A stretch of DNA of 64,000 nucleotides from Hyphochytrium catenoides (Eukaryota > Protista > Hyphochytriomycota): positions 1 to 64,000 of the forward strand of contig FLMG01000742.1 of NCBI GenBank assembly GCA_900088475.1, in the 5' to 3' direction. The notes beneath the pieces were generated by a model. That model was given only the letters and a program-made list of their open reading frames with translations. It ran no database searches and was not told the DNA's origin. Shown piece after piece: positions 1 through 64,000 of this stretch; the stretch's first letter is position 1; each line of letters begins with the position of its first letter. A program made the position numbers and the translations under genes.

Positions 1-349
1 TCTCTCTCTCTCTCTCTCTTTCTTTCTCTCTCTCTTTCTTTCTTTAACTCTTTCTCACCTCCCTACCCTACACTTTATCTTAAGCCTATTCTATCCCCTT
101 ACCTGGGTGCAAGCCTCCGATCCTGCTTGTCTCTCCTTTCCCCTGCCCCTTCTGTTCATTATGAGATCCGAGGCTCCACCGTTCATAGTCTCTTATGGAT
201 GACTCGCTCTCTTTCAGTGCAACGCCGCAAGAGTCTTACCAGGTCTTCGAGCCCTACGGAGCCTATGGCATCCCCTACGGAGTCATGCTTGATCTGGTAT
301 CAGAGGGGAAGAATGAAGAAGGGATCTCGGATTATTCTCCTTTCCTAGC

Positions 350-404
<55 letters not shown>

Positions 405-707
405 GTCTCTCCGTTTCGGTGGCTCTCTCTCTCCCTCTTCCCAGCTGCCACTCTCTCGCTTGGCATCTTTTTCCTTTCCTCTCTTTCCTCTCTTTCTCTC
501 TGTCTCTTCTGCAACAGACCTGTCTCGGACTCGGACTGCTCTAGCTCACACCTCTCCTCTTACAGCGGGCTGTGAACGTGCTAAAAGAGTGTTACACGGA
601 CGTGAGACCGACCTCAAAGTTCATGGCAGAGTTCGTGGAGTTTGAGAGGAACAAGCTTGTCATCAGCGCGCTCAGTGCGACATCCCAGTATCAGGTGAGA
701 GTGGCTA

Positions 708-743
<36 letters not shown>

Positions 744-853
744 ACACAGATGGAGCGAGAGCGAGCGAGAACGGGGTAGAAAGACGGGAGAGGGATGACC
801 CGAACGGGTCGTGTGTCGTGTGTGGTGTGTAAGATAGATAGNNNNNNNAGCGG

Positions 854-886
<33 letters not shown>

Positions 887-2468
887 CAAGGCGAGCGAGA
901 AAGGGGTAGGAAAGAGAGAGGGACTTAACATGAAGAGAGAGCAGAGAGAGACAGGAAAAGACAGAAGGGAAGACGGATACATGGAAAGAGTGGGGAGGTA
1001 TTGGCGCAGAATGAAAGGTTGCAGCACTGTCCCCATCATTCCTTTCTCGGCCCTCCTCCTCCATGCTAAAGCTTTGGCTGTAGGTGTTCCAAGCTCTTCT
1101 GGAGCTGCTGATCACGACTGACCTAGGACCAGCTGTTCTCATTCCAAGTGCGCGATCCATGTTCCAGAGCCGCGCTGGGCTGGTCGCCTGCTTGATCTCA
1201 CAGCTCGAGACTATCGCGGAGGTAAACGGTCCGTCTCCTCTTCTCAATCCCTTTCAAATTCTCTCTCTCTTGTCCATGTCCTGTCATTCTGGTTCACTCT
1301 TCTTCTCTCTCCACGCTTTGTCTCTCTCTCTCTCCACCTCTGAGAATCGACCGGGGATCTGGAGTCTGTGCTTACAACGGACACTTCTGAAGGGCTCCTT
1401 GCTTTGCTCTTGGCTTGCTCTCTCTCTGTCTTTCTCTCTTCTCTGCCGCGGCTCTTACCATGTTTGCTGATGGCGCCGAGCTCTCTCTCTGGCTCACCAC
1501 CCAACCGCTCGTTTGCCCGTTCTAGGTGCTACGATATCTCTATCGTTATGCAGAGATGGACGATTCCGAGGAGCTAGTGAAGAAGCTACACTCAGTCCTT
1601 CTCTCTCATTGGGAAAGGCTGAAGGACGATGTGAGCCCAAGAGTCATTAGTCTCTTTCACATATTAACCATTCTACGCGTATGCGTCTCTTATGATCGAT
1701 CCTTCTCTCTCTGACACTGTCTCTCGATCCCGTCAACCTCTAACCAGGGAATGCCTCTCTCCCTTTCTCTCTCTCTCTGTTTCTCTCTCTCTCTCTGTTT
1801 CTCTTTCTCTTTCTCTTCCCATTTTATCTCTCTCCGGACCTTCCGTTCCTTGCGTCTCGCTTCCTCTTTCACAGATGCTACACTTTTTCCAGTTGCATTG
1901 CTCCTCCAGCCTTGAGCCGCTGAGAGTTCCGATGCAGCAGCTCATTGACGCGGGAACTCGCTGGATTCAGAGCTTCCCGGAGACACCGAGTGGCGAGGAC
2001 CAAGAGGACGAAGCAGAAGACGTTCCCGATGCTTTTGCAGTCCTAACAGAGCTCCTCTATATGCTTAGGACTCTCAATATCTCTCTCTCCCGGTAACGTC
2101 TTCTCGCTCTCCTTCTCTCTCATATTTCAGTCCTGCAAGCAGAGTGGGAGAGGAAGAGAGAGACAGAAGGATGCTGAAATTCTCTTCCTCATCTAACCCT
2201 CTCCCTACTCCTGATCTCTGTCCGTCTCTCTTATCAGCGCTCTCTATCCAGCATTTCTGCTTTTCTCAACCTCTCTCTTTCACTCAGTCTTTCTTCTCTC
2301 TTCGCAATGCCTCTCCCGCTCTCTCGGCTTCTCTCCTTACCTCTGGTTCCTCTCTCACTGCCGTGTTTCTCGCGCTTCTGTACTTATCCTTTATCTGCCC
2401 TCTCTCCCTCTTTCTCCTCCTCTTTCTATCTCATCCCCGTTTTCTTTCAACCCTACCGGTACTTTCTT

Positions 2469-2507
<39 letters not shown>

Positions 2508-2924
2508 CTCTTCCTTATGAACCCTGGTCTCTCTCTTCTCTCGCCCTGAAAACCCACAATTTTGCCCACCCATTTCTGCAGAGATGTCGCTTCCATTTGT
2601 GCCAAAGAGAAGCACATACCAGAGAATGCCCAGCTTCCAGCTTCTTCTTCTTCGAAGTCAGAGGCAGAGGACAACATTTCCACTGCAAAATTTGTGGAGA
2701 CATGCGTGGCAGCACACTTGCGCAACCTTCTCTCTCCTTTGTATCGACAAAGAAAGAATGAGAAGCCAAGTAAGGGAAAGAATGAAGAAAGAGAAAGAGG
2801 AAATGCCAAGGTCAGCTCGGAATGCACTTCCTGTCGGTTCTGCTAGGAGCCACCCAGAGTCAAAACCTTCCTATGCTTAATGTTTGCATTCTCCTACTCT
2901 CTCTCTCTCCTCTCTCTCTCTCCT

Positions 2925-2956
<32 letters not shown>

Positions 2957-3400
2957 CCTCTCTCTCCCTCTGCCTCTCCCTGTCTCTCTCTGTCTCACTC
3001 TGTCTCTCTCTGTCTCTCCCTCTCTCTCTTGCTTGTCGTTCTCGTTTTTGTCTGCCTTTAGCTGTCCAAGGAGTCCTTTCATCTGGAGCGTCTATCCTAC
3101 GTGGTCGACTTGCCTGAAGAGGCAAGAAAGGCTGCATTACTTCGACGCTATCCTAGAGACATTGCCCGGCCTACAGCAGCTCTGCAGTACGTGGTAAGCC
3201 TCGACGCCTTTCCGTGCTCAACCTCCTGGTTTCTCTTACCTTGGCCTTTCCTCTCTCCGACAACTTCATACAGAGTCTGCTTCCTTTCTTAGCCGTCACT
3301 GTTAGTGTCGAAGGTGATGGACCTAGTCGAGCTGTATAACTTTCTCCTCGACGTGATAGCTCATACATTTACTGCCTTTTCGGGCCGTTAGGCTGTCGCT

Positions 3401-3431
<31 letters not shown>

Positions 3432-3490
3432 NNNNNNNNNNNNNNNNNNNNNNNNNNNNNNNNNNNNNNNNNNNNNNNNNNNNNNNNNNN
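1..3490. repeat. Dense (CT)n/(GA)n microsatellite tracts in introns
   Basis: Long pure or degenerate CT/GA runs at 1-50, 351-410, 709-740, 866-886, 2472-2502, 2900-3030 and 3402-3431; N gaps at 842-848 and 3432-3490 lie beside them. Confidence 0.95.
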
Positions 3491-6400
3491 CCGTTTTCAT
3501 GTCTGTATGTGCTTTCAGGTCGACAGCCGCCTCGATCAGGCATTGCAGCTTGCTCTTTTTGAGTTACTGACGGAACCACTGACAATTTGGCCGTTTGCTG
3601 CCCTCTCTGTGAAGCTGACCAAAGCGGCGGTTAAGTTCCTTGTCTGGAGAGAGAGCGACAATATGGTCAGCCTTTCCTCGCGCTTTCCTGATTATTTTCT
3701 GAAACAGCGCCTATGTCTCCTGCAATTTTTGCCACGTCCAAAGGCTCCCCAGTCTTCCTTCTCTAGAACCGACCGTTGAATGCAGGTTCCTCCCTGTGCG
3801 AATATGGTTCTTGACCGTCTCTCCGTCTCTCTCTTTCTCTGCGCAGATTCTCTCAAACGTCCAGACGATAAGGACGTTTCCTGCTGATGTCCAAGGGTAA
3901 GACGGCAAACTGGTCGGGGGCGGACAAGGACTTGTCTCCAAGGGAAGGAAAAGAGGAGGAAGGACATAGTGCAAGTGGCTAATAACCTGTGACAGGACAA
4001 GGAAAAGAGCATCGCGGAAGAAAGAGAGAGACGACCGAGGATGTTCTTTCTCATAGTGTCGTCCAGCGTTCCTATCTCCCTTCTCTGACTTGCTCTGCCT
4101 GGACAAATTATATCCTTCAAGGCTTATCTTTGCAGGCATGGAGGGGAACATCTTCGGGGTGAGGCCTCCCTTATTGCTCGCGGAAGAGGAGACGCTATGT
4201 TGTCTACTGGACATTGTGGCGCCCGTCAGCTGTCGGGTTGACATGGAGAATCTCACGATGCAGAAAAAGCTACCCCCTCAAGAGTCAAAGGTGTTGCATC
4301 CTTCCTACACACTTCTCTCTCTCTGCCTTTCTCTCTCTTCACTCTGCCTCCCCTCCCTCATAAGCTTTCTGCAGAACCCTTTCTCCTATCGCTGCCGTAC
4401 TCTGTCTCCCTGATAGCATGTGTCTGCATCGTCTTTCCCCAACAGGCTGATCCTCAGAGAGTCTATAGGCTTTACCTAACCCCCGTCTCCATGCTCTCCT
4501 CACTTCTTCCCCCTCGGCCATGGATCTGAACTGCGCTCCCTAGGTTATAACGATATTCTCTGGCGACACATGCTTCCAGGTGACAGACCTCTGTCGCTGT
4601 CGTGAATGTTTTCAATAGCCTTGCTCTTTCCCAGATCCTAACAGCGTGTTCTTTAATGACTGCGGACTGCTCTGAGGTTACTTGCAGAGCTATGTCTGCT
4701 CCCATCCCCTGCACACTTGTTGCTCCAATCTTTCTGATGAGATTCCCTCTCTAACCTTGTGATCGGTCGAAAATGATAGGGCTTTGTCTTCCGCCACAGC
4801 TTGCCGTCGGTGCTTGAAATAAGAGAGACCTTTGAGATTCGGGGTCAAAACATGAAGCAGATGATCGAGAGGTTTGCGGAAGTTGTCATTGACAACTGCT
4901 GTCGGATGCAAGAAGATGAAGGTGAGCTCTAACTCCATCTACTAATACGTCAATATATAGAGAGAGAGAGGGAGAGAGAGAGACAGACAGACGGACAGAG
5001 GGTGAGAAGCGTGAAAAGGCGTTGACGACTTAGAACAGACGATGAGAGCGCGCGTATCTCAAAGCAGAAGCACAAGTAGTAGAGTCTAACAGAGCACCGT
5101 ACACACCGACCACAGGGCACTTTTTCCTGGGATTGGCTGTGTCGGACAGACGGAGCGCGTGGCACGCGGATAATCAGCTTCTCGCCCTATACTCATATGC
5201 TACCCTTAAGAGTCAGAGGGAAGACATCAAACAAAACATATCGAAGGCACTGAAGGGAGGCAAGCACATAGCCAGCAGGTACCTTGGCAGCGACTCTTAC
5301 TTGAGATCTATCTGTAAACGAAGCTTGCCGGTGACAGTGTTTCTGGTCCCTGTATCCATGTCATCTTTCTTCTCTTTTCTCCCAAGCCAGTGAACTGCCC
5401 CCACTGAGACCAACCTTAGGCTTCTCTTACCGCACATCCTCTTGCAGCAGCCCTGCCTTTCTCCTCCCCGGGCAGATATCTAGTGCAGCATTGGATTATC
5501 TCTTGTCTTCAACTTCTCTTCCGCTTTTTGACGGCTCAAGTTAGCGGCTGTACTGAGCATCTCGCCTCTTAATAACTGCTCTGTCTGTCTGCCACTTCTT
5601 GCGACACGATGCCCAGAGTGCTCTTGTACGCCATGGATGACTACTTTCCTATGGTTAAAACGTTTACCTTTCGGGGCGTCATCGAAGGGGAGACGCCAAG
5701 GATCGAGAGCTATGAACCTCCCGTCGAGCTTTCTCTCTGGCCCTTTAGACACATCTACTTCGACCAGGTTATCTGATCTGTCCTAGGGCTCCTGTCATTT
5801 CATAGCCTCTCCGGACATCTAGCTCACTGGCCCGCTATGTAGTGCAGTATACCTGCGCTAGCTTGGATGTCATACTCTTTCCATCGCCTCTGTCCGTTGC
5901 CCACTCGTATTCTCTTACGGCTCTCTCATCTTCTTTTATTCATTCAAATACCTCTGCTGCAGGGCGATGCGTTGGACGCTCTCAGTGCCTTTCACTCCGA
6001 GAACGACCTTGAGCGGCATACCGCAAGGCTCCATCAAGTCTTGAAAAATATGATAGATAAGGCGATTGCGAAGGGTAGCGTAGCTTCGATGACTCTTTAC
6101 TATCGGTCTTTATCTCGGCCTGCGGCGCCCTCCCCAACCAGACCATTCGTTCTTCCAAACGTTCCCACGTGGCTCCAATCTTACACTGCTCAAGCTGCTC
6201 TGATAACTCACTCCTATCTCCCCAGTTCATGGGGTTTTATGGGCCATGGTTAGGTCTCTCTGGACTTCTATTTCTAACCTCTACCTTGTCCCACGTACTT
6301 CAGGCGACTTCCTCCAGGCATACAAGGTTTCCTTAGTACACCTCACCGTGGACCGCAAGCTGGTGAAGGAAGATCCCCACCTTCTCCTGGATGTGCTCAG

Positions 6401-7981
6401 GATGCTGCAGAGCTCTGTGGAAGAGATGGAGCACTTGGTACACCTCGTAGAACACACCTCCTTTCGCGCAAACTCTTCTGGCCTTTTGCCGCTACTCCGC
6501 TTCATTGGGCTACCAGCCATTATATGGTGGCACGTGATACCTCTCAGTTTCCATTCCATATCCTTATACCGCTCTTCGGCTGCAGGAGAGGCGGAATCGG
6601 ATGCTGCAGGTGCTGGTGGCTCTTCTGACCTCAGAAGAAGACATCAAGTCTAAGGTTCGAATCGCTATGTGGACCTCTTCAAGAGAAGGCCTGAGGATCC
6701 TTCCCCTGCTTTCTAAGCATAAACCTCTCGAGTATACATCTGACGCTCTCTTATCTGGGGCTTGCAGACCTACCAAACCCAGATCCAGGCCTCTCTGAAG
6801 AATTATTGTACACAGATCAAGGAGCATATACACCCAGCTCTCTGTATCCATCTCATGGGTGTCATTCCAGCTGTTCTATCTCTTCTCGCTCAGCTAGAGC
6901 CTCTGTACGCCGGACATAACTTAGAAGACTTGAAGTTCGGCGTAAAAGACTTAGACGAAGCCATAAACCTGCTAGCTGGCCAAGCAGGAGGGACGCAGCC
7001 ATGTAGCTTCAAGGACTCTCCTCTAGCTCTTGCGCTGCTGCATCAAGCCCTGGGAAATGCCAGAAAGGTAAAAGGTCTTTTCGGCACTATAGAAACGGAA
7101 GCGCAGAGGGAAAGAAAATAGGGCAGTGATTGGACTGTCCGTCACTCCTTCTCGCTAACAGTGCCTGCCGCTCTATGCTGAGGGCTAACTCTTCTCTCTT
7201 GTTTCTCAACTCCAGGAGAGAGATCCTTCAACTTTAATGGAAACCCTAAAGGAGCTAAACAGCATTATGAAGGCTATACGCCTTTCCTTAGCCTTTGATA
7301 TCCATCAGAACAGCGATGCTGTGCCTAAATTTCTTAAGAGGCTATTGGATCCCGAGGCAGCTTTGGACCAACACGGACCCCGTGGTGGAGGAGGGGCAGG
7401 AGTGAGGGCGAAGAGAAGGCCTCTGATGGTGCTAACCGCCCCAAATGCCACAAGTAACAGCGAAGTTGAAGGGACAAATGCCACGACAGAGAGTAGGTGC
7501 CCGGTCTCCCTTCCTTATTCTTCGTTCCCTATCACTGCTGGTTTGCTTCTCTCTCCTTGCACCTCTGCCGTTAGGCCATCTGGTCAGTCCAGCTCCTGCA
7601 CACCATTCTTCTGCTCGGTGTCGTCTCCAGCTTAGCATCCCTTCCTATAAGGGTTCCACGCGTTCATCCAACGCTCCTCCTTGTCCCGCAAGAAGTTGTT
7701 ACTCCCTCTGATGCCTTCTCCCTCTTCTTCCGCCAGGTTTAGGACAAGCTGTCTCTCGAGAACCTGCACCATTCGGCTTAGAGAAGAAGTCAACACTCTT
7801 CAATTCTAGCGGTGACTTTCAGCGAAGGTGGGCTGGCAGACCCTCGGCGCTTAGTATTGATCTTAGACGGAAGGGATCCTCCATTCTGGGATTTTCTAGG
7901 ACCAGTTCATGGTGTGAACCAGATGTTCCTCCGCGTGCAGTGGCAAACGTGGAGGAAGAGAAAGAAGTGACTGAGGAGTAG
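219..7981 (+). CDS. Large multi-exon predicted alpha-helical protein of unknown function, 5' end probably outside the window; exon boundaries approximate
   Basis: Chain of Leu-rich open segments bounded by AG/GT: AVNVLKECYTDVRPTSKFMAEFVEFERNKLV (~567-694), MLHFFQLHCSSSLEPLRVPMQQLIDAG (1875-2092), VDSRLDQALQLALFELL (3519-), RVLLYAMDDYFPMVKTF...HIYFDQ (~5616-5767), GDALDALSAFHSENDLERH (5962-), TYQTQIQASLKNYCTQIKEH (6768-), and a last exon 7900-7981 ending EEEKEVTEE-TAG. No family motif recognised; it could be more than one gene. Confidence 0.6.
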
Positions 7982-8480
7982 GTTGCTGCCCGCAGGCTAG
8001 GAGGTAGAGAGAGTAGTGATCATCACAACCTTCTTGTGACAAAGAGAGAGAGGGACAGACAACGAGCGCGACATAAGACGAGAGGAGCTTGTTGAGGAGG
8101 GGAACGCCACCTGCTATAGATGCTTCTGCAGGGCTTTGGACGGTCTCCACGATCCAAAGTATAGAGAGCCGCCTTCTCCTTCCATCATACGCCCTCCTGA
8201 TATGTGCCGCCAGCCTCGTTTGAGGTTTAGAATTAGATGCCCATCCAGTCATTCTCAAGGAGCTCTTTCTATAAAGGGAACTCTATCTCCTCAGAGCATG
8301 GACTGCCCAACGCAAGCGCTGAGGAAGAGAAACGTCTATGTGTCTATTATTTGGTTGTCAGGTCTATATATATGTATGTAAATGGAAAGGTCTATGTCCT
8401 GTCGCTAAGGACAAGGATGATAAGAGACACAAACTGAAGAGAGAGAAGTCACAATGAGATAAAGGAACAGAAAGGGAGCC

Positions 8481-10847
8481 TTATAATCTTTCCAGCTCTA
8501 CCGCGAGATAATCACTAGCTGCGCTGCTAACCGACCACTCACTTCCATAACTCTCCTCTGAGCTAGCCTCTGTTATGTCTGACAGCGCCGTTCCCCTGTC
8601 TATAGCCATAGGAGAACGCATAAGGTGTTGCTCGCCATTGCCGCTGCTGTTGGCGCGGAAGCTGTAATCCCTTTCCTCATCGTTGTCGCGAGGGGTGTCC
8701 AGCAGCACACCATCCAAATCAGAGTCTTTTCTATTGAACTGAAGGAATAGAATGGCAGCAATGACAACAACTGTCGCGCCAGCCGCTGCAATGGCTGCGA
8801 TGCCTCCTAAAGGTAGCTTTTGAGAGCTGGAGACGACCGCTCCGTTTTCGGAACGCCCACTGTTGTCAATCTTTGGCTCATCGTCGGCGGAATCATCATT
8901 GACCCCGTCTGCTGCTTTCTTTCCAGCTCCATTCCCCGCAGGACTAACACCGCCATTGCCCCCGTTGACTGATGCCCCATCCACAGTCCCAGGTCTTCCA
9001 CCTCCGGCCCTCTGGCTGGCGCTATCGCGGGCAAAGCTCTCCGTGCTGCTGCGGGTTTGACCGTCAGGATCGGACGTGGCTCCGGAGCTAGAGAAGGTCT
9101 GTGCGTCGGCGATAGATACGTCATTGAGATCAACATCAGATGGCTTGGTCAGGGTCAGGGGGCGAGGAAGTCTTTCTTCTTCTATCTCATCGTCATCGTC
9201 TTCCTTCTTTTTCACGTCGACAATCAGCCGAGGATTGACCCTAACTGGTGAAGGGCTGGGCTCTGGCTCCGGCTCAGGTAAAGGGCTGGGCTCTGGTTCC
9301 CCAATGGCTTCAGGCTCAGGGACTGGGACGCGCAAGGAGGGTGTGGGGGATGGAGAGCTTTCACCATGGTTTCCATCGCCAGAAGGCGGTAACCTAGATT
9401 CTCCGGCTTGATTCCCGTCAACCGGGGCCGGAACTGGACCTGCTCCTTGCTGCTCGTCACCAGAAGGCGGAGACCCTGATCCGCCGCCTTGCTCTGCGTC
9501 AGCCGGAGACCCTGATGCGCCGCCTTGCTGTCCGTCTGCCGGAGACCCTGATGCGCCGCCTTGCTGTCCGTCAGCCGGGCTCGGAGCTGGATCCATTCCT
9601 TGTTGCCCGTCGCCAGGAGAAGGAGCCCTAGGCCCCCCGTCTTGCGGCTCATCCCTTACAGGAGGCACGGTTGAAGGCTCTCCCTTCCCATTGCTAGGAG
9701 AACCGTCGATCGGGCTACCTTCCGCCTGTTGACCAGTGGAAGCACTGCCAGGAGGGCCCGTATTAGTTGGAGGAGAATCAGTAGGCGGTAAGGTTGTGGG
9801 CTCAGGTAGACCAGGGACAGTAGTAGGCTCCTGGGCCGTGGAATTCACTGGAGTTGTGCCTGGAGAGGTCTCCGTACCGTTGGATGGCTGGGGTGTCGGG
9901 ACGGGATTTGCTGGCTGCTCAAGAGCAGGACCTGGAGTGGGCGCTGAGCCTGGGGCTGGCTCTGCACCGCTGGGCTGGGGCTCAAGAGGACTCTGAGGTT
10001 CAGGACTGGGTTCTGGTGTTGGCTGAGGCACTGGCTTTGGGTCTTGTCCAGAAGTCGACCCTGAACCAATAGGCTGTGGCGAAGGGACAGGTTGAGGCTC
10101 CGGAATAGGCTCCGGCAGCGGGTCGCTCCCTGGGGCGGGCTCTGGATCCGCAGGCTGTGTCCCGGGAGCGGCGCTAGGTGTTGGTCCAGGATTAGGTAGA
10201 GGGAAAGGCCTTTGCTCTGGAGCTGGATCTGGGTCGGTAGGTTGCGGCACTGGCTCTGGCACAGTGTCGGGCTGGGGTAAAGGTTCCGCCCCTGGAGCTG
10301 GCTCCGGGTTGGTAGGTTGCGGCACTGGCTCTGGCACAGTGTCGGGCTTGAGTGAAGGTTCCAAACCTGGAGCTGGCTCTGGAGTGTTGGATTGAGGCCG
10401 CGGACTTGGCACAGCCTCGGGCTGAGGTGTAGGATCCGCCCCTGGAACTGGCTGTGGGTTGGTAGGTTGAGGCACGTCTGACCCTGGGCGAGGCTGAGGT
10501 GACGGCTCTTCTCCTTGAGAGGGCTGTGGCGTGTTTCTGGCGTTTATCGTTGTCGCTGGACTGCTACTGCCTAGAGTGGAGCCGCCGTCGCCAAGCTTGG
10601 CCACTTCGGCAGACTTTGATGGTGGATCGCTACTCTGTACCTGCTTACGAACAGGTTCTTCACTAGACATCTGCATGACTGCAGGTTTGGAAGGCGTGCT
10701 GCTGACTTTTGTCACCGGCGCTGGATCAGTAGCTCCCGATGTTGACGTGGTGGCATCCTTGGAGGCCGCTATCACCGCTGCCGGATATATCACTAGAATG
10801 ACAAGCAGCACCAACCTCAGCAGAGGCCGCCGTCGTAGTGACTTCAT
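8481..10847 (-). CDS. Intronless Pro/Gln/Ser-rich mucin-like type I membrane (cell-surface) protein, 788 aa
   Basis: Single long ORF with an N-terminal signal/anchor (LLRLVLLVILVIYPAAVIAA), ~25-aa repeats (PEPVPQPTNPEPAPGAEPLPQPDTV), ~12-aa repeats (DGQQGGASGSPA), one C-terminal TM helix (LGGIAAIAAAGATVVVIAAILFLQF) and an acidic Ser-rich cytoplasmic tail. Confidence 0.85.
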   Translation of the reverse strand: MKSLRRRPLLRLVLLVILVIYPAAVIAASKDATTSTSGATDPAPVTKVSSTPSKPAVMQMSSEEPVRKQVQSSDPPSKSAEVAKLGDGGSTLGSSSPATTINARNTPQPSQGEEPSPQPRPGSDVPQPTNPQPVPGADPTPQPEAVPSPRPQSNTPEPAPGLEPSLKPDTVPEPVPQPTNPEPAPGAEPLPQPDTVPEPVPQPTDPDPAPEQRPFPLPNPGPTPSAAPGTQPADPEPAPGSDPLPEPIPEPQPVPSPQPIGSGSTSGQDPKPVPQPTPEPSPEPQSPLEPQPSGAEPAPGSAPTPGPALEQPANPVPTPQPSNGTETSPGTTPVNSTAQEPTTVPGLPEPTTLPPTDSPPTNTGPPGSASTGQQAEGSPIDGSPSNGKGEPSTVPPVRDEPQDGGPRAPSPGDGQQGMDPAPSPADGQQGGASGSPADGQQGGASGSPADAEQGGGSGSPPSGDEQQGAGPVPAPVDGNQAGESRLPPSGDGNHGESSPSPTPSLRVPVPEPEAIGEPEPSPLPEPEPEPSPSPVRVNPRLIVDVKKKEDDDDEIEEERLPRPLTLTKPSDVDLNDVSIADAQTFSSSGATSDPDGQTRSSTESFARDSASQRAGGGRPGTVDGASVNGGNGGVSPAGNGAGKKAADGVNDDSADDEPKIDNSGRSENGAVVSSSQKLPLGGIAAIAAAGATVVVIAAILFLQFNRKDSDLDGVLLDTPRDNDEERDYSFRANSSGNGEQHLMRSPMAIDRGTALSDITEASSEESYGSEWSVSSAASDYLAVELERL

Positions 10848-13800
10848 GACAGACTGCTATGTACTAGTCCAGTTGACGGCGTCCAGCTTGTCGCGATGTC
10901 TCCTCTCTGCGTTGGAGGAGGAGGCTGACAATCAGCCCGTTCGGCACGAACAGGAGCAAGGCTAAAGAGAAGAAGAGTGCTTCGCTTCAAGTGGTGTCTT
11001 GCAGCATTTGGCCTTGGTGAGGAAATTGACTGCGTCAGTAGGCGCCAGAGGCGCAGAGTTAGTTTCTAATGGCGCTACTGCGGGCGGCGCTAGGCACTTT
11101 GCAGCGCGCCAACTCCTTGACTGTGAGCGGCACCAGTGCTCCTGGCATCATCAATCATCAGCCGTGTCGCGTAGGATTATCGCAGACAGGTCAGGGCTCA
11201 GGGCACTTCTCTGGGTCTGGACCTGCTAAGGTAAACCTGTAACCTTCTGCCTCCTCTTTGAAGCCAGCGCGGTGCTAGAGCTTTTGGCTCTTCATCAGTG
11301 TAGACAACATTCTGCTGCTTTCTCGGTCTCTTCCTCTTCCTCTTCCTGATGACACAACAACAACGGCCTCCAAGACATCTGGTCCATGGTTACCTGATAA
11401 TTCACCGCAACGGGAGAGTTGCTAGAAGCTGCTCGTAGTTAGTTTTATTTTGAAGGTATTCCGCGCCACCCCTACCAAGTATCTGCTTACTTCCCCATCA
11501 GGCTGAACATTATCCGCTACCTAATAAACGTCAGGCTTAGTCGGACTTTACTGAGACACCCGCTCTTCCTTATAATATTCCACCCTGGTCAAAGTATTCG
11601 CTTTCTGATGTGCGACCGTCTCAGGGTTGAGAGCCTACACCAAATAAGAAAGGGAGGGTTACTTTTTCTGCAGAAAGAAACGAGTCTGATGGAAAACAGA
11701 GCGGGAAAGAGATAGGGATATTATAATGGCCACCGCCAAATAAGCTAAGAAACAGAGTAAGAAGGAGCTGGAGAAGGTGGTAGAGTGAGAGGGGAATTTG
11801 CTGGGTAGCTTGGGCCACTGTGCTCCTCCTGCCTCCTTGTGGTGCACAATTGCGGCGCCACTTCCTATGAAAAAGCGAACAACTTGGTGTTTCCATAGTT
11901 TATCAAAGGCTTTGACTGCATGGCATACCCCGCTCAGCTCCTCTTCTCCCTTCCAGAGTGAGACCCACGGCATATTTGGTACCAGCGATGGGTGAGACAT
12001 TTGACAATTACTTTATAGAGAATAGATAATTGCAAAGGTAGGCGGGTAGGCTATTCTTAGGCGGTTGAGCAGAGAGAGTTGTGCAATCTTTCTTTCTCCT
12101 TCATAGAGTATTATTGTAGGGCCTTTGTAATTGTTCCTGCATTGAGAACACTTCCTAAATAACAGTGTGGTCGTGGACAGCTAGCCGGTACTGGCCAGTT
12201 GGCATTCATTCCACAAACACCTGTATAAAAGTCTATAAAAGTCCGAGTACTTGTAATCCCATACAAATGTGCGGAAGGAGGTAACTTGCGGCTCTACCGT
12301 TTTGCCCTTATTTAGAACTATATCTCAATAGTAGTAGAACGGTGCCTCAGTCGTCTCTAGTGCACAAACATCCCTAACTATGAATACTTTATTATTATAC
12401 TCTTGAGTTCCAAGAGTAATAATGCTATGACAACAGAAGGGGCTTGTTCGCCCCTCATCGACGAGAAGATGAATGTCGACGGTCAACGCGAGGCGGCGTC
12501 ACCATGAATCGCAATGACAGTGCCGATCTCAGATGACAAGAGTAGGAGGAGCCGTTGGCTGCGTACTATAAACTCTAGAGTAAGCTATTGCACTTCTACT
12601 TTGTTTCAGGGGATTGGTAGCGTCAGAGGCGAGGATGGATGGCAAGTGGTTCTAGGTCCTTCTTTATATAAAGATCCTGCTAACTAATAATAAGTCCTGT
12701 CGGCAGTACAGAAGTGAGAGAAGCACAGGACAGAAGGGTGGAGCTGATAATTCCCCTTTCTTAGGCTCACGATAGCTTGTCTCTGCATTTCCACAGCGCC
12801 ATTCTCTCCCGCTTCTTGTACAGTAGGATGGAAGCACTGCCGCTGGGAAGGAATGACGATTGATGCGTGCAGAAAGAGACTACTCTGTCCTCTTGTACGT
12901 CGAGCCAACCGGGAAGAACAGTGAAAGTGACTCAACAAAAAAGTTGCCTTTGCAAAGAAAACGATGTCGTAAGAAAATTGAGCTACCAAGAGTGTAGTTC
13001 TACTCCTTTGGATTAGGAGGTCAACTTTCTTATACCTCTATTATATATAATAAACTGTGGAAGGATAGAGATAAAGTGATGGGATGATGGGGTGGTGTAC
13101 CAGTGGAGGACGATAGGAGACAGGCGTAGCGTTCATACACACAGCTCCACAAGAACACAGGCGGTTAGCACGTAGTATCTACGGATCCCGAAGACGTTCT
13201 AGAGCTAGCTAAGCTGAGGGCTAAGATGTAAACGATTTTTGATGATCGAGGTTGTTGGATGCCTTGTGGTACAACTGCCGGAGAGTCTCCGCAGTTGGAA
13301 GGAATTTCTGGGCTGTTTGGCCTAACATGGTTCCCCCTCTGATCTGGAATAGAAGGCTGACATCCGTCATCGCTGGTACCGGACCCGAATCTAGTATTGG
13401 GAGATGTCTATGAACAAATGTATCATCATTTGGTGCGATCGACCCGACATTTGTGCATCCAGGGACTGCCGTAATGCTTATCTCGTCACCGCATCACCTT
13501 CAAGAAACTTTCCTAGTCCTGGCACCTACCACTGAGAGTTCTCACTCGGTGGGTGGTTCTTCCATAGCCCTCATCACCCCCGGTGACCACAGACTAGCCT
13601 GCTACCGGCTACGTCCCTGGCTGCGACGTGCTTTTCTCACAGGAGGAAACATACAATACTGTACTGCTTGTCTTCATCACAGCGTCCCAGCCCCATCAGG
13701 CTCTCTATTGGTAGGAAGTACTGATAGTGGCAGTACCGACAGCTGCATGAGCACCTGGCACTCCTGGAAGTGGAGACGGAAGGTTTGACTTTCAAGGCTG

Positions 13801-15250
13801 TCTTGCTGTCTCATCTTCGTCGTCTCAGTCGCACACTAGACTGTGTATCTTGTACCCTTTCGTGAGCACATGCTGATGACATAAGCATCCACACGAGGGC
13901 CGAAGAGAGAAGTCTCATCAGCAGCATCGCTCTCCTGGGCTACCGTTATTATTTATAATTATCAAAGTGCCGGAACGGTGAACTATACCATGACTGAGTT
14001 CATGCATGCGATCGCTCGTAAAAGACAGGCGGCAGCCCTTTGTTATACGCCATCATGCTCATGGAATGGTAGGTCCTCTTCTAGGCTGCTTCAATGCACG
14101 CAGTACGAAGATGGAACGCGTCCACCACCCTTCTTCTCTCCTATTCTCTTGTGTTTCAGGATACGCCTTCCCTTTTTTCTTTGCCTTTTGCTTGTCTGGA
14201 CTAGAGCAAAAAGTACGAGAGAAAGCTGTACAACCGAGGTGACGTTGTTGGGCTTGAAAGTCTATGTGTGCCTCCTTGGAGCGACAGAGTGTGAATCTAT
14301 TTCTGTGTATGGGCATGTTCGGCTCATTATCTCAATAATACCTATTTCTTCCCGAAAGTCGGTAGACTACTAAGGATGAGGCGGGAGAGAGGAAATCTTT
14401 ATTAGCACGAACAGCAGGAGTTCTTTTTTCTATATAGGGTTTTCCTGAATGGCTCCAGCCTCCGGTGATCAACTTGAGAAACAGTACGAACATCTTCACA
14501 GGAGATATGAACAGCTGTTGGCATCACAATGGTGTCTAACATCTCTTCAGCCATCATAATAAAGAGCGTGGGAGATCTCACCGACCGCTCTGTTTGACTG
14601 ACATAGTCCAGTGAGAATACCATCATTCCGGTGTTCTCCTCGTGTCGACCAATAAATCTATTATGGGGCTTGTTTCAGATGCTCCTGCAGAGTAAACAGA
14701 GACCGTGGCAAGCGACAAGTCATAGCCTTCTAGGGCTGGGCGCCATCCGGTATTGATCTTTTTGAACTAGAGTGTAAGGCTGTGACGGGTGTTCAGGCTT
14801 GTCCTCGACAGGAAGCCGACATGCATGTCAAAGCCCTAGATCTCAAAGCCTAGTTATGCAAGTTTATTATAAATCAAAGTAAAACTTGATGTCACTCAGT
14901 GACATGTCTTCTCCCAAAAGTTATGACAAGCAAATTTTCCATCAGGAAAAATGAAGATGACGAGGATAGTAGATAAGAGCGCCGGTGCAGGACGGCCTGC
15001 CTCCAGCTACCACCGGTGTGGCTCCAATAAAGGTGACTGCTTCCGGTAGCTTACATGTTATAATGTACGTCTGGAAAGGGATGGTAGGACTTGACCAGCC
15101 TTCTTTACCGAGAGAGAGGAGAGAAGAGTCTAAGCGCTCACTATCACAGCAGTCCTTTCCCAACGTCGCCCATATTATATTCCTAGCAGTTGAGAGGCGA
15201 GGATGTCTTCTGGCGTGGTCAGCCTCTCACACGACAAGTCACTATCCTTA

Positions 15251-18200
15251 CTACGAGGTGCCCGGTTGCAATGCACTGCCTAGCCCTTGGCGCGTGGTGG
15301 CTGCCCCTTTTTCTCCTGGCCCATCGAGGGTTAGGGAAGAAGGTGTCAGGGGAGTGTTTGGTAGTACGGCCTTTGGTGATGGTAGTGGAGGCAGTGCTCG
15401 CCGGCCATCGATCTTTCCTGGAGATGAGGAGATGGGCCTCTCCACTTCAGCACCCTTGCTGTCGATGGATGCTCTCAGTTCCTTGCTAGCTGCTGTCGCT
15501 ACGACTCGTTTTTTAGATCCTCCACTAGCTTGAACGGTGCCGTCACCTCGGGCACTCTTCTTCTTGGCCCGTCGTCCGCTACCAGTGATGCTACTGATGG
15601 ATGAGGTCAGAACTATGAACTCGTCCGGCCAATATATGGTAGAGACCAGGGTCCTAATAGTGAATATGACTATGGTGAGCAGAGTATCCAATGTGTAGCT
15701 GCCTGCTGTCCACGACCACGTGCTGTTTAGAATTCGGACAGTCTCGAGCTTGTGTGGGTCTCTTGCGTAAGACTCCGTGAGATACACCAGAGCCCACAGC
15801 TGAACTAGAAAGTGCCCGAAGACAACATAGCTATAGGTTCTCCGCAAAAAGAGATCCCCAAAGAAGCAGTCCGCGAATGGTACGATCCCTATGTACATGC
15901 AGATGACACCAATCACCGGGAGGAGTCTATTATGGGAAGTACATTTTGCAGAAAACGGTTGCGGGATGGCTTCGTCAGTATCAACCAAGGACAGGTTCAG
16001 GACCAGAGAATGAAGTCAAAAGGATCGAAGGAGATTGAAGAGATACAGCTAAGCTATCAGGTGTAACACCCACTAGATGGAAGTGGTAATCATTCATTTG
16101 CTCGTGCTCCCTGTACTGACCTTGAATCCCATCGTAGAAGAACGCCTGAGAAGATGAGGAAGGTGATTCCAAGATAGAGCAGATACCAGGTCTCGAAGTA
16201 GAAGAGGAGCTTGTAGGAAATGATGACGTTCGCGTAGCGCAGCCACATTGCACAGAATATGGAGAGGGAAAGTGCCAGGGAAGTTACTCGGAACTCAAAG
16301 CCTGGGTCCCAGATGACGGTCGACAGAGACAGCATTGTGGTGACCACGCAAAGCGCATGCATAAGGGTGCGCGAGCCATCCAGAAACTTTCTCAGTCCGA
16401 GGATGGTCTCTTTGTATGGATCCCTTGCTAGCGGACCCTTCTGCGTCAGGACTAACAAAAGATCTTTCTCGGCCTCCATGACAAATGAGCGGTCAAAGTA
16501 GCTAATGCTTTCGTCAGCTATGATAAGGTACCTACAAGATCAGAAAACGTAAGACGTAAGAAGGGAAACTGAGAGAGTGGCCCTGACCAAACGGGAACGA
16601 AAAATGGTGCATATGAGAACCAGACAGCCCAGAAGATGAGATAGGTAGATGGGGCAAAAAGACAGAGGCAGTGTCTTAAGCATTTTAGAGAGTTACTTGT
16701 GTCTGGAGGGGAGATGGGGTGCAGAACACCCCTGCTGCTGGCAGGGCACAAGGGTCAGAGATTTGGAGACAGTAGAAAGCGGCAGACAACTGTAGGGACC
16801 CCACTGGTGGCCAGACCGCTGCTGCTCGGGCAGCACACCTCTTCTTCTCTTTCCCACTATGAAAGCTTACCTGTTTTTTGGGGCTATCAACTGCCTAATG
16901 TTATCAAGAGGAGGAACCAGGTTTCCTCCGACTGGATCTGCTTGTTGGGATCTATTGCTGGTGGCCAGGCTTAAAATTCCGGAGCTCTGTTGCTCAAACC
17001 TATTGCTGCTATCGATGGCTGGAGAAGACGACGCTGCCGTTGTTTGTAGGAGGGGTGAAGGCTTTGAAATTGAAGAGGAGGAGAGAGCGTCTGCTATTTG
17101 ACTTTTGCGGTCAACAGGGGCACCATTACTAGTACCATCCCGGCCATCGCTCTTCCTCTTGTGTTGCCTTTTCTGTGCAGCAACTTCTTCTTCTCTCTTC
17201 CTGACCTTCTCAGGTGAATCGCCTGTGACTCTCTTGAAGCGGATGGGGCACCGGATAAGCATAAATCTGTTCGTCGCATAGAAGCCATTGGCGGTATAGC
17301 GCAGCGAGAAGATTGTAGCAGTGAAGAGGGCGTTGGAGGCGAAGACCCGAGGTCTGACTGGAATGCCCCAAAGTTGGATTGCGTCTACCTGAGTGCCTTC
17401 ATACGAAGACAGCTGGAGGATAAGCCCTAACCTGTAGAGAAGGAGGAGAGTAAGGTGAGTGTGGTCACAACGACGTTAAGACATAAGTCAGTGCTTGGGT
17501 TTATGGATGAATATATGGCAGGTAAGGGCAAGGACATTTGCACTTGCTGATCAAACTTAGAGATCTGGGAAGGAGAATAATATAACATGAGGTAGGCAGG
17601 TTAAGAGATAGATGACCAGCCATCGAATTGGTGATATCAGACACCCAGATGGCGATAGCATTGTTATAGACGGTAGTGGACGTAGCCAAGTGTCTATCAA
17701 CCCGTGGCAAGAGTAAGACGGTCCTACTAATGCATTAGACGCCCACTGGCGTGGCATCATAAGCTCGGCGTACCTGCAATATACGAAAGCAGACAAGAAA
17801 GCTGCGCAGATGAAAAACGCCCTTCTCACTTTGGTTCTGTTTGTTTTCAACGGATGTCCATCCAGTGAATAGTTGTATAAGGTGCACCAGAAGGCGTAGG
17901 AGGCTATTGTCGAGAACCTCCAATCCCATTGTAAGCCTAGCCCCAGCGCATAGACTACCGGGATGACCTGTGGGATAAGGTACCGAAACTCAAAGGAGCT
18001 CCAAACCATGGAAAGGATCGGATAACTGAAGTCTGGTACAGCGTTCAGCATGACTGAAAAGGCTAGCACTACAGAAAGAAGGCCGAACCACGGACAGAGA
18101 GGATGTTCAGGCAGTTCTATAGCTGCCCAAAAGATGGCTTCGCTGGATATGAAGAGGACCGGAGACAGAAGGTCGATCATCTTTTTTAATCGAGAACCGC

Positions 18201-18615
18201 GGTAACAGTTGAAGTACCAGCGGCTCAGCCAAGCAGGAAACAGAAGCCGGCTAACACTTTCGTCCGAGGAATACTCCGGTCGTCTCATTACTCCTGGCTC
18301 TAGCGTGTACCAGACCTTCTCCTCACTATTTACATACTTTATCTTGTCCTTCAGCTGGTACGGCCGCCTTTCCACCTCTTGCCTACTGTCTCGGACGTAG
18401 GTGAAGCTGGTAGTGGCCTCATCTTCCTCGCCTGCTAGTTTTTCAGCGAGGGCTGTAAGGTGCTCCTTCGCTTCATGCTGGGCGTACCAGCCACTGAGGC
18501 TTCGAGACGGTGGACATAGTTCTCGGTCAGAACTTTTGTCCTCAGTGCTGGAGGCGCTCTCCTCCGGAGCGACCTTGTTGGAGGATAAGGTTGATGTTGA
18601 CGGGCTCTTTCTCAT
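15251..18615 (-). CDS. Polytopic membrane protein with two homologous multi-TM halves; 4 exons (18615-17774, 17431-16871, 16501-16121, 15926-15251), 819 aa
   Basis: The exons join in frame through canonical GT-AG sites (842+561+381+676=2460 nt). Both halves carry FE.[RW]YL...L.WD.R...D (SFEFRYLIPQ..LQWDWRFS..SLDG; YFETWYLLYL..LRWDSRLL..FADC), separated by a Ser/Lys-rich linker. Confidence 0.8.
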
Positions 18616-19419
18616 GGTGTGCCTCCTTGTCCTACTTCAAACATGATGCTGTTTGCCGAAGAATCTTTGAGGGTCCACATAGCCCGTGTTAGTGCTGCGG
18701 GAGGAAGCTCCACCGCTTGTCGGTGGCGGATGTCGTCACCAGCAAGCCTATTATCGCCCCCAGCAAGGAGAATTAACAGTGTAACACTACCCTCGCGGGC
18801 GAGAAGATGAGCTATTGCCACTGCTCTAAAATTTGTCGCCACATTCACTAAAAGAGATTTCTTCTCCTTAGGCTACCGTTCTCCACCTCTCCTCTTCCAT
18901 TGGTTCCGTAAAAAGATGTTGAAGGAGAAGATAAGCCAGCAGCGACTTAGGTCCGTTGCAAGCCCAACACAGAATTGGTACGGTAGCGGAGACGGTGGGT
19001 AAGGAGAGAGGTTAGAATGATTGCATGGCAATGCGACCGCTCCTCGATTGACGAAGCCGGTGTGGCTTTGACAGCTGCTTGTTATGAAGAAGCAGGCTCT
19101 TTGGGGCGATCTGACTAGCTCTAACTAGTGTCCGAGCACTATCCGAGTCTCTGGTGGCTTTTAGAGCAGAAGCAGCTCAGGTATTGGAGAACCAGCAGCT
19201 CAAGACGAGCAACCAGCAAAAGTGCGTCATGCAGAGCAGATGGTGTGCAATGTAATTGGGGCGGCGCAGCAGTGTCAATACCACCCTAAAGTTCAATCCA
19301 ATAAAGAGGAAGGAGATGTTGCTAGTCTCCGGAGAAAAGATCAAGCAGCAGGTCCTTAATCCAGCCGCAGATGCACTAGCGGCACTGCTCACAAAAAGGT
19401 TGACCCGCCTAGAGCGTAA

Positions 19420-19471
19420 AAAGAGAGAGAGAGAGAGGGATAGAGAGAGAGAGAGAGGGATAGAGACAGAG

Positions 19472-19506
<35 letters not shown>

Positions 19507-20207
19507 GGGGGAGAGAAAAGAGAGAGTAGAGAAGAGGAGAGGGAGAGGGTGCAGCAAAAGAGGAGAGCAGCAGCAGGTGGGAGGAGAGAAGTGGTCTGCC
19601 CGCTGGTGATGGGTTTGGGGCTTGGTAGTAAAGAGGAGGGTCTGCTGCTGCTGCTGCTGTTACTGACGTTGTTCCCCTCTTCTGCCTCTGTCTCCCTCCT
19701 CCGTAGCTCTCCCCCTCCTTCCCCTTTCTTCCCTGTGCGAAGCCGTTACAAGCTGTCCTTGGGACGAAATTGACTGTCAAATATCATCAAATATCGGTAT
19801 AATTAACAAAGGGTGATGGTTCTTCCTGAGTTTGAGGACAGTATTCACAGAATCAGACAATTGACCAATCGTCAAAACTTGATGCTTGACACAGATGTGA
19901 GAAAAAAAAGTGTTGTCTATTTTTTAATCGGACTGGAAGAACCAACCACAAAATTCATTAATTCACATTCTAAAGACTGTGAACAAAGCAGACACGAAGA
20001 GAAACTTCACCATGTGGGTCTTTCTGACCCGTTTTCCTGACAAGGTCCAATCTTTATGTCTTGTCTGTCTGTCCTGCTGAAATCATGCGCTCCCTGCTCG
20101 TGGGAGTTCTCTCTCTCTCACTCTCTCTCATTATCTCTCTCTCTCTCTCNNNNNNNNNNNNNNNNNNNNNNNNNNNNNNNNNNNNNNNNNNNNNNNNNNN
20201 NNNNNNN

Positions 20208-20244
<37 letters not shown>

Positions 20245-20531
20245 GTCTCTCTCTCTCACTGTTGTCATCTGCCTGTTATTGTCATCTGCCTCTCTCTCTT
20301 TCTCTCTCTCTCTTTTTGTTATATTGTCTCTCTCTTTGTTATCATCATCTGCCTCTCTGTCACTCCTCCTGTCTCTTGTCATATGCCTCTTTCTCTCTCG
20401 CTCTGTCTAAAGTCGTCTCCTTCTCTCTCGCCCTCTGTCTAAAGTCACCTGCCTCTCTGTCTCCTCTCTGTCTCTTCTCGTCGGCCTCTCTTATATCTCT
20501 TTCTCTCGCATTCCTCTCTTCCGTTCCTCTG

Positions 20532-20580
<49 letters not shown>
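19420..20580. repeat. (GA)n and (CT)n microsatellite/low-complexity blocks
   Basis: GA run at 19420-19545; CT-rich block at 20108-20580 with an N gap at 20150-20207. Confidence 0.9.
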
Positions 20581-20582
<2 letters not shown>

Positions 20583-20926
20583 ACAAAGTGAGACAGAGCT
20601 ACTCTTCTGCTTGATGTCTTCCCTCTGCTGATGAGTGGGCCCCAAGTTGAAGGAGGAGGGCCTTGAGCTGTTGGTCTCTGTCCTCGCGCTGACCGGACGA
20701 CACTATCATCACTACTCATCCTGCCCTGTTGATACGATCAAGCTGCGGGGTAATACAAGGACACTGCCGGCGGCTGGAGGGGCACTAGGACACGTGCTAG
20801 AGACTGCGGTGCTGAGCTCCATTGCGAACAACAGCTTCTCCTCCACAGTCTCTCCTCACACTCCAGTCCAGGCGCTGGGTGATCCTGGAAGTTCAGCGTG
20901 GCCCTCTGAGCTCTTTTACCGCTTAG

Positions 20927-23900
20927 AATAGACTAGAGAAGAAGGAAAATGGGGACACGGTTGCTGAAGACAAGCGTCGAAGCTGCAGCTGTCGGCTGCG
21001 CTACTCTCTTCGTGGTCCCATCATTCACTCAGTCGGGTTGGGACAGTTGGAGTTCCTGAACCCGGGAGAGCTAGGAGTAGACAGCAAAGGAAGGATTCTC
21101 TTTTTGAGGAGAATGGATAGTCAGACCTCAGCAGGTACGAGGAGAGCCATGCACCTTATTAGGAGAAGTCGAGGGAAGGGCCGGTGGGCTTTGAAGAAGA
21201 GCGGTACCTAAGTTGTAGGACGAGTGGGCACGGAAGAGTCATAAGAGGATGAACTTCGTTCCGTTGACATGGTGATCGAGGAGGAGCCCTAAGGCCTCAT
21301 GAGAATAAAAGCTAACCAGCCGACGATGAAAAGAGATAGAAAGGGAGATAGACAACCGAGAGATTAGAAAGACAGGACCAGAAGGGGAGAGGGATAACGG
21401 GTAAGGAGAAGCTTAGAGCAATTCCAAACTTCAAATTAGCGAAGTTAAGAGCAGAGGTTGACTGTTTATCCTGCTAATAGGGAACGAGGACAGTGCCGTC
21501 ACAGGCGACTCTCCGACGGGTTGCAAGGTGAGCCTGCCCTAAAGCGATACACGTTTAGCTCGTGACGTCCATCTAAAGTAGTGGACCTTCCGTGGTCTTC
21601 AGGGAGATCATGCTTTTCTCTTGGTATCGTGACTCCACCCTCTTGCATATATGCTATTGCGGTCTTCTTCTTATGTCATAGGGACCTCTTTTGGCCGTTC
21701 TTCTCTCTTTCTATCCGTTTTGTCTCTATGCTAACGTCTCTGGGTCTCTCCTGGTAGGTGGTCAACCTAGGACATCGGATCTTAATACCTGGCTTCATCG
21801 ACGGACATACTCACGCGCCTCAGGCTTCCTTTGCGGGCCTCGGGATGGAGCTTCAGTTACTCGATTGGCTTAACCAGTTCACGTTCCCAAGGGAATCAAG
21901 GTGAGCGCGCAGTTTCGAATAGTGAAAAGGATATGCTTGCCTTCCTCACTCTTGGAGCGCTGGTCGTATTGTGCTTTCATGCGCTTCATAGGTCGGCATT
22001 GCTGCCGTCTCTTCTGGGCTTCAGCCTGTCGTTACGGTTTCTCCTGCCTATTTCCTCCAATTGATCTTTGTAAACTATGTTTGAATGGCGACCCCTCCTG
22101 TCGTAGGCTTACCCTCCTCATCAGTAAACAAACTTCTCATCTCTTCTGCTCTCCTTTCCTGCCTCGCTCAGGTTCTCTGACCTCAAATACGCGGAGCAGG
22201 TCTATAGAAAGGTAGTGAAGCGTCACATCGCTTGCGGCACTACCACCTGCTCGTACTTTGCCACAATCCACCTAGAGGCCTCCAAACTTCTCTGTGACAT
22301 CGTTAAAGAATATGGACAGAGAGGATTTATAGGAAAGGTCAATATGGATAGGAACTCTCCTGACTATTACGTCGAGGAGACGAAGAAGAGCATTGAGGAC
22401 ACGGAAGCTTTTGTCTCTTATGCTTTGGCGGAGGAGAGAAGAGATCTCATCACCCCTGTCATCACTCCCCGGTTTGTCCCCAGCGTGACGCCAGCATTGA
22501 TGACCGCTCTTAGCAACATATCCAAGAAGTTTGACCCTGTTCTTCCTGTCCAGTCACATATGGGAGAGAATCCACGTACGCCAATTAACGCGTATCTTCT
22601 CTATCCGGAAGTCTTTTTCTTGCTAGGCTTTCCGCTCAGCGTTCGTCTCTGATGCATGAGGCTCCATGTCGACTTGTGCGGAAATTTCCTCTCTGGGCCC
22701 GGTCCCGCAAATCGATTTCTCCTCTTGTTCTCTCCCTCACCCGTCTCCAAGCTAACTTCATCGCTGCACCGCAGGGGAATGCTCGTGGGTCCTGCAACTG
22801 CACCCCGAGTGCAATTCGTATGCAGATGTCTACGACAAGTATGGACTCCTTCACCATCGCACCTACATGGCCCACTGCATCTACTGCTCAAAGGATGAGA
22901 GACAGCTGCTCGCTACCAGAGGATCTGGAGTTATTCACTGTCCAAACTCTAATTTCCACCTAAGCAGCGGGGTGTTGAATGTAAAGAGGATGATCGCTGA
23001 AGGCGTAAAAGTTGGTGAGTTTGCAAATAGATTGCAAGACGAAACAAGAAGTCAAACAGTTTGAAGGAGGGGCTCTTGGTTTGTCCGGAGTAGGAGTAAG
23101 AACGGGTAAAATGAGGCTGGGCCTGTGTTCGACGAAAGGGAAACTAGATAAAGTTCTTATGATTGATCTCGTGCCTACTTGCAGGACTGGGAACCGATGT
23201 GTCTGGAGGCTTTTCATCATCCATTTTGGACGCTATCCGCAATTCTCTGACAGCGTCAAAACTTGTCTCAATCAATCATGGTGAGCATGAGTCATCCTTT
23301 ACCGGGGCCTCGAGGCAGCAACATGGGGCCCCCTTGCCAGTCTCTCTTCCTCTTTAGTTAACGCTTTCGCGGTGACGTCCGTTGTTACACATTCCATAAT
23401 TCAATAATGCTGGCTAAGTGCCGAGCGTCTAATCTGTGCCCGCTCCCTGGTGCAGATAGTTTGCCAGAGGCTGCAGCAGACGGCAGCCCAGGAGACTGGG
23501 AGAGTCTTACCGTGGAGGAAGCCTTCCACCTTGCCACAGTTGGAGGGGCGGAGTGTCTGGGTTTAGAGGATCAAGTAGGCAACTTTATGGTAAGCGAAGG
23601 TGCCTAATCTTACAGTGCTATCAGGGTATCACTGTTTCTTACAAGGATGTATGTTCTTTCCTTTGGTGTTGCCAAGTATCAGCTCTTATTGCGTTTTGGC
23701 TCTCTTCCGTCCCTTGCAAGCTCTTCTTGCTCTTGCTAATCTGATCTTCTTCCGACCTTCGCAGGAAGGAAAGTTCTTTGACGCTCTTGTGATCAACGCC
23801 CGAGTGCCAGACAGCCCGATTGACCTCTACGAAGAGGACAGCACATATGACGAGTTTCATAAATTTCTTTTCAATGGAGATGATAGGAACATTGAGCAGG

Positions 23901-23932
23901 TTTACGTCGCTGGGCGGAAGATAAAGGGCTAG
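20927..23932 (+). CDS. GDA: Guanine deaminase (amidohydrolase superfamily), at least 8 exons; start codon not resolved
   Basis: Spliced translation gives LRGPIIHS..LEFL..LGVDSKGRI, LIPGFIDGHTHAPQ (metal-binding HxH), LLDWLNQFTFPRE, GTTTCSYFATIH, GKVNMDRNSPDYY, ITPRFVPS, QSHMGEN, MAHCI, HCPNSN, VGLGTDVSGG, AFHLATVGGA, GKFFDAL and GDDRNIEQVYVAG; TAG at 23930-23932. Confidence 0.93.
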
Positions 23933-24327
23933 GACCAGCAATAGGGCACTAGGTGAGAAAAGATAAGGCCAGAGGGTGTTGGTATGGCGGACAGGACGCT
24001 CAAATATACAGCCATCACAAGCTAGCTTTGGCTGCAAGTGCATCTGCATCAGACTGACGATTGTGACGGCCCGAAGCCATAAACATGTGAATAGCCACAT
24101 GACATGCACTCCAAGCCATGACATAATAGAGTAGATAAACTAAAAACAACTAGAAAGGGTGTAGGTAGCGTTACTAAAAATATATAAAGCTAAGTTGTAA
24201 ACACATCTATCTATTTATCTCTCCTCCTATCCACTGCCAACAATGCCATATCTACGATTGAGAGATTAAGCAGAGTAGAACAAAGAAGCCAAGGCTTCTC
24301 AATCATGCTTCCGAATCAATGGCATCT

Positions 24328-27300
24328 CTAGACCACCACATCCATGATGAGAGCCACACCCGCTAGAATCCACCTCGCGGGTGGCGATTTGGTCTTCAGC
24401 TGGGCTGTGAAGACGTAAGTCGGGCCTCTTCTCTCTGTCTTATAGCAAGGGCACTGATAGTAGCCCTTATCATCAGCCTTATCTGTAGAAATAGCCTTGC
24501 AAAGCACCACTGGCATCTTGCAGAACATTTCCTTTGGCAACGCACGCTGTACAGAGCCAACCTTAGCGTCCCATCGCGCCCCTTGAAGAGAGAGGCCAAA
24601 GATATAAGCACCATCTCTGGATGGTTGATCTATGCCCTCCGGCATCTTGTCTGTCACGTCCGTAAGAATCATCAGTTTATCCAGCTCCCAGTGGTTGCGC
24701 TGAGCTGAGACCTATAGAGGTAGCCGTGAGTACTAATGAGGTAGCAACCTAAGGGCAGAGGGACTTCCTCTTGAACAACAACATTGTAGAGATTAACGAT
24801 TGAACCGCAAAAAAGAGGATGATAGAATGTAGAACAGCAAGCTCTGTGTAGGAGAGAATGTCATGTCATTAGCTAAACAGACCAGACGGCATACCTGCAT
24901 GATTGCCGTGAGGAATGACTGCGGATTGATAAGCCCAGAGATCCAAGTCACTTTGGGAATCTCAGATGGATTGGAGCACCACTCTTCCAGCTGTGCTAGC
25001 CGACTGTTAAAGTCCAGCAACCAACTCCCAAGAGGACGAAGGGATGGCCAAGAGCGCTTGGTCCATTCTGGTATTGCAAGAGGAGGGTGGTCACAAGGAG
25101 GTAAGACTAAGGCCCATCGAGAATCTAAGGGAGGTAAAGAGCAAGGACACAACCGCAAGAGGGAAAGCAAAGTAAGAAGGGTTTACCTGCCGGCACTCTG
25201 TCTAGATAGAGTGATTCTACAAGAGCGTCCATAGCATCCGACATGGTAAGCTCTCCTTGAAAGCCCAGGTTCAGCTCGTTCAGAGAGCGCACAATCTCAG
25301 CCAGAAGGACGTTCATCTGATCACACTCTTGCAGGAACACATTCTGGTAGGGTCCAACTTCGTCCAGGCCGCTAAGAGTAGTCGGGTTTTAGGGGAGCGG
25401 TGAGTGGAACAGGATTGAAGAAATATACTATGCTACTGGGTCCTCCCATCAGATGCGGAACAGAATCAAACCAAGGATCCTCGAAGTTTTAGTCGCGCGG
25501 AAGAATCTTCATGAGAGTGACTGGTAATGGTATGAGATGCGAAAAGATGTAGGAAGTGGCATAGGGAGAGAGAGCCTCCTTACCGAGCCACATCATCTGT
25601 ATCAAACTTCTTCTCTCCGAACCGCTCTAAGATATCCTTTAGCGCTTGCTCTGCCACCACTGAAGGAGAATTGCCTCCCTCCACTGCATCAAAGATAAAG
25701 CGGATAGAGGGGGATTTACATTGTGCATGTCAGATAAGGGGGAGAAGTAGGAGTTTGATCGCCCCTTTGTGCTTTACGTTGGGACTCTTACCTGACGCTC
25801 CCTTCTCTCGCGGCTGCAAATCCATTAAAGTCCGAAACATATTCTCACTCTGAGTTGTTCTGAAATCTATCTCGGCGTTTGGATGGAGCCCAAAGGCAAC
25901 TGGTGTCTCTTGTTTTAGCTCTGTGTCTATGTGCTCTAAATATTTGTCATAGGAGGTAGCAGGCGGAGACACGAAGGAGTTGCCCTGCAACCGGCGAGAT
26001 GATAATGACGACAGAAGGCATAGAGTCAGCCAGGTATTATGTAAGGGACAGCTCTTCTTCTTCCACTATCTTAGGGTTGGAGCTGCAGGGTAAAGACGTC
26101 GAGGTGGGAGGACTAGGAGCTAGAAGATGAAGACCGATGTCGGCGCTCCGCTATTGATGATGCCAAGACCGTACCTTTTCATCTTCCGCAAATGGGAAGA
26201 GCTCCGTCTCATCCAGCAGCTCGTCCTTCATATAAAAGTCGAGGTACGTGTTCGCGAGCAGCCGATCGAAGTCGTTGACGATATGTCCTCCATACATGAT
26301 CTCTCCAAAGATGTACTTCAGGTCCGCCCAAGGGATCTTACCGCCTGCACTACTCTCAAGGTAGTTGCTGAGACACACAGCGCTATCTCTGCTCATAATG
26401 GGGGGCAGAGGAAATAAGCATGGAAGGATGGTTACTGCAAATCAGACCCAATCGCTGTCCTTGTTAGGGTCTACTGCCTCAGGGGCTACGAACGATGAAG
26501 GCACAGAAAGCAAGGCGTACCTCAGGTCTCCGAGGGAGAAAGGGTACATCATATTGAATCCCAGAGGACCGTACATCTTCCTTTCCATCACGCACGCGTG
26601 AAAATGGCAGAGACCAAAGAGAATCGACTTCACCTAATGAAGAACAAGTAAGCCAGGATTATTCTAACAAATGGTTCTCCGCCGGCAACAACCATGCTAG
26701 CTAGATGACTCACAAACGACAGATACGTGATGGAGGTATACCGAAGCTTCAAATTGCTAACAACGGGGAGATAGAAAATGACGTCGGGTCAGTTGCGAAC
26801 CTTGGACTCAGCTTCGTCGATGTAATCCTTGGGGAAAGAACAGAATGCTCTCTTTAGGTTGGCCTTCAACCCAGACGGAGGCTCCTGCGTCAGCTTGATG
26901 CACCTATTTAGGATGCCGATCGGAATAGTCTTCGAGGGGTCTGTACATTATAGTAGTATCACGTACATAGAAGACCCGAAGTGGGCAAAACGGTCAGGAA
27001 AAGTGATATTTATCTTCGCTAATAATTTTCCCTTGTCTCCTGACCTGAGGTGAGAAAAAGTCTAAATCGCGCATGAGATCCCTCCGTGATGAAGTCGTCA
27101 AGCTTCTTTTCTAGCTGAATGAGCCACCTAGGCATTAGATGGATGTTGTTCAGGATCACCCAATGCCCTTGTCGATGAGCGACCTGGACCAAAGGGGTAC
27201 CATTAGCCACGGAGACACGGGAAAGTTAAGAAACGCATACACCTACCTCAAGCTTCTCCATGGCAATAATGTCTTGGCCTTGGCCCATTGACACATTATG

Positions 27301-30300
27301 GTAACTCACACCTTTTTCAAACCCATACTTCAAAGCCAGACGGTCCAAGAGCGATACTACATCGGCTCCCGGAGAAAGGATGAAGTAGAGAGGTGTAGCT
27401 GGAGTCGAGTCCTGTTTTGAAAAGAGGCACAAGGATCACGTAGTACGAGGGCATCGTCAACAGTGCTCTCCTAACCATCGAGGAAAGTTCTATTTTACCT
27501 GAAGAGATTGGTCAATGACTTCCTGGGCGCTAAGCGTACTGTCGCAATCGCAGTAATCTGACCCGTTCGGCAGGGCGCGGCGAATGAACTGACTAACTGC
27601 TACTGTCATGCGGTCAGGCCGCAGGCAGCGGACCACCAACAGCTTCAGGAATGGGGTTTTGTCCAACCCTAACGTGATTAGGCGGGAACAAGGAAAGTTA
27701 GAAGTAAGACACTAAGCAGCGCCAGACAATGGAGCTAACTCCTCTTTTTGGTGTCCTGAGAACCTGAGAAGCTATGAGGGACTTTAATCTTTCCTCTCTC
27801 TATCTCTTGACTCCTTTCCTCTCTCTATATCATTCACCCTTCTCTTCTCATTCAGTTGCGCGGAACTCATTCCAGGTTGCTAGCACTTTTCATCTATTTA
27901 TACCTGCCCAGTCTAGGGGGAGCTTCTCTTTCTCTGGAGTCACGAGGTTATACCACTCCCGAAAACGTGGCGCAGCGTCGACAAGATCGGAGGGGAATTT
28001 AGAGAAGTCATCCAGCTCTCCCAACGCTTGCACCGCACACCATTGCTGGGTTGGCAACCACTCCAAAGGATTTTCGACTCCCACTCGGCGAGGCCCCCGA
28101 AGAAGAAACTGAAAGTACTTCTCGTCCACCTGTTCAAAAACGGGGAAAGCAAAGCACAGTACTCAGCCGAAAAAAGATCATCTGGCACCAGTCCAGAGAA
28201 CCGCAGTAGAAAAGGAGACAGCACTAAGAATCACGAAGGTGGTGCCAAACAGTTCCATTGAGAACTGGAGTAGTTGAGGCATTAATTTCTACCTTGTACT
28301 CCTCTCCTAAGTTGCCTCTTCGCATAAGATTGAAGGTCAATTGTGCGAGAAGAATGAGCTTATGCGCTTCGAAGAGTCCTCTGCTAACCCATGTGAAGAT
28401 TACAAAGCGCAGACTCTCCCTCAAGTTATGCACTCTTTCGTCCTTGCTCTCGGACGGCTGGGCTTTGTCGACAGCCTTGAAGAAAAAGGTGACGAAGGAA
28501 TCGAGCGAGTAGCGATACATATGGTCGATGGTGGCAAGGGAGGAGAGAAGGAAATAGAGCATCGCGCCTTCAGAAGCAACGGGCCGATACACTTCTCTGG
28601 CCTATAATAGGGGAGACACGAGTAATGAGTGCAACGACAAGGGGATAGAGTCTGAGAGCGCTGCTAGAACAACAACTCATTCCCGCAACCATCTAGCCAC
28701 ATAATGGATGGTGTACCTTATTAATGGCAATCTCCGTTTCTTGCCCTTTCGCCACCGCCGCATTAATCTCTACAGACGCTTTCTTAGTTGCTTCCAAGCC
28801 CTCAATCAGAGGTATGTCTGACAGAATGTCCTCAGGAGCGTTGGCGAGCCTCTCAAGCAGCTGGTCCTCGAGCTCTACAAGCTGGATTTGATACTGCTGG
28901 AACGACTGCACTAGCTCTTGCTTGCGAGCCTCCAGGTCAGGCTGCTCCTTGTTCACCACCTACGGAATGCGACTTTAGCTGATGTTTGCATATGATGGGA
29001 ATCGCTATTACTGGCCGCCGTCAATCTTGTGTCTTTGTTTGTAACTTTCAGCGCTCCCCTCTCCTTATAATACCTTGGCCAAAAGCTGATCCTCCAGACC
29101 CCTCTCAGTGGCGATAAAATTGATGATGGTACACTGTGCAGCTATTTCAGGCTTATAGTGGGGGTTCGATAACTTCGTCTGAAGATAGAGTTTGAACTTA
29201 GGGTCATACTCAACGTCCTCTCCGCCTAGGCGGAGAAAGAGACCTCGCCCTTTCTTGAAGACTGCCCGAGAAATGACTGGATCCAAGGTGGCTTCAATCT
29301 CCTCTCCCATGTTTTCAATGATCACAACGCCTCCACTCGTAATAGCATTTGTCAATGTTCTTAGCCTGAACAGAGGAGGCAGGCCATGCACAAAGAAGAA
29401 GTGCAATTAGGTTTCTGACAATCAAGCTCTGCGGTCCATACATAGCACTCACCAATTTGTCTGCGAAACCTGGATGATTGATAGGCCACTCTTTTCTTCC
29501 TTCTTTCTAAGCCATTTTATACCCTGAAGCTGGGGATCGATGATAAGCGGCCAACGCTTGCAATTGGTAATGATAGATCCGTTTTCCACGCTAATTCGAT
29601 CGGCTGGTAGTCCGTCGCTCAGCATCTTGGCTGTCTTGCCCTCATTCGTGAGAAGTCGAAGAGGATCGGCACCTTCTGTAAGTGGAATCTTCTTTGCAAT
29701 GAGGTCTGGCATCCACTGATTCTTCCAAAGCTCCTCGCGGAACACCTGCAAAATGGCATATAAGAAAGTATAGATCTCTCAGACAAGGGATCTCCAAGAA
29801 GAGGACCATGGCAATGAACGAGGTCTAAGGAAGGTCTGCTCTCGTGGCAGCTAGAAGCACATCATGTCAACTGACTATGAAGTTGCGGAGACGTTAAACC
29901 ATGTTATGAATGGTTCTGACCTGATCGAAGGGGCCAATGTATGAGACGAACGCAGCGGCCAGTAGAGCGTCTCCTATGCCCATGACAATGGTCACGCGAA
30001 GAGTCGCTGTCTCGCGACCCCACCGTTCATTCTCCGAGCTGTATCAAGCAGGAGATTTGGGGAGGTGGAAAGGGCAGACTTTAGGTACCTGCACCTTCTA
30101 GGGTGCCATGATCGCAATCTTACCTTAGGCCCTTCACCAATCTCTCAGCTAGACTTAGTCTTTCAGTGCATGCGCGAGCCTCGGCTTCCACTTTTGCCTT
30201 CTCCTCCATAGCCTACAAGTCAATTCAATTGAGTCAGTTACCAAGGTCCTGCCGCAGCTTTGACAGAAGAGTGGATGGTTATGCCCCTCTCTTTGTTCTT

Positions 30301-33300
30301 AGTCTCAATATCTTACCTGCTGCAGCGTAGCAGTCAGCTGTTCTAGACGCTCTTCTACCATCTTCACTTGTGCAGTGACCTTAGCCAGAGCTTCTTGGGC
30401 TTCGGCTTTATTCGCTCGCGCCGCTTCTAGACTATCCATTAAAGGCTTCACCTGTTTAATGAAGATGTTCGAAAACGAAGCATAATTAATATTTAGAGCC
30501 AAAACCAGCCGAGAGACAAGTGTCAGAGTATAGAACTATGCTTTACCTTCACATAGATTCTATTAAAGGTGTAGATATTGACTACCCAGGAGCAAAGAGA
30601 AGCGGCTGCAGCTGACTTTGAGGCCATATTTTCTGCAGTGAACTCGGGATCTTTTACCAGCGGTTCGATCCGCGCAATAACCTGCATCCCAACCAGATAA
30701 TTATAGAAGGAAGAGGCGATGTGAGATGGAGATAAGGCGAGACATTCTGAGGCCCGAAAGAATAACTTGAAGCAGGATACCTCTTCAGGAATGTCTTCAC
30801 CCTTATACTTCTGCAGGCTCTCCTTAAACTTGTCAACCTGCGCCATCATCTTCTTTGCGCGGTCCCAGGAGTGGTTCTTGTACTCCTTCTCCACCATAAT
30901 CAAACATGCCGCGGTGACCTTGTCAACGCCAGCTGGGGGCTTTGGAAGCGACTTGAGCTCAGTGAGCATTGACTTGTCCAGGCAATCCACCGCTGAGGCT
31001 GCAGCGTCCATAGCCGGTTTTGCAGCCGAAAGTTCAGTTTCAGCTTGCTGCAGATATTGGCCAAGTAAGCAAGTGTTAGGCCACACAGGGAACAACAGGA
31101 GAGTATCCCAAAAAACAAGCCACCGCGAAACCATAAGAGATAGAGGATGTCGGGGCAATCTTCACAAGGCCGATGGAATGCAAGTCAAGTAGATACATAT
31201 TCAGCAACCTTTTCAATGACCGCTGCCTCATTCGAAGCCTTTTCAGCCTTGTCCGCCTCCTCACTAGCCATTTTCTTCTGTTCCTCGGCTGCCTCTTGCT
31301 CTTTGCTGATTTGTTCCAGCAGTGCGTTCGTTGCTGCTTTTTTCTCTTCCACCCGCTTCATTGTATGCGTTAGATCAATCTGCAGCTCGGCTACATCTTG
31401 GGCAGTTTTTCTAAGCGTAGAAAGACCAACATCCAGCCTATCTATGAGCCGTTGAACCTGGAACAGCCGTTACGGGAAGGGCCGCGGAGAGCAACGGAGA
31501 CGTTATCGATTGCGATGCGAAGGGTCCATTACAGAACGGTATGCGTCACTAACCTCTCCTCTTTTTTGCTCGAGAAGGAAGCGATAGAAGACAATGAGCT
31601 CTAAGAAACTCTTAGGCGTAACGTAATTATAGCGCCTCTCGGCCGCAAGGTAGCGTTGGCTAGCCTCTGTGACCTTAAGATGTACCTGCCAGCAAAGAGT
31701 CAGAGACCTAGGTAAGTAGCCTCAGACCAACTCCTAAAAGACCCGCTTCTCCATACGTAGGAGGTGGAACTCGCAATACGAGACTTCGCACCTCTCAATG
31801 CATCACGGTGAAAGACAGGACAGTATTGTCACAACAACTTACGTAGGACATGTGCTTGGCAATATTGTCTCTGTTTTCGTCTCCCCCGAGGTCGAGATCC
31901 TGCAGAAAGCGCTGTGCGACGCTAACTAGCGCTTCTTCTGGCCAAGGATGGAACCAGTCGATCACAGTGCAGTTCACAAGGCCAGGGAACCGTCGGGCGC
32001 GGATACGGAAGGTGTCGCCCACTGGAGCAAGTCATTGTTGGCCGAGAATGAGATTAGAGATTGACCAATTCCGTCAGAATAGGAGGCAGCGCCTCAAGAT
32101 ATCATGCTTACCGGGAGAAAAACAAAGGATTACGTGCATGTTCGCCCGCACCCTTGCTATCAAGAAATCCATCATGGCGTCATGAGAGTCCGCAATACCT
32201 TCACAGGCAGGTGTGACAAAAAGCTGTCAATGCATCGGGCCCCAGCGAAGAGCACAAAGACTGTGCCCTTTACTCCGCCCCTACCTGCAGCCTTAGCCTC
32301 GTTCCTCAGGGCTCCCAAGAGGCCGTCAATCTCGTCTTTCGGAAAGAGATCCGGAATCCAGCCACTGTTGAGGAAGTCATTGATGTATACTGAGAGTGCA
32401 TGCAAGAGGTAAGTGGAGAGTTAGTTGCGGCGGTCTTGGATTCCCTGAAATGCGTGCACCTTCATGGTCCAAACTACATGGATAATACGTCGTCGTGTCT
32501 TTGCTACTTCTGCTGGTTAGCTTCACCTACCTAAAAACTTGTCATTGACGATCTGTCCGTCGGTCATGATCCAGACTAATGGATTTCCCTTCACTCCTGA
32601 AACTTTGTACATCTCACGCAGAGCCTCCTTGAGATCTTCGATCTATAATGAGAGTTAGTAGCAGCAATAGAAGGCCTTAGTCCACTTGCCAACGCCAAGT
32701 TGGATAGAAATTAGTCAATTCTCTCGCTCTGATTTACAACGAGGTATAACCGAAACGTGGCCGAGGCACAAGGATTCTACATTTCTCCTAAACTCCACCG
32801 CACCCTCGGATCCCACCACCGTTGGAACGCCTACCTTGAAGTTAGACGTTACAGAAAGCTGACGGACTTCATAGCCGCAGATGAAAGCTGCTAAACGGGA
32901 GAGACTCTGCTTTCCACTACCTCCGACGCCAATCAGTAGAGCGTTGCCGGCGGGATTTGCAATGATTCTTGCGATACGGGTAGTGTGCTGCATCGCCTGT
33001 TCAAACAGCACCAGATCCATAATACTCTGACTTTCATTGTATTCTTTCATCTTCTCTTCCAGTACACGACCCAAAGTTTGATTGTCACTGACTGCCAGGT
33101 ACGCTCGCTCGGGTCCGGCAAGAGACGTGTGGAAAGAGGTGAAGATAATGGGCTCCGCTAGAAGCTCTTCTTGATTTTCCTCAGGGAAGTACTTCTTAAG
33201 AAGTTCTGTAAGGAGGTCCCTGAACTTCTTTATCTCCTCGCCATTTATGAGACGGTCGGAGTAGACCCTACACGGGACAAACGACAGTGACAAAGATATA

Positions 33301-36300
33301 TGTCAAGACCAGATTCCTTGTAGAGAACAAAAGAAGTGCAGTGTGATCAACTTGTAAGCTCAACTACTTTCAACGATCTATTTACCTGAAGCATTCATGG
33401 ACCCAGAGGCGCATCAGCTTCCGAGGGGTCGTGTAAAACTCAGGTTTGGCAAGACAGACACCTTGGAAGATGTTCGTGATCTACGAGAACGTAGATTAGG
33501 AGAACATGTGAGAGAAGAATGTAGGAGTACTACGGCCTTGAGGCGAATAGGATCCAGGACTTGGTAACTCTACCTCTCTCATATTCCAGTTATACACAAA
33601 CTTCGTAGCGGAAGGAAGAAATTTTGCATTAATTTGTTCCTGGAGGGCCACAGTTGCTTCGGTAATCTTCTCGCCTGCCTGACAGACACTGGGTTGAAAA
33701 GAGGACGAGAAGTGACCTCTAAGAATCGCCTTGTAGATGCCCGCGAGTTCTCCGCCCCCAGGCATTTGACAAGCGAAGGTTGAAAAATGACGCTGCAGGC
33801 GCTCATTGACCACGAACGACCCTGCCGTCGGGTTCATCGCTGCGAGAGTGCGGAGAGGAGCACATGAGAAGAGGGCGTTGGCAGTAAGTACTTGAACATA
33901 ATTGGAGTGAACAACAAAAAGTGTTGATGAATATGCTAGGAAGTGACTCAATGAGGAGCAGAAGATTGAAGGATGCATCGAGCATGCCTACTAGCAGATT
34001 ACTGCTGCCGGTGTTGTTTACTTATCTTCCCTAGTCTCTCACCTGATACGTACTGAACGTCCACAATCTCCTTTCTAAATCCAAGGTCCTGTCTATCGAA
34101 GATAGTATTATAGTCTATGTGTTGGCGGAGAAGTTCCAGCGCATTCTGTGTCCCGTATGTCTCCAGGTAAGGGAGGTTGAGGTCGTCGATGAAGTAGACC
34201 AGACGCTTGGTAGACGGTGGGCCGAAAATGCGCCCTGACCGCTTATCAATGGCCTAAAAGAGCAGAGAATAGCCAATTTTTTATCCATTAGGTTGCAACA
34301 GATCAGAAAACGAAAGAGAGTCTCTCTGTATTAGCACTATGTAGAGTGTCCTCTTGAAAACTGTGGACTTCCTCCAGGAGATACTCACCTGCTCAATTTG
34401 TCTCTGCAAGCTGAGGGAATCCGTGTAGTAGTTCATGTTGATTGAGGAGCTGAGCATGTTCTCATCCAGCTGCCGTAAAAAGCTTCGGATCATGGTGGTT
34501 TTGCCAGTACCAGCGCCCCCAACAAACATAACAGGTCTGCGCTTCTTCACGAGCAGAGACAGGAGAGAAGATAGTCGCACTGTTTCCGCAGTCTGTACAA
34601 CGATGGAGGAGAAGGAAGTTTGTCCAGGGCCATTACCGATTGGTGTGTGAGAGTACTCTGGCACTTTGTTTGCCCAAGATTTGAAGGAGCCTGGTGACAG
34701 ATGGGAAGAAGCGGGAGAAGCAGGAAGGAACCTTAGGAACAGCTTCACTAGCTCGCTTTGCATTCACTTGCCTTCCTTTGGCTCGTAATAGAAATCGAAG
34801 CACATGCCTCCTTCCTGGGGATACTTCACAGTACTAAATGTCTGTTGCCAGTTCTCAGAGAATTTTCTTCGGGAGTCTCCGCCTTTGTCAGCGATGAGAG
34901 GCCCGCCGAAGGCCCAGCAGCAGGCAAATACGAAGAAGTGCTCCACCAACTCCAGAGTCTTCAGCTTGGGTTCAATTGCCTCCAGAAGGCCCTCGAGAAG
35001 GTAGCAGATTGTTGATACCTTCAGAGCGGATCAGAAGAGCATTGGTTAAAAGGCATCACAGCACAGGTCCAATCCTGTCAAAAGATCAGAGCATTCTGTC
35101 GCACTATGCAGGCGTCGCCCGTGAGGACAGACCGTGAAAGTCAGGACACATGGAAAACTAGCCTAGATCTTCATTATGATATCATTCAGACATGAGGGGT
35201 AATGGCAGTACGACTGACTGAGGGCAGATCCGTCGCTAGGAGGGCCATACCTGGTTGATTAAGCGTAAGGGAGTCACTTTTTTATATCCCTTTCTAAGCA
35301 TCTCGGCAGCATTGTCAATATACCTGCAACAGATGGCAAAATAGTGATATCAGACCTTTCGACCAAATGGTTGAACAGCACACTATAGAGAGTATCGCCA
35401 CCCTGAAAACATAAAAACATTCTGTTTCGACGTAAGATTGAACTTACTTATCAAAAAGCGGAGGCAGCAGAGTCTTTTCAGCCTCATCTGGTCTCTTTAG
35501 CATCCAGCTGTCCACGAAAGGCCTCCAGCCGATATCGGTCTCATTGATATAGAGAATGCCAGCCCTGGATACCGTAGCGGGAGTAGCATTCTTCAACGAA
35601 TTGACCTCAAAGATCATCCGCATGGCGTCGGAGAGAGGTATCCTCTCATTGGACACCAATGTGAGAACCTTATTGTCATCCATAACCGTATTCATGCTCT
35701 CAATCCACACTGCGTCAATATCGCCATCTAGTACGACCCACTTGCTCTCTTGATATTCATGAAATCCCTAAAAGTTTGTTATAACCAAGCAACAGGATGA
35801 TTAGAGCCAGACGAAGAGCAGATGGAGAGGCTTTCACAAGGGACGGAAGTAGTCTACGTACTTGCTCTGAGATGTTCTTACTCATTCCCCTCATTATAAT
35901 GGACAACACGCCATCCTTCCAGTCCTTGGAGAGCGTCATGTATCCATACAGTTCGTCCGACGTGACTGCTTTGGGGTTAAGGGTCTCAAAGACACATATA
36001 TTCTTAGCCTTTTGAAGGTTGTGGCAGTCCGCGAGAGTCTTCCAAATGGTAGTCTTGGCACAACCAGCAGGGCCTGCGCAGGATTTGTATTGATCTTAGC
36101 CGTACTACTCGACAAAAAAAGAATACAGGCCCCTGGTTTGGGTGGGGTGTGCAAAAGTTGCATAACTAGAAAAGAATTGTAAGTTCAGCTCCTCCTGTTT
36201 AAGGCGCCTAGGCCGCCGGCCTTGGAGCCCGAAACATGTAAGAGACCAGAACCCATGAGGTCGACACAAGCCAAAAGTTAGGCGCGGCTTACCAAGCAGC

Positions 36301-39300
36301 ATAACGGAGTGTCTGACATCCAGAAGCTCCTGGAATTGCGTGACTTTCAACACGAAACCGTCCTCAAATTGCAGACCCCTTTGTTTGCATACTTCGACTG
36401 TCTTCTCGCGTAAATGGTGGTTTACCTGAAACAGGAATTTGCAGGGACAGCGACGTTATCAGCGCAGTGCCCAGGAGAACAGCAACGCTCTATTGTAGCG
36501 GGAGAACGCACCTTAGGTTGCACTTCGAGGCCAATGAAGAGATCTGAGATAAGTCTGAGGAAGATGGGAATATCGTGCTGCGGGATCTTTGGCGTGTTGA
36601 AATCTCTCAGTGCCCTCATAAGCACCTTATCCTCACTGGTGTCCGGCTCCGCACGCTTCAGCATGCCTGCAAACCGATCAAGAGTAAGGGTCAGCTTATA
36701 TCCGCTATGTAGCGATGTACCTTAAGTTCTGCTATGGCTGGTGGCATGTCTGTCTATTTCTGTGGTGCACATGACCTACCTGCCACCCTTAGTACTGATT
36801 TGACAGCCCGCAGGCCCCAGTCATAATGAGGTTGCTTTGACAGGAGTTCGGAGCTGAGCTGATAAAGCGTCACGAACTTTATCGCCAGCTTTCGCGCCAT
36901 TTGGAACCCTGTAGTAGGGCAGATGTTGCACGACAAAGGAGATGAGAATTGCTCAGGAAGATTGACGACAACAACCAAGGAACGTTGTGCTATTTGTTCT
37001 CTACGAACAATACATGCTTTGCATTTAATAACAGAATAAGGTTACCTTCACTCATAAGCATATTCTCGCAAATAGGCTTCAGGTCCGGTCGAATCATGGC
37101 ACAAGAGCGGAAGAGGGCCTTCAGGTTCTCTGGCAGCTCCGTTCTTCCAGCGTACCCGGGATTCATAGTTATAAAGAAGCCGCACGTAGGGATCAGAGCG
37201 ATCACGTCTCCCATAAAGTCGAACGCGCCGACCTAGATGCCGAGGATTAGTTAACTTCTTACAGTACAGCCGAAGGATTTCCAAGGCACTCATTAAAGCA
37301 TAGCTATAGGATACTAACCCTAACTGAGCTCACAACAGAAAAAATGATGAGGGGAAAGAGCGCCGCAAAGCAGCTTTCAAAGGATATTTTACCTTCTCCG
37401 GGGGCGTTCCAGCAGCTACAGCCTGGAACTGAGGCTCACGATTACCGGGAATACTAAGCCGAACAATTGCGTCCTGACGGGAACATCGCGCAGAGGAGAA
37501 GAGACACAAAGGGTCAGAACTACTAGGATCAAGCAAGGGCCTTCCTCTTCCTTTTTCCTTTCTCCATGATATAGGCACGGGGCATTGATCGCAAACACCT
37601 ACGTCTACTAACCTGCACAGTCTTGACCTGCGTGGCCACGACCGAGAGGACCTCGATATTGATCCTGTTGAACTCGTCAAAACAACCCCAGGTTCCAGTT
37701 TGGGCCAGCCCTCTGAAAATGTCCGCCATGGTCTGGAAATTCATTTGATCGGAACAATTGAAGACGTAACAGCACAGCGCAAGAGCCCGAGCCAGGTCTT
37801 TGGTAGTCTCCGTCTTCCCGGTGCCTGCCGAGAGCACCAATGGGGTTTAGATCTAGCAAGATAGGAAACCTAATAAACCATGACAAAAAGTACAGTCTCA
37901 CAGTCACCCAGACTAGAGGAGAGGGCTTCACGTTTCGTCAAGAAGAGTAAAATCGATGGAAAACGAAGCTCAAACCTGCAGGTCCTGCTGGAGCTCCTCC
38001 CAAAAAGAGTCTCAGCGCCATGGTTAGGGTGATATAGCAGCGGTCGGTCAGCGGCGTGATGACGAGTCTGCCACTGTTTCCAGTGTACTCATACGAGTAC
38101 TTGCTTCGAAAATCGGTGATCTTGATGTTCACATCCCGCGTCTCTTGCTGCCAGTAGAATCGAAGCTGACAATAGTGATTTTAATAATTGGAAGAATGGC
38201 GATAAGGTTATAGAACGGATCACCCAAATTGTGCCCGTGATGAGGAACTGACCTGTTGTTGCCATAAGAAGGAAAGCGGGCCGGAGACTTTCTCGTCTAC
38301 AAGCTTCTGGATGACATCTCGTCCGTGGACGTCAAGGGTGATGAGAGAAATAATCTTGGCCCGATCACCTATGTATGTCGCAGTGTGTCAAACGTTTATG
38401 CTAGTTCCAAACGTGTACATGTAGAAGGGATTGGGGGAAGTACTGGTGGCCTGGCTCACCTTTGGTCAGCTCTCCTAGAACAAGGTTGATGAGTGCCTCT
38501 AGTTGTTTATTGCAAATGTCAAGGTAGCGCTTGACACTGTCTTCCTGGCCGTTTTCATACTCTTCTAGCGCTCGCTCTGGGATGGAAGACGTCATTAGTT
38601 TGACGGGTATACATACAGCTGGTGGCCTCACAAGAGGAGTAGATTGGACCAGGACCCAAACCAGTGCGTGACAGAGCCTAGAGGTAAGAGCAAGCAAGAA
38701 GCTGCCTGTAGGCTAAGGTATGTGTAAAGCATCATTGTAACTCACCTGTCTCATCTGTCCAGCTCATCTGTGTTGCAGTTAGCACTACCATAGCAGGGTA
38801 GTCAAAGAGCCACTGGTGTCGAGGCTTGTCAAACTCCCAAGCTTGAGCAGAGTTCCAGGCCTCTGACATGTGATGCTTGATAGTGTTCTTCATGCAGTCA
38901 GTTAGCTGGTTCAGCCAGCTCTCTACGGCGCCTGACATAGTGAAGGGGGAAGGCATAGCCACTCTGATAGACCAGAGTTATAGGCAAGAATGGTGGAAGG
39001 GGTATCGTTAGGTAGACTGTTGTAGGGCCGGAGCACTCCAACACGTAAGCTACACGTAACGTAGCCTCCATTATATTCATCGCGCAAACATGGAGAGCGT
39101 CACTAGCTTTTTGCGTGTACCTTTCTTTATCTTTTGATATCATAGTATGGACCGTATTCGTCGAGCCCTCCTCATATTGAAGGTTGGCAAGAGAGTCATA
39201 ACAGTCGCCCAAGTAGGGCATGATTTTCGGAGGATTATTGCCGTTGCTAAGAATCTCCAGAAGGGCCGCATTACTGACAAAATAGAACCGGGGGAATATC

Positions 39301-42300
39301 TTCTTCTTCATGTCAAGATACTCTATAGCGCGAACAGAAAGAAGGTCATTAGCGCATGTCCCCCTCCACGGACAATGGTGATTGATGAAGGAGGCCAAAA
39401 AGGAACGGATTGCATTGATAGCGTTATGAGTAAAGAGTAGTAAAGGACGTAGACAGAAGAGTCAGCCTCCGTCTTACCGTTGAGAGACTTCTGACAGAGT
39501 TCCAGACGTGCAGTCAACCCCTTTAGCAGATCAAGTCTGCCCTCAACTTGGGCTGAGGCGAGTACTCCAGGGGTATTCACAGCATTCTTCATCAGATCCT
39601 TGAACTCCGTGTCAATACCTAGACGTGCGAGAAGCCGGTAGGTTAAGACAAAGCGTGTTACAACTAGTAATGGCGTTGTCTCCTACTCCACTGACCCACT
39701 TGATGGATTCTTAGCAACTGCCCCCTCTTGCTCCCCCTCCTGGTCCCCGTTCCTGCTCACCTTCAAATCGCTTAGTGTCGTCGGGCAATTGACTTCTAAT
39801 GTCCGCTGAAGCCAGAAATATGCTCTCCAAAGCGGCCCATTGCTTTGAAACGTGGACCCACTCCTTAACGACCTCTTCCACAAGTCCAAGGGACTGTTGC
39901 CAGAAGAGAACACGGTCTCGGAAGTAATCAACGAACTTGCCCATTCCGACGATGCTTTGGAGTTCGAGTTGATGACTTTCCAAGGACTCTATGACCTAGG
40001 GAAGATTTTGGTGATCAATGAACGGGCTGCCCAGTAGCTGACCAAGAACAGTGCTCATCTCACCTCTTCCGAGGGCTTGACTATCATGATCTCCGAATCT
40101 TTATGTGGGACGAAATCCAACTTTAGATCATTCCAAATATTCTCAATGTGCTTCAGCTTGTTCTCAATCTTCAGCTCCTTACTCGCAGTCTCTACTACTT
40201 CGCTGACATCATCCACGTGCTCGTGCAGCTTCAGAGCAAGCACGTCTGAAAATGAGAACTTGTGTGACAGGCGTTAGTAATGGTGATTTGAGTCTCTATC
40301 AAGGCAGACCACAAGTTCGCGTGTAGAGAAGGCCGCTGCCAACTGGAGCTTTGAAATGGTGACCGAAGATGCCTTGTGTTCTTAGGTGTTCATATGTAAC
40401 TGAAATATTTACCTGTGGATCGGTAGGGTTAACCGGCTTGACCTTGCAAATGGTTGAGAGAGAACGCCAGTGTCTATCTCTCATAGCCGGTGAATGCAGC
40501 TCGTTGACAAGAGGAAGCACTACTGCCATGTTCTTTACAGAATCCTCTAGATCTCGGTAAACCTGCCAACCCTTGATCATCTGCCCAATTCAAAAAGCAA
40601 GGATTTAGCTACATATAGGTCTTGACGTGCAGAAGGGCTATAATCATTTTGCAGGAGGCACAAAAGCCAAGGAAGCGGGCGAACGAGTTGTAGAATGAGG
40701 CAAAGCAGTAGAAATTGGAAGTAGGGCAGGAAGGCAGCGTATGAGCACTGAGGGATGGTGCTCAGCAGCTCAACAGGGTCAAGGCGCACCGGACTGATCC
40801 CTCCCTCTGCTCTTATCTGCTTCAGAAAGTTCTTTGTCTGGTCCTCAAAGGAGTCTGTGTCAATGTCATTCCAAAGAGTGCAGTTCCAGTCATTTAACGT
40901 AGCGATCACTAAAGCCTGAGAACAAGTCACTTGTTAGTTGCCAGAGGTCCCTTCAACCAGAGCTAAAGGAAGTACCTTGAGGTCCCACATCATTTTCAGT
41001 AGCTGGAGCTCTTGATTCGTGTCAGAGATTTCCTGGTGTTTGGTTACCTAATGGTGCCCACCTCGGTCAGCTCAGTGTGGGTGCCCATCATCCCCGTACA
41101 AAGTCAATAAAGATAGTGAACGTAAAACTGCCAAGAGGATCTTGGTTTGGAGATTACGGAGCATATTGCAGATGCCGGCAAATCTTCTCCTGGGGTCAGC
41201 ACTCCCCCGTCCTCATCACTAGAAGTGAAGTGCCTCCTTGAGCGCCGCACATAAGTACATGTTTTCTCACCTGCAGCTCGAACAACTCCTCAAGTTCGTT
41301 TAGTTTTTTTGCTTGTCTTTGCTTTTCGCTAATGCTTCCAGAGTAATGATCCAGTTGTTTGTACGCCTCGTCCACAGGACCTTGGAACGCAAAGGGAGCG
41401 TTTGCTCTATCGTTGAAGAGAATATAAACGATAATACCGGGCTATCAGTGAGATGAAGACGTTGTCAGAGGTTCATGGAAAAGAGTCCTACAGACCTAAA
41501 GTTATTTCTGAGGGCTCGAAGAGATTCGAAAAACTGGTTCAGTTCAACCTTGAGTGTCTCCACCTCAGCCTAGATTAGAGCGGAAGGGACAAAACCGATG
41601 TAGTTAGGTTCAGGTTCAGGTTCACTAGGATGCAGACCAGATAGATGAGGGACATAGCTAAGAATGCGATTTTTGCCAACTCCCGGCTTCTCCGCTTATC
41701 ATCGATGCCGCCTACCTGCTGCAAAAGTAAAATCTGCTCTTTCTTTTGAAACGTCCGGCTGACTACATTCTCCCAGACCATGGGAGCCGTCTCAAGGTAG
41801 TCTGTCAACAAGTGACCCTGCACCTTGGCTTCTATAGGAGTGCCATGGGTTCTCAGTAGCTGTAAGGTGTCCTTGAGGGGTCCAAACATCTCAACTGTTG
41901 CGTCCATAGCCTAAACATTGTACGGTGGTCTCAGCTATACTCCAGGCTGCAGGTAAAATCTTATGCAGGCCATAGAGCAGCGAGAGGCTCATATATAACA
42001 ACATACCTTCCGAACATCTCTAATGTAGGTCATGACTTTCATTAACGACTCTTNNNNNNNNNNNNNNNNNNNNNNNNNNNNNNNNNNNNNNNNNNNNNNN
42101 NNNNNNNNNNNNNNNNNAAGACGTCCTGAATGTGGAATGGAGGAAGACAAGGGGTAAGAAGGAGGACGGCCACTCAGGCTGCCTAAGAGACTAAAGCAGA
42201 AGTTCTATGACAAGACAAGCGATTACCCAGAAGAACCAGGGTCAACTCAGCATAGATTAAAGGCACATGGGCACATTCCCGTGGATAAGCAAGTGAAGAG

Positions 42301-45300
42301 CAGACACGTAACACTTAGAAAAGAGTAATAATTTAAGAGGGGTCTCCAGCAAGCGTTTGAGATCATAATACAGGGTATGACGAATGAAGACGAGTCCTTG
42401 CATACCGACAACGTCCTTATACAGATAATCGGTGAACTTGTTGGTCCATTTTGAGGCCCAGACTCCGACTGCTGACTTGACTGGTTGGCAGTTGACGCGA
42501 AGCCACCAGCAGTCTACAATTGGCCGAAGAGCAGCTACAGCCGCTCCTACCTCGGAATATTTTCTAATTTCTTGGTCGAACCGGGCAAGGTCCAGGAATA
42601 CGTTTCCTGTGGGTGACGGCTTCTGCAATAGCAGAGAAGATAGGAAAGGTGCGATACTGAGCAGACGAATATGTGGCCATCATAGTCATAAATAACCTCA
42701 GCTTCCTAGAAAAAGGACTGAACTGATTGACAAAGCAGAGGAGGATTCGTTATGGGCAACCCCTTCGAGTCTTTAGCTTTAAGAGGGGAGCGACGGCGAA
42801 CCTTGGCCTCTTTTAGAAAGTTCTGGAAGATAGCCTCCATATCTGTATCCCAGAGATAGGAGAAGTGCTCATAGACCCCTTGCAGCTTACGAAGCTCCAG
42901 CTCATTTTCGGCCAGTTGTTCATTTATATTAGCAAGGATCATGCAGACCTAAAGAAGTGAAAGAGGTCGATAGGTCAGCGGTCTATCGCGGATCTATCAC
43001 TCACATATTACCTTGGTCTATAGTTGAATTACTTTCAATGATATTTCCTCTACGTACCTCAACATCCGCTTGCATTTCCCTCATAATTGTACCCTCTGCA
43101 TCCAGCCTTTTGACAATTGTGGATATCATCATAACGCTGTCGATAAGGCCATCGACAAACTCGCGCAAGCCTCGACCCCTCTCGGGAAATACGTTGGGCT
43201 GATATGCAAGCTCCATGGCTAGCAGTTAATAACATCGACATTCAAAAAAGTGGCGTAAGCAACATGGAAGCAGCGACTGTGAGAAAGCAACGCGATCAAA
43301 GATCGATCGCTGCTGAAGATCGAGACTTGCCGGAGCAGACTAAGTAGCTTACCGTTCTTTGTGCGGTTCAGCACTAGGTTCAGCTGGATTTCAAGCATCG
43401 GAGGGAGTTTGTCTTTCCCTTTTGCTCCTCTGGGGTCAATTTGATCCGCGAGCTGCTGCAAATTCGTTCGGATAGTCCTTGCAACACTGTACAAACAGGA
43501 AGGAAGAGAAGCAGATACTGTATGTAAGACCGCTATTCAAACCCTTCTCAACACTGTACAGGAACGAAGACAAGCAAAAAGATTTTTGCTCTTGAGTTGC
43601 ACGCTTACCCTTCGACGAGAATGTTATTGAAGAACTCGCCGTACGCCTTCCAATCTGGTGCTGTTGCTGAGACTTTTAGCACCTTGTTGCTCTCCTTCAC
43701 CAGCTTTTGTATCTCGCTCGACCCTTCCTTTATTTCACTGAACCTAGAAAGGAAACAGATGAAGAGTTAAGAGAAAAGGCATGCGAGGAGAAGTGAAGGC
43801 AGGAGCTAGTGCCGCTATCCTACCTTGCCGTCTTAATTGCTTTGTTCGCACGCTCAGCTTCTTCTACCGTGACAGGCTTATTCTTTCTCTCGATGATGGG
43901 CTTACTGTTCCAACTAAGGAGTATCTCCTCGGCCTATGATGCGGAGTGCACGGGCATCAATCTAAGTGTAGGTTCCATTCTGGGTGGGCAACACATTCTC
44001 CGTCATACCCGTGACACGTTCATCTTTAGTGTCGTCAAAATCTCATTGGCGGCTTTGACTGAGTCCATGCTCTCTTGGATAAAATCGTCGATGGCTAACC
44101 GTAAGGTACAGCAACAGAGGANNNNNTTACGGCCTTGATAAGAGGGGTCTCGACAGGCAGGATGGTGGTCATGACATTATTGTACATGCTCACTATAAGA
44201 TCCAAGTTACCGGTCCAGCGGCGGAACAACTGCAAGAGATGAGAATGAGATTACATTTGGCAGGTCACCTTACTATCATTGGGAAGGCTAAGAAGGGAGT
44301 GGCGGCAGAGAGAAAAAGTGACAGATTAGGTGATGATGCTACCTCTCCCTTCTGGTAAACTTGCAGGGCGGAGTCGGGGATGGTGTTCTTGAGGAGAAGG
44401 AAGTATTTGACCTCCCTCAGCAACCGGACCAGGGCGGGGTCAAAGTTGACCTAACGCAACCATTTGTCAGGACAAAGAAGCATAAACGGTAGGCATGAAG
44501 AAAAAGGATCTAATCTTAGGCAATAATGCAAGGTACTGATAAGGAGTAAGGCGGCCCTACCTGCACAAGCGAAGATTGTGGATCCCGACTAAGAAGATTA
44601 AGCTTCAGCTTAGCTTGCGACGAAGCCTCAACGTCTCGACCCCACTCTGCAAGCTTCTGATTCTCATACTCCTATAGAGAAGAATTTGATAAATGGGAGG
44701 TAGCCATAAAGATCTCCATGATGAGGATTGCAATCCACAATACGGGTGGCCCTTCCGCTCCTCGCTCGCGATATTTTTCAAATGCTTGTCTCCGACCTAC
44801 CTGGAGGCTGGAAATTATAGCTGCGTACAGCTTACAGACTTCTTTTGACTCTTCCCTACGTGGCAATTGATACAACGACGTAGGTGACAGGGCGGCAGAC
44901 GAGGAGATGAGAAGGTTATTACAAGTTAACCAGCAAGATTCTATGCTGGTCGGACTGGCACTTTATAAAGCTTACAGGCTGTTGTCGGGTTTGAATCTTA
45001 TAAGTTCACCAAGGAAGATAGAAGTCAATGTCTCTCAGTGCAATGACCCAAGAAACAGCTGTTTTACCTGTCAAGTATTGATTTTTTGAACTGCTTTAGC
45101 TTGTCCATGGGCAGGTTGATCCTCTCGACCAGGCCGCGGCACCAAGTCAGAGCGCCCGCAATGGGTGGCAAATTGTGCGCGATAATAGGGTTGTCCCGGT
45201 GCTCAAGGAAGATCTCCTGAACTGCCTTCAAATCTTGACTGTATGCCTGGACGAGAGCAATGTGTTTCTTTTCAAGCTCGTCTTGAATGATAGGTCGATC

Positions 45301-48073
45301 TAGGAATCCATCAAAGCTATCAAGAAGCTTGAACTTTCCCATGATGGTAGCGCAGTCATCGAACGCCTAGAATGGGAGGGTAGACGTAATGGGACAAAGA
45401 GGAGGAATCAGACGGTTGTTAGAGCATCCCTTGATGTGACTTCAACGGTAAGAAAGATAGTAGCCGGAAGGCTCAGGAAAAGCTTCCACAAGAGCCTACC
45501 TGCACCATAACAGAGCCTAGTCTTCTCTCTAGCTCCTTGATCCGGGTCCTAAACTCATAGTAATCCTCCTCAAATTTCTTTGCTCCGACGTCCATTATGT
45601 CATAAGGCACATGCTGGAACTGGTGCACCGCAGCCTACACAAGCAGGTGACCCCAAAATACCGAAGCCAAACGGTAAGTGGAATAAGTGCATCGAGGAGA
45701 TAAAAGAAGCAGTGATACGGATCAAAAGCACACAGGAGACATAGAACCAAGCAGCCACTTACGAGAAACTCGCTATGGATTTGCTGGACGCTTTGCGTAA
45801 GGTTTTTCCCTTTCGTCCCTCCAATCTCAATTTTTGATAGCTTGCTGAACTGTTTGTCCGCCAAAGTCGCAAGGTCAGTCCATACGGTGGCGGAAGCTAG
45901 CGAAGCAGTACGTACATAAAGAGAAGACTAGCGGTAAGGAAGACAGGAAGTATCGGATGGGAGGCACAGTACAGCTGCTTGGAGAGTATAACTTATCCGG
46001 CAACGGAGCATTCAACCACTAACCTGAACGATGGTCTGAGTGAGCTCAAGGATATCGTGGCAGCGCTCAAGAAAGCTATCGAGTCGCAGAAAAAGAGCAC
46101 TATTTTGCACCCGCCAGGTGTTGTTCGGACACTCAGCGTTGGCAGTCGCCTTGTAGTCAAAGTATGTGCTCTTGAATTGACCGCACACTCTGAGAGTTAT
46201 CTTGAGCTGGTCAACAGCAGTAGCTGGGGAGGAGAAAAGAGAACTTAGTCGTGGTTTGAGCTTCTACCGACCACGCTTGTTACTTTTGCCTGCGATCAGA
46301 CTGTGGTATGACCTGCGTTGCTTCCTATCGGTATTTTTAACACGAATGCACCTTACAACGTCCCGTCCAGTCTTTTACCTGCTTCATCACTCTCAATAAG
46401 CTGCCATATCTGCTGCCCGTTAAGGTACTTCGTCGCTTGATTGATCACCGCATTGCAGATCTCTCTAATAAGGACGACAAGCCGCGCAGGAGTGTTATAG
46501 TGCTTGCTATTCTTCCATATCAGGAGTATAATGTGCAGCATGGGTTTAAATAGCTCGTGAAGAGATGGGAAGTCTGAGCAGTTATTAAGGCGGCTGAACC
46601 AATCCTCCAGGGTGCGCAAGTACTTCATATTGTCATTTGCTGCATGCAAGAGAGAGCGAAGTCGAAAGCCTTAGTTTGTAGATTTCTGGGGAAAGTAAGT
46701 TATGCAAAGAGCGATGGAGTAAGTAATTGCTACACAGTCAAACGCTAAGGAATAGGCTTTAGAGCAGTGTAGGTAACTCTATACTGATGGCCGATAGCAC
46801 TCGTAGTGTTCCTTCGAGCTCAACTCATACCTTCCAAGCGTGCAGCAAAAACCTCTTTACACAGTCTAGCGAAAGTACTGCAGTAGGTGCTTTTCGATTG
46901 ATCGAGAGCACGCAGGACCTTGCGCACTGTGGGTTTCTGACCGTCATCATTAGCAACAAATATCGGGCATTCGAGGCACAGCGCAAAGGAGACATAATAC
47001 CTGAAGTTGATCGAAGACGTAATTAAGATTTACTGCCTTCACTCTCCAAAATTCAAGCTCCTTCTCAGGAGTAGGATGGTGTCCTTGCTTTAGAAGGGTC
47101 TCAGGATCCTGACCGCGTTGTTAACAACACAGAGTGAAAAGACGTGAGCTGCCTATGAAATATGCAAACAACAAGAAGCGTATCTTAGTGTATTCGTTGC
47201 AACTGTACTACCTGCTTGAGCACATCCTTGATTTGCTTGGTCCAGGTGACAATTGCGCCTTCGAGCACTGAGATACGGTTCTTCAGGTCTTCGTTGGGGT
47301 CGTCTGTGGTGTGGGGAAGAGGAAGGACCGGCTTTCCCTGATGGTATAAGAAAGATGGGACGACACGTTCAGGAATAAGCGGAAAGGACGATCCACATTG
47401 CGAGGCAGATAGGTGGCAAACCTACCTGTAAATGGCCAGCTGTGATCGCAACAACTGACATGTAGTTCTGGAACTTATCCATGATGTCTTTTGTGACCAT
47501 CTCACCCCAGGCGGCCGAGTTATGCGGGTTAGTGAAGATCGGCAGGTAGATTTCCTCAGCAACTCTTGAAAGTTGCGCTATCGTTGCAATGGCAAGAGAT
47601 CGCAAGAGTAGCCGTTACCCTTGATCCGAAGAGATCAATAACTCAGTGGCCTTACCAATTGGTTCAGAGTCTATCTCGGTACAAAGGACCACTTTATCAA
47701 AATTGTCCTTATCCAGCGCCACTGACTCCGATTTCACGAATGAGATGCTCTTCCCTTTGTTGAACTTTGACGGCATAGTTAGGGAGGCAACTACATTTTC
47801 ACTGGAGAATACCAAGTAGATTCTCTCCGGGGAGCTGATGAACTCGGACATCACCGACCTTGATTGATCAGCAGAAGGTGTTAACTTGTCAGCGAGTGCG
47901 AACAGCTCTATCCTTTTTCGTAAGCTAAATCCCTACATATTCTCCTCGGTGTCGAAAGATTTCTTGAACCTGGCTAGCTGAAGATGCTTGTAAGCTGTAC
48001 ACACTTTTGCCTCGATCAGTGGTACGCATGCGTTCGCCTGCTGCCCGGCGGCAGGCACAGGAGGTGACGGCAT
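24328..48073 (-). CDS. ODA4: Axonemal outer-arm dynein heavy chain, beta type (Chlamydomonas ODA4 / DNAH9-11-17 group), ~80 exons
   Basis: ATG at 48073 ([12 protein letters not shown]), TAG at 24330-24328. DHC_N1 tail ([17 protein letters not shown]), linker (FPRFYFVSN), AAA1 GPAGTGKT and CFDEFNRI / [23 protein letters not shown]2 GPAGCAKT and [20 protein letters not shown]3 [11 protein letters not shown]4 GVGGSGKQS, stalk/MTBD (ELKSLPKPP), AAA5 ([12 protein letters not shown]), AAA6 ([11 protein letters not shown]), C-terminus [32 protein letters not shown] traced about 79 introns; some coding sequence is hidden in N gaps at 42054-42117 and 44122-44126. The subtype is from recalled motifs. 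Confidence 0.95.
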
Positions 48074-49726
48074 GATTGCGTGCTGTTATGGTCCTTCAGA
48101 GGGAGTGGTTATGCTGGAGCGGTAACAGGCTGGACCAACGTCAGGACAAAGTGAAAGGAATCATTCCTAGAACAATAGCTAGCACACTGGGGAATCGCGA
48201 CAATGGGCCAATATAGCGGCACACCACCGCTGTCAGCTAGAAGAACTAAAAGAGCCTGGTACTCGATACGTGAGAAGTCCAAACTCCGAGATAGAGTGCG
48301 GGAACAGACTGATGCTGCTGCTGGTGCTGAAGTTCTAGTTTGACCCTGGATCCTTGGGTCGGAGCTGCAGATAGCAGGCAAAAGGTTGAAGGCTCGGACA
48401 GCGGCGCGATCCGAGGCGGCGGAAGGAGGAGGAGGAAGTGCGCTGGCAGGAAAGGAAGAGTCGGGCCGCTGTGACCTTTGGGCAACGGCAGATCCAGAAT
48501 ATCAACAGAACAATGCCCACAAAGCTGAGAGTGTGAAAAATGGGTTAATTGACAATAGGCCTGGTTTGACCGTTTCAGGTAGGCAGTCTGTCATCAAGTG
48601 GGGGCATGGGGCTGGTTACAGCTCTGGTTACCCAACAAAAACTCTAGGAATATAACGTTACTCCTGTGTGATCCCTTTATTTGTGTGTGTTCCTGTTCAC
48701 TCACTTTACAGTAGGGCAATCGCTCCTGCTACTTTCCTCCTCCTAAAACGGAAAAATAGGCAATGCTAACTACTGCGAAGGAGGCTCTCTTGGTCTCATC
48801 AGTAACTCTTCGCCATCACGGTCATTATTAGCAGGACTCTGCGTTGAACACCTCAGCCGTAACATCTGCAGCAAAGAAAGAACCACCAGCCAGTCAACAA
48901 TCTAGACAAGGCAAGCAAAAGAAAGGAATCGCTTCAGAAAAGGAGGTCCTAGTATTATGAAGACCGAAAGCCATGACGGCCAATAAATATGAGGTTGAGA
49001 AGCATCATGTGAAGGGCGACGATCACATCCTTGTTGAAGCTTCACAATCCGCTGCACACCGGGCGTTGCCCTCTCAACGTCTCCCAACTACTAGTAGGAC
49101 AAGCGGCAGCCCCACAGCCTTAGAGAGAGCTTTATACTTCGTCAATTGGTATTCTCAGAAAAGCGCCCTGATAGTAGCCGGCATGGCTGCTGCCGAACGA
49201 AGAGTTCTGGATTGCAGGTCTTGATGGACACATTAAAGCGGTGTGCTGAAAAGTAGTTCAAAAGCCTCGAAGCAATAAATGTTTTCTAGGCCTCTGCCGG
49301 AAGGAGGTGACGAGGTTCAAGAGATAGCTTTTGAAGTTCCGATGAAGCCATGATTATCTCAACTCGAGCGACGACGACTAAGCCATGATGATTCTTGAAG
49401 GCATCAATTAACAGAACTCCTCTGACAAGAAGCAGCAGTGCGCGCAAAAAGATGAACATCTAATAACAAACGCCAACATCACTCCAAAATCGAATGCCGA
49501 TGATCAAACCTTCCATTGAAGCCAAAGAATGGGAAAAACCGGACGAAAAGCCCCCGTGTTGGGTGAGAACTAGCTCATAAGCGAGCCTTCGAACGGAAGG
49601 TCTAGTTTGCAGAAGACAAGAGGGCCTTGGCACCCGTCAATCGAACAGATTGAGATAGATATAGGGTGCAAAGAAGGACGAGAGATAAAGCTGAGACATC
49701 AGATACCGCAAATACTTTACTGGCCC

Positions 49727-50107
49727 CGCCCTGCGAGAGGCCAAGTGAGTCTTCGAATCCCCGTTGCATGACTGTCAGCCTTCCCATGCAGCTGTATACG
49801 TTGTTCCCCTGTACCTCTCTATCATTCCTCATCAGACCCTTCCAAAAAAAAAGAGCTCCGTTCCCCCCGATGGGTGGCCACCACTAGCCCTTACCGCTGT
49901 AGTAGCCCAAGCCGCATGCACCTTTTCACCATTAGCAAGCATCGTTTGGGTGATCAGAGTAGCCGACCACGGGTGTTCTATTTTCATAGCAGGCCGTCTG
50001 ATGAGGAATGAAGGTAGGGCACAGTGGAAGGTATACATCATCTGCATGGGGAGGCTGCTGACAGTCATTCAACGCTACTCGAAGAGTCAAATGGTCTCTG
50101 ACAGGCG
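49727..50107. repeat. Diverged long inverted repeat (arms ~49727-49837 and ~49996-50107, spacer ~158 bp); possible old MITE/foldback element
   Basis: Left arm cgttgcatgactgtcagc-cttcccatgcagctg-tatac..tcattcctcatcagac aligns with the reverse complement of the right arm, cgttgaatgactgtcagcagcctccccatgcagatgatgtatac..tcattcctcatcagac. Confidence 0.8.
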
Positions 50108-51623
50108 ATGGCACTTATTATCGTTCACCTACCATCCTCCTCCTCAGCCTCAAGCAACAGCTATAACCTCTCTTATGAAAACCACAACCCCTTGAGGAAG
50201 AAAGGCTCAGAGGAGAGAGGTGATGTGCTCAGTAGACAAGGCTATTGCCTTCACCATCCTCATGGTTCCAGGAAAGAAGCTTTTGAAAAGCGTCTTTCTG
50301 GCCAGAGCCTCAGGCTTGATTGGCCCGACTATCCGAAAGGTTGCTAGTGGGAACTGCATGATCAGAATTAGAGGACAATATTAATGGCGACGCTGCCCTC
50401 TGTCAACAAGTCAGCCTTGGTTAATTTGTTAATTCCTAACAGCTTTCTGCCGCTTAAAAAAGTCACTTGGTCGCCCTCTCACCACGTCGCCGTGAGAGAG
50501 AAAGATGGTGATGGTCCGCTGCAGCTCGTTTACAAGGACATACGTCGTCCCAGCACTATCACGGAAACAGAAATGGACCTGAACAGGACCAGTGAGCCGT
50601 ACTACTATGCAATGGAGACTTCTGCTACTCTTAGTAGCGTCTGCTGATTGTCATCCACAAAATTTCGTCTAAGACAACAACCAAGATATGTTTCCTAGCA
50701 TTAGAGAGAGAGGAAGAGAACGTTCTCCGTCCCTCCTCCTTATGGTGGACAGATGTCTCCCCCGTATTAAGCGCAGACAGAAGTGTTGAAATTGCCGCTG
50801 TCGCATTCTATCGATCTCGACAAGGCTTCAAGTGACTGAGTCAGGGCTTGGCCACGACTTGGGTCCTTGAAGCCAGAACCAGCCAGTAATGGTCGTTCTC
50901 TTGCTTACCTAAGGCTGGCACCTACCAGTTATTATTTGCGGGACGGACTACATTAGCTCACTTTTTCCTGCTTCAGCGGAGGAGTGATTGTGGACGGCCA
51001 AGTATGGGGCCTTGTGTGTTGAGATGGCAGGATGTGCAGGCTCACATGCTGGAAGGCCAGACATACATAGGCATTCACGGGGCAGAGGCGGTACCAATCC
51101 ATTGCGCTGCGGAAATAAAGAACGACAACTGATATACCGTTCATTGATACCAGAGCTGACCAGAGCCGGAGTTTTAAGGTTTGTTCCTGTTTCTCGCGAA
51201 CTATTGCTTGTTGACGGTTGGAATAAGTTCCTTTCACTGATGAGCTGCTTCCTGATTTTGGGAGATATGGTGGTGGTAAGTTGTGAAAGATACTTGCAGA
51301 CGAAGGGGAGAGAGGTCGAGCACGGAGTCGCCACACGAAGAAGACAGTAGTTACACATGACTTATTAGCGGCGTTTGACAATACCAAAAAGGAAGTAGAT
51401 ACATTTGATGGCGGCGGGTGATGTCAACAGTTCTTGAAAGGGAGCGCTCACTCTACCATATCATTTAACATCTGTTATGAACTCAATAATTTTGAAATGC
51501 TCGAATATGCTGCTCTTTGCCCCTCAACACTCCCAGCAGGGACGACGGAGCAAGCTCCGACTCCCAATCTTCAATTAATTTAGCCTTTGGCAGCTAGGAC
51601 AGGTGCTAGGTGAAGTAGCCATT

Positions 51624-51929
51624 CTAGCAGTCTGTGACCTTGAAAGCCTTCAGGTCCTTCGAGGCGGTTTTGGACCAGTCAGGGCAGCTAAAGCCAACCT
51701 GGCTGCCGCAGCCAGAGTCCGAGAACAGCCGAATGCAGCAAGACTCCGACCATCCGCGGTCCCACTCGAACTTCTGGCCCGCCTTGTGGTTGATTTTCGT
51801 GCATCCCTTGTTCTTTTTGCCATCAGCGACGTTTCCGTTTCCGTAGACGAAAGTCCAGGCATCGGTGGCTGGCAAAGCTGCCGCGCTGAGGAGGGCCACA
51901 ACGGCGCACGCTGCTGCAATAATCTTCAT
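51624..51929 (-). CDS. Small secreted cysteine-rich protein, 101 aa (24-aa signal peptide + 77-aa mature domain with 6 Cys), possibly beta/gamma-crystallin/killer-toxin-like
   Basis: Intact intronless ORF MKIIAAACAVVALLSAAALPATDA|WTFVYGNGNVADGKKNKGCTKINHKAGQKFEWDRGWSESCCIRLFSDSGCGSQVGFSCPDWSKTASKDLKAFKVTDC; ACC-ATG start context, classical signal peptide, even Cys count, mostly G/C-ending codons. Confidence 0.85.
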   Translation of the reverse strand: MKIIAAACAVVALLSAAALPATDAWTFVYGNGNVADGKKNKGCTKINHKAGQKFEWDRGWSESCCIRLFSDSGCGSQVGFSCPDWSKTASKDLKAFKVTDC

Positions 51930-54900
51930 GGTTTGGTAAATAGAACGTACGAGGTAGGTAGGCTTTGCAGTTGGTGGTATGGGGAGGACCGGCCTTTGGC
52001 GACAGGCGGAAAGTTGTTTACTGAGGATGCTGTCTCGCCTCATTTACAGGTCAAAGGAGCCTCAGCCCGACTGCTGCTGTGCTTCGAGATAGTAGTACGA
52101 ATAGTTATTTTACTGCCTGCCTCGTCCCCTGTGTGGTTATTAGGCAGGACCTGTGGACGACGAGCATCAACTCAAGGAGTTAGCCACAGGGTCTGGCACA
52201 AGGGCATGATCTCTCAAAAATGTTTCCATCTTGTTGCGCTTCTTCCCACCTCGCCAAGGAGTAGCCTCCCTCTCGTCGCCAATGGTGGAAGAAGTTGCAA
52301 AAAAAGTCAAGGAGATGACAAGGTAGGTCAGGTCATTGTGATAAATGGCGACAATAATACATTATTAGTCAAGGCAGACGTAGAGGAAAGAAGTAATTGT
52401 AGAGCAGGCGAATCTTCCAGGGTCGCTCCCCTTAATACTACGCGACATTTTTATGAAGGTGGCCATGCCATGCCCAGCGTCCGCCCTTAGAAATCCGGCA
52501 GGACGATACACTTTTCACCAGACAATGAGCAGGGACGACCTCATCTACTGGATCCAGAGTCCAAACGCTGTCTTCTGCCTCCAGGAGTTTGAGGTTGAAA
52601 GTTCCTTCTCCCTCAGCGTTCTTCAGAGAGAAGTCGATGCAACGACAAAGAGTCAGCGCAGTTCTATTTCCTACAGGGAAGGTGGAAGGAAGGGTTCCCA
52701 GTAGTTGGGTTGCAGAGTAGAACTAGCGCCGTCTTCCATTGGTGGTAGGCAGTACAAGTAGTACTGTCGAACCAGTCGTCTTTCCTCTGCTGATGATGCC
52801 ACTCATGAGGAAATGGAGCAGCTGTACATCAGGCCGTTTTCGGTCTTTAGCATGCCATGACCTCCTGCTGCCTAGTACCACCCCAGAAAACCTGCATCCA
52901 TCCAAAGAACAGTTCTATCACCACTGAATCCGTAAACGCGTAGTCGTCATTATACTTACCCTAACCTAGGAGGCTCATGTACGAGCGCCAAGACAAAGCT
53001 AGGCGGTTAACCATATCGTTATTGCACCCTGTGGTCGTCTCCATTATGCGAGTGCGAGGAAGAAAGCGCGACGAAAAATTGTCCTTTCCTTTGGTCAGCG
53101 CTGGACGACAATCAGTGAGCTTGACTCCTCCAGCTACTGACGACCACGGGCGAGGTGACGAGGTGACGATAAAAGGGACTCAAGCTGGACTGAACTAGAT
53201 GGATCTAGCTGATCTTTGCTGATCAACAAAGTCGTGTGGTTCCTCCACCCACAATCTCATACACAGTCCCATGAACAGCACCGACATGATCATCTCCACG
53301 CTACCTGTCCCACTGCATTGTCGCAGTTCTCCATTAGCAAATAGAAGGACGGCGAACAGTCATCCAGAAGCAAAAAGAAAGACAAGATGACCCTCTTCTC
53401 ATTCCCTTCGCTCCTATTGGTGCTTTCCGGCGTTTATGAAAAGGCGGTCCAAGTATACTGGTGTGGTCCCTATAATGTTCCTTTGGCCACAATATTACCC
53501 CTAGATGATGTCTATAACCGCGCAACGCGCATCCAGCAGACCACCATGATGGCGTGGTGAGGAAGCGGTAGGTTCTTGGGCATTCGGATGTGAGCGGGGC
53601 CATCCGTGCCAATCATGGTGCTTCTTCCATTTGGTCCCCACAGTGTCACGTCAGCTAGGGAGAGGGCGGGGGCTACTACTACGGCCGGGGTGAGGCTTCT
53701 CAAACAACAACGTTATGGCTAGGAACTTTTTAAAGTTTGTGGGTCCAATCGCCCACCACCATATATATATATATCGTGGTCACCACATCAAGAAGGAAGA
53801 ACAACGCCTAATAGGGTCTTATCACTGTCCAAGATGAGGATGTTTTGGCCCAACACTTCTGCACTTTGGATACTGCAGTGTAGGCGGAGCTAGAAGGAGA
53901 GAATGGAGGCTCGGTGGTGTGTTCTAACTACTAGAAACGGAGAATCAAGATGAACAATCAAGATGGAGAGTGATGGAGTATGGATGACCATTGCTTTGGA
54001 CCAGAACGCTGCTCAGCTACTAGTATTCTGTTTTCTCTTCCTCAGGAGGCCAATGAGCTGAGGTTACTCGTAGCGTTGAAAAAGAGGCAGCCGCTGCCGC
54101 ATAGATCTATCATAGAACTATGCCTTCGGCTGCCAGTAGTGTGGAGCGTCATCGCCTCCTGTGATCGAAGTATCCAGTGTCCTGCAGAGCGCCACCATGG
54201 TGCCTTCTGTGGCTTGGAGGGGAGCTCGTTGAGAATTGGGCATCAACATCATCAGGACAGCGGTGGTGCCCAACAACAGCAACGGATAATCTTACTGAAG
54301 GATCAGAAGGATCTGGATATCCGTGGGGCATAACGACGGGAATTGAGGGTGCAAAGAAGGATGAAAAGTCCTACCTCCTCTTCGGACCTCCTCAAAGCCC
54401 CTCGTCTCTCAGCAGGTCAGTAGAACTAGTTAGCGATGCAGGAACTCTGTGGCTGAGGGTGTGAGGTGTAGTATGAACCAAATGCAGAAGAAGAAGAAGA
54501 AGAGAAAGAACCGGAGCAGCAGGTGGTTTCGGATCGCTTGTCGGATGCTATGAAACACAAGAACAAACAAAGAAGAGAGCCTGGTAATCTAGCGAGCGCC
54601 TTCGTAAGGTGGCGGAGACCTCCTCCCACTAACTCTTGATCTTTGTGCAGCGCGACGTAGTTCTCTGCGTGTAAATAAAGATGCCTTTTTCCCTTGCTTG
54701 GTCAAGATTTTTTTTCCACTCGTCTCTTCCATCCAGTTTTAGCCGCTTCGTTTGTTTCTTTCTTTCTCTGCTGCCCTGAACATCATTATTATGCTTCTTT
54801 TGGTGCCAAGATAACTTGAGGGCAGCCAACAGTAGTAGGAGAGGAGGAGAAGAGGACAACGTCGAGGAGGACGACAAATACGACTTCGGCGTAGGAGAAA

Positions 54901-56732
54901 GCTTCTCACAACAAGGGACAAAAGAAGCGGACGGTAGAGTCAGCAATAGGGAGAAGGATGAGTGGTCGAAGGTGGCGATATTGAGAGAGAGAGGGAGAGA
55001 GAGGAGAGACAGAGAGAGAGAGAGAGAGAGAGAAAGTGAGAGGCAAGAAGAAGAATCAGGAGGAGTGGAGGCTGGGAGAAATACTCGTCCTAAGAATGGA
55101 GGAATAGGAAGAATCCGTAAGCGATAGGGAGATAGCGATGAGGAAGACGGAGGGGAGGCAGCTGGGAGACTAGCTCCCATGTCAAAGAAGGCAAGCAGCA
55201 AGAACGGAGACGGCTGACTGTGAACTAAGGTCATGAGGGCTTCCGCTTCTCTTGTGCCGGAAGCATGCACCACATGGCCTAGCTGACGGCACTTACGACG
55301 CTGGGACCGGGTCTGGACCGCACAGTTCCGCTTGCCACTATCCATGTGACGCTACATAGGCCGCGCGTAACCCAAGAGCACCTAGCACGCCAGAGGTTTC
55401 CATTGCTCGATCTTTTGTGACGCAACCCTGTGCTGGCGCTAATCATAGGACTGATGCGGTCAAATAAGAGCCCTGAAAGCGATCGAAGGGGAGCTATCTC
55501 TGTTGTTTGTGGGAGAGGGAACGAGATATAGATATAATTTTTCCTACTTGCCTTCTCTTTTTATAAGAAACGCGGGCTGCTAAGTTTGGCTCCGCGCGGA
55601 ACTCTAGCCAGGACTCTAGCAGTTGCCTGGTACTAATAAAGTGACCGTGGTTGGAACAGTCGCAGGGCCTTTTGGGCTTTGCTAGAGCGGCCAAGCCTCG
55701 AGCTGAAGGACCTCGCTTTCAATGAGGTTCCCCATTGAGGTCAGCGGCACTTGCCGTCACTGCGGCTTTACCGCACACCGTCTCGCTCGCAGTCAGGTTA
55801 TGTAGATCATCTTTGTAGGTAGAGACGAGCTACAGCATCATAGTGTATAGGCGTATAGTCTACATAGGAATATATGATAGCTTAAAAAGCCGAAATCGGA
55901 GCCAGCGACGTACCTCCTGTCTCTCACTTTGCAGGGAATCGAATTGAGTCCTTACGATTGGCTTACAATCACTTCCCTCTTCTGATAATGAACAGAGCTC
56001 CCTGCTGTTTGTGCGACCTCCTCTCACATTCCTTTGCTATCTTGGTCAGTGTGAAGGCACATCTATAATGAGGACAGAAGAATTAAACACGGTTCCTTCA
56101 CGCAGGTTCTCTGACTTCAGGTCCACGTCTGCCACCATGGTCTTTCTCTAGGATGACGAGTAGCGGCGATTATAATTGAGACACATTAGTTAACTGCGCT
56201 ATGGCCGCAAAAACAAGTGGCAGCAGCAGTGTGCAAAAGGGAAGCTTACAGAGAGTGACGAGCAAGAAGAGACCCACCAACGCAACAAGAAGCGCAGGGC
56301 TGAGGCACGGTCAGTACTGGCTGTTTGTCACTCCTCCCGTCAGTAGATCTTCACAAAGCATCCACAGCAGCAGCCAGAACAAGGGAGAAGTGACAAGCAC
56401 TGGGAGATGACGAAAGGCTTGAGGTTAACGACGATGAGAGCCAGGGTCCTTTCACCAGGAAGCTAAGGAGTGACCGCCTTTCAGCCTTGATCATCTCCCT
56501 TTTCTCCCTTGGAGAAATCAACGGCTATTGCCTAAGAAAAATGATGAGCCACGGACAAGATTGGGACAAAAGCAGGCAAAAGCTGTCTCCACTGTAGATT
56601 ATTGACTAGCTATAAGGTGGTGTCGATATTAACTAAGATAAAGGCAATCGGATCACTACGCAGCGGCTCCCAGTTGCCTCAGTTCTATTTCCATCTTCAG
56701 CCATGGTAAGAATCAAATATGGTGAGTGGCTC

Positions 56733-59340
56733 CTACGTAGCGGGTCGGGCAGGGGTTACGACAGGCAGCCCTGAGGTCAGGTTGGTGGTCACCAGCGCCA
56801 GCTGAGCGTCTGTCAGCGCAAAATCAAAGAAGAAGAAGGCAGAGAGGTCGACCGATGCCTCATTTGAAGCCGTTGTTGACTGACCGACGTGCCAGGTGGA
56901 CAGACTTCGGTCTCTCAGAGGAGCCGAAGCTGTGACCGTGGCCAGAATCACACCGTTCTTATAGCCTCATGACTGCCCACTGCTGCGATTGTATCGCGCC
57001 GCTAATGTCGCCCATTCGTTCCGGACAATAGCTCCTGCGCTGCTCTTACAGTCTGCAATCGTGATGCCTTCATTGAAGGAATGAACTTCAGCGCCCTGGT
57101 GCTGCCACTGCGTCTAAACGGCAGGTTATCAGGCGATGCGGTAGTAGCCGTGCCAGCAACCAAAATGGTCTCAGAGGTGCCTGGCGTGCTACCTATGAAG
57201 CGCAATAATAGCGCCACAATGGTCAGCCGGCCCACCGCTGAGAGGCAGCGCTGTGAGATTCAGGTCTCTTGAGAAAGTAAACAATCGCTGTCTGGCCGTC
57301 CGAGTGAAGGAGTAGATTGGTCCATTCACCAAGCCTCCCAGGGGGCTGAAGCGAGGTGCAGTGCTGACATTTGATGCAGAGGCAACGTTGCCCCATTTCA
57401 AGACTGCAGAGTCATCACTCTGGCTGAGCTGCGAGGCTTGTAGATAGAGCGACTCAGTAGTGAAAGGGAGGACAGTGGTGACACTGCCTGGTGGCGCCGG
57501 AAGCACACGAGAGACGTTGATTGGCATGTGGGTGTGAGGCTGGTGGAGACTTTCTGGGTCAGCTGGCTGTCGCTAAGGCAGAAATTAAACATGTCGAAGG
57601 AAGTAGTCCAAGTGAGCCGTGCTAGGCACACCAACGGCAGCCTGTCCTGGCATCCACCAGACGCTGACCGACCTATTAATGAGTACAGCCTCAACGCTGC
57701 CAACGCTCTGGCCATTCTTCAGCAACTCCGCCCTACGAGTTGATGCTGCGTAGCGGAACGAACCCATAGACAGCCCAGATGCCTTCTTCTGTGACGCCAG
57801 CGCCACTGACAAGGCGGAAGTCTCCTTCTCCCGCAGCACTGTGTGCTTGGAAAACGAGGTGATCGGAAGCGCTTACCCTACCCTAACCCTTTGCTATAGA
57901 AGACGGGAGCTGATGCACTGGAAGTGCTGCTCAACCGTTCCCAGAAGCCAACAGCACTCCGGTTCTCTTGATTAGATTGTGCCAAGGCGGACGCGGATAG
58001 TTGGACCGCAGAAGAGTAGAACGGTGGTAGGATGGAGACAGTTGCCCCGGTTGGAAAGGTAGCAGAAGTATCTACCGGGAGACTGGTACTGAGATTGGAA
58101 GAGAGCGCGAGCAACTGGCTGTTTGACAGCGCAAACTCATAGCCATAAAGGCGGCAAGATCAAAAGTGCCATGGTTCTGCTGCGCTAACCCTAAACAGCC
58201 GTTAGAGAATTCGGTGAACGCTGCGTGGCGCCCGGAGTATCCCACACTGAAACCATCCCTGATCATCTCTGCCCCTAGTGTTACATTTGAATATCTGAGG
58301 GCAAAAACTGTCCATTGATTGGGAAGGATAGCGCCAGGTTGACTGATGAGAGTCAGAGCGCGAGTACTGATTATCATAGTCAGGGCGAGGTGGCTGGAGT
58401 TCCCATATCTTCGATGGGCGAGAGTCCAGTCCAGGTTCGACCAGGGACGCTGGTACCAACGCTGAACAAATGCTCATCAAAGACAGGCGTACTCGAAGTA
58501 AAGCTTCCCAGCATGAAGCCTGTGAAACCGCTCTTGGAGGCGACGAGGAATAGATTTACAGTGGCAGCTGTCTCCAGAAACTGCTTATTCTGGCTGTTGA
58601 AGTGTAGGGGCAATTTCTATGGCCACCATTGGATCGGAAGAGCGGTTGCCGGGCACTGGGGCTGGCTGAACTGGCCCCACATTGAGAGTCCAGAGTCATT
58701 GCCTTGAGAGGGCAGCAGTGGGGCCAAGGGGCACTGCGCAGGATATGTTAGTGGAATTTCAGCTGGCAGCGGGGTTGGAGAAGGCGAGATAAACGTTTGT
58801 CCGGCGGGAGGGATAAGATACCATCATCCTCCGGTCTCAAACACATCCGCTGGAGGAGGAGCCTGTTGTAAGGTGGGCTGAGGCGTTGGCTGTGGCGATG
58901 GCTGCGGCGTTGGCTGCGGCGTTGGCTGGGGAGTTGGCTGCGTTGTTGGCTGCGGAGTTGGCGCTGGNNNNNNNNNNNNNNNNNNNNNNNNNNNNNNNNN
59001 NNNNNNNNNNNNNNNNNNNNNNNNNNNNNNNNNNNGATGGCTGCGGAGTTAGCTGTGGAGTTGGCTCTGACGATGGCTGCAGAGTTGGCTCTGGCAATCA
59101 TAGCTGCTGAGTTGGCTGCGGGGTTGACTGCGAAGCTGGCTCTGGCGATGGCTGTTGAGTTGGCTCTGGCGATGGCTGGTGAGTTTGCTCTGGTGATGGC
59201 GGCGGCGTTGGCGGCGGCGTTGGCTCTGGCGATGGATCAGAAGTTGGATGCGGAGTTGACGATGGAGTTGGAGGAGCTGGCTGCGGAGGTGGCTCTAATT
59301 GGGCCGGTGGACTGTTCGGGACTCGGCAATTCTTGTCTGC
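56733..59340 (-). pseudogene. Decayed extracellular protein: PT/PS-repeat stalk followed by three tandem LamG/concanavalin A-like domains
   Basis: The PTPQP/PSPEP array is interrupted by TGA (59100-59098), with more stops near 58825 and 58380 and several frameshifts. Three homologous units end TFDLAAFMA/YEFALSNSQL, SFDMFNFCLSDSQL and SVDLSAFFFFDFALTDAQL, and share W...P.F...GG..N.P and KNG/RDG motifs. Confidence 0.7.
58876..59290 (-). repeat. 12-nt-period coding minisatellite (PTPQ/PSPE)
   Basis: Repeats of ccaacgccgcag / ccatcgccagag around the N gap at 58968-59035. Confidence 0.9.
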
Positions 59341-60349
59341 TACCAGTGAGGAGTGAGCATTAACGTCGGGGGTGGAGTTGCGAGCCGACGGCATTCAGTC
59401 AGTCCTCTCTAGCCATAAAGAATGCTCAGAAAACGAGCGCTTACCGTTTGCTGAGGAGACAGGCACCGTGCGGGTGCAGATCCTAACCTTATTGGCGGCT
59501 GTAGCCCGTAGGGTCTACAAGATCGTCTTGACATTAAGTTAGGCAAATGCTACTGGACGAAGTAAGAAAGCAAGCAAACCCGCTGCGTGAAATGGTGAGC
59601 ATTACTCTATTTGATCTTAGGGTAAAGGATGTTGTGCTTGCCAAACTAGATAATAATCCCTGCAGTGATCAGTCCTTCCGTGGCTCAACAGTGCTCTCCA
59701 TCATCAGGTGGCAGAAGAAGTGGATTTATTAGCGCCGCAAAGAAATTGAGGGAGTCAGAAGAAGGATGAATAAGCGGGAAGACGACAAAGACCAATGATG
59801 ACCACGCAGTCAGGGTTATTAAGACTCGTAGGAGATGCGAGACTGGCGAGCAGCATGGTCGGCAGGGCTAGCGTGCGGCGGCGTACTTCTTCCTGTTTGA
59901 GCTCTAGCGTGACCTTCAGGGTTATTCAGCAAGCAATACCTTACAAATAGCGAGTTAGCTTCTCTGCTCTGACTCTTTCCGGAAGAATATGCCTCTGACA
60001 TTTTCGGTGAGCAACATGCCTGTGCAACTATTGGCAGCCACCAGTCGTCTCTTTTTCCCTTTAAAGACTTAATACACCCCAAGCAGCTCCCAAGCTTTTT
60101 GTCGTCATCATCCGTTTTGACCGCTGTCCAGCGTCTACTGAAGCAGCAGGAGCCTGGGTGCGGCGTCATTGTATGTTGATGGTCCACTCTCAGACTTTTT
60201 TGGCAATTCGTGATGCACTTGCTCTGGGGTTCCCTTGAGCGAGTCCCTCCAGGCCTTGTTGCTGCTGCTTTTCTGGGGACTCTTGATGCGGTCTTTTCTA
60301 CCCATTCGTTTCTCTCCTCTTCCTGATGATACTACATCTTCTTCTCAGT

Positions 60350-60889
60350 TTGTTAATGCTGTCGATCTCCTCGCCCTTTCTTCTTCTCCTTCTGTTCCAC
60401 CCTTCCTTCTTCTCCCCTTCCTTCTCTTTTTGCTCCTTTTCTGTCGCTGACGGTGCGGGTTTTTCTTAAAGTCTTCCTCCTCCTCCTCCTCCCCTCGTCA
60501 TCACTGAGTCCATGGACTTCGAATCTTCTTCTCCCTTGTCTTTTTTGATGATCAAGATGCTAGTGATAATGATGATGCGGCAAAGGGGTTCTCCTCTTTG
60601 TCCGCTCTGGTTCAATTTTCGTTCTCCTTTCCGTTCTCCCTATGTAGCTTAGTTCTTTAGTCCTTGGTTTTAATCCCCTTTGATTAATACAAATTGTTGC
60701 TGACGATCCCGCCGTTCCTTCATCTCCTCCTGCTGTTCCGCCGTTTCCTTCTTCTCCCCCTCCTTCCTATTTTTGCTCCTCCTTCTGTCGATGTCGATGC
60801 GGGTTTTTCTTCTTCTCTTCCTCCTCCGCCTTCTCCCCGCGTCATCATTGAGTCATCGGTTCTTCTTCTTCATCCTTGTCTTCCTTTTT
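60350..60889. repeat. Two diverged ~195-bp direct repeats (~60350-60546 and ~60693-60889)
   Basis: Both copies contain ccttcttctcccc..tttttgctcct..ttctgtcg.tg.cg.tgcgggtttttctt..tcttcctcctcc..cgtcatca.tgagtc..ccttgtctt. Confidence 0.8.
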
Positions 60890-61204
60890 ATATATAGAAC
60901 AAAATGATGATGATATAGTTCCATGTCATCACTTCCACCACAGCTACCCCTGTCCATGTTGTGATGACTGTACCAATCCAGCTGAGAGACTGTTTGTACG
61001 CCACTACGGGTGGAGGGAGGCAAAGGTCACGGTGAAGTCTGTCTATTAACACCACTTTCCACCGAGATACCCGATGCAGTACGACATGGTGTGACCCCAC
61101 TGTACCTGCTGGTGATAATCAAGGTATAGATAATCACAATAAAAGACCCAGTCAGATGCAGTGGTCTCCTGGGTTTTTGTACAGTAATAACTGTGAGCGG
61201 CAAC

Positions 61205-61455
61205 GTCCAGCGGCAGTGTCCAGTGGCAGTGTCCAGTGTCCAGTGGCATTGTCCAGCAGCAGTTCCAGCGGCAGTAGTTGCCAGCGGCAGTGTCCAGCGG
61301 CAGTGTCCAGCGGCAGTGTCCAGCGGCAGTGTCCATCCAGCGGCGGCAGCAGTGTCCAGCGGCAGTAGTAGTGTCCAGCTAGCGGCAGTGATTAGCGGCG
61401 GTGTCCAGCGCCGCCGGCGCGGTGGTAGAGTCCAGCGGCAGTGAGCAGCAGCAGT
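61205..61455. repeat. 13-bp tandem minisatellite (GTCCAGCGGCAGT), ~15 copies
   Basis: Perfect and variant units are directly visible, e.g. three consecutive perfect copies at ~61291-61330. Confidence 0.92.
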
Positions 61456-61506
61456 GACGACCATCATCATCCAGAAGCAAATAAAACTCTAAAGCCGTCG
61501 CTGCTG

Positions 61507-62184
61507 ATGGCACCACCCCGAAGAACAAGGATCCGACAAAGATGCACCGAAGAAGGCTGCACAAACATTGCTCAGATAAACACTTTCTGCAAGCGCCACG
61601 GGCGACTTCATGGGCATCCGGCTCCCACGAAGAAATGCTCTGTTACGGACTGCACCAGCCTATCACGGTCTCGATGCCTGTGTCGGAGGCATCAGCAGCT
61701 GAAATGTAAGATTCCAGAATGTACAGGCGGTTATAGCCAGCGAGGGCTCTGCTATGGCCACTGGAGAGCAAGTACCCAACAACAAGCTCGTCCTCCTCCA
61801 CGGTCTGACGAGAAGGCAGATGAAGATCACCGAGAACTCCAAAGACTTCGGAATAGTAATGAATGCCTCGCGCAGCAGCTGGAGTCTGCACTTATGGACT
61901 GCGCGTATTTGGAACAGCTACTCTACACAAAAAGCGCACAGCTGACCAACACCGACAGGCAGGAAGATGCAGTGGAGCAAGACCCGGATCCGGACAGTCC
62001 TCAAGAAGACGTCGCAGGAGTACCATCAGCAGCACCTGTTGCTCGTTGCCGTCGACCTATGAACATCAAACAAGAACGCAAGTTCTGTCGTGATGATATG
62101 GTTTGTGCTCCCTATAAATATGAGCAGGAAGAAGCGTCGCCTTTTCCTCGTGTCGGGCAGCTCTTTGCGTGCCAAAAGCCTTGA
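61507..62184 (+). CDS. Intronless protein with three WRKY19-like C-x4-C-x9-C-x2-H zinc fingers and a leucine-zipper-like coiled coil, 225 aa
   Basis: CTEEGCTNIAQINTFCKRH, CSVTDCTSLSRSRCLCRRH, CKIPECTGGYSQRGLCYGH; basic N-terminus (PPRRTRIRQR); heptads in RELQRLRNSNECLAQQLESALMDCAYLEQLL. First in-frame ATG at 61507. Confidence 0.75.
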   Translation: MAPPRRTRIRQRCTEEGCTNIAQINTFCKRHGRLHGHPAPTKKCSVTDCTSLSRSRCLCRRHQQLKCKIPECTGGYSQRGLCYGHWRASTQQQARPPPRSDEKADEDHRELQRLRNSNECLAQQLESALMDCAYLEQLLYTKSAQLTNTDRQEDAVEQDPDPDSPQEDVAGVPSAAPVARCRRPMNIKQERKFCRDDMVCAPYKYEQEEASPFPRVGQLFACQKP

Positions 62185-62599
62185 CGGCAGCTCGTGGCAG
62201 AATGGCGCCAGCACCCTAACTAAAGAACCAGCAGAATTCTAGTTGTCTGTCACAGACTTGGTCTTGTTAAGGAATAATGATGGGTTGGTTCCAGTCGTTC
62301 CCCGTTTGTCCTATCTTACGGTATTGTACTAAGAAGACAGCCTAGTCCAGGTACTAGAAAGGTAGATAGAGGAGAAGTCATTCCACTGTTACCTATGATA
62401 TGCAGAAAGGATGGAGGGAAGACATCAGTCAGAAATACGTAAAAGAAGAGGCGGGCGAGGAGCCACGGTGGAGAGGCGGACGAGAAGTCACAGTGGACGT
62501 GTCCAGAAGAACAGAAAAGGAAGTTGCAGAGAAGACACGTGAGGTTGTCCGTCCGCTTGTCTTAGACTGAACTCTTCTCTCGGACCGGTCCGTTTTGGA

Positions 62600-62697
62600 G
62601 TTGGTTCACTGCCTTAAGGTAGAACCAGAGAGAGGCAGAAGAGAGAGGTTGGTTCACTGCCTTAAGGTAGAACCAGAGAGAGGCAGAAGAGAGAGGT
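62600..62697. repeat. Perfect 48-bp tandem duplication with an internal quasi-palindrome
   Basis: gttggttcactgccttaaggtagaaccagagagaggcagaagagagag occurs twice in a row. Confidence 0.92.
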
Positions 62698-64000
62698 AGG
62701 ATATTTACTTGTCAGTCTGACTGGGCGCTAGAACAGACGAGATGGTTTACACCAGAGAGAAGTGATCCTGTCCGTCCGCTCGTCTCAGACTCAAAAAATG
62801 AGCTCTTCTCTCAGACCAGTCCACACTTACCTCTCTCTTTTCTGTGTCCTTTCTTCCTCTAGACACTTTCCCTTATCGTTTTCTCTATCTCCTCCTTGCG
62901 GTGCCCGTTCTTTCCTTCTCTCTTTCTTCCTCTCGCCTAGAAGCCCTAACTTGTGTTCCCTTCCTGCCTGTACCTATACCCCATCCCTCTTCCTCTCTAG
63001 CTCTCCTCTCTTTTGCTCTCTCTTCCCCTCCTTCCTCATTGCTTCTTTTCCGTTTCTTCTCACCTTCTTCTTCCTTCTCTCTCCCTCTTCTCTTCCCTCT
63101 CTCCCTTATGATTTCTCCTCTCTCTCTTATTCTTTCTCTCTTCTCTCTCGTTCTCATCTCATCGCGTTTCTCGTCTCTTTGTATCTGTAGCTGGGTCCTT
63201 CTTACCTCGAACATCTGGAAGAAAGACAACGGCAGACCATGGGAACGGCGCAAGAGGATCTCAAGAATGAAGCATAAAAATGCATCAAAAGCTTAGAAGA
63301 CTCTCGCCTTTCGAGAGAGGACAGAGCTGAGAGAAGAAACAAGGCTTACAAGGAGAAGAAGAGCCAGCTCCCGATCTTCGCTGTACAATTCTNNNNNNNN
63401 NNNNNNNNNNNNNNATTCTCTTCCTCTCCTCTCCGAGGGAGTCAAGTCCCTCTCCACCTCTCTCTCGTTCCCTCTCTCTTCTTTGCTCTGTCTCTGTCGC
63501 GCTCTGTCTCTCTACCTCTCTCCCCCCTTTCCCCCCATTTCAACAAATGAAGCTATTCACTTGGGACGATGTTCTCTTCTCTCTTCCTGTGGCCCCTTCT
63601 TTTTTCTTCCCATATTATCGCTCCTCTTTATCCCGACTCAATTGTTCCTTCTTCGTTCCCCTCCCCTGGACTCTCTACACCACCTTCTACTACTGGGCAG
63701 GCGCATTTTCCTTGGCTTGGAGAGGAAGTATAGATGGGAGAGAGAGGGAAGGGGAAGAAAAGAGGGAGAGAAAGGGAAGGAGAGAGAGAGAGGTAGAGAG
63801 AGAGTAAGGGACTCTAGAGGGACTACATGCCGGGAGGAAAGCTTCAATAGAGCCGTCTTGGACAACTGTCTCTTTCGAACCGTGAGCTGTCGAGGACGAC
63901 CTTCTTGATTCAGCATCCTCTTGTCGATTACTCTTGATTGCCCATCCTCTATTGTCTTTCTGTTTCAGTTCTCACTCTGCCGTATCTCTCTCGCATTCAG

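Follow-up and report, generated by a model that had tools for sequence, protein, structure and literature searches.

A probably fungus-derived gene for a small secreted protein of predicted crystallin fold in the stramenopile Hyphochytrium catenoides

The window analysed, a stretch of 64,000 nucleotides from contig FLMG01000742.1, carries an intact Hyphochytrium catenoides gene that was probably captured from fungi and that appears to encode a secreted protein of the crystallin fold. In the explanation proposed here the precursor would enter the secretory pathway by means of a 24-residue signal peptide and release a compact, all-beta protein of 77 residues held by three disulfides. The Hyphochytrium lineage would have acquired the gene from a fungus and have kept it functional since. 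Outside the cell the domain may serve as a binding module, with polysaccharide of microbial cell walls as its most plausible ligand, and the free form might act in competition with, or defence against, neighbouring microbes rather than as a host-directed effector.

Fungus-to-pseudofungus transfers have been invoked for the convergence of "pseudofungi" on the fungal lifestyle, and 16 Fungi-to-Pseudofungi transfers were inferred in one study (PMC13345962). Few fungal genes have been found in the lineage that is sister to the oomycetes, and the gene described here joins them as a clean candidate with physical linkage to host sequence. It also exposes a large fungal family lacking a Pfam model, with secreted and anchored forms, a confidently predicted fold like that of MiAMP1 and a pattern of disulfides that can be inferred. 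This is not a new kind of system, as both fungal crystallin-fold secreted proteins and fungus-to-pseudofungus transfers have already been described.

The gene, its product and its family

The stop-to-stop open reading frame at this place occupies positions 51624–52043 of the minus strand (139 aa), within which the following features were assigned.

51627..51929, minus strand: coding sequence of the 101-aa precursor, single exon, with the stop codon at 51624–51626 (translation, phmmer, family profile A2)
51858..51929, minus strand: signal peptide, residues 1–24, predicted cleavage Ala24/Trp25 (sequence reading, A2 alignment)
51627..51857, minus strand: mature 77-aa domain, residues 25–101 (AF2 model, VIA-align, Cys co-loss patterns)
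51930..52043, minus strand: in-frame upstream extension of the mechanical open reading frame, probably a non-coding 5' leader (homolog alignment)

The coding sequence was set at these limits because the second in-frame Met, at 51929, is the starting point of all homologs in the alignment; the N-terminal extensions present in some database homologs bear no relationship to one another. An earlier note, made from the sequence alone, had placed the gene at 51624–52030; an open reading frame does exist there, but its upper ~100 nt belong to the upstream leader and not to the coding sequence.

The signal peptide was called by reading the Hyphochytrium sequence together with the homolog alignment. 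It comprises Met-Lys, a hydrophobic core and Thr-Asp-Ala before Trp25, with small residues at -3 and -1, and a junction of Ala-x-Ala followed by Trp-Thr-Phe is common to the homologs (alignment A2). A seventh Cys of the precursor sits inside this peptide. The mature part contains six Cys (residues 43, 64, 65, 74, 82, and 101), four Trp and 12 Lys/Arg vs 8 Asp/Glu, a net charge of +4, so that the secreted six-Cys mini-protein of the earlier note is confirmed in its signal peptide, mature length, Trp content and charge. All of the positions conserved in the family (W25, C43, G51, W56, C64, C74, G79, and C101) are retained, and the gene almost certainly encodes a real secreted protein of this fungal family. 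It is intronless, as had also been reported, but a single exon of 306 bp is weak as evidence, since the mean exon of H. catenoides measures 228 bp (PMC5795050) and the four fungal homologs whose coding sequences were read are single-exon as well.

The family was revealed by an exhaustive HMMER search rather than by word-indexed searching, which returned no homologs with the single protein and just 5 proteins with the profile. Against 1.84 billion protein representatives phmmer gave 117 matches at E <= 1e-3 and 45 at E <= 1e-10, the best being P0001 (E 5.4e-31, 58% identity over residues 13–101). In turn, profile A2 matches exactly the range of the coding sequence, at E 2.1e-33, and in its alignment the signal peptide before Trp-Thr-Phe, Gly-Cys, Trp-Asp-Arg, Cys-Cys, Asp-Trp and the last-residue Cys are present and in register. 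The family has no Pfam model: the Hyphochytrium protein matched no Pfam family at E <= 10, crystallin models included, and 39 short members gave scattered sub-threshold noise only, PF09117 being absent at E <= 1. Neither the single protein nor profile A2 retrieved anything beyond chance matches in sequence searches of the PDB. At least 112 eukaryotic clusters at 50% identity belong to the family after removal of five long bacterial matches (P0068, P0074, P0101, P0107, and P0108) as false positives; P0101, P0107, and P0108, when scanned, proved to be multi-domain proteins without a crystallin-type domain, two of them with PKD repeats. A previous profile, A1, included the stalk and transmembrane helix described below and therefore matched 32 spurious sites of the host genome as well as PDB chains of mucin or transmembrane type. 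These matches were discarded, and the genome and PDB searches were redone with the domain-only profile A2.

Two forms of the family can be distinguished: one is free, secreted and of ~100 aa, and in the other this domain is carried by a mucin-like, Ser/Thr-rich stalk that is anchored once in the membrane. All homologs with an organism name are fungal (Ascomycota and Glomeromycota) and come from Polyplosphaeria fusca, Aspergillus granulosus, Helicocarpus griseus, Gigaspora margarita, Dentiscutata erythropus, and Penicillium soppii. The contig of P0002 carries a gene for a highly reducing polyketide synthase and that of P0006 a gene with a Fungal_trans domain; the statement "only fungi" is based on the six species and on the fungal markers of these two contigs, as most of the 117 homologs come from metagenome or read-archive assemblies without an organism name. 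Look-alike clusters in the Atlas belong to Ascomycota and Basidiomycota. The resemblance to secreted proteins of filamentous fungi and oomycetes proposed in the earlier note thus holds for the fungi, while no oomycete relative occurs among the matches whose source names the organism.

Predicted fold, disulfides and related proteins

The earlier note had guessed at a beta/gamma-crystallin or killer-toxin-like fold and had proposed AlphaFold and Foldseek as a check; both were run, and the predicted fold is of the crystallin type with MiAMP1 as the top Foldseek match. AlphaFold2 with an alignment of 98 family sequences gave a model of eight beta-strands at pLDDT 87.7, with means over 10-residue blocks of 89–98 from residue 21 on and of 93–98 from residue 31, the signal-peptide stretch being low (53–57); the single-sequence prediction (pLDDT 42) was uninformative. 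VIA-align placed MiAMP1 at Z 8.1 (rmsd 2.1 Å, 68/76 MiAMP1 residues aligned, 15% identity), followed by Protein S, IPSE, Neurospora APP, clostrillin, gamma-crystallins, WmKT (Z 5.9), SKLP (5.4), and AFP1 (5.2). A Z of 8.1 is "middling" by VIA-align's own scale; it convinces chiefly through the agreement of nearly all top rows on one fold, with crystallin-fold entries accounting for most of the best 28 (Z 5.2–8.1). Glycan-binding matches also appear, namely X409 of StcE (Z 6.1) and a fucosidase C-terminal domain (Z 7.1). On the strength of the model a crystallin-type fold of two Greek keys, closest to MiAMP1, is very likely.

The crystallin signature Y/F/W-x-x-x-x-Y/F-x-G is absent from the mature sequence as read: no Gly has Tyr/Phe at -2 together with an aromatic residue at -7, and in the second motif Cys74 occupies the aromatic position of the signature. 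The Ca2+-binding motif N/D-N/D-X-X-S/T-S is likewise missing from the mature sequence, as a regular-expression search showed. The cysteines of the 98 family members are lost in pairs. All six occur in 34 members, C64 and C101 are both lost in 40, C65 and C82 are both lost in 11, and C43 and C74 alone are left in 7; from these co-loss patterns we infer the disulfides C43-C74, C64-C101, and C65-C82.

MiAMP1, a plant seed protein of Macadamia integrifolia (PDB 1c01; PF09117), is likewise secreted and comparable in size (76 residues vs 77 here), has six Cys in three disulfides with Cys as its last residue, and also lacks the Ca2+-binding motif. To judge from the structural-alignment offset, the invariant C43-C74 would sit at the position of C23-C49 in MiAMP1. 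The remaining bonds would differ, being C11-C65 and C21-C76 in MiAMP1 and, by covariation, probably C64-C101 and C65-C82 here; moreover, there is no PF09117 match at E <= 10 and no profile match to the 1c01 sequence. The sole link to MiAMP1 on the sequence side is a language-model look-alike score of 0.85.

WmKT (HM-1), SKLP, and AFP1 share with the Hyphochytrium protein a single, disulfide-stabilized, secreted domain of the beta/gamma-crystallin fold and have antifungal activity, but their Z scores lie below that of MiAMP1 and their sequences show no similarity to that of the Hyphochytrium protein. HM-1 targets beta-1,3-glucan synthesis, and AFP1 binds chitin.

Among plant-pathogenic fungi, a MiAMP1-like or WmKT-type fold has been predicted for Ecp4, Ecp7, the C-terminal region of CfCE72 and CfCE44 of Cladosporium fulvum and for structural cluster 14 of Magnaporthe oryzae (bioRxiv 10.1101/127746; PMC9447291). 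These too are small, secreted, Cys-rich proteins without the N/D-N/D-X-X-S/T-S motif. The bonds modelled for mature Ecp4 (C16-C84, C35-C67, and C57-C99), when compared by published spacing, differ from those proposed here (C19-C50, C40-C77, and C41-C58 in mature numbering). Ecp4-type proteins are apoplastic effectors of pathogens, whereas Hyphochytrium is a free-living saprotroph.

The locus and the origin of the gene

The neighbourhood of the gene contains several features of the recipient genome.

45067..46649, minus strand: dynein heavy chain gene, 5' exons 45067–45342 and 46356–46649 (Pfam DHC_N1, E 6.5e-25 and 1e-28)
49076..49334, no strand assigned: dispersed repeat of the host, 2.3 kb beyond the stop of the gene, with ~70–77% identical copies on at least six other host contigs
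54983–55042, no strand assigned: GA microsatellite (tandem repeat) adjoining the repeat at 55155–55454
55155..55454, no strand assigned: host repeat, 3.2 kb upstream of the gene start, with copies on two other contigs at 69–71% identity

The dynein gene is split into short exons, of which pieces of 92, 98, and 211 aa match dynein Pfam models, and its exons lie 4–6 kb from the mini-protein gene. None of the flanking open reading frames is recognizable by Pfam, and no recognizable gene occurs within 3 kb on either side. The earlier description of the flanks as decayed is unsupported; they bear host dispersed repeats. A scan of the locus for bacterial promoters and terminators was empty, and is irrelevant. 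The mini-protein gene is present in a single copy and has no paralog in the host genome, the search with the domain-only profile A2 included. For the H. catenoides genome a SNP density of about 0.0275 per site has been published (PMC5795050).

A fungal origin by horizontal transfer is likely, and held with some confidence, because the host has just one copy and no paralog, and because fungi are the source of all homologs that can be assigned to an organism. The claim of the earlier note that the gene was acquired is therefore the best reading of a single-copy gene that occurs in a stramenopile, is linked to host genes and has named homologs from fungi alone. In the tree the Hyphochytrium protein falls inside the clade of short forms, split from the membrane-anchored long forms at 98/95 support, and stands there in a basal polytomy based on 80 alignment columns, with most tips lacking an organism name. 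The argument from nesting holds only if the long forms used as outgroup are fungal too; the contexts of long-form contigs are compatible with filamentous fungi but are no proof of fungal origin. The terminal branch of the Hyphochytrium protein (0.13) is the shortest in the tree, vs a median of 0.6. Synonymous sites are saturated with respect to the sampled fungal copies, which makes dN/dS uninformative and the divergence old; the transfer most likely took place long ago or from an unsampled donor, and part of the divergence may predate it. The gene seems to be kept under selection, since it is intact, retains all family-conserved residues and has a very short terminal branch. Codon composition does not settle the question of origin (GC3 of 0.735 in the gene, 0.48–0.56 in the dynein exons and 0.60–0.67 in host tubulin and HSP70 genes). 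A viral structure library gave nothing in support of a giant-virus vector.

Three other accounts of the locus must be weighed against transfer of a gene that is still in use. Joining of a fungal contaminant fragment to a genuine Hyphochytrium scaffold could be imagined, given that the assembly was made from short reads only and scaffolded with N gaps (PMC5795050), that the GC3 of the gene exceeds that of the neighbouring dynein exons and that the 4.9 kb from 50105 to 54969 have no second copy in the genome. Yet the only runs of N nearby are at 44122–44126 and 58968–59035, and the N-free stretch between them (44127–58967) contains the gene, the DHC_N1 exons and host repeats on opposite sides; similarity to the fungal loci (68–71% nucleotide identity) is limited to the 0.3-kb coding sequence and does not extend into the flanks, and the four contamination screens of the genome authors found no suspect eukaryotic contamination (PMC5795050). 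Because dynein exons and repeats on both sides lie in the same gap-free sequence, the gene is physically integrated in recipient DNA and an artefact of scaffolding is scarcely credible.

Vertical inheritance would make this a native gene, from a family that is old in eukaryotes or at least in stramenopiles and survived patchily, its other stramenopile members being unsampled or diverged beyond recognition. Non-fungal members may hide among the matches without a name, small and fast-evolving secreted proteins readily escape detection, and a position in a basal polytomy with a very short branch is compatible with such a history. On the other hand, the named homologs span Ascomycota and Glomeromycota, to which the Atlas leads add Basidiomycota, and the host has no paralog; the identity of 58–62% to fungal members is about that of fungal members among themselves, a poor fit to so ancient a divergence as that of fungi from stramenopiles. 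Inheritance by descent is accordingly very unlikely. Nor is it probable that the gene, once transferred, has become an intact-looking but unexpressed relic on its way to decay: the absence of recognizable genes nearby and of any family expansion would be in keeping with this, but the reading frame is uninterrupted, neither the signal peptide nor any conserved Cys, Trp, or Gly has been lost, the terminal branch is the shortest of all, and the synonymous divergence from all sampled fungal copies is saturated, even if part of it may be older than the transfer. We regard disuse as quite improbable.

Transfer from fungi would place the gene beside other acquisitions by stramenopile osmotrophs whose genes have fungal kin. 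Many reported acquisitions of oomycetes likewise have secreted products (PMC4447370, PMC4316629). Known fungus-to-pseudofungus transfers concern mostly enzymes or transporters with resolved phylogenies, whereas this one concerns a tiny protein whose donor cannot be named. The mini-protein was not found named in the main text of PMC4447370, PMC4316629, or PMC13345962.

Possible functions

A role in cell-wall binding or as an antimicrobial is possible and is put forward tentatively. The term "effector" is unlikely to apply, because H. catenoides is free-living (PMC5795050). The basic charge emphasized in the earlier note is real in the Hyphochytrium protein but is not conserved in the family, as the mature pI values of 39 short members span 4.1 to 10.1, and this wide variation argues against a conserved cationic antimicrobial mechanism.

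A gene of the same origin could instead encode a non-toxic module with a structural or sensing task, such as a wall-associated or glycan-binding protein at work on the organism's own wall. The variable charge favours such a role, as do the glycan-binding structural matches and the 40 of 98 members without C64 and C101, a pattern of the membrane-anchored forms, which resemble cell-surface sensors. The Hyphochytrium copy, however, is a free secreted form with all six Cys, and its closest structure and several others (MiAMP1, WmKT, SKLP, and AFP1) are antimicrobial or antifungal; a purely structural or sensing role is somewhat unlikely. A lead on function comes from the long forms, which possess a transmembrane helix and display the domain on a stalk of mucin-like type.

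A more far-reaching proposal, which we consider improbable, is that the family represents an undescribed, fungus-wide lineage of true MiAMP1 homologs, deployed both as a free weapon and as an anchored sensor, and that the free form, captured by Hyphochytrium from a competing fungus, has been kept nearly unchanged as an anti-fungal or wall-binding agent. If this were true, a pseudofungus would be fighting fungi with one of their own weapons. The protein is small and looks stable, and should thus be easy to express, which makes its binding and antimicrobial properties directly testable.

The mini-protein gene and its family

The mini-protein gene is intact and comprises a single exon within a stop-free frame of the minus strand (52043–51627, stop codon at 51624–51626), whose first in-frame ATG opens 139 codons and whose second, at 51929, gives a precursor of 101 residues; the range of 51624–52030 assigned to the gene in the earlier note contains it, on the minus strand, together with about 100 nt of upstream leader. 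Judging from the sequence, residues 1–24 (Met-Lys, a 17-residue hydrophobic run and Thr-Asp-Ala, ahead of Trp25) are laid out like a signal peptide, in which an extra, seventh Cys is located. The mature part comprises 77 residues with four Trp, Cys at positions 43, 64, 65, 74, 82, and 101 of the precursor, and 12 Lys/Arg vs. 8 Asp/Glu, in agreement with the earlier description of a signal peptide followed by a Trp-rich, basic, six-Cys domain. On the plus strand, a frame of 295 codons (51603–52490) overlaps the gene and its upstream region; it is probably an antisense reading, a by-product of the GC-rich third positions of the gene.

With this protein as query, Pfam gave no match at E ≤ 10 and a word-indexed search of 5.8 billion proteins retrieved no homolog, while phmmer against 1.84 billion cluster representatives gave 117 matches at E ≤ 1e-3, of which 45 reach E ≤ 1e-10 and a single one E ≤ 1e-30; the top match (P0001) is 58% identical over the full length. 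Five long bacterial matches were set aside as apparent false positives (three of the five were scanned and showed no crystallin-type domain, with PKD repeats in two). The other 112 constitute a single clear family, and the mini-protein thereby brings out a family that has no Pfam model. The common layout includes the end of the signal peptide, directly followed by a conserved Trp-Thr-Phe, and then Gly-Cys, Phe-x-Trp-Asp-Arg, a Cys-Cys pair, Leu-Tyr-x-Asp-x-x-Cys, Gly-x-Ser-Cys-x-Asp-Trp and a C-terminal Phe-Lys-Val-Thr-x-Cys; all invariant or near-invariant columns are retained in the window protein. Roughly half of the family members are free and 90–110 aa long (short forms). The remaining half, found among matches P0034–P0117, are long forms of 220–345 aa, in which the N-terminal domain is followed by a Ser/Thr-rich stretch, a single transmembrane helix and a short tail. 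The Ser/Thr stretches give sub-threshold matches to mucin-type single-pass proteins, and their layout recalls cell-surface sensors. The contig that carries the homolog P0005 has a second called gene (851–1159, minus strand) of exactly 102 aa, 470 nt off on the opposite strand, which could be a divergently arranged paralog.

The named homologs are from Polyplosphaeria fusca, Aspergillus granulosus, Helicocarpus griseus, Gigaspora margarita, Dentiscutata erythropus, and Penicillium soppii, and P0001 pairs with the Aspergillus protein in two of two trees. The contig of match P0002 encodes a highly reducing polyketide synthase in a gene split by short introns, that of P0006 a gene with a fungal-specific transcription factor domain, and next to two of the long forms lie genes for NmrA, pectate lyase, flavohaemoglobin, and sugar transporters on the same contigs, sets typical of filamentous fungi. 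Look-alike clusters retrieved by a language model belong to Ascomycota and Basidiomycota. Oomycetes and other non-fungal eukaryotes do not occur among the matches that bear an organism name, which are a minority. Of the likeness to secreted proteins of fungi and oomycetes proposed in the earlier note, only the fungal part is borne out by the named homologs.

Disulfide pattern and predicted fold

The presence of Cys at the six positions was tallied over 98 aligned family members. C43 and C74 are invariant; all six Cys are kept in 34 members, C64 and C101 are both missing in 40 (as in the long, anchored forms), C65 and C82 are both missing in 11, and C43 and C74 alone are kept in 7. The economical reading of this covariation is that the domain would contain three bonds, C43-C74, C64-C101, and C65-C82.

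AlphaFold2 without an alignment gave a pLDDT of 42; with the 98-sequence alignment it gave five concordant models of eight strands (mean pLDDT 86.8–87.7; 10-residue block means of 89–98 from residue 21 and 93–98 from residue 31). The top Foldseek match in the PDB was MiAMP1 (1c01, E 0.025), followed by gamma-crystallins, spherulin 3a, nitrollin, and the X409 glycan-binding domain.

Matches in the VIA-align structural search (48,161 chains, independent of Foldseek; by its own calibration a lone Z of 8 is middling only)
MiAMP1: Z 8.1, rmsd 2.1 Å, 68/76 residues
Protein S: Z 6.9
IPSE/alpha-1: Z 6.8
Neurospora abundant perithecial protein: Z 6.7
Clostrillin: Z 6.7
Ciona and vertebrate crystallins: Z 6.3–6.5
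WmKT killer toxin: Z 5.9
SKLP: Z 5.4
AFP1: Z 5.2

Because this list is uniform, the beta/gamma-crystallin fold predicted by the model is convincing, and the earlier guess of a crystallin or killer toxin-like fold is upheld by these searches, with MiAMP1 first and crystallins and WmKT among the matches. The family shows no sequence-level membership of the curated crystallin or MiAMP1 families and lacks both the Y/F-x-x-x-x-Y/F-x-G crystallin signature and the Ca2+-binding motif of microbial crystallins. By the offset of the structural alignment, only one of the three proposed bonds would have a counterpart among those of MiAMP1 (C11-C65, C21-C76, and C23-C49, as quoted in bioRxiv 10.1101/127746).

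Proposed function

The window protein would be secreted co-translationally and adopt a disulfide-locked double Greek key, and in the fungal long forms the same domain would be displayed at the plasma membrane on a mucin-like stalk, an arrangement that suggests a binding module rather than an enzyme. Some of the nearest structures, MiAMP1, WmKT and AFP1 among them, belong to proteins that bind the walls of microbes or act on them, and the VIA-align matches include two glycan-binding domains. Since the nearest structures include wall-acting or wall-binding proteins and glycan-binding domains, and the domain is stalk-displayed, extracellular binding of wall polysaccharide is the favored candidate function, with a putative antagonistic or protective role against neighboring microbes. 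The net charge of about +4 noted previously holds for the window protein but not as a family trait: the mature pI ranges from 4.1 to 10.1 across 39 short members, 17 of which are acidic, and charge is therefore not conserved and indicates no family-wide cationic mechanism. An effector in the sense of host manipulation is unlikely, given that Hyphochytrium catenoides is a free-living saprotroph.

A beta/gamma-crystallin fold has likewise been predicted for secreted proteins described in Cladosporium fulvum (Ecp4, Ecp7, CfCE72, and CfCE44; bioRxiv 10.1101/127746) and Magnaporthe oryzae (PMC9447291).

Genomic setting and descent

Features in the window
8484–10847, minus strand: 788-aa open frame
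44122–44126: N run
45067–45342 and 46356–46649, minus strand: dynein exons (DHC_N1)
49076–49334 and 55155–55454: dispersed repeats
49730–49837 and 49996–50105: inverted copies
51627–51929, minus strand: mini-protein gene
58876–59294: tandem arrays
58968–59035: N run
61196–61366: tandem array
61441–62181: open reading frame

The dynein heavy chain gene has many exons on the minus strand, with MT stalk and DHC_N1 matches; in the phyla to which the named homologs belong, Ascomycota and Glomeromycota, cytoplasmic dynein is the sole dynein known to be kept. The two N runs are those closest to the mini-protein gene, which therefore lies with the dynein exons in the same unbroken 14.8 kb. The gene is flanked by repeats dispersed over other contigs of the same genome, and likeness to fungal DNA is limited to the coding sequence (68–71% nucleotide identity), with none detected in the 2 kb on either side. 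A scaffolding chimera is excluded by the occurrence of gene, dynein exons and host repeats in one N-free stretch, and a chimera at the contig level is unlikely. The gene is single-copy in the host genome by sequence and domain-only profile searches.

Synonymous sites are saturated (pS 0.59–0.86 against four fungal homolog genes), thus no recent donor is present among the sampled fungi. GC3 is 0.735 in the mini-protein gene vs. 0.48–0.56 in the dynein exons; since it is only somewhat above that of host tubulin and HSP70 genes (0.60–0.67) and within the range of the fungal homologs (0.60–0.92), composition does not discriminate. In the tree, short forms split from six long forms (support 98/95), and the window protein falls in an unresolved polytomy of the short-form clade, on a terminal branch of 0.13 vs. 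a median of 0.6. With its open frame, its conserved residues all in place and a terminal branch this short, the gene is probably functional and slowly evolving. A share of the divergence may have built up in fungi, ahead of any transfer. Gene transfer from fungi to pseudofungi is an established theme (PMC4447370 and PMC4316629), and 16 Fungi-to-Pseudofungi events have been inferred (PMC13345962); the gene is a fresh example of a crystallin-fold secreted protein and of a putative transfer of this kind, not a new category.

Other elements of the window were recorded. The repeat at 49076–49334 (about 250 nt) recurs, with copies 70–77% identical, on six or more further contigs of the host genome. 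The inverted copies (about 108 nt, 74% identity, 160 nt between them), 1.5 kb past the mini-protein stop, possibly represent a foldback or MITE-like element of small size. The arrays at 58876–59294, with units of 12 nt and 24 nt (GGCTGCGGCGTT type), flank the N gap on either side and read as an Ala/Asn/Ser-rich repeat in one frame. The array at 61196–61366 (13-nt unit, 13.7 copies) stands directly ahead of the open reading frame of 247 aa, which matches PF24906 (WRKY19-type zinc finger, E 2e-10). The 788-aa frame has no Pfam match, and its GC by codon position (0.69, 0.60, and 0.49) is unusual and differs from that of the dynein exons.
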